Assembly: GCA_036676455.1 (NCBI GenBank) | Contig: JAKFCW010000047.1 | Span: forward strand, 69,203-101,202 | Length of the DNA: 32,000 bases | Direction of reading: 5' to 3' | Origin: Candidatus Sericytochromatia bacterium | Lineage (GTDB): Bacteria > Cyanobacteriota > Sericytochromatia > S15B-MN24 > UBA4093 | Shown here: one piece after another, positions 1-32,000 of the stretch | Position numbering within the stretch: position 1 is the first letter of the stretch | Layout: every line of letters begins with the position of its first letter | Made by a program: the position numbers and the translations under genes | The notes under the pieces: generated by a model | What the model was told of the DNA's origin: nothing | Database searches by the model: none | What the model saw: only the letters and a program-made list of their open reading frames with translations

Positions 1-107
1 GTGAGCAAGAGTATCAAGAGCCCCGCATAGAGCACGCCCCAGATCATGAGGGACGAGATCGAGCGCTGAAGGCTCTGGGTGATCAGCTGGGTTTCGGTGG
101 ACGACAT
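1..107 (-). CDS. hypothetical membrane protein, N-terminal part only (gene runs off the left edge)
   Basis: ATG at 107-105 is preceded by AAGGGAG (reverse complement of 113-119). My translation is MSSTETQLITQSLQRSISSLMIWGVLYAGLLILLL. Third codon positions are G/C-rich and the tail is hydrophobic. The ORF is too short to appear in the ORF track. Confidence 0.45.
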   Translation of the reverse strand, partial: MSSTETQLITQSLQRSISSLMIWGVLYAGLLILLL

Positions 108-315
108 CACGACTCCCTTGGAAATGACAGGCGAGCACTACCATTCTAGCAGACGGTCACAGGGATGCGGGCGGATAGTGGTGTTGATCGCGGGCATGGA
201 GGCCCGCGCCACAAACAGCTGCTTTAAGCACTCCAGTGGGGCGGGCCTCCGTGCCCGCCATGACCCTCATCACCTAATCACCAAAGATTGGGCTTGCATG
301 GAGGGCGGGAGGTGC

Positions 316-344
316 TTGCGCCCGAGCCGATCAACGCGTAGCAT
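316..344 (+). promoter_or_regulatory. candidate sigma70-type promoter for the TPR gene
   Basis: TTGCGC (316-321), a 17-nt spacer, then TAGCAT (339-344). AAGGAGGA follows at 362-369 and the ATG is at 374. Confidence 0.3.
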
Positions 345-373
345 GAGGCGCGATTGCGCTCAAGGAGGAACTC

Positions 374-979
374 ATGGCCCGTAAACCCCGTCACGCCCCC
401 CATTCCGATCCTGACTTCCTGCCGAAGCGGAAACGCTCGGCCATCGTGGGCGTGGGCGTCGGCATTCTCGCCGCGGGCCTCGTGCTCTCCTCGCTAGGCC
501 CCCTCGCGATGCTCTTCGAAGCTCCGCCGTCCCAGGAGTCGCCGCAAGATCATGCGGCTCACGCGGACGATGCCGCCGACCGCATCAAATCACTGGAAAC
601 CGCGGCCCAGGCCAATCCCCAGAACGCGGCGGGGCTCATTGCACTGGGCAACGCCTACTTCGACGCCGGCGAGTACCCGAAGGCCGGCGAGACGTATGCC
701 AAGGCCCTCGCGCTGGCGCCTTCGAACCCGGACGTGCGGGTGGACTTGGGCACCGCACTCTTTTACCAGGGCAAGGCGGACGAGGCGATCGCCGAGTACC
801 ACCGCGCGCTGCATGACGCCCCCCAGCATCTCAACGCCCACATGAACCTGGGCGTCGTCTACCGTGCCGCCGGGAACACGGCCGACGCGAAGGCCCACTG
901 GAACCAGGCGATGAGCCTGACGCAGGACCCCGAGGTCCAGAAGCGCCTCAAGGTGCTGCTCCAGTCGGTCGGCGGCTGA
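374..979 (+). CDS. membrane-anchored TPR-repeat protein
   Basis: 201-aa ORF with a strong RBS. It has an N-terminal TM segment (AIVGVGVGILAAGLVLSSLG). Three to four TPR-like units follow (LGNAYFDAGEYPKAGETYAKALALAPSN, LGTALFYQGKADEAIAEYHRAL, LGVVYRAAGNTADAKAHWNQAM). Confidence 0.85.
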   Translation: MARKPRHAPHSDPDFLPKRKRSAIVGVGVGILAAGLVLSSLGPLAMLFEAPPSQESPQDHAAHADDAADRIKSLETAAQANPQNAAGLIALGNAYFDAGEYPKAGETYAKALALAPSNPDVRVDLGTALFYQGKADEAIAEYHRALHDAPQHLNAHMNLGVVYRAAGNTADAKAHWNQAMSLTQDPEVQKRLKVLLQSVGG

Positions 980-996
980 CGTTCTTCAAAACTCAA

Positions 997-1040
997 ACGG
1001 TCCCTGCGAGCCGCCGAGGCGGGACTCGCAGGGACCGTTC
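997..1040. terminator. bidirectional stem-loop between convergent genes
   Basis: aacggtccctgcgag (997-1011) pairs perfectly with ctcgcagggaccgtt (1026-1040). It lies between the stop at 979 (+) and the stop at 1056 (-). Confidence 0.6.
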
Positions 1041-1055
1041 AGCTTGAAGGCGGGC

Positions 1056-1256
1056 TCAGGTCCGTTCCTGGGGAAGGACCACCCAGAGCACGAGGTAGAG
1101 CACCCACATCGGGCCGGGCAGCAGGCTCAGCAGCAGCCAGAGCACCCGCGCCAGCACCGGCGAGATGCCCATCCTGGCGGCGAGGCCGCCGCAGACTCCG
1201 GCGAGGACCTTGTGGTTACTCGATCGGACGAGACGACGCGTCGACGGTTGGCTCAT
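1056..1256 (-). CDS. PspC-domain membrane protein (single domain)
   Basis: 66-aa ORF. It carries RRLVRSSNHKVLAGVCGGLAARMGISPVLARVLWLL followed by a TM segment and VLWVVLP, which is the PspC-domain pattern. Its start overlaps the upstream ORF by 41 nt. Confidence 0.7.
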   Translation of the reverse strand: MSQPSTRRLVRSSNHKVLAGVCGGLAARMGISPVLARVLWLLLSLLPGPMWVLYLVLWVVLPQERT

Positions 1257-1704
1257 TCGTTTCTCCCGGGGGAAGGATCAGGGGGGCGGCGGGGTCGAGC
1301 GGCATGACCACCCAGGCGACCAGATACGCCAGGACAGCGGCGCCCCAGGTGAAGATGACCGCGGCCACCGCGGCCAGGCGGATCAGCGCCGGATCCACCT
1401 TGAAGGTCTCGGCGAGGCCGCCGCAGACTCCAGCGACCATGCGATCCGTCGTGGAGCGGTGAAGCCGGCTGACCGGTTTCGCGGCGACTCCGGCTTGGGC
1501 CGGGTTTTCGGGCACCAGGACCCACGCGGCCAGGTAGACCAGCACGAAGAGCCCACTGGTCAGGACGGCCAGCGTGACGAAGAGGATGCGAATCCAGACG
1601 GCATCCACCTTCAGGTACTCGGCCAGACCGGCGGCGACCCCGGCGATCATGCGATCGTTGATGGAGCGATAGAGACGACGAACGGGAAGGGGGGACGGGT
1701 TCAT
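1216..1704 (-). CDS. tandem PspC-domain membrane protein (two domains)
   Basis: 162-aa ORF with GGAGG upstream (reverse complement of about 1709-1713). The PspC pattern occurs twice: RRLYRSINDRMIAGVAAGLAEYLKVD...AAWVLVPE and SRLHRSTTDRMVAGVCGGLAETFKVD...VAWVVMPL. Confidence 0.85.
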   Translation of the reverse strand: MNPSPLPVRRLYRSINDRMIAGVAAGLAEYLKVDAVWIRILFVTLAVLTSGLFVLVYLAAWVLVPENPAQAGVAAKPVSRLHRSTTDRMVAGVCGGLAETFKVDPALIRLAAVAAVIFTWGAAVLAYLVAWVVMPLDPAAPLILPPGETNEPTVDASSRPIE

Positions 1705-1789
1705 GGCAACCTCCTGGGACGGCCTGCCGGAGCGGGCGAGACTCCCCTCGTGACGCCCCGATTCTAGCCCCGATCGCTTACAAAGACAA

Positions 1790-1823
1790 GGCGGCCGCGA
1801 CCCGTTCGCAGGTCGCGGCCGCC
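1790..1823 (-). terminator. stem-loop ending the Tad-like operon
   Basis: ggcggccgcgacc (1790-1802) pairs with ggtcgcggccgcc (1811-1823), just downstream of the minus-strand stop at 1837. On the minus strand it is followed by ttgtctttgt. Confidence 0.55.
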
Positions 1824-1836
1824 GCAGACGGCACGC

Positions 1837-2628
1837 CTAGAGGATGCCGATGGCGATCGCCATGCCGATGCCCGTTGCCAGGATCGCGAGGAATCGCCAG
1901 CCATCCCGGGAGCGCTTCTGGGCGAGAGCGCCACCTTGAAGCTCCAGGGCACAGGCGTGAAGGCTGCGCGCCAGCCCTTCGCGGTCGTCAGGCGCGGCCA
2001 TCACCGCCCCGATCACGCGGTGCATCTCCTGCGAGTCGCAGCGGCGCGCCAGCGAGACCAGGGCCTCGTTTCGGCCGCTCCCCAGGCGCGTGTCCTGGAG
2101 GTAGCGAAACCACTCGTCCTTGAGCTCTTTGCCCGAACGAATCCGGGCGCGGATGGCCATGCCGACCGCCGATTCGAACGGCATGCCGACCCAGAGGTAG
2201 CACGAGACCGTATCCACCCAGTCGGGCAATGCGCGGGAGATCCGGTCGCGACGACGCCTCGCCGCCCCTTCCAGGATGCTGCCGCCTAGCAGCCATGCCA
2301 GCGACGCGAGCGCCGTGCCGCCGACCATGCCCCAGAGCGCGCCCGAGCGATCGGCGATCCAGCCCGCGTAGGTCACCCCGAATACCCCCGCGCCGAGCAC
2401 GATGACCACCGACACCGGGCTGGGCCCCTTGGCGGCACCCAGTGCCCTCACGGCGTCGAGCAGCCAGAGCGAGGCGCCGGACCAGCCTCCCGACATCTGC
2501 AAGCTCTCCACCTCGCTGAGCATGGATAGCCGCCGGGCCACCGCCCGCCTCTTTCTCAGCGCCCCGACGCGCAGCATCATCAAGAGGACGAGGGTGCCGA
2601 GGACTCCCAATCCCAAAAGGACCGCCAT
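1837..2628 (-). CDS. T2SS-F-domain membrane protein, TadC-like, short and divergent
   Basis: 263-aa ORF with an N-terminal TM segment and a central TM cluster. The segment LPDWVDTVSCYLWVGMPFESAVGMAI...GRNEALVSLARRCDSQEMHRVIGAV resembles the T2SS-F (TadB/TadC) domain. There is a C-terminal TM segment. The gap to the upstream gene is 1 nt. Confidence 0.65.
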   Translation of the reverse strand: MAVLLGLGVLGTLVLLMMLRVGALRKRRAVARRLSMLSEVESLQMSGGWSGASLWLLDAVRALGAAKGPSPVSVVIVLGAGVFGVTYAGWIADRSGALWGMVGGTALASLAWLLGGSILEGAARRRRDRISRALPDWVDTVSCYLWVGMPFESAVGMAIRARIRSGKELKDEWFRYLQDTRLGSGRNEALVSLARRCDSQEMHRVIGAVMAAPDDREGLARSLHACALELQGGALAQKRSRDGWRFLAILATGIGMAIAIGIL

Positions 2629-2629
2629 C

Positions 2630-3325
2630 CTAGCCTCCTCCCCATGCGCCGTCCAGGACGCCTATCAAGCGACGCCGTCCATCCAGCAGCTCGGCGATCT
2701 GATCCAGGGCCGAAGCCAGGCGCTGGCCCTTTTGTGGATGGTACGCGATGGCCTTCGCCAGCATCTCCGTCTCGAGGATCGGAATCCGCGTCGCGAAGCG
2801 CTCCAGGGCTTGCTCCTCGGGAACGCCCCGCGCGACGTCCTGGCGCACGCGGCCGAACTGAGCCGCCACCGGCTGCATGCCGGATCGCTCGACGGCTTCG
2901 AGGGCCGTGAAGAACGAGTTGGTCGCTCTCAGCCGCTCGGCGAGAATCCGGACGGCCGCCGGAAGCTGCCTGCGGACCATGCGCATGCTCCAGCCTTTCC
3001 AGAGCAGGTCCCCGGTCCCGAGCACGAGCACGAAGCCTGAGACGGCGACGACCGCCGGCAGGAAGCCCCATGCGACCCAGGTCGGAACCAGCAGCAGGGC
3101 TCCCATCGTGGCGAGCCGGACGGCCTGCGGAACCCGTAGCTGGCGCTTGCGCGTGCGGGGCTTTCGCGCCCGCTTCTTGGGTTCCTCGACGGGAACCAGC
3201 GCTCCGCCGACGGTTTCCAGGCTATCGAGCCGGGACTTGACTCCCGACTTGCCGCGCGCGGGCCAGACGGCCAGGATGCCCAAGGCCACGCCCGTCACGG
3301 CGAGAAATAACAGCAAATAGGTCAT
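2630..3325 (-). CDS. T2SS-F-domain membrane protein, TadB-like, short and lacking the usual C-terminal TM segments
   Basis: 231-aa ORF with an N-terminal TM segment (LLLFLAVTGVALGILAV) and a central TM pair. A T2SS-F-like segment follows (LPAAVRILAERLRATNSFFTALEAVE...VPEEQALERFATRIPILETEMLAKAI). The protein ends right after this domain. Confidence 0.6.
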   Translation of the reverse strand: MTYLLLFLAVTGVALGILAVWPARGKSGVKSRLDSLETVGGALVPVEEPKKRARKPRTRKRQLRVPQAVRLATMGALLLVPTWVAWGFLPAVVAVSGFVLVLGTGDLLWKGWSMRMVRRQLPAAVRILAERLRATNSFFTALEAVERSGMQPVAAQFGRVRQDVARGVPEEQALERFATRIPILETEMLAKAIAYHPQKGQRLASALDQIAELLDGRRRLIGVLDGAWGGG

Positions 3326-3337
3326 GGCTAATCCCCG

Positions 3338-4480
3338 CTAGGCCCCGAAGCCGTTGGGGGCGGGGCCCCGGCGCAGCCAGTTGAGGAAGCCCTGCAAGGG
3401 CTGGGGCTGCAGGGTCATCAGAGCCATGGTCTGGCGGGACTCCCCCATGGCAGCCACCATGCGGGAAAGCTCGCGCGCCAGCGGTCCCCGGGGATCGGAC
3501 TGCAAGATCGGGATGCCCTGGTTGACGGCCGCGCGGACGCGCCCCGGATCGTGAGGCAGGGTGTAGTCGATCGGGCGCTTCAGGGTACGGGCGGCATCCT
3601 CGCGTGAGACCTCGGAGCGCTCGGCCCAGGCCACGAACTCGAAGCGCGAGGTGTCGATCCCTTGCTCTCTCAAGGAGGCCAGGTCCCGCTGGATGGCCCG
3701 CAGGTGGCTGAGATCCAGGTTGAGGGGAACGAAGACGCGATCGGCCTCGCGCAGCAGCGTCCGGTTGAGCTCGGTTTGCGACGGATGGGTGTCCGCGACG
3801 ATCCAGGCATCGCGCTGCTGCAGCCAGCCCAGGAGCTGCGCGAGGCGCTCGGGGGTCGTTGGAGCCTCGGAGGGCGTTGGCGCCATGAGCCGCACCCCGG
3901 TCGGGTGGGTGGCCAGGCAGGCGTCCAGGCGGTGTGGCGTGGTGACGCTCGAGAAGCCTTGCGGCTGGAGGTTGAGGAAGAGGTCCTGCTCGCCATGGGC
4001 CATGGCGGCGTCGAGGACGATCGTCTCGCGGGAGGTGCTGCGGGAGAGGGCGATCGCCAGGTTGGTCGCCAGCTGCGAGCGGCCGGAGCCTCCCTTGGGG
4101 CCGTAGACGACGATGAGCTTGCCCGAGCGGGGGCGCTCCGGCGGCTTCCGGGTCATCTCGGCGAGGATCCGCTCGAGCGACGTGTCGAGGTCAGCGAGGC
4201 TCGTCACCCCGTCTTTGCCCTCGGGGCCGTCCACCAGGAGCACGCGGGCCTCGGGGCATGCGGCCCGCAGGCCCTCCATCAAGGCGTCGGAACGCGCGCT
4301 CCAGGCCACGATCAGGAGATCGGGACGGCTCAGCGAGGCAAAGCCGATGGCCTCCTCGCCGAGGGCCTCACCGATCAGCGAAAAGCCGGAATGAGACCTG
4401 AGGCGAGGGCCCACGCTGCTCCAATCAGCCTGGTCGACGGGCGCCTGAGGGGAAGAGACCAGCAAGGTACGTAACATCAT
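3338..4480 (-). CDS. TadZ/CpaE-like ParA/MinD-family protein with an N-terminal pseudo-receiver domain
   Basis: I place the start at the ATG at 4480, which forms an ATGA overlap with the upstream stop (MMLRTLLVSS...). The P-loop region is LIVVYGPKGGSGRSQLATNLAIAL and the Walker-B-like segment is DAWIVADTHP. The N-terminal ~120 aa are receiver-like but lack an Asp at the acceptor position (PDLLIVAWSA). Confidence 0.8.
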   Translation of the reverse strand: MMLRTLLVSSPQAPVDQADWSSVGPRLRSHSGFSLIGEALGEEAIGFASLSRPDLLIVAWSARSDALMEGLRAACPEARVLLVDGPEGKDGVTSLADLDTSLERILAEMTRKPPERPRSGKLIVVYGPKGGSGRSQLATNLAIALSRSTSRETIVLDAAMAHGEQDLFLNLQPQGFSSVTTPHRLDACLATHPTGVRLMAPTPSEAPTTPERLAQLLGWLQQRDAWIVADTHPSQTELNRTLLREADRVFVPLNLDLSHLRAIQRDLASLREQGIDTSRFEFVAWAERSEVSREDAARTLKRPIDYTLPHDPGRVRAAVNQGIPILQSDPRGPLARELSRMVAAMGESRQTMALMTLQPQPLQGFLNWLRRGPAPNGFGA

Positions 4481-4818
4481 GATGCCGACGCTCCTTTTGA
4501 CGATTTGGCAGGGGCGGCGTCGATGATCTCGACCTTCAGGTCGGGCCCGTCCCATGAGAAGACGATCTGGCCGGGGCGGTCATGCGTGACCACCACGCGG
4601 CGCACGCTGCGGGGCGCCCCCGCAGGCAACACCTCCTGGCCCGGCAGGGGGGCCGCGACGGCCGGCAGGATCAGGGTCGCGGGATCCATTGCGGAGGAGG
4701 GTGCCGGGGGCTGCTGCTGGGTGGCGTAGAGGGCGCCGGTGGCGAGCAGGCCGCAGCACGCGGCGATCACGATCCGTTGCGGCGTGAGGTTACTGGTGAG
4801 GTTTCGCATGGCACTCAT
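4477..4818 (-). CDS. small membrane-anchored protein of unknown function, first gene of the Tad-like operon
   Basis: 113-aa ORF with GGGAGG upstream. It has one TM segment (IVIAACCGLLATGALY) followed by a Pro/Ala-rich region. It is translationally coupled (ATGA) to the TadZ-like gene. No family was recognised. Confidence 0.55.
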   Translation of the reverse strand: MSAMRNLTSNLTPQRIVIAACCGLLATGALYATQQQPPAPSSAMDPATLILPAVAAPLPGQEVLPAGAPRSVRRVVVTHDRPGQIVFSWDGPDLKVEIIDAAPAKSSKGASAS

Positions 4819-5005
4819 GGGGGGACCTCCCTTCGTTGCACGTATCTCCTTTATCCCGCCAGGGGCTTAAGGCGAGCTGTCGCGCATGTTTCGCGCAGAT
4901 GAATCCGTTGCTTGAGAGCGCGCTTCATACCCGAGTAACACCCGGGCCATTCGACCTCAACACCCCCTGGCTAAGCTGGAGGCGCCCTTTTGTAAAGGAG
5001 GACCC

Positions 5006-6115
5006 ATGACCATCCGCAGTCGAGTCGCCCTGGCGTTCGCGCTCCTCACCCCCCTGAGCGGCTGCTTCATGTGGCCCAGCACGAACGTGCAGCCGCCGGA
5101 CTGGGTCGAGCCCCCGGTCCAGGGCAGCACCTACACTCCGGGGCAACCCTCCCAGAACCCCGAGATCGAGATGTCCCGGCCCGGCTTGCAGGGCGGCACC
5201 TTCGCGGGCAGCGGAACCTCCGGCGCGGCCGACGGCGGCGCCACCGAGGCCCAGTTCCGCGAGCCCGAGGGACTCGTCATCGGCCCGGATGGCAGCCTCT
5301 ACGTCGCGGAGCCCTATGCCTACCGGATTCGCAAGGTCACGCCGGACGGCCGCGTCACCACGCTGGCCGGTGGCACGCTCGGCCGCGGTGACGGCAAGGG
5401 CGCCGGAGCCCAGTTCTTCGGGCCCAAGGACCTCGCTGTCGCGGCGAATGGCAACCTCTACGTCGTCGACTTCGATACGATCCGTCAGGTCACCCCGGAC
5501 GGCACCGTCACGACACTTAGCTTCCAGACCGCCGACGGCCCCTGGGATCCCGTCGAGCTGCTGGGAATCGCCCGCGCCACGGATGGCACCATGTACGTCT
5601 CCACGACCACCGGCATCGACCGGATCCAGGGCACCATGGCGAGCCGCTGGGTGGGCGCGGACGCCAAGGGGTTCCGCGACGGCAGCGGCACGGCGGCCTA
5701 CTTCAACCTTCCGCGCAAGCTGAGCCTCGACAGCCAGAACAACCTCTACGTCGCCGATTTCGGCAACCTGCGCATCCGCAAGGTCACCCCCTCGCGGCAG
5801 GTCACCACCGTCGCCGGCAACGGCATCCTGGGCTTCACCGACGGTGTGAGCAGCAAGTCGCGGTTGAACTTCCCGACGGGCCTCACGGTGGATAGCCAGG
5901 GCAACGTGCTCGTGGCCGACACCTACAATCACGCGATCCGGATGCTCTCGCCCGATGGCCATGTCACGACGCTGGCCGGCAACAACTACCCCGGCTTCGT
6001 GGAGGGTCCCGCGTCCTCGGTGCAGTTCAACCACCCGACCGACGTGGCCGTGGGAGGCGACGGTCGGATCTACGTGGCCGATCTCCAGAACCACCGGATC
6101 CGGGTTCTCCGCTAG
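5006..6115 (+). CDS. NHL-repeat (six-bladed beta-propeller type) lipoprotein
   Basis: 369-aa ORF with AAAGGAGGA upstream. The lipobox is LLTPLSGC. NHL-type units recur (LYVAEPYAYRIRKVTPDG, LYVADFGNLRIRKVTPS, VLVADTYNHAIRMLSPDG, IYVADLQNHRIRVL). Confidence 0.9.
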   Translation: MTIRSRVALAFALLTPLSGCFMWPSTNVQPPDWVEPPVQGSTYTPGQPSQNPEIEMSRPGLQGGTFAGSGTSGAADGGATEAQFREPEGLVIGPDGSLYVAEPYAYRIRKVTPDGRVTTLAGGTLGRGDGKGAGAQFFGPKDLAVAANGNLYVVDFDTIRQVTPDGTVTTLSFQTADGPWDPVELLGIARATDGTMYVSTTTGIDRIQGTMASRWVGADAKGFRDGSGTAAYFNLPRKLSLDSQNNLYVADFGNLRIRKVTPSRQVTTVAGNGILGFTDGVSSKSRLNFPTGLTVDSQGNVLVADTYNHAIRMLSPDGHVTTLAGNNYPGFVEGPASSVQFNHPTDVAVGGDGRIYVADLQNHRIRVLR

Positions 6116-6128
6116 CAAAGGAGTCGTC

Positions 6129-7304
6129 ATGCCGATCCGCAGCCTTTTCCTGGCCCTGTCGCTGACCCTGGTCGCCTGCAGCTCTCCGCCCTCGACGCCG
6201 GCTCCCACCCCGTCGGCCCCGGTGGCGACTCCGCCGGTCGTGAAGCCCGTCACGACGCCTCCGCCCGGCACGACTCCCGTCACCGCGAGCGATCCGTACG
6301 TCTGGACGGTCGCGGGCAACGGAACGGCCGGCTTCCTCGATGCCGAGGAAGGCCACCTGGGCATGCTCCATGCGCCGACCGGCATGGTCGTCATTCGGGG
6401 CGACACCTACATCGCGGACTCCGCCAACCACAAGATTCGCCGCCTGACCTACGACGGTGTGCTCGAGACCGCGGTGGGCACGGGAGAGCGCGGCAACAAC
6501 GGGGATGGCACGAACGGTCCCATGCTCAAGCTCGATACGCCGTTCAAGGTGACGGCCGACGAGGCCACCGGCAACGTCTTCTTCAGCGAGCTGGGCGGCA
6601 ACCTGATCCGCTGCATCGACATCTCCCGGCGGATCATCACGATCGCCGGCGGCGGCGATTACCTGCCCGATGCCGGCACGTCCATGCGTGGCGTCTACGT
6701 GCAGCTCTCGGAACCGGCGGGACTTTCCTTCGATTCGGCCGGCGAACTCTACGTCGCCGAGCGAGGCGGCCACCGGATCCTGCGGATTTCCACCGACTGG
6801 ATGGTGACGGTGGTGGCCGGCAACGGCGTCCCGGGCTTCGCGGGCGACGACGGCCAGGCGCTGGACGCCGAGTTCCGGCAGCCCACGGACGTCTTCGTGG
6901 ACGATCAGGACAACCTCTACGTGGCCGACACTGGCAACCATCGGATCCGCCGCATCGGCTCGGACGGCACGGTCACGACCGTGGCGGGCACGGGCGTCGC
7001 GGGGGGCGAGGGGGATGGGGGGCTCGCCACGGAGGCCCAGCTGAACCACCCGACCGGAGTCACGATCGACGCCTTCGGCAACCTCTACATCGCGGACTCG
7101 GGCAACCACCGGATCCGGCAGGTGCAGCCCGACGGGACCATCGTCACGATCGCGGGCTCCATCTTCGGCGGGTACGGCGGAGACGGGGAATTGCCGTCCC
7201 AGGCGCAGTTCAACATCCCCTACGGCGTGGCCGTGGCTCCGGGCGGGGTGCTGCTGGTGGCCGATCGCGACAACCACCGCCTGCGGCAGTTCATGCTACC
7301 CTAG
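6129..7304 (+). CDS. NHL-repeat lipoprotein, paralogue of the upstream gene
   Basis: I use the internal start at 6129 (MPIRSLFLALSLTLVACSS, lipobox LVAC), preceded by AAAGGAG at 6117-6123. A Pro/Thr-rich linker precedes the NHL units (YIADSANHKIRRL, LYVAERGGHRILRI, LYVADTGNHRIRRI, LYIADSGNHRIRQV, LLVADRDNHRLRQF). Confidence 0.9.
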   Translation: MPIRSLFLALSLTLVACSSPPSTPAPTPSAPVATPPVVKPVTTPPPGTTPVTASDPYVWTVAGNGTAGFLDAEEGHLGMLHAPTGMVVIRGDTYIADSANHKIRRLTYDGVLETAVGTGERGNNGDGTNGPMLKLDTPFKVTADEATGNVFFSELGGNLIRCIDISRRIITIAGGGDYLPDAGTSMRGVYVQLSEPAGLSFDSAGELYVAERGGHRILRISTDWMVTVVAGNGVPGFAGDDGQALDAEFRQPTDVFVDDQDNLYVADTGNHRIRRIGSDGTVTTVAGTGVAGGEGDGGLATEAQLNHPTGVTIDAFGNLYIADSGNHRIRQVQPDGTIVTIAGSIFGGYGGDGELPSQAQFNIPYGVAVAPGGVLLVADRDNHRLRQFMLP

Positions 7305-7312
7305 CCAAGCCC

Positions 7313-7357
7313 CTCAAGCGAAAGCCCCGCTCGTGATGAGCGGGGCTTTCGCTTGAG
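7313..7357. terminator. bidirectional stem-loop between convergent genes
   Basis: ctcaagcgaaagccccgctc (7313-7332) pairs perfectly with gagcggggctttcgcttgag (7338-7357) around a 5-nt loop. Confidence 0.7.
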
Positions 7358-7390
7358 GACGAGCGCTGAGGCTCGCTTGGAAGCACCAGG

Positions 7391-8422
7391 TTAGTTGATG
7401 GTGATCTTGTACTCGGTAAGCGGGTCCAGCTCCGTCACGCCGAGATCCGGAAAGACCTGACCATCGTACGAGTTGAAGTCCACGTTCGCCGTGGTGGGAC
7501 CCGCCAGATCAACCGTGACGTTGCGCACCTGGCCATTGACCAGGGTGATCGCTTGCTCGATACGGTTCGCCGCGGTACCGGCGGCGTCCTTCGTGACGAT
7601 ATGCAGCTTCCAGGTGCCCGCGTGCACGGGGCCGATCGTTTGAACCTGGCCACCAGCCAGGTTGAGCATGAGGGGGGAGGCAGGATCATCCACCCAGGCA
7701 TCGAACTTGTATCCGGTCGGCAACCCATTGAGCCTCAAGCTCACCCGTCCCCAAGGCTTCACGTAGTTGACGGATTCCGCCGGAATGGCGCCGCCATTCG
7801 CCCGCATGTACTGGCCGATCTTGACTCCGTCCACCAAGCTCGGATGCATGGCCAGCGGTCCCGTGACGGTGACGCCCCACAAGATCATGTCGTTCACCAG
7901 CTTCTGCACCTGGCTGACATTCGTACTGATGGCCATCGCCGCGTTCCCGTTCTCGAGCATGTTCGTGTACACCTCGGACGTGGCAGTGGTGGTCCACGAC
8001 AAGTCGACCTCGTTGGCACCGGGCTCGATGGTCTTCACCGCGCCCACCACCGCTCCGGAGACCTCCGAGTCATCGGTCCTCAGGGCAAAGGCCTTGAAAA
8101 CGCGGTTAGGGCCCATCGGGACGTTGAACTGGACAGAGCCCGTTCCGGCGGCGATGGAAATCGTCTCGGAGAGGGGCGTCACCATCCCGGGGCCCGTGAC
8201 CTCAACGCGGGCCTTGGTGATTTCATAGGTCGGAACCGTCTGGACGCCGAAGCTGGAACTCGTGATCTTCGGAGTGAAGGCGCCCAAGGAGATCGTGACC
8301 GGCGCCGTCTTGGTAGCCACCTGAGGCACCGAGCCCTGGTCGAGAGCCGTTGGAGCGAAAGGCTGGCATGCCGAGACCGACATGGCCGCTGCTGCCGCCA
8401 GGCTGAGTATGATGCGCTTCAT
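7391..8422 (-). CDS. lipoprotein of unknown function, same family as the 15.2-22.9 kb array
   Basis: 343-aa ORF with AAGGGGG upstream. The lipobox is AAMSVSAC. The N-terminal module is beta-rich (VTISLGAFTPKITSSSFGVQTVPTYEITKARVEVTGPG). The composition is natural, unlike the Arg-rich antisense ORFs. Confidence 0.8.
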   Translation of the reverse strand: MKRIILSLAAAAAMSVSACQPFAPTALDQGSVPQVATKTAPVTISLGAFTPKITSSSFGVQTVPTYEITKARVEVTGPGMVTPLSETISIAAGTGSVQFNVPMGPNRVFKAFALRTDDSEVSGAVVGAVKTIEPGANEVDLSWTTTATSEVYTNMLENGNAAMAISTNVSQVQKLVNDMILWGVTVTGPLAMHPSLVDGVKIGQYMRANGGAIPAESVNYVKPWGRVSLRLNGLPTGYKFDAWVDDPASPLMLNLAGGQVQTIGPVHAGTWKLHIVTKDAAGTAANRIEQAITLVNGQVRNVTVDLAGPTTANVDFNSYDGQVFPDLGVTELDPLTEYKITIN

Positions 8423-8499
8423 TGAGTACCCCCTTCCCCGGCTCGACCTGCGGTTCGACTTTGGCCGGGATTTTGCGATGTCGATGCTACGTAGTTATC

Positions 8500-8528
8500 T
8501 AGTTAACCTTACCATTGCTTGCTTCAAA
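8500..8528 (-). promoter_or_regulatory. candidate promoter for the 343-aa lipoprotein gene
   Basis: On the minus strand: TTGAAG (8528-8523), a 17-nt spacer, then TAACTA (8505-8500). It sits in the most A/T-rich patch of the 101-nt gap. Confidence 0.2.
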
Positions 8529-9294
8529 CGGCTCCACCATGAGCAAGAAGTCGCTCGGTATCGGCGTAAATTGCCAGGTAATACGGAACCGTCAGCCGCT
8601 TTTGATCCTCGCACTCGAGCACCCATCCCAGGGGATGCGATACCAATACCCGTCCGTACAGGTTGCCCAGGCGCAAGCCCTCTCCAGGCCTGACCTTTTT
8701 CAAGCCCCTTCCCAAGACGAGGCTGGACAGGAGCAAACCGGTGGGGACAGCGAGGAGCGCCGAGACCCAAGGGGCCCAGGTAGCAAGGACGCTGAGTTCC
8801 AGGGTGGCCGCCAGGGTCGAAAGCCCGAATTGCGCGGATAGCAAGGCCGTCGCGATGCAGAGGGGAGGAAGGGCGATCGCCCCTTGCGGAACGATCCGCA
8901 TCTGGCGCTCCAGCTTCCGTTGCGCCGCGTCCTCGAGCTTGGCGAGCAACTCCGCGAGCACCGCTGCCACCGTTTCGGGATCGTCAGTCTGATCGAGAGT
9001 TTGCGTGAGACTTCCCCACGGGTCCCCATCCGATGGCTCAACGGGTTCGATGAGTGGCTTGCCTCTGGTCAGGAAATCGAAGAGGCGAACCCTGGATCGG
9101 ACGCTGGCATCCGGATCCGAGACAGCATCGGGAAAAACGTAGGGATTCGGACGTGGAGCGAGCTCCGGCGCTTCCACCTTGAAGACGTAGGGACTTCGAC
9201 GCGGTAGGCCCTTGATCGTGTTCAGGTCGATGACGTTAGCCATGGGACGTGCCGCAGGCGGTAGATCGGAAGTTCGCTGAGGGACGGACATCAC
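8524..9294 (-). CDS. two-TM membrane protein of unknown function, last gene of the mot operon
   Basis: 256-aa ORF. GTG at 9294 or ATG at 9291 overlaps the motB stop. The N-terminal ~140 aa are Pro/Asp-rich and soluble. Two hydrophobic segments follow (AIALPPLCIATALLSAQFGLSTL, WVSALLAVPTGLLLSSLVLG), then a short C-terminal domain. Confidence 0.65.
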   Translation of the reverse strand: MMSVPQRTSDLPPAARPMANVIDLNTIKGLPRRSPYVFKVEAPELAPRPNPYVFPDAVSDPDASVRSRVRLFDFLTRGKPLIEPVEPSDGDPWGSLTQTLDQTDDPETVAAVLAELLAKLEDAAQRKLERQMRIVPQGAIALPPLCIATALLSAQFGLSTLAATLELSVLATWAPWVSALLAVPTGLLLSSLVLGRGLKKVRPGEGLRLGNLYGRVLVSHPLGWVLECEDQKRLTVPYYLAIYADTERLLAHGGAV

Positions 9295-10025
9295 GGGGCC
9301 TCCTTCGGTTCGACCACGGGAATGGTTGCCGGGCGAGACTCGGGATAGAGCCGGATCACGATCCTGCGGTTGCGCGCCTGATTCTCCGGAATCGGCTTGC
9401 CCGCAGCGTCACGGTTGGGAACCTTCGGGTGGATATCCGAGTAGCCTGCGGCCTTGAGGCGCGATTGCTCCACGTCGGCCTCCAGCATGAAGCGGATGAC
9501 GTTCGTGGCCCGCCGCGCGGAGAGCTCCCAGTTGGAGGGAAATTCGGCGGTGCGAATCGGGTTATCGTCCGTATGCCCCTCCACCTCGATGGTGTAGGAA
9601 CGGTAGGTTTCGTTCTTCAACTCCTCGGCGATCTCGGTGAAGGTAGGCTTGATCGTCGGCAACAGCTCGGCCTTGCCGCTGTTGAAGAGGATGTTGGACG
9701 AGAATTCGACTACCACGCCCTTCTTGTCCTGGCTGACCTCGACCTGCTTTTCAAGGCCCTTGCTCTCGACGATCCGCTCGATCTGCTGCTTGATCTCCGA
9801 AATCGGACGTGCCGTTTCCTTACCGGTAAAGTCCTTTTGAAGCTGGGCGGAGACCTGCTCGAAGGCGCTGATGTCGACCGTTGAGACCGCCAGCATCATG
9901 ATGAAGAGCGCCATCAGGTTGGTGATGGTGTCGGCGTACGTGATCAGCCAGCCCTCGTCCTCCTGAAGTCCGCTGGAGCGGTGGGATCCGAAGGGATTGC
10001 GGTTCTGGCCGAAAGGACTTGCCAT
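9291..10025 (-). CDS. motB: MotB-type stator subunit with an OmpA-like peptidoglycan-binding domain
   Basis: 244-aa ORF. The TM segment carries the conserved Asp (WLITYADTITNLMALFIMMLAV). The C-terminal OmpA-like motif is VEGHTDDNPIRTAEFPSNWELSARRATNVIRFM. Confidence 0.9.
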   Translation of the reverse strand: MASPFGQNRNPFGSHRSSGLQEDEGWLITYADTITNLMALFIMMLAVSTVDISAFEQVSAQLQKDFTGKETARPISEIKQQIERIVESKGLEKQVEVSQDKKGVVVEFSSNILFNSGKAELLPTIKPTFTEIAEELKNETYRSYTIEVEGHTDDNPIRTAEFPSNWELSARRATNVIRFMLEADVEQSRLKAAGYSDIHPKVPNRDAAGKPIPENQARNRRIVIRLYPESRPATIPVVEPKEAP

Positions 10026-10846
10026 CAGGTCCTCGCGGGGGTCTTAGCCCCCTTCGATGCCGCGAAGTGGTCGTAGTGGAAGGCGGGATCCATCAGCGCG
10101 TTCAAGCGATCCTGGACGTACAGGGGCGCCTTCTTCTGCGCGATGAGGACGATGCCCTCGAGTTGCATGTAGCGGCGGTGGCGCTGGATTTCCAGGATCT
10201 GCTGGGTCTTGGAGGCCGCCGGGATGAAGAGCAGGCGGGCCGCCATGACGCCATAGAGGGTGGCCAGGAGCGCCACGGCCATCGCGGGACCGATCTTGGA
10301 GGGGTCGGATCCCATGTTGGCCATCATGATGACCAGACCGATCAAGGTCCCCACCATCCCGAAGGCCGGCGCATGGCCACCCATCTGGTGAAGGATGGTG
10401 GCGGGAACCATGCGTCGCTGATGCTCCGACTCGATGAAGTCCCCCAGGAACAAGCGCAGGTCGGGCTCCTTGTAGCCGTTCATGAGCAGGGTCAGGGCGT
10501 ACTTCAAGAAGCCATCGAGCTTCTTTTTGGCGACCTCATCCTCGAGGGGACCGAGGCTCTGCTGGGTCGCGTAAGACCACTCGACCATCTGCTTGATGTC
10601 TGAGCGCAGGGTGCTGGGCTGGATCGGCTGCATGACGAAGATGCGGCCGAGCGTGACGAGCGCGCGCCAGACGTAGCGACTCCGCGCCCCGATCATCGCC
10701 GCGGCCACGGTGCCGCCGAAGATGATGGCAAACGGCTCCAAGCTCCAGAACATCGCGATGCTGCCGGAGTGCGCGACGATCGCCCAGCCGGTCAGGCCGA
10801 AGCCCAGGATGATTCCGAGGACGGTGGAGATCGAGATCATCGGCAT
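10025..10846 (-). CDS. motA: MotA/PomA-type stator channel subunit
   Basis: 273-aa ORF with GGAGG upstream. There are two N-terminal TM segments and a large cytoplasmic loop. The signature GGHAPAFGMVGTLIGLVIMM is present, and the last TM segment contains LLFIPAASK. Both conserved prolines are present. Confidence 0.9.
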   Translation of the reverse strand: MPMISISTVLGIILGFGLTGWAIVAHSGSIAMFWSLEPFAIIFGGTVAAAMIGARSRYVWRALVTLGRIFVMQPIQPSTLRSDIKQMVEWSYATQQSLGPLEDEVAKKKLDGFLKYALTLLMNGYKEPDLRLFLGDFIESEHQRRMVPATILHQMGGHAPAFGMVGTLIGLVIMMANMGSDPSKIGPAMAVALLATLYGVMAARLLFIPAASKTQQILEIQRHRRYMQLEGIVLIAQKKAPLYVQDRLNALMDPAFHYDHFAASKGAKTPART

Positions 10847-10855
10847 TTCAACCTC

Positions 10856-12013
10856 CTATCGGAACGACATGCCGATGGTGGCATGGTAGCTCATCCCGCC
10901 GTACGTCATCGAATTCGCATAGCCGCTGCCGGCTGGGGCCAGGCTGACGTCCTGCTGCGGCACGTAGGTGAGCCCGAGGTTCATGAAGAGGTCCGGCGTG
11001 AAGCGGATCAAGAAGCCTCCCTTTGCGGTGGAGGGCTGGCGCAACGCGTCTGCGAGCGAGATCGCGAAGCCCGGCCCTGCGTACAGGTTGACCACGCCGA
11101 GGTTGTCCTTGCCCCCGAAGAGCGGGTCGAGACGCATGAACAGCAAGGGGGAGACGTTGACCAGGCCGTGATAGAGCGAGAAGTCGACGCCGCCGCCCTG
11201 GATGTACTCGGCATCGATACCGACCGCGAGATTCTCCCAGAAGTAGGTGTTGCGGAGCGCCATCACGCCAGCGCTCAGCGAGAGATCCGCATGACGCGCG
11301 GGAACTCCGGCCGTGGACGAGACCCGGTCGGCGGCGAAGCCCGTCACGCCGGAATAAAGGTAGACGCCATTGTCCCGGGTCTTCCGCTCGAGTTCGGCGC
11401 GCTTGGCGGCCTCGGCCTTGCGGGCTTCTTCCTCCGCCTTGGCGCGCATGGCGGCGCCCTGCCGAACGGCGTTGAAGTCGTAGGCATAGCGATGCGTCCA
11501 GACGATCTCGCCATCCGAGGCGCGCACCAGCTTGAGATGAACCATGACCACCTCGTTGGTCACGAAGGGCGCGTACATGAGCACGGCATCCGCCCCGACG
11601 TTTCCGGCCAGATCGCGCAGGCGATCCAGCGACTCGATGGTCGTGCTGACCTGGAGCTCGGTAGGCGTCGAGACGATCTTGCGGACCTTAGACTCGCGCG
11701 ACTCCACCACCTTGAAGCGACGAAGCGGCAGCAAGAGCTCGTGAAGGCGGTTCTCGACGAGGAGATCCAGCTTGTCGGTCTCGGGGCGGCGGCGCTCATT
11801 GAAAAGAAAGATCCGCAATAGCGTGGGATCGATCTTGGTGATCTCCTCGGGAAGCGCCGGGATGATCTGCTCGGCAGCCTGACTGTAGTTCAAGAGATCC
11901 GTGACGAGGGGATGCAGGGCAGGCGGCTCGACCTCGGCCATTGCCGGCGACGCGACGCTAGTCAAGGCGAGCGAAAGCGCGATTCCTCCAGATAGTAGCC
12001 ACTTGGCGCTCAC
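10856..12013 (-). CDS. secreted protein: periplasmic alpha/beta domain, charged coil and C-terminal beta-barrel (putative outer-membrane component)
   Basis: 385-aa ORF with a GTG start and GGAGGAGG upstream. The signal peptide is ALSLALTSVASPAMA-EV. The coil is AAMRAKAEEEARKAEAAKRAELERK. The last ~190 aa show alternating hydrophobicity and are Gly/aromatic-rich, ending in ...YHATIGMSFR. Confidence 0.75.
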   Translation of the reverse strand: MSAKWLLSGGIALSLALTSVASPAMAEVEPPALHPLVTDLLNYSQAAEQIIPALPEEITKIDPTLLRIFLFNERRRPETDKLDLLVENRLHELLLPLRRFKVVESRESKVRKIVSTPTELQVSTTIESLDRLRDLAGNVGADAVLMYAPFVTNEVVMVHLKLVRASDGEIVWTHRYAYDFNAVRQGAAMRAKAEEEARKAEAAKRAELERKTRDNGVYLYSGVTGFAADRVSSTAGVPARHADLSLSAGVMALRNTYFWENLAVGIDAEYIQGGGVDFSLYHGLVNVSPLLFMRLDPLFGGKDNLGVVNLYAGPGFAISLADALRQPSTAKGGFLIRFTPDLFMNLGLTYVPQQDVSLAPAGSGYANSMTYGGMSYHATIGMSFR

Positions 12014-12016
12014 CGA

Positions 12017-12766
12017 TTACCTCCTCCGATTCCGAATCCAGTCAAGCGCTTGCTGCGCGTCCGAGAGCCGTGGGTCCAACTCGAGGGCCCGGACCCACCC
12101 TTCCTCCGCCTGGCGCTCCCGACCAAGCTTGAAGCAAATCGATCCCCGCATGGCATGCAGGTGCGCCACCTGGTCGTCCACGCCCAGCGCGGCATCGACG
12201 ACCTCCAGGGCACTCTGGTAGCGGCCCTGCTGGGCCAGGCGCGGAGCACGGTAGAGCGCGTCGGCGACGATCTGCAGGCGTTCCGAGCCCAGCTCACGCG
12301 ACGCCGGTATCGCCGGAGCCTTGGCAGCGGCCGGCATCGGCAGCTCCGCATTCTTCGGGGTGGGAGTGGGGGAGGCCTGCGCCTGCAACTCCTCTTCCGC
12401 ATACTGCAGCCATTCGTAGGGCACATGGCTGGCGCTGGGGGAAGGCATCGGCTCGGGAAGGGCGCTGGTGGCCGACTCCTTGGCGTCGGTGCTCGAGGCT
12501 TCAGGGGTCGGCGAGGCCGCGGGAATCGCCCCCGGCGCGGGAGATTTGTCCATCTCGATGCGCAGGAAGAAATCAGGTTGATTGGTATCCAAGAGGGAAT
12601 CCACGTCAACCGTTTCCAGCCCGCGCTTCAGGTGGATGACTCCCTCGCGCTGGCCGGAAACCGGCGACGTCAGGCCCTGCTGGATGAGGACGAGGGGAAG
12701 CGTGGCGACGATGGTCAGGCCGTAGGCGATCGCCCAGACGCGCCGACGGTTCGGCAGATTTGCCAT
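12017..12766 (-). CDS. inner-membrane-anchored periplasmic TPR protein
   Basis: 249-aa ORF with GGAGGAAA upstream. The positively charged N-terminus and TM segment are MANLPNRRRVWAIAYGLTIVATLPLVLI. A Pro/Ala/Ser linker leads to C-terminal TPR-like units (RLAQQGRYQSALEVVDAAL, HAMRGSICFKLGRERQAEEGWVRALELDP). Confidence 0.75.
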   Translation of the reverse strand: MANLPNRRRVWAIAYGLTIVATLPLVLIQQGLTSPVSGQREGVIHLKRGLETVDVDSLLDTNQPDFFLRIEMDKSPAPGAIPAASPTPEASSTDAKESATSALPEPMPSPSASHVPYEWLQYAEEELQAQASPTPTPKNAELPMPAAAKAPAIPASRELGSERLQIVADALYRAPRLAQQGRYQSALEVVDAALGVDDQVAHLHAMRGSICFKLGRERQAEEGWVRALELDPRLSDAQQALDWIRNRRR

Positions 12767-12768
12767 GG

Positions 12769-14613
12769 TTAGTTTCCTCCGGCTTGCGGAATCACCAGCA
12801 CGCGGGTGGTCTGGCGAATCCGGCTAAGCAAATCACGGCGCATGGCCTCCCGGGCCTCCGGGTTGGCATCCAGCAGAGACGGGCCCTTGAGGGCCTCCTC
12901 GACGACCATGCGGCCGCGCTCGTTGAGCGCACCAACGAGCGCGTTGAGCACGTCGGCCGGCGCATCGCGCAGCACCTCGGCGAGTTGCTCCTTGGGGAAA
13001 TCGCGGACCGCATCGCGCAGCACGTCCTTGGGGAGCTTCGGCAAGTCGTCGAATGCCACGTAGCTTTGCTTGACCTGCTTGAGCACCTGGGGGTTCTGGG
13101 TCGACAGCTCCTGCATGATGCGCCGCTCCATCTCCCGGTCGGAGTGGTCCAACAGGCCCACCAGCACGCCGATGCCGTTGGTGACGCCCGTCGAGAAGCG
13201 CGGCGCCTCCGACGCCTTGCTTGCAAGGTGAAGCGCGATGTCGTTGAAGGTCTCGAGGGGAATCTCGGAAAGCGCGCCCATGGCTGCGGTGACGGTTCCC
13301 AGCTCCCCGGGACTCAGCAGGTGCATCAGGCCGATCGCCCGCTGGGGAGGCAGCTGGGAGAAGGCCAGCGCCTGGACGCGTGGGGACTCGTCCTGGAGGA
13401 TGTAAATGATTTGCGAGTCGTCGAGCGTCTGAAGAAAGGCGAAAGGCTCGTTACGGCGCGTGCTCGTCCGAGAACCGGCCGTGTGGCGATCGCGCACGAT
13501 GGCGCGAATGGCCTCGCTGAGGGCCTGTTGCAACTCCTCGGCGGGAACGTCGGCACGCTCGAACTGCTTGAGCTCGATCGCCCGCCAGATTTCCTCCGAG
13601 ACGCCTGCGAAGAGGCGACGGCTCACGCCCGCCCCGAGGGTACGGGTCAGCAGCGAGGCCCGCTCCATGCCAAGTTCTTGACCGAGCAGCTGGTGCATGT
13701 AGCGCTCGGCAAGCTCGGGCTCGCTCAGGATCAGCATCGTCAACTCGTGGCGCAGCGGCTCGAGGTTGGGCCCCTGAGGCTCGGCCGGCGTGCTCTTGAG
13801 AGCCGAAGCCGCGTGTGCGGCCTGCGGTGCGAGGGAAGGCGCATCCGGACGACGGCGCGAACGCGTGAGCAGCCACCCCAAGCCCAGTCCGGCGCCGGCA
13901 GCCAGGACGGCCCACGCCCACGGCGGAAGGAGCGGAGAATCAGCCGTGCCGGCGGGAGTCGACGGGAAGTCGCGGCGCGTGATCTCGACGATCAGGTCCC
14001 GGGCGTAGGCATGATCCACCTTCTGGGCGACCATGTTGCGAATGAAGTCCTCATCCTGGCTCGTCAGGGAGGTGGGCAGCACGACAGAAACTTTCAAACG
14101 ATCGATCGACTGGGTTGGAGCCGGATCGTTCGGAGGAGCCACGGGCGCCGGATTCGGCAGATAGGGCATCGCCATGGAGGAAGGCGGCTCGAGCGTCTCA
14201 TCCTCACGCTGTCCCCCGAAGAGGCCCGGAAGGATCGGCGGCTCGTCGGCGCCACGTGTCGACAGAGCCGAGGGCCGCTGCGTCGGAAGCTGGGGCAGCA
14301 TCTGAGGCGCTTGCTGAGGGAGCGGCTGTTGCACGTAAGCGGGCCGCGAGCCGCGCTCTCCGCCCTCCTTGAGGATCGCCTTCACCTGCACGATGAAGCG
14401 GTCGGCGCCGAGGTAGGCGCTCAGGCCACGATCCAGGCTCTCCTCGAGGTAGCGCTCGTAGCTCAGCACTCCCAGCTCAGACTCCGATCGGGGAACTTCC
14501 GGCGGATTGAGCTGCGCGCTGGCGGCCATGGGAACGAGGGTCCCCGCCAGCAGCGCTCCAATAATGACGGCTTTTCGATTCTTCAACGGTACGCAACCTC
14601 GCAATTGGTTCAA
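12769..14613 (-). CDS. membrane protein: FliF-like periplasmic segments fused to a FliG-like cytoplasmic region (N, middle and C-terminal parts)
   Basis: 614-aa ORF. The start is uncertain: TTG at 14613 or TTG at 14586. There are two TM segments. FliF-like patterns are YERYLEESLDRGLSAYLGADRFIVQVKA and IDRLKVSVVLPT...ARDLIVEITRRDF, the second lying directly before TM2. FliG-like stretches are FLQTLDDSQIIYILQDESPRVQALAFSQLPPQRAIGLM and VAFDDLPKLPKDVLRDAVRDFPKEQLAEVLRDAPADVLNALVGALNERGRMVVEEAL. Confidence 0.8.
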   Translation of the reverse strand: MNQLRGCVPLKNRKAVIIGALLAGTLVPMAASAQLNPPEVPRSESELGVLSYERYLEESLDRGLSAYLGADRFIVQVKAILKEGGERGSRPAYVQQPLPQQAPQMLPQLPTQRPSALSTRGADEPPILPGLFGGQREDETLEPPSSMAMPYLPNPAPVAPPNDPAPTQSIDRLKVSVVLPTSLTSQDEDFIRNMVAQKVDHAYARDLIVEITRRDFPSTPAGTADSPLLPPWAWAVLAAGAGLGLGWLLTRSRRRPDAPSLAPQAAHAASALKSTPAEPQGPNLEPLRHELTMLILSEPELAERYMHQLLGQELGMERASLLTRTLGAGVSRRLFAGVSEEIWRAIELKQFERADVPAEELQQALSEAIRAIVRDRHTAGSRTSTRRNEPFAFLQTLDDSQIIYILQDESPRVQALAFSQLPPQRAIGLMHLLSPGELGTVTAAMGALSEIPLETFNDIALHLASKASEAPRFSTGVTNGIGVLVGLLDHSDREMERRIMQELSTQNPQVLKQVKQSYVAFDDLPKLPKDVLRDAVRDFPKEQLAEVLRDAPADVLNALVGALNERGRMVVEEALKGPSLLDANPEAREAMRRDLLSRIRQTTRVLVIPQAGGN

Positions 14614-14677
14614 CTCTTTCCCCAGGATAGCGCTCGGCGCGCGATTCAGCGGTGACCCTCGTCATAGCCGGGTGCGG

Positions 14678-14687
14678 TATGATAACA
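14678..14687. promoter_or_regulatory. candidate overlapping divergent -10 elements
   Basis: The plus strand reads TATGAT (14678-14683), upstream of GGAGG (14699-14703) and the ATG at 14712. The minus strand reads TGTTATCAT (14687-14679), an extended -10 type element upstream of the 614-aa gene. No convincing -35 was found on either strand. Confidence 0.2.
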
Positions 14688-14711
14688 CCAGATAGTTCGG
14701 AGGCCATTCTC

Positions 14712-15227
14712 ATGCTTGTCACTCGCCCCCTCTGGGGACTTATCTGCGGTACGCTCTTGCTGAGCGGATTCAACTCTCCGGCCTGGGCCCAGGCGGCTCG
14801 GAACGCTGAGCGATCCCCCATCGAGTTCCGTCTTCACCACCCCGAGGCCACGGCATCGACGGACGTGGATATCTGGGCGCCGGCCGATCCCCGCGTGCTT
14901 CACGACACCCAGCAGGATCTCGCGGCCATCCAGCAGTCGGTCTCGCCGTCCCGAGACTCGCGCCCATCCTTCACCGACGCGCTCCTCACGGGGATGGCCA
15001 CGCTCCCGGTCATCGGCCAGTTCGCCAACCACGACTGGATGAAGGGCCTCGTCACCTTGGGCACCGCCGCCGGCCTCACGACCGCCATCGTGATCGGCAA
15101 CGACCGGAACGACCCGCAGCTCGTGCGGCTGGGAACCCTGGGCCTCTACCCCCTGGCGGTTTTCGGAACCGTGGACGCCCTCGTCACCCGCCAGAAACGG
15201 GAAGCCAAGCCTTCGGTTCACCCATAA
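14712..15227 (+). CDS. secreted or membrane protein of unknown function
   Basis: I chose the internal ATG at 14712, which has GGAGG 8 nt upstream. The signal peptide is MLVTRPLWGLICGTLLLSGFNSPAWA-QA. Two hydrophobic segments lie near the C-terminus (LLTGMATLPVIGQF, GLVTLGTAAGLTTAIVIG). Confidence 0.6.
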   Translation: MLVTRPLWGLICGTLLLSGFNSPAWAQAARNAERSPIEFRLHHPEATASTDVDIWAPADPRVLHDTQQDLAAIQQSVSPSRDSRPSFTDALLTGMATLPVIGQFANHDWMKGLVTLGTAAGLTTAIVIGNDRNDPQLVRLGTLGLYPLAVFGTVDALVTRQKREAKPSVHP

Positions 15228-15242
15228 ACCACCGGTCACGAC

Positions 15243-16001
15243 TTAGATCTTCACCTGGGTCAGCACTGCCTCCGCACGCAACCCTGCGACCGTGAACTGG
15301 GCCTTGACGAGCCCCACCCCGGGAGCGAACCAGGCCTCGGTCGGTTCGCCATGGTCCTCGACGTAAAGCACCTTCCAGCACCCGGGAAACGTCGCCACCT
15401 CCGTCTCGACGCGTTCCAATCCGATCAGACGCGCCTTTCCGTTGATTGACGGCCAGTACATGCCCGGCGTCGCACGTTGCGGCATCATGGGCTTGCCGTC
15501 GACCTGGATCCAATCCTCGTCAACGCGGGCCTTCCATGCTTGATTCCCCGAAAGCCACCCCACCGTGAAGCGCGATTCCACCTCCAGCTCGAAACCCTGG
15601 TTCTTCGGCTCAAACCTCTGCACTGTCAGCTCCATGCGGCCTTGGGGAAACCAGCCATCGATAGCACTTAGGCGGTAATTCAAGACCGTGTTCGCACTGA
15701 AAACCATGGGCCCCTGGACGAACGTCCGTTGCACGGCCTCCGACGTCCCCCCTGCAGCCCCCTCTCCGGGAGTCGAGGGTTCTGCAACGGGAGCGTCTTT
15801 GGCTCGGTCGCTGGTGGCCCCGTCTTCTTTCCGCTTTTCCGGCTTGTCTGCCAGGGGATCAACACTCCATTCCGCCGGAGGCTGAAGCATCGTTCCCGTC
15901 TCCTGCCATTCGGCAGGCAAGCCTACACCCGAACTTGGGCATCCTGCGAGGGGCCAAGCGATCAGAAAGGCGATGGCAAACCGCGCGACCGTCCAATTCA
16001 T
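15243..16001 (-). CDS. lipoprotein of unknown function, last gene of the lipoprotein array
   Basis: 252-aa ORF with an ATGA overlap with the upstream gene. The lipobox is AWPLAGC. A low-complexity linker leads to a beta-rich domain ending in EAWFAPGVGLVKAQFTVAGLRAEAVLTQVKI. Confidence 0.75.
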   Translation of the reverse strand: MNWTVARFAIAFLIAWPLAGCPSSGVGLPAEWQETGTMLQPPAEWSVDPLADKPEKRKEDGATSDRAKDAPVAEPSTPGEGAAGGTSEAVQRTFVQGPMVFSANTVLNYRLSAIDGWFPQGRMELTVQRFEPKNQGFELEVESRFTVGWLSGNQAWKARVDEDWIQVDGKPMMPQRATPGMYWPSINGKARLIGLERVETEVATFPGCWKVLYVEDHGEPTEAWFAPGVGLVKAQFTVAGLRAEAVLTQVKI

Positions 16002-17164
16002 GGGGTGGATTGGCCATCCGTTGGCACGATGAAAGGAATCAGGGCTGTGCGCCCAAACGCGTTCGCGCCACCATACGACCCGGATCCCTCCCAGTACTTG
16101 AGCACGTAGTAACGAGTCCCCGGATGGACCGTTTCGTCGAGCGTGAACGAGACCCGGGTCGTCATGGTCTCGGGGTCATGGGCCGAAGTCTCGTAACGCT
16201 GCAAGGGGACCAGACTCGAATTCGACTCCCTGACCGCGGAATCATAGATCTCGATGGCGTACTTCGGATCCGTCAGCCCGGTCTTGGCCGGAAACTCGAA
16301 AGTCACCTCCCGGGACTCCAGCACCGAATTCATCGCGGGAGTGGCTGCCGAGAGATCCCAACTCAAATCGAATTCGACCTCCGGGACCTCCGTTTGCGTC
16401 GCCGAAACCTGGACGGGCTCGGAGATGGCAAACTGGGGTCGGCGAGGCATGGCCGTGGCCACTGAGATCGTGCCCTCGAAGCCGGAATAGCCGGAGTAAG
16501 TGGGATACGAGCTGTGGTATCCCAGGTGGTAGGCCCCATCGCTCAGGTTGAAAAAGTTTGCGGCCCCCGCCGGGGTCACCTGGGTCGATCCGTAACTGTA
16601 AAAGTAGAACGGCGTGACACCCTCGCGCCGGAACACGCCCATCGAGAGCTGCTCACCAGTGGCTTCTCCGCCGATCACGCGACCGTAAAGCTGACTGCCC
16701 AGGACGTTTTGATCCACCAATGGAGTCAAAGGGCTGTATGGCATCACCGTGCTCTTGCCGGGGGTGTCGAGCAGGATGTGAAGCGAGGCGTAGCTGCGCC
16801 GTCCAGGCATGAGCATGGCCATGGTGTAGCCGTACCCAACGACCTCTCCGGATGCGAGCATGGCGCTGACCTTGATCGAGGCTTCCCCGGAAGGCAACCC
16901 TGAGAGGTCGATATAGTTGCTCTCAGCTTTCGGCAGGGTGCGCGTCTCCGTCCGACCATCCTCGAGCGTCAACTCGACTTTCAACTCGGCAAGATCCTCG
17001 GCGATGACCTGAGCCTTCCTCCCGAAGTCGACGCTCATGCGCAACGATGCGCCCTGGTGCTGGGACGAAACCAATGAAGGCATGGCTGCCGGGGCGCAGC
17101 CAGTTAGCCAAAGCGATGCCGCCACTGCGAGGGCGAAGGCCCGGGACGTGTGGTTTATCGTCAT
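15998..17164 (-). CDS. lipoprotein of unknown function
   Basis: This is the 399-aa ORF in the track. I prefer the start at 17164 (MTINHTSRAFALAVAASLWLTGC, lipobox LTGC). Alternative starts are at 17173 and 17197. The N-terminal beta module is ASLRMSVDFGRKAQVIAEDLAELKVELTLEDG. Confidence 0.75.
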   Translation of the reverse strand: MTINHTSRAFALAVAASLWLTGCAPAAMPSLVSSQHQGASLRMSVDFGRKAQVIAEDLAELKVELTLEDGRTETRTLPKAESNYIDLSGLPSGEASIKVSAMLASGEVVGYGYTMAMLMPGRRSYASLHILLDTPGKSTVMPYSPLTPLVDQNVLGSQLYGRVIGGEATGEQLSMGVFRREGVTPFYFYSYGSTQVTPAGAANFFNLSDGAYHLGYHSSYPTYSGYSGFEGTISVATAMPRRPQFAISEPVQVSATQTEVPEVEFDLSWDLSAATPAMNSVLESREVTFEFPAKTGLTDPKYAIEIYDSAVRESNSSLVPLQRYETSAHDPETMTTRVSFTLDETVHPGTRYYVLKYWEGSGSYGGANAFGRTALIPFIVPTDGQSTP

Positions 17165-17165
17165 G

Positions 17166-18074
17166 TCAATCATTCGCGACCACCCCTCCCCCTTCAAATA
17201 CGACCCCTTCCCGCATCAACGTCGAAACCACTCCGTTCTCGTCGCTGATGACTTCCTTGAGAAGGCCTTCCGATGCCCCGTACCAGCGATCCACGGTCAC
17301 CTCTGTCCATGTCTGCGCGTCGCCGGGATACTGGTTTGTCCAGCGATAATGGCGGACCTTGGTGCTCGGCGCTAGCAACTCGGAGTCCACGTAAACCGCG
17401 TGAGTCGGGATGGCGGTCCAGGAATCCGTCGGGTAAGATTCCGACACTCCTGCTCCAATTCGACGATAAACCGTCGAATACTGCACCTGAAAGGTCACCG
17501 CGACCCGCTGGGAGTCACGCGTAAGCCAGAAGAGCAATTGCTGCTGGTTCGGATAATACGCGGCAAAATCCGAATCGAATCCGTCTGCATGGCTCAGACG
17601 GCGGTAATCAAGCAGGCGTTGCCCAAAGCTGACACCAAGATCGAGTGCCGGCTTACCCCCGTGGAGTAGGCTGAAACTGACAGGTGTCTCCTCGCCCGGC
17701 AAGAGGACGACGGCCATTTGCTGCCTATCGTGCATCGCGTGGGTCTCGGCGTCGCGCGCCGTCACGGTTACCGTGACGGGACCGGGCACGAGATTCGCGA
17801 TTACAGTCGGTTCGTCGAGTTGAAGGACCCGGGGTTCAACCACGACATTGCGATACTCCCAGCCCGAGTACGCAACTTCGAGGAGCACCTCGATGCCTGC
17901 GGTGCTCTGGAGCTGGCGAGGCACAGAGACAATCGCTCTCATGCGACTCGTCTCGGCACTGGCGATCTCGGTCGCAGGTTGCAGAGTCGTCCCCGTCGTG
18001 GTCACGCCCTCGCAGCCCAGAAGGAACATGGTGGGCAGGGCCAAGAGCAGACCCCATCGATTCATCTTGCGCAT
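17166..18074 (-). CDS. lipoprotein of unknown function
   Basis: This is the 316-aa ORF in the track. I prefer the start at 18074 (MRKMNRWGLLLALPTMFLLGC, lipobox LLGC), 4 nt after the upstream stop. The beta module is RMRAIVSVPRQLQSTAGIEVLLEVAYSG. Confidence 0.75.
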   Translation of the reverse strand: MRKMNRWGLLLALPTMFLLGCEGVTTTGTTLQPATEIASAETSRMRAIVSVPRQLQSTAGIEVLLEVAYSGWEYRNVVVEPRVLQLDEPTVIANLVPGPVTVTVTARDAETHAMHDRQQMAVVLLPGEETPVSFSLLHGGKPALDLGVSFGQRLLDYRRLSHADGFDSDFAAYYPNQQQLLFWLTRDSQRVAVTFQVQYSTVYRRIGAGVSESYPTDSWTAIPTHAVYVDSELLAPSTKVRHYRWTNQYPGDAQTWTEVTVDRWYGASEGLLKEVISDENGVVSTLMREGVVFEGGGVVAND

Positions 18075-18078
18075 TACC

Positions 18079-19566
18079 CTACCCTTCCTCGGACGGTGCG
18101 GCCGGCGTGAAGTCAATCAACTCGTAGGTGGTCACCTGGCGCTGGCGAGGGAGGGGGTCCCGTTTGCCTTCGTGGGAATAGTGGTATCCACCGACGCGAG
18201 TCTCCACGGAGCGCACGACGCCCACGCCCTCGACCAGCCAAACCTCACGGGTGACTCCGGATTCGGGGCTGGTGAAATAGTGCTTCGCCAGTCGTTGACC
18301 GAGGGCCGGAACGTTGAGCGTCACCTCAGGCAAGGTCTGGATGCCGTTAGTGGAACTCAAGCGAAAGATCGGACTCAGCTCGGAAGCGGACCCGTTCGCC
18401 AAGTCGAACGCCCGCAAGGTCGAGTAGCTGTAGGACTCATATTGCCCGCGCCCGTCGTCATCGAGCATCTCCACCCGCATCGTGCGGCTCCAGGACGACG
18501 TGCCCCCTCCCTGAGACTGCGGATAAGTGTAAGTTGTGCTCACAAGGTAGTTCCAGCGCGTACCGGCGGCCAGGGGGAGTGCCTCGAAAGGCGGCTTCCA
18601 AAGGTCCTGCCCCACCCAGCGAGTGGGGTTCTGGGGTGGGGCATCCGGAACCTCGATGAGTTCCACGTCTAGCGAGGCGGTGGCCTGCGTGGGCATCGAG
18701 AAGTCGATACTACGTGACGTGACGCCGTCCACCATGACCATGAACTTCGGCTGGAGCTTGTCGGGCTTGGTGAAGTAATCGGCAAAACCGGAGAGCAGGT
18801 CATGGGGGACCGTCAGGGTGAGTTGCGTGTCGGAATCGACGGTGACGGCGGTTTCCGGAAGCGACCTGCGCATCATTCCAAACCCTCCTGATGGCACTGG
18901 CATCGGGAAGATGAGGTTTGAATAAGGCAGGTACTGGTAATTCAGCCCCACGTAAGCCAGGGTTTTCCAGTTCTTGGACTTGCCAAAGCCAGAGCCGGCG
19001 ACGATGATCCGGTCTCCAACCCGCCAGTCGCTCTTGGACAGCGAGGTGATCACCGGCGCGTCAACGGCCACGAGCTCCATGCCGACCGTCGCGAAGAGGC
19101 CAGGCACGACGTCGATGCGCTTCTCGTCCGAAGCCACGACCTGATTCTGAGCGTCACGAACTTCTGCCTGAATGAGCAGATCCGCCTGGACCGGAAGGTC
19201 CCATCTCAAGGAACCGTAAGTGTTGAACCCGGCGGGGTAAGGGCCGTAGTAATAGGGATCCGCCTGGCGGTAGATCTCCACGGGGGCGATCGCCTTTCCC
19301 GACGAATCAATCGCCTGCGATCCATCCGCGCGCGTCAGCGTAACGACCGCCTTGATCGCCCGGTTGGGAATCGCCTGGAGGGAGGAACCGGAATCCGGCC
19401 AGCGAATGCCCAGCCCCAGGCCGCCGACTCCAGCCTGTGTGTGCGCCTCCGTTTGCCCCGTGCCGATCGCATTCGAGGTCCACTGAGTGCCAACAGGAAC
19501 CGTGCAACCCAACAGGGCTGAAACGAGGCCGAAGGCGATCCACGTCTTGAAATCTCGCTGTCTCAT
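18079..19566 (-). CDS. lipoprotein with an IPT/TIG-like Ig domain
   Basis: This is the 504-aa ORF in the track. I prefer the start at 19566 (MRQRDFKTWIAFGLVSALLGC). The N-terminal module is GLGIRWPDSGSSLQAIPNRAIKAVVTLTRADG. The IPT/TIG-like stretch is PVITSLSKSDWRVGDRIIVAGSGFGKS. The C-terminal module is EVWLVEGVGVVRSVETRVGG. Confidence 0.8.
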   Translation of the reverse strand: MRQRDFKTWIAFGLVSALLGCTVPVGTQWTSNAIGTGQTEAHTQAGVGGLGLGIRWPDSGSSLQAIPNRAIKAVVTLTRADGSQAIDSSGKAIAPVEIYRQADPYYYGPYPAGFNTYGSLRWDLPVQADLLIQAEVRDAQNQVVASDEKRIDVVPGLFATVGMELVAVDAPVITSLSKSDWRVGDRIIVAGSGFGKSKNWKTLAYVGLNYQYLPYSNLIFPMPVPSGGFGMMRRSLPETAVTVDSDTQLTLTVPHDLLSGFADYFTKPDKLQPKFMVMVDGVTSRSIDFSMPTQATASLDVELIEVPDAPPQNPTRWVGQDLWKPPFEALPLAAGTRWNYLVSTTYTYPQSQGGGTSSWSRTMRVEMLDDDGRGQYESYSYSTLRAFDLANGSASELSPIFRLSSTNGIQTLPEVTLNVPALGQRLAKHYFTSPESGVTREVWLVEGVGVVRSVETRVGGYHYSHEGKRDPLPRQRQVTTYELIDFTPAAPSEEG

Positions 19567-19576
19567 GCTTCGTCCC

Positions 19577-21301
19577 CTAGTAGATGTAGACATTCAAGCC
19601 ACCACTGGTCCTGTTCGTGAAGAGGCCAGGAGTCAGGTGGATGCGGGTTCCAGGCGTACCGCCCGCGCCGTCCATCAGGACCAGGTAGGGCCACGTCTCG
19701 TTCTTGGAAACATTCAGGCCGCCCCGTTCATCGAAGGGAGCGTCGTAATCGATCCGTCCGATCACGGTCCTGCTGGGGATGTCAACGAAGCGTGCCTCGA
19801 CGACGAGTCGCAGCGGCTCGGAATCCAGCGTCACCGTTCCTTCGAGGCGAAGATTCTCCATTTCGTCATCGAGCACGAAACTCAGGACGCCTCCCGTGAT
19901 CATCGAGCGCTCGCCCACCTTCTCGATCCGCACCGAGGCGTCGGCTTTGGCGAGGAATACCGAGCGAACTCCCGCCTTGTCGCGAGGCGCGAGGCGAAGC
20001 GTGACGCTTCCGCTCGTGAAATCGGGATTCAAAGCAGCGGACAACGCAGCATGTAACGAAGGGAATTCCAGGCTTGCCTCACCCTTGGTGGGAAAGCGGG
20101 TCAATGAATTTACTGCGACGCCATAATAAGCGTATGGGAAGTAAACGTACCCGTTCGGATTGGCGTCCCGAATCGCGGCGAGCAGCGGGGACGTCGCTGT
20201 TTCCCTAACCTCATTGAGTTCTAGGGCCGCCTTGAAGCGACTCGCCACCTGCCCCTGCGGAACGATTTCACCGCTGAGACGCAGCGCGCTGATGGTTTCA
20301 GGAACCGGGCGTTCCCCTCCAAAAAGGTCGAAGGCCCGAGCGCCCGTGGTTTCCGATTGCGGATTGACGCCCGCAAACGAGCCCCGCAGTTGTGGCTCTG
20401 CCACCCAGGAGGATGTCACATCCGCCGACAGGGTCGCCCTGGTCTGATCACCACTCGGGGAACTCGGATTCAAGGCGAGATCGAGGCGTCGCTGCAAGGG
20501 GCCAGACGTGAAGGCCTGGGAAATCTGATAGCCAGGCCAGAATGCTTTGAGGATCGCGCGATCGCGCAGCTCCAGGCCAAGTATGGATTGGCCCGGCAGG
20601 TGCCAGGTCTCAACTGTACCAGGGGCGCCCTCGATGAGCGTGCCGTTCGCGCCAAGGCTCATGGCATGGAAGAGGTGTTGGCCGTTCGAATTAAACGAAT
20701 CCACCACCTGGCGAACGGCAGCTTCCATGGTCAGCACCTCGGGGAAAGTCCGAGGGTTCACCCAGTTATCGAAACGATCGGCGTAATGATAGAGGTCTTT
20801 CAGGAGGGTGATCTGACGAGAGATCCGGATCGTCAGTGAGGCCTCGTTGTCCAGGGTGATGACGACGCCCGTCGACGTGTTGTCACGAATCGGCACGTCC
20901 GCTTGCCCGCCTTGGGCTAGGATCTTGCCGCCCCCCCGGACAACGACCTCCACGTTCACCGTTTCGTGAGCGGGCGAGATCTGGAAAGAAAAGGTGGAGA
21001 CAGGCGATTCCCCGGCAGGGCGATCGATCGTCTTGCTGACCAGGAGCTGATTGGACTTCGAACGGACCGAGACTTCGATGGTTTCGGCTTCGAGCGGAAT
21101 GGCCTGGGTCGCGAGGGGACGCGCGGGCCACTGGATGCGCATGACCAGGTTGCCTTGGTGGGCAGGTTGCTCCATGGCGTCCAGCCCCGCGTCCCCGGAG
21201 GAAACCTTGGGCGTGTCGGCGACGTTGGGCACTCCCACCGTACAACCCACGAGTCCGATGGCGACGACGAGGCCCCAGCGGGCGATGACTTTCGACTTCA
21301 C
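19577..21301 (-). CDS. lipoprotein of unknown function
   Basis: 574-aa ORF with a GTG start and GAGG upstream. The lipobox is AIGLVGC. The N-terminal module is NLVMRIQWPARPLATQAIPLEAETIEVSVRSKS, which resembles that of the downstream paralogue. Confidence 0.8.
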   Translation of the reverse strand: MKSKVIARWGLVVAIGLVGCTVGVPNVADTPKVSSGDAGLDAMEQPAHQGNLVMRIQWPARPLATQAIPLEAETIEVSVRSKSNQLLVSKTIDRPAGESPVSTFSFQISPAHETVNVEVVVRGGGKILAQGGQADVPIRDNTSTGVVITLDNEASLTIRISRQITLLKDLYHYADRFDNWVNPRTFPEVLTMEAAVRQVVDSFNSNGQHLFHAMSLGANGTLIEGAPGTVETWHLPGQSILGLELRDRAILKAFWPGYQISQAFTSGPLQRRLDLALNPSSPSGDQTRATLSADVTSSWVAEPQLRGSFAGVNPQSETTGARAFDLFGGERPVPETISALRLSGEIVPQGQVASRFKAALELNEVRETATSPLLAAIRDANPNGYVYFPYAYYGVAVNSLTRFPTKGEASLEFPSLHAALSAALNPDFTSGSVTLRLAPRDKAGVRSVFLAKADASVRIEKVGERSMITGGVLSFVLDDEMENLRLEGTVTLDSEPLRLVVEARFVDIPSRTVIGRIDYDAPFDERGGLNVSKNETWPYLVLMDGAGGTPGTRIHLTPGLFTNRTSGGLNVYIY

Positions 21302-21315
21302 GGCTGTTACCTCGG

Positions 21316-22863
21316 CTACTTGACGTCGATCGCGATCGCCGCGTCCCGGCGAACCGGAATCGGGATCTCGAGCGTGATGGGAGGCTGGGTCTTGGTCGAG
21401 AGCTCCACGCTGGCGGTTCCTTCCGCGCTACCGGGTTTGACGCTCACTCGTCCCCAGGCGTCAACCAGGACCATGTGGGGAGTCCCGCTCCGCCATTCCA
21501 ATAGGCTGGCATCCTCGGGAGAGTGGGTGATCGCCCGATCGTTCCACGTCAGCTCCCAGGCGAGTTGCAAGTCGGTCGGATGGCCCAAGTTATTGTCACC
21601 GAGCGAGGAACCATCGGCGGGAACGTAGAGGGCCGGCGTCTGCGAGGGGACCTTCAACTTACCCGAGAGGATGCGGCGCGGAGTCTCGACGATGCGCATG
21701 GTCAGATCGGCGTACTTGTCGGCATTCGCGAGCGCGGTGGCTCGGATCGTGACGTCTCCGGGGGCCGCTCCGGAGAGCAGGCTGATACGGCCACCCTCGA
21801 GGGAGACTTTGCCGGCCTGGGCCCCGGAGACGATCGACCAATCGGCTATCGGCAGCTCGGTGCCGTCCGTGAGCACCGTGAGTGCCCGGACGAGGTGCGT
21901 CTGGGGGTAGGCGGGATCGGTCGCGCCGTTATCGAAGGGAAGGTAGACCTTTTCGGGTGCCGGAAGCAGTTCGAAACGCTGGATGGTGGTCGGGGGCTTG
22001 GAAACCACAGGGGCCACCACGGGCGGAGCCGGTGGAGTGGCAGGCGGATTGGCGGAGGGAACACCGCCCTCCTCCAGGCTATTCGTGGGATCGACGCTGC
22101 CTTGCGCTTCGGAGAGGGCATCGATGGGATCGGGCAAGGCAGCCAGAGCGGGATCCAGTTGCTTGACGAGCGACAAGGCCTGCATGGCCTTGCCCACCGC
22201 CTCGGGATCGGTGGTGTCGGTGTCCATGACCACCGCGGTGAAGGCCTCGGGCTTGGCCTTGAGCACCTCGAGCGTGCTCTTCACGGCCGCCTGGACCTTT
22301 GCCATGTCGAGGGTCGGCAGCGAGGCCTGGTCACGGCCCTTGGTGATGGACTCGGCGACCAGGGTGCTGGCGAAATCAAGAGGTTGAGTCGGAGGATTGG
22401 CCTTGTCCTTCTCGGTGACCTTGGCGAACGTACGGAACGTGCGGGGCACTCCCGCGGGGTCCTTGAAGGCGGCGACGATCGTGTAGACCTTGTTGATGTC
22501 CAGGCGCAGGATCACGCGTCCAGTGGCATCGGTGGTGCCGATGACCGTGAGGCCGCCAGTGGTGGGAATCGCCCGAACCTCGGCTCCAGGAACCGGGGTG
22601 TCGAAGGAAATGGCCGGATCGCTGAGCACGTGGAAGCCCGCAATCCGGAAAGCCGAGACCGACTTCAAGGCGGGAGCGAGAACCTGAATCGGAGTATCGA
22701 GCTTGAAGGCATCGGTCGGAACCGGCGCCGCCGGCCCCGCAGGCACGAGTTGGTGCCCGGGACACGCGCTCAAAAGCGCGCTCACCGTTCCGAGGCTGGC
22801 GACAAGCAGTCCGGCTCTCACGAGGCGGGCGAGCGGTCGCGAGGAGAAAGATGAGTTGAACAT
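21316..22863 (-). CDS. lipoprotein with an N-terminal beta-sandwich and two Big_2-like Ig domains, first gene of the array
   Basis: This is the 530-aa ORF in the track. I prefer the start at 22863 (MFNSSFSSRPLARLVRAGLLVASLGTVSALLSAC). A carboxypeptidase-regulatory-like stretch is VRAIPTTGGLTVIGTTDATGRVILRLD. Big_2-like stretches are VSLEGGRISLLSGAAPGDVTIRATALAN and VLVDAWGRVSVKPGSAEGTASVEL. Confidence 0.8.
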   Translation of the reverse strand: MFNSSFSSRPLARLVRAGLLVASLGTVSALLSACPGHQLVPAGPAAPVPTDAFKLDTPIQVLAPALKSVSAFRIAGFHVLSDPAISFDTPVPGAEVRAIPTTGGLTVIGTTDATGRVILRLDINKVYTIVAAFKDPAGVPRTFRTFAKVTEKDKANPPTQPLDFASTLVAESITKGRDQASLPTLDMAKVQAAVKSTLEVLKAKPEAFTAVVMDTDTTDPEAVGKAMQALSLVKQLDPALAALPDPIDALSEAQGSVDPTNSLEEGGVPSANPPATPPAPPVVAPVVSKPPTTIQRFELLPAPEKVYLPFDNGATDPAYPQTHLVRALTVLTDGTELPIADWSIVSGAQAGKVSLEGGRISLLSGAAPGDVTIRATALANADKYADLTMRIVETPRRILSGKLKVPSQTPALYVPADGSSLGDNNLGHPTDLQLAWELTWNDRAITHSPEDASLLEWRSGTPHMVLVDAWGRVSVKPGSAEGTASVELSTKTQPPITLEIPIPVRRDAAIAIDVK

Positions 22864-22916
22864 GGTGTCGCGCGGTCTCCTGCTACATCGAAATGCGATC
22901 AATTGCACGTCTTGCG

Positions 22917-22945
22917 AGCATAACGCATTGGAAATGACCGATCAA
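22917..22945 (-). promoter_or_regulatory. candidate sigma70-type promoter for the lipoprotein array
   Basis: On the minus strand: TTGATC (22945-22940), a 17-nt spacer, then TATGCT (22922-22917). It lies in the relatively A/T-rich 233-nt gap upstream of the start at 22863. Confidence 0.3.
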
Positions 22946-23096
22946 TGTGCAAGCGTCTGCAAATCTAGCGAAAATCTGCTTACCTGGAAGATTTCCGCAA
23001 CAATTCGATGCATTCAGGCGACTTCTCGCCATTCCCGCGAAGGCAGCGACGCCGAAACATCGGAGCCGCTGGCCGGGGACGTATATGCGAAAGACG

Positions 23097-24389
23097 TTAG
23101 AACTTGAAGGTGTTGGAGAGCGTGTAAGAGGCGCCCCGGGCGTTGCCGCCCACGCCATTGAGGGCCGCCATGGCAAAGTCCAGGCGGAAGAGGGGCATGT
23201 CCAGCCCCAGGCCGGTGGCGAACGTCAGGCCACGATCTCCCCCCAGGGCGATACCCCCGCGGACCGGGAGCCAGTCGAGCAGGCGCAGCTCGGAGCCGAC
23301 CCGCAGTTCCGGCGTGCGCGAAACGCCGAAGCCATCGCCGTAGCCGAGTTGCAGCTCGCCGCTCAGCGTGAACGGATCCCAGGGCTTGAAGGCCGCTGCG
23401 AGGCGCAGGTAGGGCGGTAGGACGATCTCCGAGGGGCCTTCCTGAGTCCGGGATTCCTTGAGGGCATCGCGGGTGACGGCCCCGAAGTCGGTCACGGAGC
23501 CCGAGGCGTCCACGACCGAGAAAGGCTCCACCTTGAGGGTGTAGGTGGTGACGTCGCGCCGGCTCCAGCTCATGACCCCGACGTTGCCAAGGATGGCGCC
23601 CCAGCGCAGGCGATCGCCCACCCTCCCGGCAGCTCCGAAGTCGGCCGCGATGCCGTTCCCACCCGTGGCCCATTCGGTCGATAGCCGCGCGTCGGCCGAG
23701 TACCGGCCGGACTCATCAACGGCCAGCAGCGTCCCGCGGGCCTCGCGGACACGGCCGTAGGCCAGTCCCCGCAGGTAACGCAGGTTCATGCCCAGGCTCG
23801 ATGTCTCACCCATCGGAAAGGCGAACGAGGAGCCGAGAGAGGCGACTGCCGTCGCCGTTGCCCCGCCCAGCGCATCGATCCCGACGTTGGGGACGGAGGC
23901 GTTGCCGTTGAGCGCAAGGGCGATCAGGTCCCGAGGCAGATCGAGCCCCTTGGTGTCCGCCACCGCATCCAGGAAGACGCCCGTTCGCGCGCTCGGCATG
24001 GACAGGGCCATCGAGGTGCCTCCGTCGAACAGGAAGCGCCATCCGGTCGGCGGCAAGGCCTCGAGCACACCGGCGACGTTGGTGGGCTCGATCGCCTGGG
24101 TCGAGATCAAGCCGGCAAGCTCGCCGAAGGACAAGACGTTGTTCCCGAGGGCCAGGTTCAGGTTGGGCAGCAGCGTGAGCGAGAGGCGATCGCGACGCGA
24201 CTCGAGCCCCAGCAGGGCCGGGTTCACGATCATGGCGTCGGCGTCCATGGCGATCGCCGCGTTGGCCCCGGCCATACCCGCACTCCGGGCGTTGCCATAG
24301 GCGTACGCAGGGAGCGCGGGAGCAAGGCTCGTCAGCATGGCGGAGATAGCGGCCAGGGTGCCGCGCGACCGGAAACGGGAAAGGCTCAC
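23097..24389 (-). CDS. outer-membrane beta-barrel protein, FadL/PorV-like
   Basis: 430-aa ORF. The GTG start forms a GTGA overlap with the upstream gene. The signal peptide ends in ALPAYA-YG. The N-terminal motif is NARSAGMAGANAAIAMDADAMIVNPALLG. Gly/aromatic-rich alternating strands run throughout. The C-terminus is ...YTLSNTFKF. Confidence 0.8.
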   Translation of the reverse strand: MSLSRFRSRGTLAAISAMLTSLAPALPAYAYGNARSAGMAGANAAIAMDADAMIVNPALLGLESRRDRLSLTLLPNLNLALGNNVLSFGELAGLISTQAIEPTNVAGVLEALPPTGWRFLFDGGTSMALSMPSARTGVFLDAVADTKGLDLPRDLIALALNGNASVPNVGIDALGGATATAVASLGSSFAFPMGETSSLGMNLRYLRGLAYGRVREARGTLLAVDESGRYSADARLSTEWATGGNGIAADFGAAGRVGDRLRWGAILGNVGVMSWSRRDVTTYTLKVEPFSVVDASGSVTDFGAVTRDALKESRTQEGPSEIVLPPYLRLAAAFKPWDPFTLSGELQLGYGDGFGVSRTPELRVGSELRLLDWLPVRGGIALGGDRGLTFATGLGLDMPLFRLDFAMAALNGVGGNARGASYTLSNTFKF

Positions 24390-26500
24390 TTCGACTCCTG
24401 CCTGGAGGAGACGTTGGCCTTGAACTCGACGGCCAGATTCACCCGGAAGCCGGATCCCCGGAACAAGGTCACGGGAACCGACGAGCCCGGCGAGCGCACC
24501 CGTAGGCCGAGCTTGGAGGCCTTTCGGAAGCGATCCAATGCCTCTCCCTCGAGCGTCAGGTGATTGGTCACACGGTAGCCTGCCGCCTGGTTGCCCAGTG
24601 AAAGCGTCTGAACGAAGGCCTCGGAATCCGTGAACGGATCACTCGAGGTGGAAAAGAGCAGATCGAGATCGAGCGGAATGCTCCAGCCGTTGTCGATGGT
24701 CAGCTTGAGCACGGCACGCTCCACCCGGTTCAGCATGTCTCGATTCTCCGACGTGAAGCTCAACGCCGTCGGCGGACGAACGTCGATGGCCGGCTTCGGC
24801 GCGCTTCCCCCGAAGGGTTCGAGCGTGAACGAGAGCGGAATCTCGACGCCGAGGCGGCCTTCCAGGACGTCGGACGCCGAGAGACGAACGGGCTGTCCCT
24901 TGGAGTCGATCACGACCTTGCCGCCGACGCTCAGGGAGGTGGGCTTGGCGTTGAGAAGGTCGAGCAAGTTGGAGTTCTGGGCGTTGACCTGCAGCTCATT
25001 GACCTGATTGCCCGCGATCGGCAGGCGCAAGGGCTGGCCGCTCTTGTCCCGCAAGGGCACATCCCCCGTTCCGGGAATGCTGGCCCTGACGTCCAGGTCG
25101 AGGGTGCCAGCGAGGGCGCTCGCGTTCTGAAGCTCCAGGCGCAGGACGACGTCCTGGAGGTTGATGCCCTGATTGGAAATCAGGTCAGGAAGCTGGATGG
25201 GCATGGAGGAGGCCGGGAGGGCGATCTCGCGGGTCACAGGAACTTCGATCGCCCGGAATCGGAGCGGGGCCCGGAGGAGGACCCGTCCCGACATGGACGG
25301 CGAGCCGTCCATGGCCAAGAGGGCGCCGGAGGGCCCGGTATCCTTGGTGGTGGCGCGCGCCGTCACCGCGATCTGGCCGTTCTCGGGGCGGATGGTGACG
25401 CCGGTGAGCGGAACCTCGATGGTTCGGGACTCGCCTGCCTTCAGCTCGTAGACGGCGGTCATCGGGGCGGTTTGACCGGGCCGGAAAAAGTGCGAGAAGC
25501 CCAGGTCCAGGGTAGCCGCAACCGGGAAGCCGTTTCGCAGCGTGAGCTCCAGGGTGCCCTCCTCGACCTCGAGGCTGCGGACGGTTTCGGTCGCGTACGC
25601 CGGGTCGTCGAGCCCGAAGTCGAGCGTCTGAGAGGGGATCTGGATGGATTTGGTGGCGATCTCGACGCGAAGGTGGCTGATGGTCTTGGTCACGAGCACG
25701 ACGTTCGAGAGCGTCACATGGGAGACCGGGGCCTGCGCCAGTTGCCCGCCAGGAATGAAGACGTCGATCTTCAGCGAGAGATCGGGCGTGAGGGTCGCCC
25801 CGGCCTGCAGCGGAACGGTCAATCTGCGGGACTGCCCCGGGTCGAGGGGAACCGCGGCCTGGGTACGTCCCACTTCCCGGGTGGCTCCGCCCTGGGTGGC
25901 GTAAAGCTTCACCGTCGGTGAGAAGCGGACCCCCAGCTGATTCTCCACCGTGAACTCCAGATGCCCCGACGGCGTCCCGACCCGAGCCTCGGTGAAGTTG
26001 GACTCTCCGGCGGGAACCGCGAGCTTCTGATCGACCGTGTAGGTCAAGTTGAAGGGAACGGGCACCCCGGGGGAAAGTCCCCCTCCCACGATCGTGTCCG
26101 CGCGCAAGGGGAGATCGGGGAACTGGATGTCCGGCAGTGAGGCGTCGACGCCGGGAAGTGACTGCTGGGGCAAATCGATCGCCAAGGGGTCGTTCAGCGT
26201 GAGGTTCTCGGCGAACCGGATGGGCTCGAGTTCCTGTGAAGCCGGCATGAGGTGAAGCCGCTCGTCGTTGCCGGGCTGGACCGCGAGGTCTCCGAAGAGG
26301 GATCGCGCCACCCCGGGGTCATCCAGGGAGAGGGAGAGCGAGCCCAGGGGCAAGGCGATATCCACGGGCCATGCGTACTGGATCCCCTCGGAATTGGAAG
26401 CCGTCGACAGCTTCTGCAAGGGGCTCAGAAGTTCAAGCCCACAGCCTGCGAGGAGCATGGTGATCAGTAAGACGCCAAAGCGCGGTATCATGGCCTTCAT
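24386..26500 (-). CDS. large beta-rich lipoprotein of unknown function, coupled to the barrel gene
   Basis: This is the 726-aa ORF in the track. I prefer the start at 26500 (MKAMIPRFGVLLITMLLAGC, lipobox LLAGC). The composition is beta-sandwich-like throughout. No known catalytic motif was recognised. Confidence 0.75.
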   Translation of the reverse strand: MKAMIPRFGVLLITMLLAGCGLELLSPLQKLSTASNSEGIQYAWPVDIALPLGSLSLSLDDPGVARSLFGDLAVQPGNDERLHLMPASQELEPIRFAENLTLNDPLAIDLPQQSLPGVDASLPDIQFPDLPLRADTIVGGGLSPGVPVPFNLTYTVDQKLAVPAGESNFTEARVGTPSGHLEFTVENQLGVRFSPTVKLYATQGGATREVGRTQAAVPLDPGQSRRLTVPLQAGATLTPDLSLKIDVFIPGGQLAQAPVSHVTLSNVVLVTKTISHLRVEIATKSIQIPSQTLDFGLDDPAYATETVRSLEVEEGTLELTLRNGFPVAATLDLGFSHFFRPGQTAPMTAVYELKAGESRTIEVPLTGVTIRPENGQIAVTARATTKDTGPSGALLAMDGSPSMSGRVLLRAPLRFRAIEVPVTREIALPASSMPIQLPDLISNQGINLQDVVLRLELQNASALAGTLDLDVRASIPGTGDVPLRDKSGQPLRLPIAGNQVNELQVNAQNSNLLDLLNAKPTSLSVGGKVVIDSKGQPVRLSASDVLEGRLGVEIPLSFTLEPFGGSAPKPAIDVRPPTALSFTSENRDMLNRVERAVLKLTIDNGWSIPLDLDLLFSTSSDPFTDSEAFVQTLSLGNQAAGYRVTNHLTLEGEALDRFRKASKLGLRVRSPGSSVPVTLFRGSGFRVNLAVEFKANVSSRQESK

Positions 26501-26611
26501 GCGCGGGAAATCTCCGACGTGAACCTGGGGACGGCCTCGGCCGCGTGGGAGCATCATACCAAACAAGCATGTTTTCTAATCTGTGATGAAAGGCAGGAAG
26601 CCGTGGAAGAG

Positions 26612-27043
26612 ATGCGGACTTCGACGACGCAACGCCCCAGCCTGGAGGCGATTTACATGCGCCTGGCGGGGATGCTGTCACTGCGCAGCACCTGCTCGCG
26701 CCTGCAGGTGGGAGCCGTGGTGGCCTCTCCGGACATGCGCGAGATCTTCGCCGTGGGCTACAACGGGGGGCCGGTGGGCGGCTTCAACGATTGCCTGAGC
26801 GAGGAAGCGGGCCGCTGCGGGCATGCCCATGCCGAGGACAACGCCTGCAACTTCGCCCCGGCGCGGGTGCCCAAGATCATGCTGGTGACGCATTTCCCCT
26901 GCCCGGCGTGCTGCGTGCGGATCGTCAACAAGCTCGGCTTCGAGCGCGTGTACTACCAGCAGGTCTACCGGGACATGGCGGGCCTGGAGATCCTCGAGCG
27001 GGCGGGCATCACCGTCGCGCAGCTCGACCCCAGCCTCGACTGA
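26612..27043 (+). CDS. dCMP/cytidine deaminase-family zinc enzyme (ComEB/dCMP-deaminase type)
   Basis: The start at 26612 was chosen so that SLEAIYMRLAGMLSLRSTCSRLQVGAVV is included. The zinc-binding motifs are CGHAHAEDNA (H-A-E) and FPCPACC (PCxxC). Confidence 0.8.
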   Translation: MRTSTTQRPSLEAIYMRLAGMLSLRSTCSRLQVGAVVASPDMREIFAVGYNGGPVGGFNDCLSEEAGRCGHAHAEDNACNFAPARVPKIMLVTHFPCPACCVRIVNKLGFERVYYQQVYRDMAGLEILERAGITVAQLDPSLD

Positions 27044-27072
27044 TCAAGCACTCCCGCATGCCGCCTCCGTCA

Positions 27073-27119
27073 CTCCCGCACAAGCGGGAGTCCAGCTGGA
27101 TTCCCGCCTGCGCGGGAAT
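27073..27119. repeat. REP-like double hairpin element
   Basis: Hairpin 1 is ctcccgc-acaa-gcgggag (27073-27090). Hairpin 2 is attcccgc-ctgc-gcgggaat (27100-27119). It lies just after the deaminase stop. One frame reads ...KRESSWIPACAGMT, which resembles the spurious peptide produced by a widespread intergenic palindromic repeat family. Confidence 0.5.
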
Positions 27120-27238
27120 GACGCTTCCAGGGGCTTCGCGCCCGCCAACACCCGCTTGACGCTTGCCAGGGGAGGTACGATCCCGACTAGGGCTCCCTAG
27201 AGCAGGGAGCGAGCAAGAATCGGGAGGAGGGTCAGCGC

Positions 27239-27919
27239 GTGAAACGAGCAGCCTTGAGCCCCGCCATCAGAATTGCGGCCGGGATCGCGGTGGGCACGGC
27301 CTGCCTGGGTCTGGCGCCGCCGGCCGTCGCTCACGCCGCGAGCGGCGCCTGTCCCGACTGCGAGATGCGCATGATGCGCCCCGGCGGCGGCGGGGGCATG
27401 GACGACGACGACATGCGCATGATGCAGGCCCATCGCGCCAGCGGCGGGCACAAGCACTTCAACCTGGTGGTTCAGCCCTACTGGAACATGAACCAGGACG
27501 CCATCTACACGCTCCTCGGCATGGAGATGCTCAAGCAGGATTCGCTCGGCTGGAAGGGCGGATTTGGCATGTACGGCGGCATGAACTTCGGCGTCACCAG
27601 CCAGACCAACACCTTCCATTACGGTGGCGCCATCATGGGCAAGGACTTCTCGGCCGGCCCGCTCACCCTGGGCATCGGCGCCCTGCTGGGCTTCGGCAAG
27701 ACCGCCAACGTCCTGCCCGCGGTCCTGCCGGCCGGCATCACCAACTACTACATGTTCGGGGTCGGCGCGCCGCGCATCGGCCTCGCATGGACGCTCTACG
27801 ATCGCATGGAAATCGGCCTCGACGCCTCGTACCTGTTCACGACCAACCCCACTATCGGGAACAGCCCCGCCGTCAGCCTGCGGCTCTCCACCATCTCCTG
27901 GGGCAAACACGGGAACTAG
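27239..27919 (+). CDS. secreted Met/Gly-rich protein of unknown function, possibly a small beta-barrel
   Basis: 226-aa ORF with a GTG start and GGGAGGAGG 8 nt upstream. The signal peptide ends in PPAVAHA-AS. The N-terminus carries CPDCEMRMMRPGGGGGMDDDDMRMMQAH. The remainder is Gly/aromatic-rich. I chose this ORF over two overlapping Arg-rich ORFs. Confidence 0.7.
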   Translation: MKRAALSPAIRIAAGIAVGTACLGLAPPAVAHAASGACPDCEMRMMRPGGGGGMDDDDMRMMQAHRASGGHKHFNLVVQPYWNMNQDAIYTLLGMEMLKQDSLGWKGGFGMYGGMNFGVTSQTNTFHYGGAIMGKDFSAGPLTLGIGALLGFGKTANVLPAVLPAGITNYYMFGVGAPRIGLAWTLYDRMEIGLDASYLFTTNPTIGNSPAVSLRLSTISWGKHGN

Positions 27920-27930
27920 CGTGCTCGTGA

Positions 27931-27962
27931 CGAAGCGGGGTCCCGATCGGGACCCCGCTTCG
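27931..27962. terminator. bidirectional stem-loop between convergent genes
   Basis: cgaagcggggtccc (27931-27944) pairs perfectly with gggaccccgcttcg (27949-27962) around the loop gatc. Confidence 0.65.
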
Positions 27963-27979
27963 CGCTTGGAGAGGGGTGG

Positions 27980-28954
27980 TTAGGGAGTCGTCTTGGCGAA
28001 GGTGTCGATCACCCGCAGCACGGCCGGCCCCAGCGTCACGACGAACATCGCCGGGAAGATGAAGAAGACCAGCGGGAAGAGCATCTTGATCGGAGCCTTC
28101 ATCGCGGCTTCCTGCGCCCGCTGCCGGCGGCGGGTCCGCAGGTGCACGCTCTGGGTCCGGAGGACGATGCCGATGCCGACGCCCAGCTGATCCGCCTGGA
28201 TCAGGGCGGCGACCACGCCTTCGAGGTCCGCGACCCCGCAGCGCATGCTCATCTCGCGCAGGGCCTCCGCGCGGGGGCGGCCCATGCGGATGTCGCTGAG
28301 GTAGCGCGCGAACTCCTCGCGCAGCTCGCGCCCCGCGTCGTTATCCTTGCCCGTGATGCGCATCAGCGCCGCGTCGAAGCTGATACCCGCCTCCACGCAC
28401 GAGGTGATCAGGTCAAGCGCATCCGGCAGCGCCCGCACGATGGCGTCCCGGCGCGCCGCGATCATCTTCGTCAGCAAAATGCCCGGCCCCGCGAGGCCCA
28501 AGATGCCGATCAGCGCCGCGGCGATCAAGGCCGCGCCGGGGTTGAACGGTGTCAGCAGCCACCAAACCAGCGGAGCCAGCGCCACGCCCAGGAGGCGCAG
28601 GGCCAGCATCCCTTGCAACGCGATGGGAGCGTAGACTCCCGCCTGGTGCAGCCGGTCCGAGAGCACGGTAATCTGGGAGCGCGGAGTCAACCGCTCGCCC
28701 ATCTTGCCCAGAACGCCGATGGCCGGGGCGATCACCCGCTGGACGAAGGGCTGATCCAGCAGCTGCTGGCGAGGCATGTAGCCGCCGGTGGCTCCCTGAA
28801 CCGCCACCAGGGAGGCAATCCGACGGTTGACGTCCCGCTCGCGCGAGGTGGACAGGCCGAAGCCCACCATCGTGGCCGACGTGACGGCCACGAAGCAGGC
28901 GGCCGCCATCACGACCGGATCTGCCGCCAGAATCATAGGTGCAACAAGCATCAT
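27980..28954 (-). CDS. tadC: Tad/Flp pilus assembly platform protein TadC (T2SS-F family)
   Basis: 324-aa ORF with the canonical T2SS-F domain (LPDALDLITSCVEAGISFDAALMRITGKD...LREEFARYLSDIRMGRPRAEALREM). The C-terminal segment is KAPIKMLFPLVFFIFPAMFVV. Confidence 0.85.
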   Translation of the reverse strand: MMLVAPMILAADPVVMAAACFVAVTSATMVGFGLSTSRERDVNRRIASLVAVQGATGGYMPRQQLLDQPFVQRVIAPAIGVLGKMGERLTPRSQITVLSDRLHQAGVYAPIALQGMLALRLLGVALAPLVWWLLTPFNPGAALIAAALIGILGLAGPGILLTKMIAARRDAIVRALPDALDLITSCVEAGISFDAALMRITGKDNDAGRELREEFARYLSDIRMGRPRAEALREMSMRCGVADLEGVVAALIQADQLGVGIGIVLRTQSVHLRTRRRQRAQEAAMKAPIKMLFPLVFFIFPAMFVVTLGPAVLRVIDTFAKTTP

Positions 28955-28955
28955 G

Positions 28956-29894
28956 CTAGTACCTCACGTCCACGATCTTCATGATCAGCATCACGCCCAG
29001 GATCTCCGAGACGACGCCCCCGGCCACGAGCATCTGGCCGCGCGGGTCCGTGAAGAGGCCCATGATGTAGCTGGGGCTGATCAGGAAGAAGAGGGCGCCG
29101 ATGCCCACCGGCAAGCCGGCCAGGACCCATCCCGACAGCCGGCCCTGCGCGGTGAGGGCCTGGACCTCGCCGGAGATGCGGATCCGGTCGCGGATGGTGT
29201 CATGGATGTTGCCCAGGATCTCGCTCAGGTTGCCGCCGGTCTCGCGCTGGATGACCATGGCCTGGACCATCAGGTCCACGTCGGTGGTGCCGACCCGGTC
29301 GCGCAGGTTGCGCAGTGCCGTCTCAGTGGGCACGCCGAAGTTGATCTCGGCGACGGCGGTGCCGAACTCGGTCGAGATGGGGGCGCTCATCTGGCGGGAT
29401 ACCATCTGGATGGCCTGCAGGAAGGAGTTACCCGCCTTCAAGGCATTGATGACGAGCATGAGCGCGTCAGGAAGCTGCTCGCTGAAGGCCTTGAGGGTCT
29501 TGGTGCGACGCTGCCGGAGCTGGAAGGTCGGGCCTAGCGAGCCCACGGCCGCCACGGCCAGAGCGATCAAGGGGTTCTGGAAGAGGAAGAAGGCCATGGC
29601 GCCGCAAGCGAGGCCCAGGAGGGCACCGGCCAGCATGAACTCGCCAGGCGTCCATGCCCAACCCACCTGGTAGAGCTGGCGATCGAGGCGTTTGGCGATC
29701 GCCAGCCCCTTCACCAGCGGATCCACCATCGCGCCCAGCCGGTTGAAGAGCTTGGGCTTCACCGCCGGCGCGTGCGGCTGCTCCAGCTGGCTGATGCGGC
29801 CGTCGATGGCGGCCTCCTGGGGGTTGCCCATCATGCCCCCCAGGGCGAAGACGACCCCCGTGATGCCGATGGCGAGAATCAGGAACGTGATCAT
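28956..29894 (-). CDS. tadB: Tad/Flp pilus assembly platform protein TadB (T2SS-F family)
   Basis: The start at 29894 (MITFLILAIGITGVVFALGG) forms an ATGA overlap with the cpaF stop. The T2SS-F domain is LPDALMLVINALKAGNSFLQAIQMV...EINFGVPTETALRNLRDR. Confidence 0.85.
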   Translation of the reverse strand: MITFLILAIGITGVVFALGGMMGNPQEAAIDGRISQLEQPHAPAVKPKLFNRLGAMVDPLVKGLAIAKRLDRQLYQVGWAWTPGEFMLAGALLGLACGAMAFFLFQNPLIALAVAAVGSLGPTFQLRQRRTKTLKAFSEQLPDALMLVINALKAGNSFLQAIQMVSRQMSAPISTEFGTAVAEINFGVPTETALRNLRDRVGTTDVDLMVQAMVIQRETGGNLSEILGNIHDTIRDRIRISGEVQALTAQGRLSGWVLAGLPVGIGALFFLISPSYIMGLFTDPRGQMLVAGGVVSEILGVMLIMKIVDVRY

Positions 29895-31339
29895 GCCCAC
29901 CCTCCGATCTGGAAGAGGTCGACCGGCAGCGGAATGCCCTTGAGCTTGAGCTGGTCGGCGCACTTGGGACGGATGCCCGTGGGGCGGTGCTCGCCCACGA
30001 TCCGGCCGTTCTCGTCCACGCCCTGGCGGACGAAGGTGTAGATGTCCTGAAGCTGGAGGATGTCTCCTTCCATGCCGACCACCTCGGTGATCGACGTGAC
30101 CCGGCGGGCGCCATCGGTCGAGCGCTCGATCTGGAGGATCAGGTTGATGGCCGAGGCCGTCTGCTCGCGGATGGCGCGCAGCGGCAGGTCCATGCCGGCC
30201 ATCAGGACCATGGTCTCGAGGCGGGCCAGCGCGTCGCGCGTGGTGTTCGCGTGAATGGTCGCCAGGGATCCCTCGTGGCCGGTGTTCATGGCCTGAAGCA
30301 TCGCCAGGGCCTCGCCGCCGCGGATCTCACCCAGGATGATGCGGTCGGGGCGCATACGCAGCGAGTTCTTGACCAGCTCGGACTGGTCGATGCGGCCGGC
30401 CCCTTCGACGTTGGCAGGCCGGGTCTCCAGGCGGATGACGTGATCCTGCTGCAGCTGCAGCTCGGCGGCGTCCTCGATGGTGATCAGGCGCTCGTGCTCC
30501 GGGATGAACGAGGAGAGCACGTTCAAGAGCGTCGTCTTACCGGATCCGGTTCCTCCCGAGATGAGGACGTTGAGGCGGGCCTCGACGCAGCCCTTGAGGA
30601 ACTGGGCCATGGGATCGGTGAGGGACTTGTACTCGACAAGGCTATCGACCTTGAGGGGATCCTTGCGGAACTTACGGATCGTGAGGGCGGCCCCGTCGAT
30701 GGCCAGGGGGGGGATGATGGCGTTGACGCGCGAGCCGTCCGGCAGACGCGCGTCGCACATCGGGCTCGACTCGTCGATCCGGCGGCCGACCCGGCTCACG
30801 ATCCGGTCGATCACCCGCAGGAGGTGGGCGCCGTCGCTGAAGGTCACGTCCGTCTTCTCGATGCGGCCGCTGCGCTCGATGTAGACCGAGCGAGGTCCGT
30901 TGACCATGACCTCCGAGATCGAGTCGTCGGACAGGAGAGGCTCGATGGGGCCCAGGCCCATCATGTCGTGGAAGAGCTCCTCGGCCATGCGATCGCGCTC
31001 GATCCGGCTCACGAGGCGGTTGTCCTCAGCCAGCACCTGATCGATGCCGTGCCGGATGGCCTCCTTGATGGCGTCCGGTTTGCTGGTCTCGTCGAGGTTC
31101 TGGGAGCGCATGTTCTCGACGAGCAGGCGATGGACCTTGTTCTTGAGCTCGGTATGCGGATCCACCGGGGGGCGCGGGCGAGCGGCAGCGGGCTTCGGCG
31201 CCGCCTTGGCCTCTGCCGGGCGCGTGGAGATCGTCACCGCCTCCGGGTGCTCCGCCATGCTCGGAGCGGCCGGGACCGCGCCGGAGGGAGCTGATTCGGT
31301 CGCCGAGGGCGCACCCTTAAGCCGATTGCGTAGGAACAT
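29891..31339 (-). CDS. cpaF: CpaF/TadA-type secretion ATPase
   Basis: The start at 31339 (MFLRNRLKG) has GGAGG upstream. Walker A is LISGGTGSGKTTLLNVL and Walker B is ERLITIEDAAEL. The His-box region is TGHEGSLATIHAN. Confidence 0.9.
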   Translation of the reverse strand: MFLRNRLKGAPSATESAPSGAVPAAPSMAEHPEAVTISTRPAEAKAAPKPAAARPRPPVDPHTELKNKVHRLLVENMRSQNLDETSKPDAIKEAIRHGIDQVLAEDNRLVSRIERDRMAEELFHDMMGLGPIEPLLSDDSISEVMVNGPRSVYIERSGRIEKTDVTFSDGAHLLRVIDRIVSRVGRRIDESSPMCDARLPDGSRVNAIIPPLAIDGAALTIRKFRKDPLKVDSLVEYKSLTDPMAQFLKGCVEARLNVLISGGTGSGKTTLLNVLSSFIPEHERLITIEDAAELQLQQDHVIRLETRPANVEGAGRIDQSELVKNSLRMRPDRIILGEIRGGEALAMLQAMNTGHEGSLATIHANTTRDALARLETMVLMAGMDLPLRAIREQTASAINLILQIERSTDGARRVTSITEVVGMEGDILQLQDIYTFVRQGVDENGRIVGEHRPTGIRPKCADQLKLKGIPLPVDLFQIGGWA

Positions 31340-32000
31340 CCAACAACCTCCTGACCGTGCGCCAGATCTGCGACAGCGGGTTCGATGCCACGGGGACGAC
31401 GGCGACCGTCTCGCGTGACTTGGGCTTGGCATAGGACTGGGCAATTTCCTTGACTGACTTGGCGAATGCTCCGTTGGGCTCGGAGATCAACAACGGCTCA
31501 CCAGCGTTCACCGCCGACAGGGCCTGCTCGGCTTGCCAGCCGAGCCGATGTGACAAGGGCCGCTGGATCACCCGTTGCGCCGCCTCGGCATTGATCTCGC
31601 TCGGCTGCTCGTAGCCGGCCACCTTGACCTTGTCCAGGTCGAGGCCCAGCTCGCCCCAGAGCCTGAGGCTCTGCTGCAGCGCCCGAAGCGCGGCCATGTC
31701 CATGGTGAGCGGAACCAGCACGGTATCCGCCAGCTCCATGGCCCGCAGGATGGGCTCGGTCAGCTGCGCACCGGTATCGATGACCGTCCAGGCGGAGCGG
31801 GACTTGAGCGTAGTGACGGTCCAGTCGACGGTCTGGGCGGTGACCAGCTCCGCATCCTCCGGGGTGGTCGCGGCGGGAAGGACCCGGACTCCGGACTTGG
31901 TATGCGTGAGAAGCGCCTGCTCGAGGGCCTCTCCGTCCGCCTTGGAGCCGAGCCGCGCGACGTCCGAAAGCGAGGGGCCGGGCTTGAGGTTGAAGAAGAG
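31317..32000 (-). CDS. cpaE: CpaE/TadZ-type ParA/MinD-family protein, C-terminal part (5' end lies beyond the right edge)
   Basis: The reading frame is open from the window edge to the stop at 31317. My translation includes ...SAWTVIDTGAQLTEPILRAMELADTVLVPLTMDMAALRALQ, a ParA/MinD Walker-B region. It lies directly upstream of cpaF. Confidence 0.75.
   Translation of the reverse strand, partial: LFFNLKPGPSLSDVARLGSKADGEALEQALLTHTKSGVRVLPAATTPEDAELVTAQTVDWTVTTLKSRSAWTVIDTGAQLTEPILRAMELADTVLVPLTMDMAALRALQQSLRLWGELGLDLDKVKVAGYEQPSEINAEAAQRVIQRPLSHRLGWQAEQALSAVNAGEPLLISEPNGAFAKSVKEIAQSYAKPKSRETVAVVPVASNPLSQIWRTVRRLLDVPTQSA

Follow-up and report, generated by a model that had tools for sequence, protein, structure and literature searches.

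Candidatus Sericytochromatia are uncultured, non-photosynthetic bacteria related to cyanobacteria. The analyzed stretch of DNA from one such genome (32 000 nucleotides, referred to below as the window) contains an operon of four co-directional minus-strand genes, M1-M2-M3-M4 (positions 4818–1837; collectively, the module), with predicted products of 113, 380, 231 and 263 aa, respectively. The ATG of M1 (positions 4477–4818) is preceded by a ribosome binding site (GGGAGG), and the stop codon of this gene overlaps the start codon of M2 (...gcatcATGAtg...). The ORF of M2 was called at positions 3338–4555, with the real start at 4480 (gene coordinates 3338–4480). M2 is separated by 12 nt from M3 (2630–3325), which is followed after 1 nt by M4 (1837–2628). 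The operon ends with an intrinsic terminator on the same strand (1790–1823), composed of a 15-bp stem, in which 13 of the 15 pairs are G-C, and a T-rich tail. The four-gene layout, with its ATGA overlap and two short gaps, and the terminator had been described in an earlier note on this DNA; ORF calls and inspection of the sequence bear out both. Comparison of the operon and its leader with Rfam revealed no riboswitch or known RNA, with nothing below an E value of 0.3.

Upstream of the operon, and divergent from it, lies NHL1 (5006–6115, plus strand), encoding a 369-aa lipoprotein with an NHL beta-propeller (Pfam NHL). It is followed on the same strand by NHL2 (6129–7304; 391 aa from its probable start), encoding an NHL-repeat lipoprotein with a Pro/Thr-rich linker. 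The divergent intergenic region (4819–5005) contains conserved non-coding blocks (mean column identity of 70% when four genomes of the genus are aligned) and probably serves the operon and NHL1 as a common promoter/operator region. The most constant neighbor of the operon is in fact NHL1, overlooked in the earlier note, and not the canonical Tad locus: it stands next or nearly next to the operon, in divergent orientation, in genera g1 (that of the window), g2 and g3 and in the metagenomic lineage L026, and this arrangement persists even where M3 and M4 are only 37% identical. Full-length orthologues of NHL1 are confined to the 7 module-bearing genomes of the 47 analyzed. NHL2 is found beside NHL1 in g1–g3 and is absent in L026. 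A FliF/G-MotAB cluster was rejected as a conserved partner, since it adjoins the module only in some g1 genomes; in genome G018 the stretch separating module and Tad locus lacks it, and the flanks retrieved for g2, g3 and L026 did not contain it.

The M1 protein begins with a membrane anchor and ends with a conserved motif of approximately 30 aa (R-I/V-V-x-x-H-x-x-P-G-x-V/I-V ... G-x-x-L-x-V-E), the two being joined by a Pro/Ala/Ser linker that varies in length. In each of the four lineages an M1 orthologue (106–230 aa) is encoded upstream of the TadZ-like gene; M1 matched no Pfam or NCBIfam family. The possibility that M1 is a CpaB/RcpC remnant was rejected, as profile comparison aligned the membrane anchor only (probability 4%). 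M1 contains a Cys pair, but this is embedded in a hydrophobic stretch of 19 residues and is not shared by g2 or L026; for these reasons the protein is read as transmembrane-anchored and not as a lipoprotein. M1 is probably bitopic, with a C-terminal motif that would be held in the periplasm by the flexible linker.

Products of M2, M3 and M4

On the basis of sequence comparison, M2 is a paralogue of TadZ/CpaE, as had been proposed. It matches ParA/MinD/MipZ and CpaE-type models, in all cases below the curated equivalog cut-offs, and among the paralogues in this genome the canonical CpaE ranks first, with 30% identity over 369 residues, the N-domain included. The Walker A motif of M2 reads KGGSGRS: KGG is kept, while GRS stands for GK[ST], with Arg replacing the P-loop Lys, and each of the four lineages has this GRS. 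M2 is not alone in this: the P-loop lysine of Walker A is likewise missing from a bona fide TadZ domain encoded elsewhere in the genome, fused to CpaF on contig C40 (KGGxGRS), and from the solved TadZ-like structure 3EA0 (KGGDGGS), the best solved relative of M2. The N-domain is receiver-like and, as judged from the alignment with CpaE only, carries no Asp at the acceptor position at the end of beta-3 (...DLLIVAWS); in one relative (L003), M2 has no N-domain. Unlike TadZ/CpaE, M2 is not located directly upstream of tadA/cpaF, M3 being the next gene. A CpaE-M2 heterodimer, hinted at by complementary degeneracy (RGGCGKS in CpaE, KGGSGRS in M2), was considered and dropped, since the pairing is confined to g1 and the canonical CpaE of g2 and g3 reads KGGAGKS.

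M3 matches the Pfam profile T2SSF (PF00482) with 27.7 bits (cut-off 25.2; profile positions 2–93 of 125), and with 29.3 bits in the genome scan. An N-terminal transmembrane segment is followed by a basic loop and a hydrophobic hairpin, and then by a T2SSF cytoplasmic domain with all six of its helices. There is nothing beyond residue 228 and the C-terminal transmembrane hairpin is missing, as the earlier note had observed, although this loss is restricted to genus g1. Orthologues outside g1 have 267–294 aa (M3 shows a 58-aa gap relative to those of 286–294 aa), and in g2, g3 and L026 they keep one or two C-terminal transmembrane segments. Judging from these alignments, the hairpin was apparently lost by a genus-specific in-frame deletion. 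Approximately 15 metagenomic clusters of M3 have a length of 230–237 aa. In all four lineages Thr/Ser occupies the position of the first turn glycine of the platform (A-G-x-S-F changed to A-T-N-S-F).

M4 alone has no match in Pfam. Its family profile, compared by hhalign with the TadC of the window, gave a probability of 98.2% (E 2.9e-14, 35% identity over 95 residues), and in a search of 1.84 billion representatives it found 3353 TadC-type proteins; one M4 orthologue carries a precomputed PF00482 match. Transmembrane segments, called in M3 and M4 by a simple hydropathy scan and not by a trained predictor, are located in M4 at residues 1–25, approximately 70–92 and 244–263. They flank the T2SSF-fold cytoplasmic domain (approximately residues 120–240) on both sides, which is not the case in M3 of g1. 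Both proteins had been described as short T2SS-F-like proteins. This description holds, with the qualification that M4 keeps the single C-terminal transmembrane helix of TadC and is shorter mainly at the N-terminus (its domain starts about 42 residues earlier), together with a shorter C-terminal tail. The membrane parts vary between lineages, M3 having 0, 1 or 2 C-terminal transmembrane segments and M4 ranging from 213 to 281 aa.

The domain blocks of the AF2 models score 79–94 for M4 and 77–91 for M3. The top Foldseek matches of both models were EpsF, OutF, PilC and TcpE (TM-score on target 0.64–0.75), the cytoplasmic domains of EpsF, OutF and PilC giving TM-scores of 0.70–0.75 at an rmsd of 2.6–3.2 Å; the E-values were weak (0.02–0.4) because the domain is small. 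In a phylogenetic tree including the canonical TadB (28956–29894, minus strand; 312 aa) and TadC (27980–28954, minus strand; 324 aa) as the comparison set, M3 groups with TadB and M4 with TadC (support 100/99 in both cases), on long stem branches of about 3 times the canonical divergence. Profiles, tree and predicted folds thus identify M3 as TadB-like and M4 as TadC-like, and the proposed T2SS-F homology and diverged paralogy hold for both (by Pfam for M3 and by the family profile against TadC for M4). The turn glycines G167 and G200 of M3, and G148 and G183 of M4, are kept. An AlphaFold-Multimer model published without residue numbers places two conserved platform tip glycines in contact with CpaF (PMC11300603), and by analogy the turn glycines of M3 and M4 may be their equivalents.

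Canonical Tad locus and distribution of the module

The CpaF of the window (29891–31339, minus strand; T2SSE 219 bits, TadA-family model 345 bits) belongs to the canonical Tad locus, whose TadB, TadC and CpaF lie at the coordinates reported previously. This CpaF, the secretin and two flp genes of the contig all lie in that locus, 25–34 kb from the module. Gene searches detected no T2SSE-type ATPase in or near the module (the nearest CpaF is the canonical one, about 25 kb away), and no Flp pilin, prepilin peptidase or secretin of its own, as claimed in the earlier note; the module is not, then, a complete Tad/Flp system. In the whole assembly, which is 86% complete, only two CpaF-type genes were identified, namely the CpaF of the window and the TadZ-CpaF fusion on contig C40. 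Peptidase A24 genes are present on contigs C40 and C32 only. An orphan motor on contig C127 was rejected as a candidate, since its ATPase is a 362-aa PilT-like protein and the accompanying Flp match is far below the cut-off.

All four module genes are kept in three genera of one family (g1–g3) and in the more distant lineage L026. Their dN/dS values (0.23–0.38 for M1, 0.21–0.29 for M2, 0.20–0.26 for M3 and 0.16–0.32 for M4; 0.16–0.38 overall) are comparable with those of neighboring genes (0.17–0.36). Seven genomes and about 15 metagenomic clusters showed no stop codon or frameshift within the module, and the frames of L026 are intact at only 37% identity. Low dN/dS and conservation in four lineages show that the module genes are under purifying selection and are not decaying. 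The term "degenerate", applied to the module earlier, is therefore misleading for this diverged paralogous set, and the refuting case named in the earlier note, a pseudogenized remnant with frameshifts, does not apply.

The module and a C47-type Tad locus share one contig in six of the seven genomes (the module of G011 sits on a contig of 1.8 kb). In these family genomes, the six in which the contig test is possible, the canonical CpaF is encoded on the same strand as the module, 4–26 kb away. Genus g4 has neither the module nor a C47-type Tad locus, and other families of the class have this locus without the module, which indicates that the canonical machine has no need of it. These co-occurrence counts come from one clade and represent approximately one evolutionary event. 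On the 10.8-kb contig of L026 no canonical tad gene is present within 3–5 kb of the module; either the linkage is not universal, or the locus is beyond view on this short contig.

Possible functions of the module

The module is not a relic but an offshoot, specific to this lineage, of a known machine. We tentatively favor, at a little short of an even chance, the view that it is a functional, fast-evolving and lineage-specific set of paralogues that would form a motor-less accessory platform, docking the neighboring CpaF and having periplasmic partners of its own. M2 would be a positioning protein of the TadZ/CpaE type, while M3 and M4 would build a back-to-back platform heterodimer of the TadB-like/TadC-like kind. 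Since the module is motor-less and the characterized T2SSF platforms all use an ATPase of the PilB/GspE/TadA family (we know of none that works without one), this platform would most likely dock a CpaF hexamer encoded outside the module, for which the CpaF of the linked canonical Tad locus is the best candidate. CpaF would be recruited by M2; a contact between TadZ and the motor is plausible in view of the TadZ-CpaF fusion on contig C40 and the TadZA fusion of Bdellovibrio. The partners on the outer side would probably be M1 and the divergent NHL lipoprotein(s), instead of a secretin, and the outcome might be assembly at a second site, the handling of other substrates, or motor control. With low probability, a single bifunctional CpaF serves two alternative TadZ-TadB-TadC sets, of which the canonical one would build the Flp pilus via the secretin and the diverged one, coupled in the periplasm to M1 and the NHL lipoprotein, would put the motor to a second use. 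This use may be retraction, work at a second cellular site, or non-pilin export or sensing.

Several observations argue against the platform reading: the variable membrane parts of M3 and M4, which are odd for a platform handling pilins, the Thr/Ser replacing the first turn glycine of M3, the lack of tad genes near the module of L026, and the occurrence of the Tad locus without the module in other families. An alternative is a repurposed envelope complex, in which the Tad-derived proteins would have given up filament assembly and retraction altogether and would serve, with M1 and the NHL lipoprotein(s), as a trans-envelope scaffold or in signaling, possibly without a secretion ATPase and with M2 as a ParA/MinD-like organizer. 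NHL1 as the sole neighbor kept in all four lineages, the conserved divergent promoter region, the L026 contig, the long branches, and the plasticity of membrane segments beside conserved cytoplasmic domains and a conserved M1 motif all point in this direction. We nevertheless consider such a complex rather unlikely, given that T2SSF-family proteins functioning without a PilB/GspE/TadA-type ATPase are not known, that the ATPase-facing turns are mostly conserved, and that a TadZ paralogue is retained and a complete Tad locus is linked in all six testable genomes.

The arguments for CpaF docking apply equally to a motor regulator or parking site, which would bind CpaF and keep it off the canonical platform or switch its direction, thereby controlling extension versus retraction of the neighboring Flp pilus while building nothing itself. 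PMC11300603 leaves room for platform proteins that direct the motion of CpaF one way or the other, and loss of the M3 hairpin in g1 with selection retained fits a role centered on the cytoplasmic domain. Such a regulator is purely inferential and appears improbable: it leaves the conserved periplasmic motif of M1 and the NHL lipoprotein unexplained, and the C47-type Tad locus of other families manages without the module. Least probable by far is a decaying duplicate, that is, the remnant of a duplicated tad locus from which cpaF was lost and which is drifting to loss. Long stem branches, deletion of the M3 hairpin in g1, loss of the M2 N-domain in L003 and the P-loop Lys to Arg change would be expected of such a remnant, but the idea is already contradicted by the dN/dS values of the four genes and by frames intact throughout the seven genomes, the metagenomic clusters and L026. 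Translational coupling, ribosome binding site and terminator are all present as well, and the conserved GRS motif recurs in the CpaF-fused TadZ domain.

If the accessory platform does share its motor with the canonical locus, the two sets would offer a natural comparison for platform features setting direction, site or substrate, and NHL propeller lipoproteins would join the parts list of type IV filaments. Should the module be motor-independent, M3 and M4 would be, to our knowledge, the first T2SSF-family pair with a non-filament role. The finding corrects the idea of a decaying remnant and puts Tad biology on record for Sericytochromatia; our literature search found no pilus work on this class.

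Comparison with known systems

The module has the TadZ/CpaE, TadB/CpaG and TadC/CpaH families in common with the inner-membrane subcomplex of canonical Tad/Flp (type IVc) systems (Aggregatibacter tad, Caulobacter cpa). The gene order, Z-(A)-B-C, is the same, as are the pair of one-domain T2SSF proteins and a TadZ with a receiver-like N-domain and a ParA/MinD-type domain. The module differs in that Z is followed by B with no ATPase gene intervening, in the absence of pilin, peptidase, secretin and CpaB, in the GRS (for GKS) of M2 and, in this genus, in the missing C-terminal hairpin of M3; its additional parts are an orphan bitopic protein and the NHL lipoprotein(s). M3 and M4 share 22–37% identity with the TadB and TadC of their own genome, mostly in the cytoplasmic domain. 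In the canonical system CpaF powers extension as well as retraction, and what the TadB/TadC platform contributes to this has only been modeled (PMC11300603).

Duplicated and scattered tad genes, together with a TadZA fusion, have been described in Bdellovibrio bacteriovorus (bioRxiv 10.64898/2026.07.08.737194). This TadZ-TadA fusion is of the same kind as that on contig C40 and demonstrates that TadZ works jointly with the motor. The extra copies in Bdellovibrio, however, are motors and outer parts (rcpA-tadA, tadA3, tadG), whereas here they are positioning and platform parts with no motor. In the Tad-like Kil system of Myxococcus xanthus the platform genes kilG and kilH are clustered apart from the ATPase gene kilF and the secretin gene, the two clusters work together, and lipoproteins are co-encoded (PMC8460266), which provides a precedent for a platform served by a motor from another cluster. 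The split between platform and motor and the lipoproteins resemble the situation described here, although the module has no FHA proteins or pilins. Moreover, Kil is one machine split in two, while in Sericytochromatia an extra set stands beside a complete canonical TadB/TadC pair.

Gene organization and identity of the module proteins

The source of the window is a 4.0-Mb MAG, 86% complete (its contig C47, positions 69203-101202), whose closest named relatives are Candidatus Sericytochromatia MAGs (isolates LC028 and CBMW_12). Sericytochromatia are the non-photosynthetic sister class to oxygenic cyanobacteria. The minus-strand module comprises ORFs for M1 (4477-4818; 113 aa), M2 (3338-4480; 380 aa, counted from the ATG within an ATGA overlap), M3 (2630-3325; 231 aa) and M4 (1837-2628; 263 aa). 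The stop codon of M1 overlaps the start of M2, both here and in g3 (g1-g4 are four genera of one family, g1 being that of the window), and spacings of 12 nt and 1 nt separate M2 from M3 and M3 from M4. A ribosome-binding site (GGGAGG) precedes M1, and a terminator (1823-1790, minus strand; 15-bp stem with 13 G-C pairs, T-rich tail) lies 3′ of M4. The ORFs, overlap, gaps and terminator are all where an earlier note had placed them.

The description of the two short proteins as T2SS-F-like was borne out by profile searches. M3 exceeded the Pfam T2SSF cut-off (27.7 versus 25.2 bits), the match covering only profile positions 2-93 of 125. The M4 sequence alone had no match in Pfam; a family profile built from 13 M4 members matched the TadC of the window (probability 98.2%, E 2.9e-14, 35% identity over 95 residues) and far more weakly TadB and M3. 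The phylogeny proposed in the note was built by maximum likelihood from 35 sequences, namely the module proteins of seven genomes and canonical TadB/TadC from Sericytochromatia. M3 grouped with TadB and M4 with TadC (support 100/99 each), and each of the two clades branched as the sister group of every canonical copy sampled (moderately supported, at 88/79 and 86/78, respectively), on stems of 1.1-1.2 substitutions per site. In this tree, the module proteins diverged between genera about three times as much as the canonical ones. The exact point of origin of the module clades is unsure, since long branches meet there, as the tree program itself warned.

AlphaFold2 models (mean pLDDT 71 for M3 and 70 for M4; ten-residue block means of 77-91 and 79-94 in the cytoplasmic domains) contained a six-helix bundle, that of M3 being predicted as complete. 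Their best PDB matches in Foldseek were the cytoplasmic domains of EpsF, OutF, PilC and TcpE (TM-score on target 0.64-0.75, rmsd 2.6-3.9 Å); the E-values were weak (0.02-1.8) because the domain is small.

M2, noted as TadZ/CpaE-like, deserves that name: it matched ParA/MinD/MipZ-type models, and it is closest to the canonical CpaE among its paralogues in the genome (30% identity over 369 residues, a stretch that takes in the N-terminal receiver-like domain) and to the TadZ-like ATPase 3EA0 among solved structures. The Walker A motif of M2 reads KGGSGRS, and KGGxGRS is conserved in all four module-bearing lineages, compared with KGGAGKS in the canonical CpaE of g2 and g3. The Arg in place of the P-loop Lys is no mark of decay in the TadZ family, since KGGQGRS is also found in the TadZ part of a TadZ-CpaF fusion on contig C40 of the same genome, and 3EA0 has KGGDGGS. 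In the canonical CpaE of g1 the motif is RGGCGKS, the signature Lys of the deviant Walker A being replaced by Arg (window 31317-32000; L019/L021/L022/L024). A JGI metagenome contig (L003:8411-9295) carries a 294-aa M2 orthologue without the receiver-like domain, the other three genes being intact.

M1 matched no family in Pfam or other model collections. A CpaB relationship was tested and was unsupported. Every orthologue has an N-terminal hydrophobic anchor with an Arg just before it, a Pro/Ala/Ser-rich linker of ~30 to ~150 residues, and a conserved C-terminal motif of ~30 residues. Judging by its charge distribution and extensible linker, M1 probably has a periplasmic C-terminus.

Distribution, M3 truncation and selection

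True M4 orthologues (scores above 130 bits) were found in seven of 47 species-level Sericytochromatia genomes, i.e. in every genome of g1, g2 and g3, and in none from g4 or the other families. When 1.84 billion representative proteins were searched with the M4 profile, only four clusters fell below E 1e-30; an additional, divergent lineage (P0043/P0189) was also retrieved, and beneath these, ordinary TadC proteins of ~300 aa formed a continuum. An origin of the module within the lineage would fit these scores, without being proven by them, because the best non-orthologue among all proteins searched (93 bits) scores close to the canonical TadC of the same family (84 bits).

The lack of C-terminal TM segments in M3, emphasized in the note, holds for g1 (230-237 aa in every cluster retrieved) and fails as a trait of the whole module, since orthologues of 267-294 aa carry such segments: two in g3 (294 aa), one in g2 (286 aa) and one in L026 (267 aa), a 10.8-kb Logan contig representing a fourth lineage. 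The g2 and g3 segments coincide with a 58-column gap in g1 M3, past which the last few residues realign. The membrane hairpin was therefore lost by a deletion specific to g1, apparently in frame, and the shortened protein has been maintained under selection since; hairpin loss is not general to the module. M4 shares with TadC a single C-terminal TM helix and is the shorter of the two chiefly at its N-terminus. The membrane parts of both proteins are highly variable across lineages (M4, 213-281 aa), and cross-lineage similarity is limited to the cytoplasmic domains.

Pairwise dN/dS within g1 was 0.23-0.38 for M1, 0.21-0.29 for M2, 0.20-0.26 for M3 and 0.16-0.32 for M4. These values are on par with the neighbouring NHL1, PspC and TPR genes (0.17-0.36) and somewhat more relaxed than canonical TadB (0.08), TadC (0.15) and CpaF (0.15). 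No stops or frameshifts were detected in the four genes of the seven genomes, nor in M3 and M4 of ~15 metagenomic clusters. The term "degenerate", used in the note, is thus misleading. Neither outcome that the note had set against its own proposal (no T2SS-F homology, or a frameshifted pseudogene) was found.

Tad loci and conserved neighbours

Canonical TadC (27980-28954; 324 aa), TadB (28956-29894; 312 aa) and CpaF (29891-31339) occupy the positions reported for them; CpaE is covered by the window from 31317 onward and runs beyond it (427 aa in all). Past the window end (C47 101.0-105.6 kb) lie the rest of CpaE, a TadG-like protein, the secretin CpaC, CpaB, a TadE-like protein and two nearly identical Flp pilins, both with the G/xxxxEY motif. 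This locus has no prepilin peptidase; such genes are present on contigs C40 and C32. Directly 3′ of TadC, both strands contain an open frame (27197-27910, minus; 27163-27930, plus). The minus-strand translation looks unusual in composition, with much Gly, Ala, Asp, His and Val, but is 68% conserved in genome G018.

The absence of a CpaF-like ATPase from the module was upheld by a PF00437 search, in which only two of six ATPases in the genome were of CpaF type: that of the canonical locus and a 751-aa TadZ-CpaF fusion on C40. No further orphan CpaF was found in this 86% complete assembly; the C47 and C40 Tad loci each have secretin and Flp genes as well. The genome thus holds two full Tad loci and the module as a partial third set. 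The C40 locus (~38.4-48.2 kb) contains the fusion, TadB/TadC, a secretin, a prepilin peptidase and two Flp genes; the g4 Tad locus is of this type.

The module and a C47-type Tad locus share one contig and strand in six of seven genomes, the module of G011 being on a 1.8-kb contig. Their nearest genes are separated by as little as 4 kb (G018, with only the NHL pair and one ORF between), and the matched TadC-type genes by 7-26 kb. Genus g4 has neither the module nor a C47-type TadB (best match 30-36% identical, versus 59-60% in g2/g3).

The most constant neighbour is the divergently transcribed NHL beta-propeller lipoprotein gene NHL1 (5006-6115, plus strand), which adjoins the module in g1, g2 and one g3 genome; two genes are inserted in the other g3 genome. 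Of the 47 genomes, the seven that carry the module, and no others, encode full-length orthologues of NHL1 (at least 53% identity), and the next match is clearly set apart from these. In L026 (63% GC), an NHL gene 55% identical to NHL1 faces M1 (106 aa), M2 (365 aa, GRS), M3 and M4 (223 aa), the last two being only 37% identical to those of the window, and no tad genes were found elsewhere on the contig. This recurrence is more telling than the co-occurrence counts, because these represent one clade and roughly one evolutionary event.

The NHL1-M1 intergenic region (4819-5005; 187 bp) is 70% conserved within g1 and matched no Rfam family. It contains long conserved non-coding blocks, e.g. around GGTGTTA.TC.GGTATGAAG and TTCATCTGCGCG.AACA, in four genomes with a synonymous divergence (dS) of ~0.4-1.2; these blocks may constitute a regulator binding site. 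NHL-repeat lipoproteins form a large family in the genome, with matches on at least 15 contigs. One such gene lies at C47 106909-108144, ~1.3 kb past the flp genes of the canonical locus; the retrieved portions of g2 and g3, which may end short of this position, showed no equivalent.

A FliF/G-TPR-X-MotA-MotB cluster (8524-14613) separates the C47-type Tad locus from the module. Although it adjoins the module here, it is not a conserved neighbour across relatives. In g4, such a cluster is directly beside a C40-type Tad locus (L025, G014:C25:195000-214999), and on C40 a FliG-like gene and MotA/MotB are 13-25 kb from the Tad locus. Tad loci may tend to be accompanied by the rotor-stator set.

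Possible function and comparison with known systems

A published model pairs TadB and TadC, with one GspF-like domain each, back to back in a heterodimer that sits on the membrane-facing side of the CpaF hexamer; the contact zone includes two conserved tip glycines, for which residue numbers are not given (PMC11300603). Most of the conserved turn glycines are kept in M3 (G167, G200) and M4 (G148, G183); on our reading of the models they would be at the membrane-distal tip and may be those contact glycines. The first conserved turn glycine is Thr or Ser in M3 of all lineages. TadZ proteins position Tad machines and also occur fused to the motor (bioRxiv 10.64898/2026.07.08.737194), as on C40, and in Kil, platform and motor genes in separate clusters still build one machine (PMC8460266).

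We tentatively favour, at somewhat less than even confidence, the module as a motor-less accessory platform, in which M2 would bring in a CpaF hexamer (the linked canonical locus being its most plausible source) and the periplasmic partners would be M1 and the NHL lipoprotein. Simple pilin handling is argued against mainly by the plasticity of the membrane domains and by the context in L026. That the proteins form a repurposed complex working independently of any motor is rather unlikely, and a role as motor regulator or parking site is more doubtful still. A duplicate in decay is highly improbable, given neighbour-level dN/dS and frames intact in seven genomes.

The literature yielded no pilus work on Sericytochromatia and no description of an extra motor-less TadZ-TadB-TadC set kept with a small anchored protein and an NHL lipoprotein. 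Dispersed and duplicated tad genes are already known from Bdellovibrio and Kil, and TadZ-motor fusions also have precedents; what is new is the composition, i.e. TadZ-TadB-TadC with an anchored protein and an NHL lipoprotein, and no motor.

Follow-up and report, generated by a model that had tools for sequence, protein, structure and literature searches.

In the flagellar motor core, namely FliF, FliG and MotAB or PomAB, the stators differ from generic ion transporters by a plug, a channel Asp and an OmpA domain, and FliG R281 and MotA E98 form one of the two rotor-stator charge pairs that have been named (PMC12505986). Engineered FliF-FliG fusions assemble rings (PMC6079021, PMC11481574). High-torque motors carry additional scaffolds, such as the T-ring (MotX/MotY) and the H-ring (FlgO/FlgP/FlgT) of Vibrio, and PflA/PflB of Campylobacter and Helicobacter; in V. 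cholerae, FlgO is a 58-mer ring anchored in the outer membrane (bioRxiv 10.64898/2025.12.02.691832).

Ion-driven inner-membrane units of the A5B2 type are also found in ExbBD-TonB, TolQR-TolA-Pal, AglRQS-Glt, GldLM/T9SS and the ZorAB proteins of Zorya, where, coupled to periplasmic and outer-membrane partners, they carry energy across the envelope independently of a flagellum. These 5:2 motors have stators of the Exb/Tol or Zor type whose cytoplasmic domains are condensed, and they pass force via the B subunit or via a partner resembling TonB, TolA or GldM; FliG rotors and FliF-type rings are absent from all of them.

Here, a module is described that shares the A5B2-type unit and the envelope-spanning partners with the latter systems and, unlike them, combines a FliG rotor with a FliF-type motif. 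With a probability of roughly 0.6, it encodes a self-contained, ion-driven, envelope-spanning rotor-stator machine that is not part of a flagellum. This reading draws on observed homologies, architectures and residue conservation, and on the presence of the same five genes across lineages in non-flagellar neighbourhoods.

Rotor protein and stator

The window analysed is a stretch of 32,000 nucleotides from a Candidatus Sericytochromatia bacterium, a member of a non-photosynthetic class of cyanobacteria. Its minus strand carries, at 8524-14613, six tightly packed ORFs (g1 to g6), separated in that order by gaps of 2, 3 and 9 nt and then by overlaps of 1 and 4 nt; an earlier, sequence-only reading had placed six genes at these same coordinates, and both ORFs and spacing were confirmed. 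No terminator-like or promoter-like site was found on the minus strand within the block.

The first gene, g1 (12769-14613, minus strand, 614 aa), encodes the putative rotor protein, a FliF-like/FliG fusion as judged from Pfam, PDB profiles, an AF2 model, Foldseek and hhalign. Database entries begin nine codons downstream (605 aa), and both candidate TTG starts are preceded by purine-rich stretches. A signal peptide (residues ~11-33) is followed by a periplasmic ring-building-motif domain (49-213), a TM helix (231-251) and a cytoplasmic, full-length FliG-like region (~285-606) with N-like (285-381), M (390-470) and C (480-606) subdomains. The FliG assignment is supported by Pfam (FliG_M, 2.4e-7; FliG_C, 1.8e-9), by 315 columns aligned with full-length FliG 3hjl in Foldseek, and by a PDB profile match to FliG 1lkv (E 1e-17). 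The AF2 model is of low confidence (pLDDT 68, pTM 0.28), and the periplasmic domain matches FliF RBM3 and EscJ weakly in Foldseek (E 0.4-1). That domain is nevertheless homologous to an unfused FliF-like protein of Marinimicrobia (hhalign probability 98.9%, E 2.6e-17), which itself passes Pfam YscJ_FliF_C with 39.5 bits (cutoff 23.8). Together with the cytoplasmic matches, this homology bears out the FliF/FliG-like nature first proposed for g1. A FliG-like helical fold is also present in the cytosolic N-domain of MgtE, to which g1 has a weak match (Pfam MgtE_N); g1, however, lacks the MgtE transmembrane and CBS domains and resembles FliG far more strongly, over the N, M and C domains alike.

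As a natural fusion, g1 mimics the engineered ring-assembling ones, and it shares with FliF an RBM3-like motif, interrupted by an insertion where the beta-collar lies; unlike FliF, which has two TM helices, it combines a cleavable signal peptide with a single one. The two-armed, Pro-rich insertion (85-166), predicted to be disordered, carries LPGL at 128-131. An LPGLP-type motif lies at the insertion midpoint in 58 of the 59 family members (LPG being retained in 54, with MPGLP in three and LPALP in one), and the arms, 13 to 63 residues long, covary in length (r = 0.85). By analogy of position, the insertion may be regarded as a parallel of the FliF beta-collar.

The stator A subunit, g4 (10025-10846, minus strand, 273 aa), was assigned to the MotA/PomA type by Pfam (MotA_ExbB, 5.7e-21), phmmer and alignments. 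It has four TM helices and an expanded cytoplasmic loop, keeps the TM3 and TM4 prolines along with the PAFGMVGT and LLFIPAASK motifs singled out earlier, and matches solved flagellar MotA/PomA over its full length (phmmer; 6ysf, 8.8e-29; 8bri, 7e-28), while no ExbB/TolQ structure was matched. The MotB-type B subunit, g5 (9291-10025, minus strand, 244 aa; Pfam MotB_plug 1.7e-15, OmpA 9.8e-18), contains the plug and, as had been noted from the sequence, the OmpA-like peptidoglycan-binding domain and the channel Asp, which is Asp32 in ...LITYADTITNLM; this Asp is kept in all orthologues inspected. NCBIfam MotD/MotB/MotS models match g5, all below their cutoffs. Judging from these features, the stator is of the flagellar rather than the Exb/Tol type: plug, Asp32, OmpA domain and expanded MotA loop are homologous to those of the flagellar motor, just as the FliG N, M and C domains of g1 are.

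The rotor-stator interface is partly conserved. The equivalent of FliG R281, the MotA-contacting Arg of the torque helix, is a basic residue, Arg or Lys, in 55 of the 59 g1-family members, g1 itself retaining the arginine, and the MotA E98 equivalent is acidic in all module MotA proteins examined, g4 included. In alignments of the window's own clade, MotA R90 is replaced by Gln (also in g4) and FliG D289 by Ala, so that one canonical charge pair is missing there.

These sequences bear on the possibility that the organism has an ordinary flagellar regulon elsewhere and that this locus is a displaced or specialised section of its motor, supplying or duplicating the MS-ring/FliG rotor, the stators and lineage-specific periplasmic scaffolds. 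Stator genes often lie apart from the remaining flagellar genes, and each recognisable part of the module has a flagellar counterpart. Likewise, the sister class Melainabacteria has flagellated members (PMC6340189). Such an origin is distinctly unlikely, however, since the RBM1/2 domain (Pfam YscJ_FliF), the part of FliF housing the export gate, is undetected in both g1 and the unfused Marinimicrobia protein, the g1 family alignment shows no conservation of the EHPQ motif that binds FliM, and all module proteins score below NCBIfam equivalog cutoffs, FliG, MotA and MotB far below the flagellar ones.

A Zorya-like system, in which a MotAB-type channel would serve anti-phage defence, is hardly credible. 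Matches of g5 to PADLOC ZorB models (best 4.4e-24) reflect the common MotB fold, whereas MotA, with its 273 aa, has neither a ZorA match nor the long ZorA tail, no ZorC or ZorD-like protein is encoded, g1, g2, g3 and g6 have no PADLOC matches, and the neighbourhoods are composed of housekeeping genes rather than defence islands.

Periplasmic and outer-membrane partners

The product of g2 (12017-12766, minus strand, 249 aa) is predicted, from Pfam and orthologue N-termini, to be a periplasmic, membrane-tethered TPR protein (TPR_2 2.5e-6, also TPR_1 and TPR_16; repeats at ~170-245). Here it has an N-terminal hydrophobic anchor; its orthologues in most other lineages are lipoproteins with lipobox-type N-termini. 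It is present at every complete locus.

For g3 (10856-12013, minus strand, 385 aa), an AF2 model (pLDDT 77) agrees with the secreted protein with a C-terminal beta-barrel anticipated from the sequence. Behind the signal peptide, residues 67-179 make up a FlgO/LpoB/PelC/TolB-N-like periplasmic domain and 180-211 a long helix; the barrel (216-384) is 8-stranded and OmpA/Ail/OmpW-like. Foldseek matches in the PDB give the N-domain the FlgO/LpoB/PelC fold; Pfam FlgO is sub-threshold for g3 itself (E 0.056), and four orthologues carry a precomputed FlgO assignment (PF17680). With predicted inner-membrane, periplasmic and outer-membrane parts, the products do appear to span the envelope.

As in the high-torque motors, a TPR/Sel1-type (lipo)protein and an outer-membrane-anchored protein of FlgO fold are thus encoded alongside the stators, a likeness which consists only of fold and weak sequence matches and from which a scaffold role of g2 and g3 may be surmised. 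Unlike FlgO-type scaffolds, g3 is held by its own barrel and not by lipid, and FlgP, FlgT and MotY of the Vibrio scaffolds have no counterpart. The logic of the operon had been likened to that of Agl-Glt gliding or GldLM/T9SS, which is an analogy only; the TPR and barrel proteins are closer to the flagellar scaffolds MotX/PflAB and FlgO than to Glt or T9SS components.

A possible rotary machine

In the preferred reading, H+ or Na+ would flow through the Asp32 channel of MotB in MotA5B2-type stator units (g4/g5) anchored to peptidoglycan, and the cytoplasmic loop of MotA would push the FliG-like C-terminal domain of g1. By homology, the single RBM3-like motif of g1 would build a ring in the inner membrane, underlain by a FliG ring; given such oligomerisation, the g1 ring would turn under stator action. 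Its LPGLP-tipped insertion would reach into the periplasm, as the FliF beta-collar does, and act as an output or contact element, while g2 and g3 may form a static periplasmic and outer-membrane scaffold, comparable to the stator scaffolds MotX/PflA/PflB and, in Vibrio H-rings, to the FlgO ring. Switch complex, type III export gate, rod, hook and filament would have no part in it.

Alternatively, g1 could be a monomer or small oligomer in a non-rotary force transducer of the Tol-Pal or ExbBD-TonB type, with no large turning ring; the force that MotAB exerts on its FliG-like domain, by pulling or twisting, would reach g3 through the Pro-rich periplasmic loop. The spacer of TonB is Pro-rich, as is the g1 insertion in Sericytochromatia (23% Pro), and an outer-membrane barrel and a TPR lipoprotein are obligatory partners. 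Moreover, all other known non-flagellar 5:2 motors are non-rotary transducers, according to reviews cited in PMC12505986. This alternative is nonetheless unlikely: the stator is flagellar-type, with an expanded torque-generating loop, plug and OmpA domain; it is paired with a complete FliG and a FliF-type ring-building motif, parts that form rings in every studied case; and Pro-richness is not family-wide, many members having 4-10% Pro in the insertion.

Distribution and neighbourhoods

A profile search among 1.84 billion representatives recovered 95 g1 relatives at E < 1e-30, most of them ~600 aa long with the same signal peptide, TM and FliG layout. The genes g1-g5 are clustered in 24 fetched loci, with four or more arrangements among them, the carriers including Sericytochromatia, one Gammaproteobacteria MAG (L008, with an extra Sel1+SPOR protein) and marine metagenome contigs. 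A Marinimicrobia locus is a variant in which unfused FliF-like and FliG genes lie beside MotAB and TPR genes, and in three loci (L012, L034, L043) the g1 relative has no adjacent MotAB. Recurrence of the same gene set in dozens of independent loci places the arrangement far beyond chance, and the block, whose lack of synteny was to have counted against the original proposal, is syntenic elsewhere. No published account of such a module was found in the searchable literature; its recurrence in many uncultured bacteria suggests a probably undescribed envelope machine, which bears on the origin of the flagellar motor.

The module flanks are mostly housekeeping genes. None of the 26 window ORFs scanned with Pfam or NCBIfam (~150 aa or longer) belongs to the FliM, FliN, FlhA/B, FliPQR, FliI, rod, hook or flagellin families, in keeping with the first description of the window; compared with the flagellar core, genes for FliM/FliN, type III export, rod, hook, filament and LP-ring are absent nearby. 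Along the same line, flagellar Pfam families are lacking among the called genes of five annotated loci (L008, L009, L011, L046, L047), and the metagenome loci inspected show no recurring neighbour beyond housekeeping genes. That the five genes travel together in such surroundings again argues against a flagellar part.

Tad-type and PorV-like flanks, also pointed out before, are indeed present, yet their conservation is confined to Sericytochromatia. The window holds three T2SSF genes, T2SSE and a ParA/CpaE-like ATPase; CpaF/TadB/TadC genes lie within 10 kb of the module here, in CBMW_12 (L002) and in L006. A DUF5723, weakly PorV-like (FadL-type) outer-membrane barrel (23097-24389, minus strand; Pfam DUF5723 1.1e-11; NCBIfam PorV_fam 2e-7, below cutoff) is directly beside g1 in all six other Sericytochromatia loci (L002-L007); in this window an ~8 kb insertion parts the two. 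Genes from 7.4 to 31.7 kb are nearly all on one strand. Such proximity and near-uniform strand would suit an accessory energiser specific to these genes, e.g. for Tad pilus rotation or retraction, or for powering outer-membrane cargo release. This is very unlikely: no Tad gene lies within 10 kb in L003, and outside Sericytochromatia (the five annotated and the metagenome loci) neither Tad nor PorV-like neighbours were found, which places both outside the general machine; such a role would be at most one lineage's use of it. Within the rotor-stator reading, the PorV-like barrel and the nearby Tad-type genes are the leading candidates for the machine's clients in Sericytochromatia.

Lineage-specific, too, is g6 (8524-9294, minus strand, 256 aa), a putative accessory membrane protein; of the unit of six genes initially proposed, g1-g5 are conserved together and g6 is an add-on. 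Its first 4 nt overlap the end of motB, its C-terminal half contains hydrophobic segments, and it has no Pfam, NCBIfam or PADLOC match. Its conservation extends only to the nearest relative, a match with 32.5% identity occurring in CBMW_12 and all other modules lacking one, and its coding signal is the weakest in the block (GC3 0.68).

The six-gene block and its conserved core

The block comprises six genes on the minus strand, encoding a FliF/FliG-like rotor protein (g1, 12769-14613, 614 aa), a TPR protein (g2, 12017-12766, 249 aa), an outer-membrane barrel protein (g3, 10856-12013, 385 aa), MotA (g4, 10025-10846, 273 aa), MotB (g5, 9291-10025, 244 aa) and an accessory membrane protein (g6, 8524-9294, 256 aa). 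The sequence-only reading had described these six open reading frames as a tightly packed orphan rotor-stator operon; all of them are in place, and the spacing measures as claimed, with intergenic distances of 2, 3 and 9 nt followed by overlaps of 1 nt and 4 nt. Codon-position GC favours coding on the minus strand for g1-g5 and, less strongly, for g6. No terminator-like site was found inside the block, the scan with sigma-70 promoter and terminator models being uninformative (the consensus may not suit this phylum). Pfam assigns FliG_M and FliG_C to g1, TPR to g2, MotA_ExbB to g4, and MotB_plug (1.7e-15) and OmpA (9.8e-18) to g5; g3 and g6 receive no significant assignment.

As its nearest relatives, g1 has 22 proteins found in metagenomes and MAGs, and a homologue search with the 59-sequence g1-family alignment returned these 22 Sericytochromatia proteins again, none further. 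A scan of one genome per species retrieved six loci, four of them labelled Candidatus Sericytochromatia (CBMW_12 among them), a non-photosynthetic class of Cyanobacteriota, and one labelled Stenomitos. Among the six Sericytochromatia-type loci (L002-L007), g1 identity goes down to 40%. The synteny of the block in other genomes stood for g1-g5, whose order is unchanged in every locus of sufficient length (L002, which is CBMW_12, L003, L006 and L007; tblastn), and failed for g6, detectable by tblastn in CBMW_12 only among the loci compared (32.5% identity). Since it is missing from the other modules, g6 is rejected as a core component, and "module" hereafter denotes g1-g5.

Two labels in this set deserve a comment. 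The module-bearing contigs of L004 (DATNQJ010000279.1) and of the g1-family proteins P0018/P0019 are labelled Stenomitos sp. and Pantanalinema sp., both of which are photosynthetic cyanobacteria. Their g1 and the DUF5723 barrel adjoining it resemble those of Sericytochromatia, and with contigs this short (L004 has 3 kb) mis-binning or mislabelling is possible.

Against 1.84 billion representatives, the g1 profile matched 3340 proteins at E <= 1e-3, of which 95 reached E <= 1e-30. The weaker matches probably include ordinary FliG proteins, because the M and C domains are shared. The best 150 of the 3340 are mostly of about 600 aa, begin with a signal peptide, have a transmembrane helix around residue 200-300 and end in a FliG-like region; NCBI annotates the family just as "FliG C-terminal domain-containing protein" or "hypothetical".

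A metagenome scan added 33 further loci, mostly marine. All five proteins occur together in 24 loci according to local HMMs, a count that takes in a second copy of the window (L001), and most of the other loci are cut by contig ends. Gene content is kept despite rearrangement. In a Gammaproteobacteria MAG (L008) the order is Sel1/SPOR - MotA - MotB - g3 - TPR - g1, next to a Wza/Wzc/Wzy-type polysaccharide locus; in a metagenomic contig (L009) it is g3 - TPR - g1 - MotA - MotB, near a histidine kinase, a cobyrinic-acid synthase, an M4 peptidase and a LysR regulator; in L011 (metagenome) and L046 (MAG GCA_050293925.1) it is g1 - g3 - TPR - MotA - MotB, amid gatB, rnhB, apbE and similar housekeeping genes. 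In the marine loci the neighbours that recur, identified by eye from sequence, are a fumarase, a CBS-domain protein, an alkaline phosphatase and a PpnN-like protein.

Some loci carry variations on this arrangement. In L008 (12614-18819) the module directly adjoins a BBP2_2 barrel and the polysaccharide export genes, with the Sel1+SPOR protein ahead of MotA. In L011 a second pair of g3-like and TPR genes lies about 2 kb downstream of the module (14185-15676). A g1 relative without adjacent MotAB occurs in L012, L034 and L043. The L043 region (2660-6334) holds two g1-like genes in tandem, together with a TPR gene, and no MotAB within 14 kb. On the 2.1-Mb circular-looking contig of L012 (10001-13709), a divergent 771-aa g1 paralogue lacking the LPGLP motif (see below) is followed by a KAP-family P-loop NTPase, not by MotAB, a neighbour which suggests that the membrane-anchored FliG-like scaffold is put to a different use there.

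A putative rotor protein with FliF-like and FliG parts

The AlphaFold2 model of g1 begins with a signal peptide and a periplasmic ring-building motif of alpha-beta / beta-alpha-beta type, which an 80-residue insertion, disordered in the model, interrupts; one transmembrane helix then leads into a helical cytoplasmic region. Foldseek aligns this last region with full-length FliG (3hjl) over 315 columns; with FliG_M and FliG_C above their Pfam cutoffs, the N, M and C domains of FliG are all represented. Likewise, the g1-family profile retrieves Thermotoga maritima FliG from the PDB at 1e-17. FliG is a soluble protein of about 330 aa; unlike it, g1 is 614 aa long and membrane-anchored, and it misses the cutoff of the FliG model TIGR00207 (45.8 bits vs 226.7). 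The EHPQ(R) motif of FliG_M is the FliM-binding site; in the g1 family only its Glu is kept (55/59), the H and Q positions vary, and the window reads ESPR.

The periplasmic domain is harder to place. It gives weak Foldseek matches to FliF RBM3 and EscJ, and YscJ_FliF_C (PF08345), which I take to be the RBM3/collar region of FliF, has no Pfam match on g1 directly. A Marinimicrobia locus (L047) provides the missing step, as it holds an unfused version of the set: three TPR proteins, MotA, MotB, a 504-aa protein and a 310-aa FliG, with one more TPR protein just downstream. The 310-aa protein passes Pfam FliG_N, FliG_M and FliG_C, and the g1 profile scores it at 165.9 bits, against 67 bits for T. 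maritima FliG. The 504-aa protein, which has no phmmer match in the PDB, passes YscJ_FliF_C (E 9.8e-10, 39.5 bits, cutoff 23.8), and hhalign ties it to the g1-family alignment over the whole periplasmic domain, LPG and RGD motifs included (probability 98.9%, E 2.6e-17). Because of this tie, and judging from sequence comparison, g1 appears to be a naturally fused protein in which a minimal FliF (RBM3/collar only) is joined to a complete FliG, the FliF link being transitive via L047. FliF itself has RBM1 and RBM2, which house the export gate, and two transmembrane helices; the AlphaFold2 model of g1 shows just one ring-building motif and one transmembrane helix, besides the signal peptide, and Pfam finds PF01514 (YscJ_FliF, RBM1/RBM2) neither in g1 nor in the L047 FliF-like protein. 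FliF-FliG fusions made by engineering do assemble into rings (PMC6079021, PMC11481574).

An LPGLP-type motif is present in 58 of the 59 g1 members (LPG in 54, MPGLP in 3, LPALP in 1). It marks the midpoint of the insertion, whose two arms, each 13 to 63 residues long, lengthen and shorten together (r = 0.85). The beta-collar of FliF sits within RBM3, and the insertion may be read as a two-armed hairpin tipped by LPGLP, in the same topological position as that collar. The only member without the motif, P0051, has no MotAB beside its gene either.

Could the block be the displaced motor part of an ordinary flagellum? The homology to FliG is plain, and the sequence-only reading had noted the absence of other flagellar genes in the window only. 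That absence holds in Pfam or NCBIfam scans of the other large open reading frames of the 32-kb window, which yielded NHL-repeat proteins and many products with no known domain; export, rod, hook, filament and switch genes were found neither there nor among the called genes of L008, L009, L011, L046 and L047, where no flagellar Pfam family occurs. A displaced flagellar part seems less probable, being hard to square with the absent RBM1/2, the loss of the FliM-binding motif, the housekeeping neighbourhoods and the sub-cutoff scores against flagellar equivalog models. In the full-text literature searched, no statement was found on the flagellation of Sericytochromatia.

The stator, its predicted contacts with the rotor and the outer-membrane partners

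The module's A subunit, g4, aligns end to end with solved flagellar stators (Clostridium sporogenes MotA at 8.8e-29, PomA at 7e-28). The motifs singled out from sequence alone are all present, namely the MotB channel residue Asp32, kept in all orthologues inspected, and in MotA PAFGMVGT and FIPAA, the latter with the TM4 proline; the conserved motifs and the full-length alignment agree with a flagellar-type A subunit of four transmembrane helices, an expanded torque-generating loop and TM3/TM4 prolines. A plug, an OmpA-like peptidoglycan-binding domain and an expanded MotA loop separate flagellar stators (the "FIT" clade) from generic ion transporters (PMC12505986). Against NCBIfam flagellar equivalog cutoffs, the best score is 146 bits for MotA (cutoff 237) and 166 for MotB (to MotD, cutoff 283). 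By these scores, g4 and g5 are relatives, not orthologues, of the named flagellar stators.

The same features bear on the other known ion-driven systems. A Tol/Ton-like, non-rotary transducer is possible, but a complete FliG joined to a ring-building motif would be an odd thing to use in it. No ExbB/TolQ chain figures among the solved structures matching g4, and the NCBIfam exbB and tolQ models match a short stretch only, at 15-20 bits, so that an Exb/Tol-type energiser is rejected. The B subunit is MotB-type, in contrast to ExbD/TolR, and Pfam and NCBIfam find no TonB or TolA domain in g1-g6. A Zorya system has ZorA, with a long cytoplasmic tail, plus ZorC/ZorD or ZorE; it is rejected as well, for PADLOC gave generic ZorB matches on MotB only and no ZorA, ZorC or ZorD. 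As for the GldLM/PorLM motor of T9SS, no Gld or Por family matched g1-g6 in Pfam or NCBIfam.

In the flagellum, rotor and stator meet through MotA R90 with FliG D288-D289 and MotA E98 with FliG R281 (E. coli numbering; PMC12505986). The R281-equivalent is R/K in 55 of the 59 aligned g1 members and an invariant Arg (Arg566) in the window's clade, and the E98-equivalent is acidic in every module MotA examined. The other pair is less regular. The R90-equivalent is Arg or Lys, mostly Arg, in most family members and Gln in the window and its Sericytochromatia relatives, with L003 and L006 having an Arg one residue later. The D288/D289-equivalents vary across the g1 family, most members having Glu at the D289 position; there the Sericytochromatia relatives have a small uncharged Ala, Val or Thr, with acidic residues one or two positions earlier (E572, E573, A574 in the window). 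The two sides appear to co-vary across lineages, a suggestive pattern that, with so few independent lineages, is not counted here as evidence.

Two Sericytochromatia MAG loci carry, right after the module MotAB, a further stator pair in which, unusually, MotB precedes MotA (L006, 15223-16690; L007, 15235-16228). It shares 42% identity with the window MotB and 30% with the window MotA, and has Arg at the R90 position; two stator types may therefore serve one rotor in these loci.

On the outer side, the AlphaFold2 model of g3 shows an N-domain folded like LpoB/GNA1162/PelC/TolB-N, followed by a long helix and then by an 8-stranded OmpA/Ail/OmpW-like barrel, and several g3 orthologues carry Pfam FlgO. 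In Vibrio cholerae, FlgO is anchored in the outer membrane and contributes a 58-mer ring to the H-ring (bioRxiv 10.64898/2025.12.02.691832). The TPR partner, i.e. the orthologues of g2, is a predicted lipoprotein in most lineages.

A putative envelope machine and its surroundings

The simplest reading is that the module makes up a rotor-stator machine complete in itself. MotAB units anchored to peptidoglycan would turn a ring of g1, g2 and g3 would form a periplasmic/outer-membrane scaffold comparable to MotX/PflAB and FlgO, and the LPGLP-tipped collar might act as an output or contact element. The homologies, the interface residues that are kept and the gene content that survives rearrangement are observed, while ring formation, rotation, the scaffold roles and the output are inferences. 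All well-studied uses of FliG and flagellar-type MotAB lie inside flagella, and the known non-flagellar ion-driven envelope motors are all Exb/Tol/Gld/Zor-type units with no rotor ring. The non-subscription full-text literature searched held no description of a FliF/FliG-MotAB module outside flagella; here a rotor and stator of flagellar type belong to a new five-gene envelope module that is apparently non-flagellar.

The reading can be taken further, to an autonomous nanomachine in which MotAB would spin a FliF/FliG ring beneath a cage in the outer membrane, with neither secretion system nor axle, from a lineage that diverged before, or independently of, the union with the type III export apparatus. 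I hold this full version to be tentative, at roughly three chances in ten. An autonomous and early-branching machine would be categorically new, and a divergence before or independent of that union would make it a surviving "motor-first" intermediate from the evolution of the flagellum. The module would make a long-standing question testable, namely whether the flagellar rotor and stator once worked together on their own, without the type III secretion core. If the reading is true, Sericytochromatia, Gammaproteobacteria, Marinimicrobia and other uncultured lineages would possess an energy-transducing envelope machine of a new class, with surface motility, polymer or pilus handling and outer-membrane remodelling as candidate outputs; five proteins, with no switch and no axle, would also make a tractable minimal system for torque generation.

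The flanks of the block do contain the Tad-type modules and the FadL/PorV-like barrel of the sequence-only reading, as two Tad-type gene sets and a DUF5723 barrel that is weakly PorV-like (PorV_fam, 30.9 bits vs cutoff 90). The barrel lies 8.5 kb upstream in the window and directly adjoins g1 in all six other Sericytochromatia-type loci; Tad genes flank the block in the window, L002 and L006, and not in L003. A linkage to Tad and PorV as a general feature of the module is rejected, these neighbours being absent from the loci outside Sericytochromatia (and Tad from L003 as well). Because they are missing elsewhere, they are not intrinsic to the module, and within Sericytochromatia they are candidate clients.

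The first Tad-type set (1837-4818) comprises a ParA/CpaE-like ATPase (3338-4555), a short T2SSF protein (2630-3325) and a 263-aa protein. The second (27980-32000) comprises CpaF (29891-31444) and two T2SSF genes (27980-29963), while a second CpaE-like gene (31317-31739 and beyond) runs toward the window end. CBMW_12 keeps both sets around its module, and CpaF, TadB and TadC also adjoin the module in L006.

Between the PorV-like barrel and g1 lie six minus-strand genes in a row (15243-22908) with no significant Pfam match; one has sub-threshold Big_2 and CarboxypepD_reg matches only, and at least one has a lipoprotein-like N-terminus. Compared with CBMW_12 (L002), where the barrel adjoins the module, they represent an insertion of about 8 kb, and their GC content is 0.60-0.63 vs 0.67-0.69 in the window flanks. 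A plus-strand gene for a small membrane protein with no known domain (14652-15227) sits between these upstream genes and g1, and CBMW_12 has a counterpart of it at the equivalent place, with 42% identity. Immediately beyond the downstream end of the block, the plus strand carries a tandem pair of NHL-repeat beta-propeller genes (5006-7304), which CBMW_12 likewise keeps there, with 76% identity.

Follow-up and report, generated by a model that had tools for sequence, protein, structure and literature searches.

Analysis of a 32,000-nucleotide stretch of a Candidatus Sericytochromatia genome (the window) identified a secreted protein of 385 amino acids, in which a periplasmic FlgO/LpoB-type domain is followed by a predicted eight-stranded outer-membrane (OM) beta-barrel. 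Its gene lies between genes for a FliF/FliG-like membrane protein and a TPR protein on one side and a MotA/MotB-type stator on the other. On balance, we consider the protein to be probably the OM anchor and a scaffold subunit of a conserved motor-like envelope module.

The gene and its operon

The gene occupies positions 10856..12013 of the minus strand, stop codon included, as the earlier note had reported; the N-terminal stretch quoted there corresponds to residues 97-174 and the charged stretch to residues 185-209. The open reading frame starts with GTG, and the last residues of its product are GMSFR. A strong Shine-Dalgarno sequence, GGAGGAGG (12020..12027, minus strand), was read directly from the DNA 6 nt 5' of the GTG, where it overlaps the 3' end of the upstream TPR gene. 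The gene call of the source annotation (P0001, 361 aa) begins at Met25 and loses the conserved signal peptide; the GTG start is therefore preferred. The frame has 19 full-length homologues with 44-85% identity and 76 invariant columns, and the family forms 54 clusters, most of them 330-410 aa long, in a library of 1.8 billion representatives. These results demonstrate that it is a real conserved gene and no chance frame. It is present as a single copy, without paralogues, in the window's genome.

All partner genes lie on the same strand. The FliF/FliG-like membrane protein (12769..14613; 614 aa) consists of a periplasmic N-terminal part (about residues 35-225) followed by FliG_M and FliG_C domains, as determined with Pfam and NCBIfam. 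The TPR protein (12017..12766; 249 aa) has an N-terminal membrane anchor or signal with a hydrophobic segment at residues 10-28, a Pro/Ala/Ser-rich linker and a C-terminal TPR region (Pfam TPR_2). Downstream, a MotA/PomA-type stator A subunit (10025..10846; Pfam MotA_ExbB; NCBIfam flagellar motor protein, E 7.7e-43) starts 9 nt past the stop codon of the 385-aa gene and has its own AGGAGG. The MotB-type stator B subunit (9291..10025) contains a plug and an OmpA-like peptidoglycan-binding domain (Pfam MotB_plug and OmpA; NCBIfam MotD, E 1.1e-48). The last gene of the operon (8524..9294) overlaps motB by 4 nt and encodes a 256-aa protein with two hydrophobic segments, according to the ORF list and hydrophobicity; its sole match came from the closest relative (L005). 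The operon is tightly coupled in translation, with neighbouring genes either 2, 3 or 9 nt apart or overlapping by 1 or 4 nt, and with a strong Shine-Dalgarno sequence. The module encodes no rod, hook, filament or export genes.

Two other assignments of the module were tried and rejected. The PADLOC ZorB models for Zorya (ZorAB with ZorC/D/E) matched MotB only, at 83 bits versus 166 bits for flagellar MotD, and the PADLOC Zorya models gave no match for MotA or the other four module proteins. The window also carries genes of a Tad/type IV-like pilus, namely CpaF (29891-31444), TadB/C (27980-29963) and a TadZ-like gene (3338-4555). Membership of the module in such a pilus was dropped, as no such genes flank the module in loci L001 or L028-L030.

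Domain architecture of the 385-aa protein

Residues 1-26 (11936..12013, minus strand) form a signal peptide, in agreement with the earlier note, with cleavage after AMA (AMA|E); it is conserved among close homologues (alignment A1). No lipobox Cys follows the signal peptide, nor is one conserved among the close homologues in A1. The whole protein contains no cysteine, so a lipid anchor is impossible. It also lacks the C-x-E-C motif that distant relatives carry. In the mature protein, no window of 19 residues reaches a Kyte-Doolittle value of 1.6, the cut-off used for helical membrane segments. The signal peptide is followed by a conserved lead of short helices (residues 27-60; 11834..11935, minus strand), as indicated by A1 and by the full-length AF2 model (pLDDT 76.5).

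The next part, approximately residues 61-180 (11474..11833, minus strand), is a periplasmic alpha/beta domain of the FlgO/LpoB type. Pfam FlgO (PF17680) matched 14 of 19 family members, and five orthologues, which are 44-48% identical to the window protein and encoded in the same operon, passed its curated cut-off of 22.6 bits (22.6-32.7 bits, profile positions 11-120 of 130). The window protein itself fell below that threshold, with 13.7 bits (E 0.056) and a match confined to residues 132-177; the homology of its domain to FlgO follows by transitivity from the orthologues that pass. Distant family members showed weak matches to LpoB, CsgG, FlgT_M and FlgO. When the family profile was compared with the PDB sequences, LpoB was matched (E 0.028) at the motif G-x-D...L-V...D-G-x-I-x-W, exactly the motif from which the earlier note had proposed a CsgG/LpoB/FlgO-type fold; a search with the single protein against the PDB returned noise only. 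Foldseek with the N-terminal domain of the model found the LpoB C-domain (4q6z/4q6l, E 3e-4), PelC (9h80), GNA1162 (4hrv) and the TolB N-domain. The Foldseek matches and the LpoB profile together point to a TolB-N/LpoB-like alpha/beta fold, and the fold similarity on which the earlier note had staked its proposal was found. Within this domain, segment 107-127 is highly conserved yet modelled with low confidence.

Residues 181-211 (11381..11473, minus strand) were predicted by AF2 as a single helix of 31 residues, which would be approximately 4.5 nm long if helical throughout. Ala makes up 36% of it and Glu/Lys/Arg together 56%, and large hydrophobic residues number only two. The segment shows 54% gaps in the broad alignment A2, and the linker is 43 aa long in the window protein versus 12-29 aa in distant relatives, indicating a clade-specific spacer. 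The Lys/Glu/Ala coil described previously is thus real as a helix, but by its composition it is better described as a stiff, charged helical spacer than as a coiled coil of the classical heptad type.

The C-terminal 174 residues (212-385; 10859..11380, minus strand) have the sequence features and the predicted fold of an eight-stranded barrel of the OmpA/OmpW class, and their insertion into the OM is predicted. Eight strands (residues 216-230, 240-255, 262-273, 282-295, 307-319, 328-337, 342-357 and 368-384) were present in both the full-length model and a model of this domain only (pLDDT 83.4, pTM 0.76). The best 50 PDB matches of the domain model in Foldseek were all OM barrels, with eight-stranded ones leading, and included OmpW, OmpA, OprG, NspA, Ail and OmpX. 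TM-scores to solved barrels, normalized to query and target, were only about 0.4-0.5 (OmpW, 0.50/0.50; NspA, 0.46/0.52), and the closure of the barrel is predicted; the designed eight-stranded barrel 6x9z gave a target TM-score of 0.70. Dyad hydrophobicity was seen in all eight strands, and the four external loops are variable (conservation in A1 of 0.39-0.65) whereas the three periplasmic turns are conserved (0.76-0.91). In the clade of the window protein the last two residues are F-R or F-K, and Phe is penultimate (position -2); among the 24 most distant relatives in A2 the terminal residue is Phe in 19 and Leu or Ile in five. The protein shows the features of a small OM barrel, i.e., a Sec signal peptide, no helical membrane segment, an even number of antiparallel amphipathic strands, short periplasmic turns and longer, variable external loops, and the domain model matches the fold of solved barrels. 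These results support the C-terminal beta-barrel that had been proposed from strand-like alternation.

Conservation of the module and its relation to the flagellum

The homologue of the 385-aa gene adjoins a TPR gene in every locus examined, and the FliF/FliG-like gene is syntenic in every locus that reaches far enough upstream. The order FliFG-TPR-385-aa gene-MotA-MotB was found in the window, in L001, L004 and L005 and in the genomes of family f1 (Sericytochromatia). Relatives with only 20-25% identity (L028-L030) have the order 385-aa homologue-TPR-FliFG-MotA-MotB, with housekeeping genes on either side. In L027 and G001 the triad occurs without adjacent MotAB; ZapD lies beside L027, which suggests a gamma- or beta-proteobacterium as its source. 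In one variant locus an ShlB/POTRA-type OM transporter adjoins the triad, and in Sericytochromatia a DUF5723 barrel adjoins the module. Across two families of Sericytochromatia, 16 of 17 other genomes have kept the 385-aa gene. The linkage to the TPR and FliF/FliG-like genes holds across very distant lineages despite the rearranged order. The core of the module consists of the FliF/FliG-like protein, the TPR protein and the 385-aa protein, with MotA/MotB usually encoded alongside. The kinds of genes combined in known stator scaffolds, for a FlgO-like OM protein, a TPR protein and MotAB, are here adjacent, translationally coupled and syntenic in distant lineages.

The module is located on contig C47, and, as a correction to the earlier note, a normal flagellar gene set exists elsewhere in the genome: FlhA, canonical FliG, MotAB and flagellins are encoded, with a flagellar cluster containing FlhA, FliG and MotAB on contig C40. 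In the sister family f4, FlhA and FlgI are present in 8/8 genomes and the module in 0/8. Since the host lineage keeps its ordinary flagellar genes apart from the module, and a sister family is flagellated yet has no module, the module does not qualify as a standard flagellar part or as a substitute for the LP-ring, and its phyletic distribution speaks against any obligatory tie to the flagellum. FlgI and FlgH were not found in the window's genome, which is 86% complete. The gap in FlgI can be attributed to the assembly because of this incompleteness and because FlgI is present in 26/26 other genomes of the order. A role as LP-ring substitute was also dropped on this ground, since FlgI occurs throughout the order with or without the module.

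Proposed role and known systems

LpoB, PelC and GNA1162 are OM lipoproteins with a TolB-N-like fold and no barrel that act in peptidoglycan synthesis or polysaccharide export, and PelC forms a ring beneath the OM. They are the best fold matches for residues ~61-180, and LpoB is also the best sequence match. However, they are lipid-anchored and none is linked to Mot or FliG genes, whereas the 385-aa protein is linked to the module and has a predicted barrel that takes the place of the lipid anchor of FlgO, FlgP, LpoB and PelC. The C-terminal domain resembles the OmpA N-domain, OmpW/OprG, OmpX/Ail and NspA in its predicted fold and strand number, in the dyad pattern, and in having short turns on the periplasmic side and variable loops outside, but sequence identity is only 10-15%. 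In contrast to OmpA, the periplasmic domain here precedes the barrel, and the window clade ends in Phe-Arg/Lys in place of a terminal Phe.

Vibrio FlgO is a lipoprotein of ~200 aa that is anchored by Cys16 and forms the outer ring of the H-ring, as seen in situ in V. cholerae (preprint 10.64898/2025.12.02.691832). Common to both proteins are the homologous periplasmic alpha/beta domain (orthologues pass Pfam), an OM association (here predicted) and MotAB/PomAB-type parts encoded alongside. Vibrio FlgO is lipidated at Cys, whereas the 385-aa protein has no Cys and would be anchored by its predicted C-terminal barrel via the helical spacer; furthermore, FlgO belongs to the flgOP/flgT locus in the flagellar regulon, whereas the 385-aa gene lies in the FliFG-like/TPR/MotAB operon apart from flagellar clusters. 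In Campylobacter jejuni, the FlgP basal disk and the TPR proteins PflA/PflB hold MotAB (PMC7990780; PMC12222027). The same set of parts recurs, namely a small alpha/beta protein associated with the OM, a TPR protein and a MotAB stator, and PflB, like the TPR partner here, carries one inner-membrane helix, a likeness of parts. Unlike the 385-aa protein, FlgP is lipidated and adopts an SHS2-like fold with a hairpin that forms the ring, and the C. jejuni scaffold surrounds a complete basal body with rod and LP-rings, whereas the module encodes neither rod nor LP-ring genes. The earlier note drew its analogy with Vibrio FlgO/FlgP/FlgT; the closest functional parallel takes in the TPR partner as well, as with Campylobacter FlgP-PflA-PflB. 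The literature on non-flagellar FliG-like/MotA systems, natural FliF-FliG fusions and FlgO-/LpoB-like proteins yielded no description of the 385-aa protein; the nearest items were the FliF-FliG fusion of Chlamydia (PMC4768692), V. fischeri motA2B2, which is dispensable for swimming and may be a counterpart of the module (PMC3948606), and rotor proteins remarked on in non-motile genomes (PMC12199754).

According to the reading we favour, the protein would be exported by Sec and, after removal of the signal peptide, its C-terminal 174 residues would form the OM barrel. From the barrel, the charged 31-residue helix would lead down to the FlgO/LpoB-type domain. These domains may associate side by side beneath the OM, by analogy with FlgO, FlgP and PelC, and may dock onto MotB and/or the periplasmic portion of the FliF/FliG-like protein, either directly or with the TPR protein in between; the conserved but poorly modelled segment 107-127 would be the likeliest contact surface. 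Such docking would tie the inner-membrane rotor-stator pair to the OM and keep the stators in register, in a manner similar to the Campylobacter FlgP disk with the TPR proteins PflA/PflB or the Vibrio FlgO/FlgP H-ring with the T-ring. We infer ring formation and every contact of the protein. The putative OM link of the motor operon, likened in the earlier note to the FlgO/FlgP/FlgT rings, is backed by the conserved synteny. As a counterpoint, the best sequence match is LpoB, which acts as a monomeric regulator and does not form rings. In addition, the role in a stator scaffold may not be universal, since MotAB are not adjacent in some lineages.

The protein could instead be the output of the module, an OM load moved or remodelled by MotAB energy via the FliF/FliG-like and TPR proteins, as with a TonB receptor or TolA-Pal. 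The same conserved synteny applies to this reading, the inner-membrane anchor and long Pro/Ala/Ser linker of the TPR partner could span the periplasm, and the ShlB/POTRA-type transporter beside the triad in one variant and the DUF5723 barrel in Sericytochromatia are in line with it. The present data fit both readings; nevertheless, we regard this one as unlikely, as a barrel of eight strands offers no evident pore or plug that could be operated, and FliG_M with FliG_C points to rotation against MotA and not to a TonB-like pull. That the protein is an accessory ring of the ordinary flagellum, equivalent to the H-ring or basal disk and encoded away from the flagellar clusters, appears quite improbable. 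The host does encode FlhA, canonical FliG, MotAB and flagellins, and besides the FlgO homology, FlgO/FlgP-type and TPR proteins are flagellar in known motors (10.64898/2025.12.02.691832; PMC7990780; PMC12222027); but the module has its own FliF/FliG-like rotor protein and stator, a separate FliG and MotAB belong to the flagellar cluster on C40, FlhA and FlgI occur in family f4 without the module, and distant copies lie among housekeeping genes. A preprint also reports motAB and fliG in Elusimicrobiota without structural flagellar genes. Finally, it is highly improbable that the protein is a free-standing envelope component which merely shares the operon, whether as an OmpA-like structural protein or as a regulator of peptidoglycan synthases akin to LpoB. 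LpoB as the best PDB sequence match and the resemblance of the barrel to the structural proteins OmpA and OmpW would fit, but the linkage to the TPR and FliF/FliG-like genes survives ~20% identity and a changed gene order, and members of this small family (54 clusters) were found in this context only, at every locus examined.

Beyond the role as anchor and scaffold subunit, it is possible, and proposed here tentatively, that the FliF/FliG-like, TPR and 385-aa proteins, powered by MotAB, constitute a self-contained, flagellum-independent, envelope-spanning rotary or force-transmitting machine with an OM ring of integral barrel subunits. If true, a motor ring at the OM made from such subunits would be unlike any described flagellar motor. 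To our knowledge, proteins of the FlgO/FlgP type have been described solely as accessory rings, anchored by lipid, in certain high-torque flagellar motors. In the present protein, a domain of this type is joined to a predicted integral OM barrel, and the protein is part of the invariant core in a gene set reusing the flagellar rotor (FliF/FliG) and stator (MotAB). As a single-copy gene product without paralogues in the genome and with two separable domains, the protein is a clean experimental target. If the module works as an independent machine, the 385-aa protein would be its only integral OM part and would offer a way to identify the target of the motor; it would also bear on the evolution of periplasmic stator scaffolds and flagellar outer rings.

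The gene and its operon

The secreted protein analyzed here is encoded by an open reading frame of 385 aa with a GTG start on the minus strand (window 10856–12013 (-)). In the sequence, a Shine-Dalgarno site, GGAGGAGG, was read 6 nt 5′ of the GTG, within the final codons of the preceding TPR gene, and motA begins 9 nt past the stop codon with its own AGGAGG. Six minus-strand genes extend from 14613 to 8524, with gaps of 2, 3, and 9 nt followed by overlaps of 1 and 4 nt. There are 19 full-length homologues with 44–85% identity and 76 invariant columns, and only 54 clusters, mostly of 330–410 aa, reached E ≤ 0.001 when 1.8 billion cluster representatives were searched with a profile. Based on this conservation, the frame is judged to be a real gene.

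The source annotation (P0001) calls a 361-aa protein starting at Met25, which omits window 11941–12013 (-) and thereby lacks the signal peptide. A strong Shine-Dalgarno site precedes the GTG at 12013, which is judged the better start because the longer N-terminus is kept in all homologues. The sequences quoted in the earlier note were present in the protein: the N-terminal motif stretch corresponds to residues 97–174, the charged stretch to residues 185–209, and the C-terminus is GMSFR.

Predicted anatomy of the protein

The alignment of 19 sequences was used to build a full-length AlphaFold2 model, whose mean pLDDT was 76.5. The model comprises a signal peptide (residues 1–26), short helices (37–59), an alpha/beta domain (strand 67–72, helices 77–94 and 127–139, and strands 143–151, 155–164, and 170–179), a single long helix (181–211), and a beta domain reaching the C-terminus with pLDDT mostly 85–93. 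The mature protein contains no cysteine, and none of its 19-residue windows reached the hydrophobicity cut-off used for a helical membrane segment.

The earlier note had assigned the N-terminal domain to a CsgG/LpoB/FlgO-type fold, and this was borne out by Pfam, profile, and structural matches. Pfam FlgO (PF17680) matched 14 of the 19 family members; five same-operon orthologues passed the curated cut-off of 22.6 bits (22.6–32.7 bits, profile positions 11–120 of 130), and the window's own protein scored 13.7 bits, under the threshold. More distant relatives gave weak matches to LpoB, CsgG, FlgT_M, and FlgO. A 34-member profile searched against PDB sequences matched LpoB (E 0.03) exactly on the G-x-D…L-V…D-G-x-I-x-W motif, and Foldseek matched the model to the LpoB C-domain, PelC, lipoprotein GNA1162, and the TolB N-domain. 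At residues 103–109 (window about 11687–11707), the Sericytochromatia clade reads E-S-R-E-S-K; the 15 distant relatives of a broad alignment (A3) read E-C-x-E-C-K at that site, with both cysteines invariant. This pair could represent a disulfide or a metal site in the periplasm, which the Sericytochromatia clade would have lost.

In residues 185–209, Ala accounts for 36% and Glu/Lys/Arg for 56%, with just a single Met and a single Leu. As read from the sequence, the stretch resembles a rigid, charged spacer more than it does a heptad coiled coil. Every Sericytochromatia-type sequence has 43 residues between the conserved Trp172 and the first barrel strand, compared with 12–29 in distant relatives; the alignment therefore identifies the helix as a clade-specific extension. 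Such a helix would lower the FlgO-like domain by roughly 4–5 nm.

The C-terminal domain was modeled separately (residues 208–385, nine sequences from the window and the fetched loci), with a pLDDT of 83.4 and a pTM of 0.76. All 50 of its 50 best PDB matches in Foldseek were outer-membrane barrels, headed by the eight-stranded OprG, OmpA, OmpW, Ail, NspA, and OmpX. TM-scores reached 0.50 to OmpW and 0.70 (target-normalized) to a designed eight-strand barrel. Read together with the alignment, the eight strands span residues 216–230, 240–255, 262–273, 282–295, 307–319, 328–337, 342–357, and 368–384, with both ends in the periplasm. Hydrophobicity alternates in all eight strands. Conservation is lowest in the four external loops (top-residue frequency of 0.39–0.65), and the three periplasmic turns rank among the best-conserved parts (0.76–0.91). 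The 24 most distant relatives end in Phe (19/24) or in Leu or Ile (5/24), which fits the classical C-terminal signal of barrel proteins; the protein's own clade ends in Phe-Arg or Phe-Lys. Closure of the predicted barrel is inferred from the fold matches.

Conservation of the module and its relation to the flagellum

The neighboring genes encode a 614-aa FliF/FliG-like protein, in which FliG_M and FliG_C follow a periplasmic N-part; a TPR protein of 249 aa whose N-terminus carries a hydrophobic anchor; a protein of the MotA/PomA type; and a MotB that has a plug and an OmpA-like domain. The order FliF/FliG-like, TPR, barrel protein, MotA, MotB is repeated in other Sericytochromatia, where the barrel protein is 44–73% identical. 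Relatives in which it is only 20–25% identical carry the same five genes in the order barrel protein, TPR, FliF/FliG-like, MotA, MotB, flanked by unrelated housekeeping genes. Two variants contain only the first three components, and MotAB is not adjacent in either. At locus L027 (617–6143), from a probable proteobacterium, the barrel protein and TPR genes and a gene for a 710-aa FliG-like protein are followed by a POTRA_2/ShlB outer-membrane transporter of the two-partner-secretion type. At locus L042 of sister family f2 (G001:C20, 9808–14719), an enlarged triad precedes a dihydrouridine synthase; its FliF/FliG-like protein (691 aa) exceeds the Pfam cut-offs for each of FliG_N, M, and C, and its TPR protein has 560 aa and a weak BamE-like N-part. 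Thus, the invariant core of the module consists of the FliF/FliG-like protein, the TPR protein, and the barrel protein; MotAB often, but not always, lies next to this core.

Among 401 sampled genomes of the phylum, the protein family was detected in two families of the window's order (8/9 and 8/8 of their other genomes, always as a single copy); a third family gave 0/8. Elsewhere in this sample, only one weak partial match was obtained. A 5.4-kb contig with the module (L003, DATNQJ010000590.1; 45% identity) is labeled Stenomitos sp., a photosynthetic cyanobacterium; it may be mis-binned, since the family was otherwise not found in genomes of the phylum beyond the window organism's class. A DUF5723 (FadL-like) outer-membrane barrel gene lies directly upstream of the module in three other Sericytochromatia, at loci L001 (3766–4974), L004 (3819–5027), and L005 (3579–4862), divergently in L001 and L004. 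In the window (23097–24389 (-)), a six-lipoprotein array stands between this gene and the module.

The window organism's genome (4.0 Mb, 150 contigs, 86% complete) carries its flagellar cluster on another contig (C40), with FlhA, canonical FliG, and its own MotAB, as well as two flagellin-like genes. The module is thus encoded apart from the flagellar cluster, with rotor-like and stator genes of its own. There are four MotB_plug loci in all; beyond the flagellar pair and that of the module (contig C47), two more MotA/MotB_plug pairs lie on contigs C67 and C136. Full FlhA was found once, along with four partial FHIPEP matches (contigs C40, C80, C77, C65, and C28); relatives typically have two complete FlhA genes, pointing to a pair of export apparatuses in each genome of this order.

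FlhA was present in 26/27 genomes of the order. FlgI and FlgH had no match in the 86% complete window genome, which is best read as an assembly gap because FlgI was found in all 26 other genomes of the order, the module-less family included. Therefore, the module is not required for having flagellar genes, and its proposal as an LP-ring replacement was ruled out. The module varies independently of flagellar genes within the order, and the absence of a flagellum cannot be claimed for the window organism.

Proposed role of the barrel protein

The literature searches turned up no account of the protein or of its architecture, which joins a FlgO/LpoB-type domain to an eight-stranded barrel: the parts are of known kinds, but both their combination and their setting are new. 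The nearest published cases are the FliF-FliG fusion of Chlamydia (PMC4768692), motA2B2 of V. fischeri, which is dispensable (PMC3948606), and motAB with fliG in Elusimicrobiota that have no structural flagellar genes (10.1101/2022.07.08.499144).

The Vibrio lipoproteins FlgO and FlgP assemble into concentric 58-fold rings beneath the outer membrane (preprint 10.64898/2025.12.02.691832). In Campylobacter, the basal disk is made of the lipoprotein FlgP and is connected to the stators by the TPR proteins PflA and PflB, the latter anchored by one inner-membrane helix; stators do not assemble without the disk (PMC7990780; PMC12222027). Parts of the same kinds occur in the module: a FlgO-type domain associated with the outer membrane, a TPR protein anchored in the membrane, and MotAB. 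By this analogy, the barrel protein is most likely an outer-membrane-anchored scaffold. Segment 107–127 has low model confidence (pLDDT 37–59), yet it holds the densest run of invariant residues, a pattern expected of a surface that orders only upon binding, as this segment may do. The main rival explanation casts the barrel protein as the load that the motor acts on, and present data do not separate the two readings. As a scaffold, the protein would serve to position the stator and the FliF/FliG-like ring or to brace them, and its barrel would take over the job of the missing lipid anchor.

Follow-up and report, generated by a model that had tools for sequence, protein, structure and literature searches.

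The window analysed here, a stretch of 32,000 nucleotides, carries on its minus strand a gene read as a shortened FliF joined to a FliG, together with genes for a TPR protein, an FlgO-like protein and a flagellar-type stator. The features are listed below, with residues of the fusion protein counted from the first TTG.

12769..14613, minus strand: short-FliF/FliG fusion gene (open reading frame; Pfam FliG_M and FliG_C; homologues)
14515..14613, minus strand: putative Sec-type signal peptide, residues 1-33 (read from the sequence: basic n-region, hydrophobic core, A-S-A|Q)
14368..14469, minus strand: RBM3a-like helix and strand (YERYLEESL...FIVQVKA), residues 49-82 (AF2, hhalign)
14110..14367, minus strand: Pro-rich insert at the position of the FliF beta-collar, residues 83-168 (AF2 pLDDT <50)
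13963..14109, minus strand: RBM3b-like strand-helix-strand (IDRLKVSVVLP...EITRRDF), residues 169-217 (AF2, hhalign, Pfam)
13861..13929, minus strand: single TM helix equivalent to FliF TM2, residues 229-251 (AF2 helix 231-250)
13672..13761, minus strand: two helices matching the FliF extreme C-terminus, residues 285-314 (hhalign)
12787..13674, minus strand: complete FliG-like rotor part, residues 314-609, with sub-domains at about 314-388 (FliG_N-like), 389-470 (FliG_M) and 502-601 (FliG_C) (hhalign, phmmer, Foldseek, Pfam)
12017..12766, minus strand: TPR protein, 249 aa (Pfam TPR_2, 27.6 bits)
10856..12013, minus strand: FlgO-like secreted protein, 385 aa (FlgO Pfam, alignment)
10025..10846, minus strand: MotA, flagellar-type stator A subunit, 273 aa (Pfam MotA_ExbB, 75 bits)
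9291..10025, minus strand: MotB, stator B subunit, 244 aa (Pfam MotB_plug, 56.8 bits; OmpA, 64.8 bits)
8524..9294, minus strand: membrane protein, 256 aa, its start overlapping the motB stop
23097..24389, minus strand: DUF5723 outer-membrane-type protein, 430 aa (Pfam DUF5723, E 1.1e-11)

The 614-aa reading frame described in the initial annotation was found on the minus strand and corresponds to the annotated protein P0001, which is 100% identical and starts 9 residues later (605 aa); three TTG codons (14613, 14604 and 14586) are candidate starts. A chance origin of the gene is ruled out because it is conserved. The reading frame lying antisense to it (12760..14655, plus strand) was rejected as a GC-rich shadow ORF. 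The start codon of the TPR gene overlaps the fusion gene stop, and the stator genes, which had been described as its neighbours, do belong to the same tightly overlapping operon, but motA follows two genes downstream and is not directly adjacent.

The domain order comprises a signal peptide, an RBM3-like periplasmic domain, a single TM helix, helices of the FliF C-terminal type and a complete FliG, and profile comparison resolved four colinear pieces corresponding to E. coli FliF 235-268, 370-436 and 522-551 and to FliG 5-322. TM1, RBM1 and RBM2 of FliF are missing, and no Pfam match to YscJ_FliF (RBM1/2) was obtained. The hydrophobic segment previously noted at the N-terminus is present (residues 15-33); it reads, however, as a cleavable signal peptide rather than as TM1 and stands where FliF has TM1, RBM1 and RBM2, with an AxA-Q or similar cleavage site kept in the aligned homologues. 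About 195 residues lie between this putative signal peptide and the TM helix, in agreement with the approximately 200 periplasmic residues first estimated, and the cytoplasmic part comprises about 360 residues.

That the cytoplasmic residues (some 350 in the first estimate) resemble FliG was confirmed by several searches. The curated Pfam thresholds were passed for FliG_M (31.3 bits vs 25) and FliG_C (38.3 bits vs 23.3), whereas MgtE_N scored below threshold, so that this part is more than a generic MgtE_N domain. The T. maritima FliG-MC structure 1lkv was aligned end to end (phmmer, E 3.8e-14), the family profile covered E. coli FliG 5-322 of 331 with a probability of 99.9 and an E of 3.6e-33 (hhalign), and PDB entry 8z4d was among the sequence matches. 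In the Foldseek search against the PDB, the top 13 matches were all FliG, with 319 of the 321 residues of full-length A. aeolicus FliG covered, followed by FliF, PrgK and EscJ chains among unrelated folds at E 0.002-2. The score against the fliG equivalog TIGR00207 was 45.8 bits at a cut-off of 226.7.

The arginine and acidic pair expected on the torque helix were located at R566 and E572/E573. For the rotor-stator pairing of MotA R90/E98 with FliG D289/R281, known from the E. coli mutational literature, an R or K stands at the R281 position in 120 of the 134 family members and in all 10 paired loci, and the E98 equivalent is acidic in most module MotAs. The equivalents of MotA R90 and FliG D289 are both present in L011, L013 and L014 and both gone in the window's clade, where a Gln occupies the R90 position, and the K264 equivalent of E. 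coli FliG is unconserved across the wider family. The FliM-binding EHPQR motif is partly retained, with E409 near-invariant and the HPQ positions variable; this degeneration fits the absence of FliM, yet it also marks a divergence from working rotors.

Both periplasmic stretches singled out beforehand proved to be real and highly conserved, with Y52, E53, R54, E57, E58, S59, L60, Q76 and V77 in the first and R172, P180, D189, N193, R214 and F216 in the second invariant in 17 homologues. The first had been compared with LEGELARTI...ARVHL of FliF RBM2, an assignment that did not hold, as profile alignment placed it at RBM3a instead: AF2 predicts a helix (49-68) and a strand (74-82) with a pLDDT of about 86, and this alpha1-beta1 piece alone aligned with E. 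coli FliF 235-268 at P 4.7e-4 (hhalign). The second, ahead of the TM helix, had rightly been considered FliF-like; it is modelled as strand 169-179, helix 185-198 and strand 207-213, and the beta2-alpha2-beta3 part of the family N-terminal profile aligned with E. coli FliF 370-436 at P 5.4e-8, compared with P >= 0.13 for reversed and shuffled controls of the N-terminal profile against FliF. The RGD motif of FliF recurs in the family (R, G and D kept in 117, 129 and 131 of 134 members), with RDL in its place in the window's clade, and FliF and the fusion family share the RGD...F motif and a Trp ahead of the TM helix. Between the two RBM3-like pieces, the Pro-rich insert at the collar position is predicted to be disordered. 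It contains a near-invariant L-P-G-L motif (residues 128-131, nt 14221-14232), whose L, P and G are each kept in 126-127 of 134 family members and which MAFFT set opposite the collar loop V-P-G-A-L of E. coli FliF in an alignment that carries no statistic.

Most of the listed family members have a hydrophobic segment at position 200-300, and at low stringency the hhalign alignment ran colinear across FliF TM2. Beyond the membrane, residues 285-314 aligned with E. coli FliF 522-551 of 552 (P 1.3e-4; shuffled controls, P >= 0.22). In flagella, this extreme C-terminus of FliF is the part that binds FliG_N. The unfused relative at locus L016 has the C-terminal end ...NPETATNILNNWM.

If the periplasmic half were unrelated to FliF, the protein would be a FliG paralogue anchored in the membrane and carrying a small alpha/beta domain of a generic (ferredoxin-like) type, and several of the search results agree with this. 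The N-terminal model alone gave nothing in Foldseek at E <= 0.001, and the best matches of the periplasmic domain were a tie at E 0.05 between FliF RBM3 and the unrelated C-terminal domain of MamB. The HMMER profile of the periplasmic domain of the close family retrieved no FliF from the PDB sequences, and the window protein scored 13.7 bits against Pfam YscJ_FliF_C (profile positions 94-144), below the cut-off of 23.8. However, YscJ_FliF_C was the only Pfam family matched by the N-terminal halves (9 of 12 members); it was matched by 20 of 67 diverse family members with a best E of 7.5e-21, and in full length and above the gathering score by P0034 and the unfused L016 protein. Likewise, P0034 and P0039, the latter from Vibrio, were direct phmmer matches of E. 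coli FliF 373-482. With the clean controls of the strongest profile alignment, two further FliF pieces in colinear order and the shared RGD...F and pre-TM Trp, the generic domain is largely refuted and keeps a slim chance at best. The first reading of the gene, a FliF-like anchor joined to FliG, is supported and extended. All of the refuting checks proposed with it were run or at least approached, and none spoke against it. We regard it as highly probable that a shortened FliF and a complete FliG are naturally joined end to end here, in a self-contained module of five genes.

The other members of this module are a TPR (lipo)protein, an FlgO-like protein of about 375 aa, a flagellar-type MotA and a plug-bearing MotB. 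The TPR protein begins with a membrane anchor or signal and a small conserved domain, from which a linker rich in Pro leads to a pair of TPRs at the C-terminus; an orthologue was found at every module locus, a lipobox Cys occurs in the versions of L008, L009, L011, L013 and L014, and no match to MotX or Pfl models was obtained. For the FlgO-like protein, the FlgO Pfam match was found in 6 of 8 orthologues (best E 2.4e-7; window copy, E 0.056), next to a weak similarity to LpoB. Its FlgO-like N-domain and charged helix are followed by a C-terminal half that ends in ...GMSFR with a C-terminal aromatic residue and, judging by these letters, looks like an outer-membrane beta-barrel. The best NCBIfam models for MotA were flagellar motor protein, PomA and MotP, each below its equivalog cut-off, and the best full-length PDB matches were C. 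sporogenes MotA (6ysf/8ucs, E 9e-29) and PomA (E 7e-28). MotB has the plug, a TM Asp (..LITYADT..) and an OmpA-like peptidoglycan-binding domain, and its NCBIfam matches are of the MotD/MotB/MotS type.

Two further genes accompany the module in the window's clade. The 256-aa membrane protein had no match in the Pfam search, shares 33% identity (E 2e-12) with the gene after motB in Candidatus Sericytochromatia CBMW_12 and is missing from the distant module loci; it is possibly a clade-specific sixth member of the operon. The DUF5723 protein recurs upstream of the module in the window's clade only, and a DUF5723 gene adjoins the fusion gene in L003 and L004. Genes matched in size and position occur in L005 (433 aa) and L001 (427 aa), where DUF5723 is only a candidate assignment.

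The search for homologues and for a conserved neighbourhood gave positive results on both counts. Besides 22 close homologues, 133 of the 150 best cluster representatives listed in the profile search have the same length and layout, and with at least 133 such long representatives the fusion is not a one-off. Carriers include Candidatus Sericytochromatia, cyanobacteria-labelled MAGs, Gammaproteobacteria MAGs, a Saccharospirillaceae MAG and, as a cultured organism, Vibrio nigripulchritudo. Of the 13 contexts read, 9 show the fusion gene together with these four partners, though not always in one order: all five genes are present in the window, L001, L003, L008, L009, L011, L013 and L014 in four gene orders, and L005 shows the module genes as far as its contig end. 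Adjacent motAB genes are lacking in the relatives L007 and L010, and a split version at L016 consists of a short gene of the fliF type followed by one of the fliG type, in a row with motB. Across the module loci, identity to the window's fusion protein drops to about 20%, while the LPG, RGD, FxF and G480 motifs remain near-invariant, which indicates purifying selection. A decaying remnant of a lost flagellum with no present function would explain the reduced gene set and the divergence of EHPQR, of the K264 equivalent and, in the window's clade, of the MotA R90 equivalent. Against this, the genes are intact and translationally coupled, the five stay together in differing orders from Sericytochromatia to Vibrio despite the low identity, and the motifs persist over 134 sequences, so that a remnant is very unlikely, a faint chance in our estimate.

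The claim that no other flagellar gene lies nearby was borne out in all 13 contexts read, in which no fliM, fliN, flhA, fliPQR, other export-gate, rod, hook, flagellin or other filament genes were found; this statement applies to the local contexts. FlgP, FlgT and MotY were not found with the module either. The genes could nevertheless encode FliF and FliG of a genuine flagellum, reduced or unusual in build, with its remaining genes elsewhere in the genome, given that the reading covered the locus contexts. Every recognisable part is homologous to a flagellar motor component, and engineered FliF-FliG fusions form MS-rings (PDB 8z4d; PMC11481574). Natural full-length fusions also occur in ordinary flagellar operons: P0152 at locus L015 (869 aa, with a YscJ_FliF domain, RBM1/2) is encoded between fliE and fliH with flgB, flgC, flgK, flgL and fliS close by, and is simply FliF and FliG of its own flagellum. 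The window's family, however, is not such an ordinary fusion, since it lacks the export-gate-surrounding RBM1 and RBM2 and an ordered collar and has non-flagellar neighbourhoods in the 13 contexts, whereas P0152 is embedded in flagellar genes. The window's protein also falls far short of the TIGR00207 cut-off. Furthermore, the module occurs in V. nigripulchritudo, which as a Vibrio presumably carries fliF and fliG of its own polar flagellum. Overall, a reduced flagellum appears quite improbable.

The combined data point to a motor-like machine that consists of flagellar motor parts and is as yet undescribed; no description of such a module was found in the searchable literature. We estimate a probability of about 60% that the five genes form a filament-less rotor-stator module; filament-less, because the gate-housing RBM1/2, the rod-gripping ordered beta-collar and the FliM, FliN, export, rod, hook and filament genes are missing. 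Through the RBM3 domains, which form the S-ring in FliF (bioRxiv 10.1101/2024.07.30.605930), copies of the fusion protein would build an inner-membrane ring, and the FliG domains would thereby come to lie in a circle on the cytoplasmic face. Peptidoglycan-anchored stators of the MotA5B2 type would then conduct ions, push the torque helix of FliG_C and turn the ring. The TPR and FlgO-like proteins may make up the section in the periplasm and outer membrane, where they would scaffold the stator or else receive the output, with the FlgO-like protein probably in the outer membrane. In the Vibrio H-ring, FlgO itself is an outer-membrane lipoprotein that forms a ring (bioRxiv 10.64898/2025.12.02.691832). 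Coupling between the module's MotAB and the FliG part of the fusion is likely, and a free-standing rotating ring stands at even odds. Given the predicted disorder of the collar insert, a rigid FliF-like S-ring or collar may not form.

The same insert raises the alternative of force transduction without a rotating ring, in which the fusion protein would remain a monomer or small oligomer and serve a MotAB-type motor in the manner of TonB or TolA. The stator would act on a tethered FliG domain, the movement would cross the membrane, and the Pro-rich LPGL segment would relay it to the partners at the outer membrane, the TPR and FlgO-like proteins. What might be energised in this way is the export of polysaccharides, the transport of lipids or the movement of surface proteins. 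The insert, being long, Pro-rich and predicted to be disordered, resembles the periplasm-spanning linkers of TonB and TolA, and the near-invariant LPG could provide the contact to a partner, for instance the TPR domain. A Pro-rich linker is also found in the TPR partner, whose versions at the five loci with a lipobox are lipoproteins of the outer-membrane type, and envelope systems adjoin some loci (Wza/Wzc/Wzy in L008, an AsmA-like gene in L014). However, these neighbours are inconsistent among loci, and the known TonB and TolA systems couple via the transmembrane helix of the partner and not via a cytoplasmic FliG-like domain. A complete FliG with its torque Arg and an RBM3, both strongly conserved, would also be needless for a monomeric transducer. 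Overall, a ring-less transducer appears unlikely.

For the rotor-stator module, comparison with the flagellum itself shows homology and colinearity with FliF 226-552 from RBM3a over the insert, RBM3b and TM2 to the FliG-binding helices of the FliF C-terminal type, and a match to FliG 5-322 for the remainder of the protein. The stator is likewise flagellar-type with plug and peptidoglycan-binding domain, and both the Arg at the R281 position of the torque helix and the acidic MotA residue at the E98 position have been retained. Unlike in flagella, FliF and FliG parts form a single polypeptide, a putative signal peptide replaces TM1/RBM1/RBM2, the collar position is Pro-rich and predicted to be disordered, EHPQR is degenerate, the protein's score lies far under the fliG equivalog cut-off, and genes for FliM/N, the export apparatus, rod, hook and filament are absent from the contexts read. 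The covalent joint between FliF C-terminus and FliG N-terminus is the same as in engineered FliF-FliG proteins (Salmonella deletion-fusion; Vibrio FliFG, PDB 8z4d/8z4g), which assemble S-rings (PMC11481574). These are, however, laboratory constructs with full-length FliF in a normal flagellar system, whereas the window's protein occurs naturally, without the N-terminal half of FliF and in a gene module of its own. P0152 has the same natural junction and was recovered by the same family profile, but it keeps RBM1/2 in a flagellar operon, while the window's family lacks both and is accompanied by TPR, FlgO-like, MotA and MotB proteins.

With the Vibrio H-ring (FlgO/FlgP/FlgT) and T-ring (MotX/MotY) and Campylobacter PflA/PflB, the module shares FlgO-domain and TPR proteins beside stator genes, and TPR or Sel1-type proteins recruit stators in the Vibrio and Campylobacter motors. 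Unlike FlgO, the module's protein has about 375 aa with an extra barrel-like C-terminal half and is no lipoprotein in the window, and FlgP, FlgT and MotY were not found with the module, which also has no L or P rings for attachment. ExbBD-TonB, TolQR-TolA, GldLM, AglRQS-Glt and ZorAB likewise combine an ion-driven motor of the MotA/ExbB family with a dedicated partner for envelope work outside the flagellum. However, these 5:2 motors belong to the generic (non-flagellar) stator class (PMC12505986) and have no FliG-like partner, whereas the module's stator is of the flagellar class and presumably contacts its FliF/FliG homologue on the cytoplasmic side. Another reduced relative of the flagellar basal body, likewise with RBM rings (SctJ/SctD) as its base, is the injectisome, the non-flagellar type III secretion system, whose PrgK and EscJ were among the fold matches. 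In the injectisome, the export apparatus has been retained without the motor (FliG torque function, MotAB); in content, the module is its mirror image, in which rotor and stator are kept and the export apparatus and axial parts are dropped.

The fusion gene is the first in a run of six reverse-strand genes, whose stops and starts overlap by 1–4 bases or are separated by gaps of fewer than 10 bases.

Genes of the operon
12769-14613 (-): fusion protein, operon gene 1
12017-12766 (-): 249-aa TPR protein, operon gene 2
10856-12013 (-): 385-aa secreted protein, operon gene 3
10025-10846 (-): MotA, operon gene 4
9291-10025 (-): MotB, operon gene 5
8524-9294 (-): 256-aa membrane protein, operon gene 6

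This tight spacing places motAB in the operon of the fusion gene. The initial annotation had put the two next to each other, which is true of the operon but not of direct adjacency, as two genes intervene. Counted from the first TTG, the ORF has 614 codons, and annotation of the identical database protein begins at a TTG nine codons further in (605 aa); three TTG codons are candidate starts, two of them preceded by a purine-rich stretch. A 631-aa ORF on the opposite strand was rejected as a real gene, since it has neither homologues nor domains and the minus-strand ORF is conserved; it is a shadow of the high G+C content (approximately 65%). No promoter or terminator was detected in scans of window positions 8000-15600, and an Rfam scan covering the entire window was likewise empty. 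The start of the 256-aa gene overlaps the motB stop, and the hydrophobic segments of its product are C-terminal. It has no Pfam match, shares 33% identity with the gene at the same position in Ca. Sericytochromatia CBMW_12, and is perhaps a sixth operon gene restricted to this clade.

The cytoplasmic part of the fusion protein comprises a complete three-domain FliG (N, M, and C). FliG_M and FliG_C scored 31.3 and 38.3 bits (Pfam cut-offs 25 and 23.3) and were matched in 67 and 66 of the 67 diverse relatives, respectively. FliG_N reached 24.3 bits against a cut-off of 25, with a misplaced match, and was found in 50 of the 67 relatives (best E 1.6e-31). A cytoplasmic profile built from 134 family members covered residues 5-322 of the 331 in E. 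coli FliG (hhalign, probability 99.9, E 3.6e-33), and residues 389-613 matched T. maritima FliG-MC (1lkv) end to end (phmmer, E 3.8e-14). The AlphaFold2 model, computed from 17 homologues, had a mean pLDDT of 67 and about 80-90 in the ordered parts; all 13 of its best PDB matches in Foldseek were FliG, and full-length A. aeolicus FliG was aligned over 319 of 321 residues. The FliG-like part is thus as complete as first proposed, on both the hhalign and the Foldseek evidence. An MgtE-type Mg2+ transporter domain was rejected, as MgtE_N stayed below its threshold while the FliG_M and FliG_C scores exceeded theirs, and the assignment of the region to FliG rather than merely to MgtE_N stands. However, the fliG equivalog TIGR00207 (NCBIfam) scored 45.8 bits against a cut-off of 226.7, below orthologue level, and no curated NCBIfam model claims the family. 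The family is divergent and paralogue-like and is not orthodox FliG. The EHPQR motif of FliG serves FliM binding. A match to it had been proposed, but the position reads D-E-S-P-R in the window protein; across the family, Glu is the one near-invariant residue (124 of 134), with variation wherever H, P, and Q would stand.

In flagella, FliF assembles into a ring of about 34 subunits, and two transmembrane helices flank its periplasmic region. For the fusion protein, a deep-family N-terminal profile was aligned by hhalign to an alignment of E. coli and Aneurinibacillus FliF. Residues 166-223 matched FliF 370-436 (P 5.4e-8), the first helix-strand piece alone matched FliF 235-268 (P 4.7e-4), and a relaxed alignment was colinear with FliF 226 to 472; reversed and shuffled FliF controls gave P values of at least 0.13. 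Further on, residues 285-314 matched E. coli FliF 522-551 of 552 with a P of 1.3e-4, a modest statistic (shuffled controls at least 0.22). This FliF tail binds FliG_N in flagella, and by this match the FliG_N-binding C-terminal helices appear to be present in the fusion protein. YscJ_FliF_C (PF08345), the C-terminal FliF domain spanning RBM3a, collar, and RBM3b, was the sole family matched among close members (9 of 12, sub-threshold; 13.7 bits in the window protein against a cut-off of 23.8) and was found in 20 of the 67 diverse members (best E 7.5e-21). Its whole 147-position profile exceeded the gathering score in the relative P0034 (33.4 bits) and in a split relative, L016 (40.5 bits). An RGD...F motif of FliF type and a Trp before the transmembrane helix are common to the fusion family and FliF, and the near-invariant LPGL of the family aligns with the collar-loop VPGAL of FliF (by MAFFT alone, with no statistic).

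The RBM1/RBM2 region of FliF (YscJ_FliF, PF01514) was not matched in the window protein and, among the 67 relatives, only in P0152, a true full-length fusion. The N-terminal hydrophobic segment, initially taken as a first transmembrane segment, ends at an A-S-A/Q site that, read from the sequence, is instead typical of a cleaved signal peptide, and one transmembrane helix (231-250) follows, so the layout differs from the two helices of FliF. The segment looks like a cleavable signal peptide that replaces FliF TM1, RBM1, and RBM2. In the model, a helix (49-68) and a strand (74-82) are followed by an 85-residue Pro-rich segment without confident structure, a strand-helix-strand unit (169-213), and the transmembrane helix. 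The periplasmic part is a ring-building motif broken after its first strand; RBM3 of FliF is likewise split into RBM3a and RBM3b by the beta-collar (PMC10655999).

Close-family data and fold alone were less informative. The close-family N-terminal HMMER profile found no FliF or SctJ among the PDB sequences and only a chance Ulp1 match (E 1.1), because the close family is too shallow, whereas hhalign with the deeper profile did succeed. A BLASTP comparison of the N-terminal half with Aneurinibacillus FliF reached only E 0.038, spanning RBM3b and TM2. The N-terminal model alone gave no Foldseek match at E <= 0.001; at E 0.05, FliF RBM3 tied with the unrelated C-terminal domain of MamB, and the fold by itself cannot decide the relation to FliF. 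At the sequence level, the deep family settled it in favor of the FliF relation first claimed, through the P values for the two halves and the recurrence of YscJ_FliF_C. Together, the colinear FliF pieces and the FliG match make the fusion read as FliF(RBM3a-insert-RBM3b-TM2-C-terminal tail) joined directly to FliG(N-M-C). The main rival explanation builds on the Pro-rich LPGL segment, with which the protein would act as a non-rotary force transducer resembling TonB or TolA. We consider this unlikely; in the best-supported reading, the fusion protein serves as rotor in a rotor-stator module that has no filament.

The family is large. When 1.84 billion cluster representatives were searched with the family profile, 3371 matched at E <= 0.001 and 94 at E <= 1e-30. 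Among the best 150 matches, 133 were at least 480 aa long, and most of the long representatives inspected had an N-terminal hydrophobic segment and, at position 200-300, a hydrophobic helix, with the C-terminal ~350 residues taken up by the FliG-like match. Identity to the window protein drops to about 18-20% across the family; near-invariant among the 134 sequences are LPG (126-127), RGD (117-131), the FxF at the FliG_M start (129 and 131), E409 (124), and G480 (129). Repeating the homologue search with the 134-sequence alignment added nothing to the 22 close relatives found before, and the taxonomic range of the family rests on a handful of named carriers. In the split version (L016, 419-3227), motB is followed by a 382-aa short FliF with signal peptide, YscJ_FliF_C domain, transmembrane helix, and FliF-like tail, and then by a 310-aa FliG whose start overlaps the stop of the short-FliF gene. 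Eight more matches of ~304-311 aa aligned from just past the FliF-tail helices to the end and may be further unfused FliG-like partners.

P0152 (869 aa; L015, 6147-8756) is a natural full-length FliF-FliG fusion with YscJ_FliF, YscJ_FliF_C, and FliG N/M/C, and its gene belongs to an ordinary flagellar operon, with fliE on one side and fliH on the other. The three members of its cluster are nearly identical, each 869 aa long; P0152 could represent a true natural equivalent of the laboratory fusions, or else a frameshift that the members share. It exemplifies a fusion that is merely flagellar, and by its YscJ_FliF domain and its fliE/fliH neighbors the family of the window is set apart from it. 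The databases name members 'flagellar motor switch protein FliG' or 'FliG C-terminal domain-containing protein'. In the cluster of P0039, a Vibrio nigripulchritudo representative, the 134-aa fragment P0197 is annotated by JGI as 'flagellar biosynthesis/type III secretory pathway M-ring protein FliF/YscJ', and the full-length members are named FliG; the annotation pipeline has thus already recognised each half separately.

The five-gene module of fusion protein, TPR protein, ~375-aa FlgO-like protein, MotA, and MotB recurs in several gene orders.

Gene order of the module at the loci read
Window: fusion, TPR, ~375-aa, MotA, MotB
L001, Ca. Sericytochromatia CBMW_12 (61% identity): order of the window, ORFs matched by size and position
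L003, MAG labelled Pantanalinema: order of the window
L005, metagenome contig: order of the window, as far as the contig end
L008, Gammaproteobacteria MAG: MotA, MotB, ~375-aa, TPR, fusion
L009, metagenome contig: fusion, ~375-aa, TPR, MotA, MotB
L011, metagenome contig: ~375-aa, TPR, fusion, MotA, MotB
L013, Saccharospirillaceae/Pseudomonadales MAG: order of L011
L014, Vibrio nigripulchritudo chromosome AP027045.1: order of L011, read through P0189, a cluster mate of P0039

Two further loci (L007 and L010) have no adjacent motAB, and L004 is too short to judge. The genes flanking the module vary by locus (housekeeping, EPS export cluster, GGDEF regulator, AsmA-like). Neither the 32-kb window nor the other family contexts read contained genes for the type III export gate, rod, hook, filament, or switch, which agrees with the first observation that no other flagellar gene is nearby; fliM and fliN were found at no family locus read. 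At L007 (10001-13709, on a 2.1-Mb contig), TPR, FlgO-like, and MotAB genes are all missing from the surroundings of a 771-aa family member. A KAP-family P-loop NTPase follows it instead, which may point to a different use of the same rotor-like protein. At L008 (12614-18819), an EPS export set directly follows the module (BBP2_2 porin, Wza-like Poly_export, Wzz/GNVR tyrosine-kinase-type, and Wzy_C proteins), and a Sel1/SPOR protein precedes motA. In V. nigripulchritudo (L014, 6953-8176 and 13419-17342), a response regulator with GGDEF lies before the module and a 1307-aa AsmA/DUF748 protein after it, a hint of an envelope context and of possible regulation by c-di-GMP.

Several other genes surround the fusion gene in the clade of the window. 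A gene for a DUF5723 outer-membrane protein, perhaps FadL-like, recurs nearby (window 23097-24389 (-); L003 8410-9735 and L004 697-2022, both in divergent orientation); genes in L005 (433 aa) and L001 (427 aa) correspond on size and position alone, and the gammaproteobacterial loci showed no such gene. In the window, the DUF5723 gene is separated from the fusion gene by six consecutive overlapping genes (15243-22908 (-)) for secreted proteins or lipoproteins of 252-574 aa, several with LxGC lipoboxes. Five of the six were scanned with essentially no Pfam match, apart from weak Big_2 and CarboxypepD_reg signals in the last one. The cluster is apparently missing there in CBMW_12, where the 427-aa DUF5723-sized ORF directly precedes the fusion gene. 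A 449-aa NHL-repeat beta-propeller protein (5955-7304 (+), NHL E 3.8e-35) overlaps long antisense ORFs (4925-6406 and 6027-7277 (-)), and L003 has a comparable NHL/SGL protein at its edge. Tad/Flp-pilus-type genes lie on both sides of the region (27980-31444 (-) and 2630-4555 (-)).

Tad/Flp-type genes in the window
29891-31444 (-): T2SSE ATPase
28956-29963 and 27980-28954 (-): two T2SSF proteins
3338-4555 (-): ParA/MinD-like ATPase
2630-3325 (-): further T2SSF-like protein

CBMW_12 has ORFs of sizes like the Tad genes upstream of its module, matched by size, and the called-gene tables of the distant loci contained none of this type. A functional link to the pilus genes was rejected, as the adjacency was seen in the window and CBMW_12 alone and at none of the more distant loci.

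With regard to the partners, C. sporogenes MotA (E 9e-29) and PomA (E 7e-28) matched the window MotA along its entire length, and the best NCBIfam matches of MotA were flagellar motor proteins, every one below its equivalog cut-off. MotB scored 56.8 bits for MotB_plug and 64.8 bits for OmpA, the peptidoglycan-binding type of domain, with the transmembrane Asp in ..GWLITYADT... Both have the features by which the flagellar ('FIT') stator class of MotAB/PomAB is defined (PMC12505986), which in MotA include an expanded cytoplasmic torque-generating domain closest to that of flagellar MotA/PomA. The ~375-aa protein combines a signal peptide with a FlgO-like domain. Pfam FlgO (PF17680) was matched in six of eight orthologues (best E 2.4e-7), and the window copy reached E 0.056 (13.7 bits against 22.6); similarity to LpoB was weak. 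A charged helix is followed by a C-terminal half with a final aromatic residue in all orthologues, and from its sequence pattern this half reads as a putative outer-membrane barrel. Vibrio FlgO is an outer-membrane lipoprotein that forms a 58-fold ring of the H-ring (bioRxiv 10.64898/2025.12.02.691832); in contrast, the window protein has no lipobox and carries the extra C-terminal half. In the TPR protein, a variable linker, either Pro-rich or acidic, connects a small conserved N-domain to the TPR pair at the C-terminus; the versions of L008, L009, L011, L013, and L014 have a lipobox Cys.

The torque-helix charges of E. coli FliG are K264, R281, D288, D289, and R297, and mutational work in E. 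coli paired MotA R90 with FliG D289 and MotA E98 with FliG R281. The position equivalent to R281 carries R or K in 120 of the 134 family members and in all ten paired loci, and an acidic residue occupies that of E98 in the window and most module MotAs. At the R90 equivalent, L008, L011, L013, and L014 have Arg, in the last three together with Asp or Glu at the D289 equivalent; in the clade of the window these positions are Gln and Ala, and the acidic pair lies one position earlier. An Arg and an acidic pair had been placed on the torque helix; the Arg position holds, and the pair is present but shifted by this one position. The K264 equivalent is kept only in the clade of the window, and that of R297 is not kept. 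The R90/D289 equivalents may thus vary coherently, a pattern to be taken as a hint rather than a test, because only about two independent lineages contribute and L008 and L009 do not fit.

For the rotor reading, we infer the following mechanism. The RBM3 part of the fusion protein would form a ring, RBM3 being the ring-forming part of FliF according to a preprint (bioRxiv 10.1101/2024.07.30.605930), MotA would act on the FliG part and cause rotation, and the TPR and FlgO-like proteins would serve as a stator scaffold or output element. The FliF parts that are missing are precisely those around the export gate and gripping the rod. We assign a probability of roughly 45% to the module being a free-standing ion-driven rotary machine, made solely of the torque-generating flagellar core (RBM3 ring, FliG, MotAB, and periplasmic/outer-membrane scaffold), that drives an envelope or surface process with no secretion system, axle, or filament. 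Such a machine would be either a reduced flagellar-motor derivative or a surviving relative of the motor precursor.

In the literature searched, which had most subscription journals outside its scope, we found no description of the family or the module and no statement on Sericytochromatia flagella. Related work concerned only engineered FliF-FliG fusions and general stator evolution, in line with the first impression that this is not a described system. All module parts fall into known families, and we group the module with the flagellar rotor-stator motor; whether the module is a distinct machine in its own right we judge to be nearly, though not quite, an even call. The FliG names given to members could mislead motility inference from genomes of non-flagellated lineages.

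FliG, FliF, and flagellar-type MotAB are regarded as belonging to one organelle. A conserved, widespread torque core on its own would mean that the rotor-stator pair is usable, or was once used, by itself, which opens the question of how the rotary motor and the type III secretion system joined in the flagellum. As a minimal natural system of one rotor protein and one stator, the module lets one study how RBM3 alone assembles a ring, how FliG couples to MotA when FliM/FliN switching is absent, and how TPR and FlgO-type scaffolds recruit stators, and its presence in cultured V. nigripulchritudo makes genetics and cryo-ET directly feasible. Read as a free-standing machine, the module would be the counterpart of the injectisome, in that it keeps the motor and loses the export apparatus.

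Follow-up and report, generated by a model that had tools for sequence, protein, structure and literature searches.

The window, by which we mean the whole stretch of 32,000 nucleotides analysed here from a Candidatus Sericytochromatia contig, contains six successive lipoprotein genes next to an operon with FliG, MotA and MotB genes. Their position raises the question of whether these lipoproteins belong to a motor-like machine or form a unit of their own. A previous sequence-only reading had taken them for the structural or adhesin part of an envelope machine built around FliG/MotAB. The explanation that we favour, and regard as probable, is that they constitute a self-contained and optional envelope cassette of six lipoproteins, accessory to the motor and not part of its core.

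Organization of the array

The array occupies positions 15243-22863 on the minus strand, where the choice of the best start codons gives six successive ORFs, F-E-D-C-B-A. The intergenic distances from F to A are 14, 10, 4 and 1 nt, followed by an overlap of 4 nt between B and A, exactly the tight arrangement described before. A promoter-like element (22917-22945, minus strand; TTGATC, 17 nt, TATGCT) is located upstream of F, with an AGGAGA Shine-Dalgarno sequence between it and the F start codon (ATG at 22863). This element scored 8/12 in a consensus scan, under the required 9/12; upstream of the F orthologues in loci L011 and L019, both hexamers are kept together with their 17-nt spacing and the Shine-Dalgarno sequence, and the element may act as the promoter of the array. 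No convincing transcription signals were found inside the array. The tight spacing, the lack of convincing internal signals and the conserved promoter-like element with its Shine-Dalgarno sequence make the proposed co-transcription of the six genes very probable. Their GC3 is 0.70-0.80, compared with 0.81-0.90 for most flanking genes.

All six proteins start with a positively charged n-region and a hydrophobic h-region followed by a lipobox of the pattern [LVI][ASTVI][GAS]C, namely LSAC (F), LVGC (E), LLGC (D), LLGC (C), LTGC (B) and LAGC (A). The residue at +2 is P, T, T, E, A and P across the six, Asp being found in none of them (0/6). Signal peptides and lipoboxes had been read in this way before, and our ORFs agree. 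The lipobox is present in every orthologue whose N-terminus is on the contig (up to nine other loci), and because of this conservation we place the start of gene A at 16001 and not at the shorter start given by the gene caller. The six proteins are thus predicted to be membrane-anchored lipoproteins. A few orthologues have a non-canonical residue at position -3 of the lipobox, e.g. GSGC or ATGC.

Domains of the individual proteins

Gene F (21316-22863, minus strand like all the others) codes for a lipoprotein of 515 aa with its lipobox cysteine at Cys34. A CarboxypepD_reg-like beta-sandwich (residues 88-132; 22468-22602) matches PF13620 below the Pfam cut-off (19.6 vs 32.3) and gives sub-threshold matches in 6/7 orthologues as well. 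It is followed by a putatively helical middle region, as judged by eye, a Pro-rich linker and two C-terminal Ig-like regions, including a Big_2-like stretch (residues 450-492; 21388-21516) that is also under the cut-off (PF02368, 18.9 vs 22.8) and is sub-threshold in two of the seven orthologues. Gene E (19577-21301; 574 aa, Cys20) has a tether after the cysteine and then an N-terminal Ig-like domain (about residues 47-164; 20810-21163), detected by profiles and by an AF2 model. The model has a pLDDT of 43 overall and is confident for residues 50-160 only, with structural matches limited to generic beta-sandwich and C2-like folds. Some 400 aa follow this domain, and sequence searches with E gave no matches.

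Gene D (18079-19566) codes for a 495-aa lipoprotein with Cys21, again followed by a tether, and its AF2 model contains three beta domains (pLDDT 70-92 within domains). These are the N-terminal Ig-like domain (about residues 44-166; 19069-19437), also recovered by profiles, an IPT/TIG-like beta-sandwich (residues 172-290; 18697-19053) and a C-terminal beta domain similar to DUF3108 (residues 318-490; 18097-18615), the last two with sub-threshold sequence matches. For IPT/TIG (PF01833) the score is 12.9 bits against a cut-off of 20.9, reaching 19.1 bits in the distant orthologue P0039. Gene C (17166-18074; 302 aa, Cys21) combines the N-terminal domain (about residues 38-145; 17640-17963, by profile-profile comparison) with a C-terminal domain (17169-17642) that carries the motif ...VRHYRW...DRWY..EGLLKE. 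Gene B (15998-17164; 388 aa, Cys23, or 391 aa from an alternative ATG at 17173) has the same N-terminal domain (about residues 34-137; 16754-17065, profile-profile) and then ~250 aa that are the fastest-diverging part of the protein; in the L017 orthologue the alignment does not go beyond the first 150 aa. Searches with the B family gave no family matches. Finally, gene A (15243-16001; 252 aa, Cys21), whose first 4 nt overlap the end of B, has a disordered-looking linker of ~65 aa rich in Pro, Ala and Glu before a DUF3108-like C-terminal domain (residues 88-252; 15246-15740; sub-threshold Pfam match).

The six products can be described as lipoproteins rich in beta-sandwich domains, a character first recognised by eye and now borne out by the AF2 models of D and part of E. 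The Big_2 and IPT/TIG stretches named at the same time all score under the Pfam cut-offs. No enzymatic family was matched by any of the six in the family searches, in agreement with the absence of enzymatic motifs noted before.

The matches of D bring to mind the ligand- or glycan-capture lipoproteins of Bacteroides, SusE/SusF and SGBP-B. On this model Ig-like stalks would hold a distal binding domain off the membrane, but we think it improbable that the array works in this way. The best PDB sequence match of the D family is the IPT/TIG region of BACOVA_02650 SGBP-B (5e7g, E=0.041). Foldseek matched the D model to tandem-Ig proteins, listing 5e7g (E=3e-5), 7k44 (another SGBP-B entry), CGTase C-terminal domains and LolA3. 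The Bacteroides proteins are the best, though weak, matches of D in sequence and fold; they are likewise lipid-anchored and flexibly tethered, carry Ig-like or IPT/TIG domains in tandem and a beta domain at the distal end, and are encoded in multi-gene lipoprotein clusters as well. However, such matches are generic for tandem beta-sandwiches (complement C3b and the insulin receptor reach scores just as good), and no carbohydrate-binding-module family was matched. No SusC/SusD-type transporter, TonB-dependent receptor or glycoside hydrolase was found among the window genes scanned or in the other contexts of the cassette. The array also belongs to a different phylum and has a conserved order of six genes from families outside Pfam or NCBIfam.

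Operons of several beta-sandwich lipoprotein precursors are also known from type V pili (fimA-E, mfa1-5), and a set of five to six such genes recalls fim/mfa in outline. Following this analogy with Bacteroidota, the precursors would be exported, trimmed and polymerised by strand exchange into a fimbria, as FimA-E and Mfa1-5 are. We consider this very improbable. No FimA, Mfa or fimbrillin Pfam family was matched at E values up to 10 with domain segments or 0.1 with full-length proteins, no type V pilin appeared in the top 50 Foldseek PDB matches for D, and the alignment of the shared N-terminal domain has no invariant Arg/Lys cleavage site before strand 1. The domain make-up differs strongly among the six proteins as well.

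Relationships within the array

Single-sequence BLASTP among the array proteins gave almost nothing, D and E alone being matched (E=0.007), whereas the family HMMs match across one another. Profile-profile comparison, with profiles built from 9-10 orthologues per family, identified an N-terminal Ig-like domain common to B, C, D and E. The P values were 7e-10 for E and D, 2e-7 for C and B, 3e-5 for D and B and 7e-5 for D and C, so that 4/6 pairs fall between 7e-10 and 7e-5; the weaker pairs were E and B (6e-4) and E and C (0.011). Control comparisons of N-terminal with C-terminal domains gave P values of 0.07-0.9. The N-terminal module suggested for these four proteins is therefore confirmed. 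It was not found in A or F (best profile P 0.05-0.7), and F showed no detectable likeness to any of the other five families (best P 0.05). The description of the array as six related lipoproteins holds for B, C, D and E through this domain and is overstated as a whole, since F is unrelated to the other five and A does not have the module. The 343-aa protein encoded at 7391-8422, which had been put forward for comparison, has no detectable kinship with the array families.

A C-terminal module had also been proposed for A, C and D, and here the similarity is borderline. Over a motif of 24-58 columns, D and A gave a P of 0.0026 (2e-4 with a broader profile) and C and A 0.0014-0.004, i.e. about 0.003 for both pairs, but D and C only 0.07-0.4. 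In the joint alignment of the three C-termini the motifs ...[KR]H[YF]... and W..G.G.[VL]K are collinear. The putative common domain resembles DUF3108 and DUF3108_like (PF11306 and PF21347). The models were matched repeatedly, by 2/19 and 5/19 of the aligned C-terminal domains respectively (best E 9.6e-4; A against DUF3108_like 13.2 bits, cut-off 27), always under the curated cut-off, and for this reason we speak of resemblance and not of membership. In the PDB the closest entries were 4fvs, a 'putative lipoprotein' (E=0.0012), and 3fzx (E=1). A terminal '...W..PGVG.VK' hairpin is carried by the C-termini of A, C and D and by the stand-alone lipoproteins P0052 and P0053, and LolA3 is listed among the fold matches of D. 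DUF3108 itself is not known to have a function.

Distribution and genomic context

The families are rare. Among 5.8 billion clusters we found 8 homologues of D, all in Sericytochromatia-type contigs, and 6 of E; a search among 1.84 billion representatives gave 22 matches. The order F-E-D-C-B is repeated in L011, L016, L019, L017, L021 and L023, with A present too where the contig extends (in L017 A is inverted, still adjacent to the cassette). Gene order and lipoboxes are kept down to ~30% identity. In Sericytochromatia, the non-photosynthetic relatives of cyanobacteria, the six genes behave as a single, optional cassette.

The cassette occupies an identical site in the window, L011/L022, L019 and L016, with the DUF5723 barrel gene on one side and the FliG operon on the other (comparable core proteins are 77-86% identical in the window, L011/L022 and L016). 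Yet the site is empty in L013, the sister of the window with 86% identical core proteins, and in L015 and L005. All three maintain the barrel/lipoprotein pair and the FliG-TPR-385aa-MotA-MotB operon, and at this intergenic site, to which the observation applies, they have neither cassette nor remnants; these genomes might still have a copy at another locus. Likewise the cassette was not found in the 21-kb FliG loci L006, L009 and L010. The core-protein tree requires at least two losses or gains. In other lineages the cassette is found elsewhere, beside a gene for a DUF4332 lipoprotein or duplicated in tandem. It is unlinked from the FliG-MotAB operon in LC003, L017, L021 and L025: L017 and L021 have the DUF4332 context and no motor genes on the contigs examined, and in the MAG LC003 it is 35 bp from convergent fliI/fliH genes, with FliG/MotAB on another contig. 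The claim that the array is the structural or adhesin part of the FliG/MotAB machine finds no support in this comparison of loci and contigs; the array is missing beside intact motor operons and separated from them in other genomes, the very outcome that the earlier reading had named as speaking against its claim. Repeated loss in the lineage of the window and a different location in others indicate that the cassette is accessory and not a core motor component.

A looser tie to flagellar-type genes is still conceivable given the proximity of the LC003 cassette to fliH/fliI. The lipoproteins could be an optional accessory of a motor-like machine with FliG/MotAB (and FliH/FliI), i.e. a periplasmic or outer-membrane scaffold or adhesin docking on the barrel, the 726-aa lipoprotein and the rotor/stator. 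To us this is an unlikely reading, though the least unlikely of the alternatives. The shared site beside barrel and FliG operon and the fliI/fliH neighbourhood are consistent with it, as is a weak FlgA-like match of the F family (E=0.019). The array would then be comparable to the disks and rings that certain lineages add to their flagellar motors. Accessory scaffolds of this kind are restricted to particular lineages and are in many cases lipoproteins; FlgP/FlgT/FlgO and PflA/PflB, for instance, are non-enzymatic envelope proteins near motor genes. The array, however, has no homology to these, and its six families have no detectable homology to L726, I385, H256, G343 or S171. The empty sites beside intact motor modules, the separate contigs in LC003, the motor-free DUF4332 contexts and the cassette's own promoter-like element also argue against it. 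Divergence rate does not separate cassette from motor, because H256 and G343, which are encoded in the Mot operon, change at the same pace as the cassette.

Two independent arrangements adjoin flagellar-type genes, FliG/MotAB in the clade of the window and fliH/fliI in LC003, which is more than would be expected of a wholly unrelated cassette. It is a long shot, in our opinion, that the cassette serves as the plug-in outer part of a rotary envelope machine other than a flagellum, a surface adhesin or track driven by the motor and gained or lost to switch the mode of surface motility or attachment. The machine itself would then consist, equally doubtfully, of MotAB, a membrane-anchored FliG fusion, the DUF5723 barrel, the 385-aa protein and the TPR protein, with FliH/FliI perhaps feeding it.

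Possible role of the cassette

Under the favoured reading, that of a self-contained accessory cassette, each protein would be exported by Sec, lipidated at the lipobox cysteine and held by a flexible tether to a membrane, most likely the outer one. The paralogous Ig-like domain at the start of B, C, D and E would serve as a 'stalk', whereas A, C and D probably terminate in a small beta domain similar to DUF3108 or LolA; F is a separate, putatively multi-Ig protein. The conservation of order and lipoboxes down to such low identity and the absence of catalytic signatures suggest that the six may be subunits of a single hetero-oligomeric complex on the envelope, one without enzymatic activity that serves as a scaffold or in binding. 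The place of the cassette beside the FliG/MotAB cluster is specific to the lineage of the window.

If the six proteins do form one complex, it would represent an envelope assembly that has not been described so far and is specific to the non-photosynthetic sister group of the cyanobacteria, a lineage in which the cell surface has hardly been studied. The on/off distribution among close relatives would provide a natural experiment on the role of the complex. For the moment the value of these data is mainly negative, in that the cassette should not be counted within the FliG/MotAB module. Of the two, the module is better conserved at this locus and probably also of greater interest. Outside the cassette, I385 gave a weak match to FlgO.

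Organization of the six-gene array

Sericytochromatia are the non-photosynthetic sister group of cyanobacteria. The window has a G+C content of ~65% and its proteins are identical to those of the Logan contigs L001-L004; the named relatives of its FliG-like protein all belong to Candidatus Sericytochromatia MAGs, with the exception of MAGs labelled Stenomitos and Pantanalinema. In order of decreasing coordinates along the minus strand, Tad-type secretion genes (CpaF, TadB, TadC) precede a lipoprotein of 726 aa and a DUF5723 outer-membrane barrel; next come the lipoprotein array F-E-D-C-B-A, a small gene on the opposite strand (S171) and an operon coding for a FliG_M/FliG_C protein with a membrane anchor, a TPR protein, a 385-aa protein, MotA, MotB, a 256-aa protein and a 343-aa lipoprotein.

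With the best-supported starts, the six genes (all on the minus strand) are F (21316-22863), E (19577-21301), D (18079-19566), C (17166-18074), B (15998-17164) and A (15243-16001), and the spacing described in the sequence-only reading was recovered exactly, with gaps of 14, 10, 4 and 1 nt and then a 4-nt overlap. The start of A was placed at 16001 instead of the shorter one proposed by the automatic gene caller because the lipobox is conserved in the orthologues. All six proteins carry a canonical lipoprotein signal (LSAC in F, LVGC in E, LLGC in D and C, LTGC in B and LAGC in A), and none has Asp at +2. Wherever a contig includes the N-terminus of an orthologue (up to nine further loci), the lipobox is there as well. 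Given the low genomic frequency of lipoproteins, a run of six consecutive ones would not plausibly arise by chance. Upstream of F there is a conserved promoter-like element of the cassette's own (TTGATC-17-TATGCT), together with a strong Shine-Dalgarno sequence. The array is genuine and coherent: it forms an accessory operon of six lipoproteins.

Relationships among the six proteins

An all-against-all BLASTP with single sequences was nearly blank and, taken alone, would have led us to reject paralogy wrongly. For this reason, orthologues of all six families were gathered from related contigs and the profiles of the mature proteins (9-10 sequences per family) were compared with hhalign. A common N-terminal domain linked E with D (P 7e-10), C with B (2e-7), D with B (3e-5), D with C (7e-5), E with B (6e-4) and E with C (0.011), while controls of N- versus C-terminal domains gave P values of 0.07-0.9. 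The linked families B, C, D and E are exactly the four for which this module had been proposed. Furthermore, the family HMMs of D and E match orthologues across the two families, and the N-terminal region is predicted by AF2 to be a beta-sandwich in both.

The C-terminal module proposed for A, C and D was weaker than the N-terminal one: D and A matched at P 0.0026 (2e-4 with a broader profile) and C and A at 0.0014-0.004, while D and C were not significantly similar. In a joint alignment, a '[KR]H[YF]' strand and, after it, a 'W..G.G.[VL]K' motif were collinear. The description of the array as six related lipoproteins holds for the N-terminal domain common to four of them and, weakly, for a C-terminal motif common to three, and fails for F, which is unrelated. 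The 343-aa lipoprotein (7391-8422), also put forward as a relative, matched C at P=0.0095, but was rejected because the merged N-domain profile did not reproduce this match (0.22); it is not detectably related.

Among the aligned C-terminal domains, matches below the cut-off were found to DUF3108_like (5/19) and DUF3108 (2/19). The domain also matched most of the length of the 'putative lipoprotein' of PDB 4fvs (E=0.0012), and LolA3 appeared among the fold matches of D. Outside the window, two stand-alone small lipoproteins, P0052 (227 aa) and P0053 (262 aa), consist of only this DUF3108-like domain, beginning with 'P..G..W.Y' and ending in 'W...GVG.VKE', and show that it also occurs on its own, away from the cassette. 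Large multi-repeat proteins found in the search of representatives matched only the 30-residue 'W..GVG.VK' hairpin; as they carry unrelated domains, they were set aside as motif-level matches.

Domains and folds

Neither the full proteins nor their isolated domains had any match above cut-off in Pfam or NCBIfam. F comprises a CarboxypepD_reg-like domain (below cut-off in 6/7 orthologues), a middle part that looks helical on inspection, a linker rich in Pro and, at the C-terminus, Big_2-like domains; its only match in the PDB profile search was FlgA (E=0.019). Stretches of 250-400 residues in E, and likewise in B, matched nothing, and the PDB searches with these two families gave either nothing or ubiquitin-construct matches judged spurious. 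The AF2 model of E (pLDDT 43) was too poor to use, and its fold search returned only generic C2-like and Ig-like matches. D gave the sole usable model (pLDDT 66, individual domains 70-92), in which a tether leads to Ig-like stalk domains and, at the far end, a small beta domain. This layout resembles that of the Bacteroides surface binding lipoprotein SGBP-B, which also provided the best, though weak, sequence and fold matches; however, tandem beta-sandwich proteins give such matches generically, and no transporter partner is present. The broad alignment of D was too divergent for a pattern search.

Distribution of the cassette

The cassette families are extremely rare. Among 5.8 billion clusters D had 8 homologues and E 6, the profile of the D C-terminal domain found 22 proteins, roughly ten of which are D-like, in a set of 1.84 billion representatives, and a metagenome scan added one locus only, equivalent to that of contig L011. 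The gene order F-E-D-C-B-A is maintained for all six families throughout this small set. L011/L022, L019 and L016 carry the cassette at the site that it has in the window, and distant versions (about 30-40% identity) were found in L017, L021, L023, L024 and L025. In L017, gene A is inverted yet adjacent. L025 (1-7742) has C, B, A (inverted) and then F, E, D on one contig, which suggests two cassette copies in tandem.

The families are new, lineage-restricted and built from common beta folds. The conserved order, the tight coupling, the conserved lipoboxes and the lack of an enzymatic signature suggest that the six proteins form a multi-subunit lipoprotein assembly on the envelope that is co-expressed and non-enzymatic; their lipidation, topology and complex formation are inferred. 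Nothing was found in favour of a type V pilus-like reading. The literature searched held no description of the cassette, of DUF3108 function or of the Sericytochromatia FliG/MotAB module.

The array had also been proposed as the structural or adhesin part of the adjacent motor-like machine. The co-occurrence test, set beforehand, goes against this: three relatives (L013, L015 and L005) still have the lipoprotein/barrel pair along with S171 and a complete FliG-Mot operon but lack the cassette at the equivalent site, with no detectable remnants; in L013 the stop codons of the barrel gene and S171 lie only 72 bp apart. L013 is actually the sister of the window (86% identity) in a neighbour-joining tree built from FliG, MotA, MotB and the 385-aa protein, and on this tree the cassette needs at least two independent losses or gains. 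In distant lineages it does not adjoin FliG/Mot, and in the MAG LC003 the two are on separate contigs (4 for the cassette and 41 for FliG/Mot). The motor link is unsupported; we retain it as an improbable rival because the site is stably occupied in several lineages and because the LC003 cassette lies 35 bp from convergent fliI/fliH genes, two separate flagellar-type adjacencies being more than we would expect of an unrelated cassette.

The LC003 pair (L023 13458-16175, minus strand; GCA_036676985.1, JAKFBU010000004.1) codes for a T3SS/flagellar-type ATPase of 449 aa (ATP-synt_ab and T3SS_ATPase_C) and a FliH of 455 aa, on a contig different from that of the FliG/MotAB locus (L006). In L017 and L021 the cassette lies downstream of a gene for a DUF4332 (HHH-type) lipobox protein (197-724 and 5634-6173, respectively; 63% identical), the recurrent upstream neighbour wherever the cassette is off the FliG locus. 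The cassette has a lower GC3 than most of the genes around it. This is the only pointer to a mobile-element origin, which is otherwise unsupported: no direct or inverted repeats of at least 8 nt flank the cassette, and no integrase or transposase families matched among the window genes scanned.

The neighbouring FliG/MotAB module

The conserved FliG-fusion/MotAB/barrel module next door is a more unusual object than the cassette. It is found in the window (9291-14613 and 23097-26566, both minus strand) and in L005, L006, L009, L010, L013 and L015. Its FliG_M/FliG_C protein differs from canonical FliG in an N-terminal extension of ~375 aa; by eye, this extension shows a signal-like start, a Pro-rich stretch and a single hydrophobic span. 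The other members are the TPR protein, the 385-aa protein (weak FlgO match), MotA, and MotB with plug and OmpA domains; the DUF5723 barrel gene always adjoins them, and no FliM/N, export-gate, rod or hook genes are nearby. The core from FliG to MotB is retained down to 52-54% identity (L006, L009), and barrel and FliG are also retained in L010 and L008.

S171 (14652-15227, plus strand; ~171 aa from the gene-caller start) has an apparent signal peptide and C-terminal hydrophobic segments, with no family match. It consistently separates the FliG gene from the barrel or cassette in the window, L011, L013, L015 and L016; in L019 it follows the cassette. Immediately beyond the end of the Mot operon, on the opposite strand, there is an NHL-repeat beta-propeller gene (5955-7304, plus strand), with a probable second copy at about 5006-6115 (plus strand); a conserved NHL-repeat pair is found at the equivalent position in L011, L013 and L015. 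Tad/Flp-pilus-type genes flank the locus on both sides (2630-4555 and 27980-31444, both minus strand), with a CpaE/ParA-like ATPase and a T2SSF-like protein on one flank and CpaF (T2SSE) and two TadB/TadC (T2SSF) genes on the other; the flanks in L013 and L015 are identical in kind.

Follow-up and report, generated by a model that had tools for sequence, protein, structure and literature searches.

A lipoprotein–DUF5723 barrel gene pair associated with an orphan rotor–stator module in a Sericytochromatia genome

The window, which is the whole stretch of 32,000 nucleotides of Candidatus Sericytochromatia DNA that was analysed, encodes on its minus strand a large lipoprotein and, directly adjoining it, an outer-membrane β-barrel. 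The features of this pair and of its immediate surroundings are as follows.

24386–26500, minus strand: large lipoprotein, 704 aa (open reading frame and translation)
23097–24389, minus strand: outer-membrane β-barrel, 430 aa, Pfam DUF5723 (open reading frame, Pfam score and structure model)
24386–24389, minus strand: GTGA overlap between the GTG start of the barrel gene and the TGA stop of the lipoprotein gene (read from the sequence)
26501–26611, no strand: divergent intergenic region of 111 nt, between the lipoprotein ATG at 26500 (minus) and a deaminase ATG at 26612 (plus)
23044–23071, minus strand: GC-rich hairpin about 25 nt past the barrel stop codon (folding)

The lipoprotein reading frame opens with the ATG at 26500 and closes with the TGA at 24386–24388. 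The barrel reading frame starts with the GTG at 24389, with a GGAG Shine–Dalgarno sequence 6–9 nt upstream. Third-position GC is 0.84 and 0.86 in the lipoprotein and barrel genes, which is typical of real genes in the window. An earlier reading of this DNA, made from the sequence only, had described a lipoprotein of about 704 aa with an LLAGC lipobox, a 430-aa barrel and a GTGA overlap, all of which are indeed present on the minus strand. It had also proposed translational coupling of the two genes, and this holds: the junction is tight in all nine paired loci (seven with a 4-nt overlap and two with a 3-nt spacer), which represent two families and one distant lineage, the distant pair lying on a contig of 52% GC. 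The lipoprotein and barrel genes form a bicistronic, translationally coupled unit, and a stoichiometric complex of their products is plausible.

The divergent intergenic region contains an AT-rich patch, in which TATGAT is preceded by TTAGAA-like bases (read by eye), and we consider this patch to be a candidate promoter of the pair. A strict consensus promoter scan returned nothing in 26501–26611 and nothing in the gap between the pair and the array of six lipoprotein genes that follows it on the same strand. The sequence-only reading had given this gap as 233 nt with a promoter inside it; the length is correct if the first array gene starts at 22863, and the promoter is plausible, albeit with a negative consensus scan. 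The stable hairpin at 23044–23071 lies in a segment (22990–23100) that folds with −42.7 kcal/mol and a z-score of −2.2; it may act as a terminator or processing site, although it lacks a U-run. The array itself is an insertion confined to this genome, and the proposed tie between it and the pair did not survive comparison with the congeneric genome G109, which has no array at the corresponding locus. Since the array lipoproteins are missing there and share neither similarity nor an N-terminal tag with the 704-aa lipoprotein, we rejected the array as cargo or partner of the pair.

The lipobox of the 704-aa lipoprotein reads L-L-A-G-C, with Cys20 as the lipidated residue. It continues into a tether (C-G-L-E-L-L-S-P-L ... 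W-P-V-D), followed by an all-β multi-domain body, and both lipobox and tether are kept in 12 of 12 aligned orthologues. The mature protein has a pI of 5.1. Its structure model is all β with a pLDDT of 75, but the tether, about 45 residues long, is modelled at a pLDDT below 50 although it is conserved, which is the pattern expected of a segment that folds only on its partner. Sequence searches of the lipoprotein against Pfam, NCBIfam and the PDB gave no match, and a Foldseek search with its model gave no whole-chain fold match (TM of 0.17 or less relative to the query among the best 50 matches).

The barrel protein has a signal peptide ending in A-Y-A and a C-terminal phenylalanine. It matches Pfam DUF5723 (PF18990) over residues 140–400 with 45.5 bits, above the gathering cut-off of 26.8, and the precomputed DUF5723 domain is present on all of its close homologues. 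Two further families are matched below threshold, in each case through the N-terminal motif and the first 50 or so positions of the profile: Toluene_X (PF03349; 14.9 bits, gathering cut-off 29.7, residues 33–65 alone) and NCBIfam PorV_fam (NF033709; 30.9 bits, curated cut-off 90, residues 33–80 alone). The motif contains N-P-A at residues 56–58, with Pro57 invariant in 20 sequences. No match to PDB sequences was found with the single barrel sequence; a barrel profile gave only a marginal match to PorV (E = 0.45), in which the motif is aligned with that of PDB entry 6h3i. The motif had been taken for the hatch signature of FadL and PorV barrels, and these alignments bear this out. The accompanying assignment to the FadL/PorV family stands as regards fold and motif, whereas formal membership fails at both curated cut-offs.

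The barrel model (pLDDT 82, pTM 0.76) comprises about 16 long strands as listed by DSSP. Foldseek ranked FadL, TbuX, TodX and CymD first (E from 2e-10 to 1e-8, TM 0.48–0.57), followed by PorV and BamG. The fold search that the sequence-only reading had suggested for both proteins was thus informative for the barrel, whose predicted FadL/PorV fold it upheld, and returned no whole-chain match for the lipoprotein. On its model, the barrel is assigned to the FadL superfamily (Pfam DUF5723), with a plugged barrel of the FadL/PorV type. DUF5723 groups uncharacterized outer-membrane barrels, and the literature searched contains mere listings of the family. One member, from Brachyspira, has been modelled as a 16-stranded barrel (bioRxiv 10.1101/2025.01.03.631275). 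As the family has no assigned function, membership alone explains nothing.

A second set of genes in the window has to be considered together with the pair. The two sets lie in one block, in the order lipoprotein, barrel, six-lipoprotein array, small plus-strand gene, FliF/FliG fusion, TPR protein, x385, MotA, MotB, x256 and x343 lipoprotein.

7305–26582, minus strand: block of 19.3 kb that is present or absent as a whole (comparison with G121)
9291–14613, minus strand: rotor–stator operon (Pfam matches)
12769–14613, minus strand: FliF/FliG fusion (Pfam)
12017–12766, minus strand: TPR protein, member of the rotor–stator operon
10856–12013, minus strand: x385, member of the rotor–stator operon
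10025–10846, minus strand: MotA (Pfam)
9291–10025, minus strand: MotB (Pfam)

In the closest relative, G121 (79–91% DNA identity), positions 7305–26582 are missing as a unit that includes everything from the pair to MotAB. There, some 210 bp connect the two flanks (window 1065–7304 and 26583–27034) within a single contig, and both Tad sets are kept. A mobile-element origin of the block was rejected, boundary repeats not having been found. It should be noted that the deletion of contiguous DNA is by itself no proof of shared function. A published account of MotAB evolution contains nothing on modules of this sort.

The distribution of these genes was followed in 201 genomes of the phylum (Cyanobacteriota). 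The relatives of the pair are Sericytochromatia MAGs, whose taxon names come from an x385 alignment scan; a related-locus search with the single barrel protein returned none. Distant homologues comprise 282 representatives at E ≤ 1e-30. One and the same set of 17 of the 201 genomes carries the barrel, the FliF/FliG fusion and x385. All 17 also have a detectable lipoprotein: a genome search recovered it in 14 of 27 genomes belonging to the order, and tblastn alone in the three others, where the match adjoins the barrel gene. Neither G121 nor families f3 and f4 have the pair, and it is likewise missing from the remainder of the phylum sample. Lipoprotein and barrel genes adjoin each other in genus g1 and family f2; genera g2–g4 keep both, on different contigs, and their lipoprotein gene adjoins NHL and Tad-like genes, so that adjacency is not obligatory. 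In the family of the window (f1), the barrel gene adjoins the FliF/FliG gene in all nine barrel-bearing genomes, in two arrangements. In f2 the pair and the FliF/FliG–TPR–x385 genes lie on different contigs, and MotAB is not adjacent to them. The pair and the motor genes are found together, lost together and, in f1, placed side by side, and the co-occurrence with the mot operon, for which a check had been suggested, is seen with the FliF/FliG–Mot module. This co-distribution nevertheless reflects a small number of independent events, about one gain plus one loss.

The genome also carries, on contig C56, a second pair of a lipoprotein and a DUF5723 barrel, the lipoprotein being unrelated to the 704-aa one. 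The C56 paralogue is found throughout the order, G121 included, and further families of this class have it too; it is the class-wide 'core' pair, and the pair in the window is an accessory paralogue. A distant lipoprotein–barrel pair lies on contig L043, and a profile comparison of its lipoprotein with the 704-aa protein found no homology (probability 7%).

We may wonder at this stage whether the pair simply takes up small molecules. The best fold matches of the barrel (TM about 0.5) are true transporters (FadL, TbuX, TodX and CymD), with which it has the N-terminal hatch and its N-P-A motif in common, and the f2 pair stands alone among unrelated neighbours. This would suit an independent outer-membrane uptake unit, namely a FadL-like lateral-diffusion channel with a capture or binding lipoprotein, to which the motor genes are unrelated. 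FadL has 14 strands, and the barrel model about 16 long ones. The Toluene_X score, however, is about half of the cut-off. A Toluene_X search of the whole genome (86% complete) gave no match at all, while controls were matched in three genomes. Genes for fatty-acid or aromatic catabolism were seen at none of the loci of relatives examined, where most neighbours were compared only with the proteins of the window. Known FadL channels work without a dedicated lipoprotein of 700 residues, such as the one kept beside the barrel in g1 and f2. Given the missed cut-off, the lack of catabolic genes among the neighbours compared and the retained lipoprotein, the barrel is not a plain FadL orthologue, and the objection that it might be one, set in a catabolic context with no conserved lipoprotein, is not borne out. 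The shared set of 17 genomes and the common deletion further argue against motor genes that are mere bystanders, and we regard an uptake unit as unlikely.

A second alternative is a Slam-like or PorV-like exporter or shuttle that carries the lipoprotein, and perhaps the six array lipoproteins, to the surface without forming a stable complex. In Slam systems a barrel gene lies beside the gene of its lipoprotein cargo, and PorV and PorQ dock their partners PorU and PorZ, as well as cargo, at the cell surface. The barrel resembles PorV and PorQ (NF033709; PDB entries 6h3i and 8gl6) in its FadL fold and in the N-terminal motif ..ARS.G.G...W-N-P-A.., and the lipoprotein array does follow on the same strand. 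Its PorV_fam score is nonetheless only one third of the cut-off, and the array is neither conserved at this locus, as G109 shows, nor similar to the lipoprotein in its N-termini. The role in type IX secretion that had been suggested for a PorV-type barrel found no support in the genomic context: neither SprA_N nor Por_Secre_tail was matched in this genome (86% complete), which is a weak test as the control genomes matched neither. Type IX systems are known only from Bacteroidota and allied phyla. An exporter seems improbable.

An outer-membrane role in the flanking Tad-like pilus systems, for which the Tad-like ATPase and platform genes on both sides of the block and the Tad-like neighbours of the lipoprotein gene in g2–g4 might speak, was rejected as very improbable on the grounds that G121 has both Tad sets without the pair and that a secretin gene lies beside the TadA set (about 1.6 kb past the end of the window); a plugged monomeric barrel of 14–16 strands would also not be expected to let a pilus pass.

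A close parallel among known systems is BamG–BamH of the Bacteroidota BAM complex (PDB entries 9hjm, 9hiv and 9n2d). There, BamH inserts its conserved N-terminus as a wedge into BamG, a FadL-like barrel, and the counterparts BamG2 and BamH2 are encoded in an operon (PMC12578637), like the pair in the window. In both cases a FadL-fold barrel is accompanied by a large lipoprotein with a conserved N-terminus, and BamG chains are among the significant Foldseek matches of the barrel. There are also clear differences. The 704-aa lipoprotein has no PDB sequence match, and no entry for a BAM complex is among its best 50 fold matches. The barrel belongs to DUF5723 and not to Toluene_X, and it lacks the N-terminal extension of BamG, the mature protein starting 2–3 residues before the conserved motif. 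Moreover, the pair is dispensable, as G121, f3 and f4 lack it (wide retention is seen for the C56 paralogue), and it travels with rotor–stator genes, not with BamA.

Taking these points together, we consider it reasonably probable that the pair forms a barrel-docked lipoprotein complex like BamG–BamH that has been recruited to the orphan rotor–stator module. The lipoprotein would be the dedicated partner of the plugged DUF5723 barrel. Its conserved and intrinsically unstructured tether would dock on or into the barrel, maybe near the hatch or the lateral opening, in the way the BamH N-terminus docks in BamG. The large all-β body would thereby stay attached to the outer membrane, probably at the cell surface. 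We infer both the physical complex and the surface exposure of the lipoprotein from these comparisons. The accessory pair would belong with the FliF/FliG fusion, the MotAB stator, the TPR protein and x385, most likely as their outer-membrane end, and may be coupled to the rotor, mechanically or functionally. Gain, loss and gene position link the pair to the rotor and stator genes, so that it probably forms the outer-membrane portion of an orphan flagellar-type machine and does not serve as a fatty-acid channel.

Whether the pair is the outer-membrane and surface end of an undescribed, envelope-spanning rotary machine is a more doubtful matter, and we put this forward only tentatively. Such a machine would combine a FliF/FliG rotor fusion, a MotAB stator and periplasmic scaffold proteins, and would have neither rod nor filament nor flagellar export apparatus. 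Rotation driven by ions in the inner membrane would be passed to a lipoprotein exposed on the surface, where it might serve, for instance, surface movement, the control of adhesion or export. In Bacteroidota, the GldLM motor drives surface adhesins; the machine would parallel this arrangement, but with flagellar-type parts.

FadL-fold barrels have long been regarded solely as channels for hydrophobic compounds. With PorV and, since 2025, BamG, they are also known as docking platforms for lipoproteins, and the present locus would carry this theme beyond Bacteroidota and allied phyla into a cyanobacterial lineage. The host is an uncultured, non-photosynthetic relative of cyanobacteria, in which one lineage has both the class-wide pair and an accessory one. 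By its position, its distribution and its co-deletion with the rotor–stator set, the accessory pair is the strongest candidate for the outer-membrane portion of the module, and the lipoprotein and its barrel offer a concrete handle on the role of an as yet unexplained rotor–stator module.

The pair is encoded by two ORFs that overlap by the bases GTGA, which are common to the GTG start of the barrel gene and the TGA stop of the lipoprotein gene:

24386-26500, minus strand: lipoprotein ORF (ATG at 26500, TGA at 24386-24388), 704 aa
23097-24389, minus strand: barrel ORF (GTG at 24389), 430 aa

A GGAG sequence lies 6-9 nt upstream of the barrel GTG, and the third-position GC of the two ORFs (0.84 and 0.86) is in the range typical for real genes in the window. 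Translation of the ORFs gives a lipoprotein leader ending in the lipobox L-L-A-G-C and, for the barrel, a signal peptide with an A-Y-A end and a C-terminal Phe. The coordinates, lipobox, overlap, N-terminal motif and C-terminus described in the sequence-only reading were all correct when the ORFs and translations were read. The 111-nt region upstream of the pair is common to a divergent deaminase gene and contains an AT-rich promoter-like patch; the pair is thus a transcription unit separate from the neighbouring Tad genes. The surrounding genes are ordered as follows:

minus strand: TadZ-like gene, TadA, TadB and TadC, followed by two plus-strand genes (one being the deaminase gene)
minus strand: the pair, a 233-nt gap with a hairpin, then six lipoprotein genes (the array)
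plus strand: a small gene, followed on the minus strand by the rotor-stator genes (FliF/FliG fusion, TPR protein, x385, MotA, MotB)
two more genes, plus-strand NHL genes and a second Tad-like set

At three sites third-position GC distinguishes the real gene from an overlapping shadow frame:

14652-15227, plus strand: real gene (longer minus-strand ORF 14646-15239 is the shadow frame)
27239-27919, plus strand: real gene (minus-strand ORF 27197-27910 is the shadow frame)
5006-6115, plus strand: real gene (longer minus-strand ORF 4925-6406 is the shadow frame)

Since the real genes at these sites are on the plus strand, an opposite-strand gene separates the pair from the FliF/G operon. A double-hairpin element after the deaminase gene (about 27049-27135) has more than 20 short matches, 79-100% identical, on many contigs of the closest relative, G121, and therefore belongs to a dispersed REP-like repeat family in the genus.

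The barrel is a member of Pfam DUF5723 (45.5 bits for a cut-off of 26.8), a family for which a full HMMER search returned 3121 representative clusters at the E ≤ 0.001 threshold, of which 282 reach E ≤ 1e-30. Its AlphaFold model (pLDDT 82, pTM 0.76) has as top Foldseek matches in the PDB FadL, a Pseudomonas FadL homologue, TbuX, TodX and CymD (E 2e-10 to 1e-8, TM about 0.5), followed by PorV (8gl6_F, 6h3i_F) and then by Bacteroidota BAM-complex chains (9hjm_F, 9hiv_F, 9n2d_B). Residues N56-P57-A58 are the counterpart of the N-P-A hatch motif of FadL, with P57 invariant in 20/20 sequences. The earlier description of a FadL/PorV-like barrel therefore holds for the fold, but not for curated membership: the barrel falls below the cut-offs of Toluene_X (14.9 versus 29.7 bits) and NCBIfam PorV_fam (30.9 versus 90 bits), both matches being confined to the first 50 or so mature residues. 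With a 20-homologue profile, the N-terminal segment aligns to PorV of PDB entry 6h3i at a non-significant E-value. FadL has 14 strands, whereas DSSP suggests about 16 long strands for the barrel model; a Brachyspira DUF5723 protein has likewise been modelled with 16 strands (bioRxiv 10.1101/2025.01.03.631275). That the pair is a self-contained FadL-type uptake unit is improbable in our estimation, and we give the same low credence to the barrel being a Slam-like or PorV-like exporter of the lipoprotein.

The 704-aa lipoprotein has no sequence match in Pfam, NCBIfam or the PDB. Its model is all-beta and multi-domain (pLDDT 75, pTM 0.52), with only partial fold matches, of jelly-roll or carbohydrate-binding-module type, and no whole-chain match among the 50 best from Foldseek. 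In all 12 orthologues the lipobox is retained, the Cys is followed by a Gly-hydrophobic segment, and a P-S-W-P-V-like motif comes 25-35 residues further on. This tether segment, with a pLDDT below 50 in the model, is conserved yet without intrinsic fold and would thus be expected to dock on a partner.

G109, which is congeneric with the window's genome, and six genomes of another family of the order (f2) have the lipoprotein gene immediately before the barrel gene. Including the window, six of the eight Sericytochromatia junctions are 4-nt overlaps and two are 3-nt spacers. The junction is just as tight in a distant pair from a metagenome contig with 52% GC (L043 992-4329): a DUF5723 barrel with 27% identity to that of the window is preceded by a 666-aa lipoprotein with no detectable homology to the window lipoprotein. 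An L-P-x-W-x-V stretch follows the lipidated Cys in both lipoproteins, about eight residues on in L043 and 25-35 in the Sericytochromatia orthologues. Three genera of the window's own family (g2-g4 of f1) retain both genes on different contigs; there, the lipoprotein gene sits between the deaminase gene and NHL plus Tad-like genes, which is exactly the window gene order minus the stretch from the barrel to x343, the lipoprotein gene at the far end of the block.

The window's genome (G000, a MAG, 86% complete) encodes a second pair (L001):

contig C56 2605-3537: lipoprotein gene, 28 nt upstream of the barrel gene
contig C56 3565-5118: second DUF5723 barrel

The C56 lipoprotein is unrelated in sequence to that of the window. 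All f1 and f2 genomes, G121 among them, carry the C56 barrel paralogue, as do f3, most of f4 and other families of the class. This broad distribution separates a widely kept pair (C56) from an accessory one (window) in Sericytochromatia, and the C56 pair looks like the housekeeping version.

Of 201 sampled genomes from the phylum, exactly the same 17 (8/9 f1 genomes, G000 and 8/8 f2 genomes) carry the barrel, x385 and the long FliF/G fusion; none of the three was found in f3, f4 or elsewhere in the sample. The lipoprotein, searched in the order's 27 genomes, is found in all 17, in 14 by direct match and in three by tblastn beside the barrel. As these genomes are kin, the pattern reflects few independent events. 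The co-occurrence that the sequence-only reading proposed to check is seen with the motor genes but not with the array, which is missing at the same locus in G109 and whose proteins resemble the 704-aa lipoprotein neither in sequence nor by a common tag. The array lies outside this linkage. A single contig of G121 (79-91% DNA identity) has the counterparts of window 1065-7304 and 26583-27034 with about 210 bp between them (L040 18670-18880); G121 thus lacks 7305-26582 as one 19.3-kb block reaching from the start of the lipoprotein gene to x343. The join consists of unrelated bases between the NHL and deaminase genes, and a search for boundary repeats of the block found none. It is very improbable that the pair is a Tad component, as G121 retains both Tad sets without the barrel and, 1.6 kb past the window end, the TadZ/TadA genes have a secretin gene just upstream of them:

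contig C47 102808-103287, minus strand: secretin gene (one of five secretin matches in G000)

In each of the nine f1 genomes that have it, the barrel gene adjoins the FliF/G gene, on the same strand and about 0.7 kb apart in g1 (seen in G109), divergently and roughly 150-450 nt apart in g2-g4. The f2 genomes have the pair, MotAB and the FliF/G-TPR-x385 genes at scattered positions: at L050, L053, L055 and L056 the genes for the FliF/G fusion, the TPR protein and x385 are together, with no MotA/MotB found within 10 kb. G025 (L032) instead has a MotB-like gene on the upstream side of the FliF/G fusion gene. At L017 (G055:C25 15026-19977), a divergent second MotB/MotA-like pair (42% and 30% identity) comes after the rotor-stator operon, and TadC-like and TadB-like genes come after that, another arrangement of motor-Tad clustering.

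The best-documented precedent is BamG-BamH, in which BamG, a FadL homologue, is the attachment platform of the surface lipoprotein BamH; a paralogous pair, BamG2-BamH2, is encoded as an operon (PMC12578637). The window lipoprotein is not a homologue of BamH. Gene structure, family, fold, coupling, co-distribution, co-deletion and adjacency are observed here, whereas the complex and its topology are our inference. Coupled translation of the two genes would give matched protein amounts, the conserved tether would dock onto the barrel, and the beta-rich body would be retained at the outer membrane, probably on the extracellular side. We propose that the barrel may work like a FadL-fold docking barrel. 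Because the window copy travels with the FliF/G-MotAB genes, the accessory pair most likely makes up that machine's outer-membrane end, possibly coupled to its rotor. New here are the occurrence of this type of pair in the cyanobacterial lineage, the distinction there of a core from an accessory copy, and the tie between the pair and an orphan rotor-stator module.
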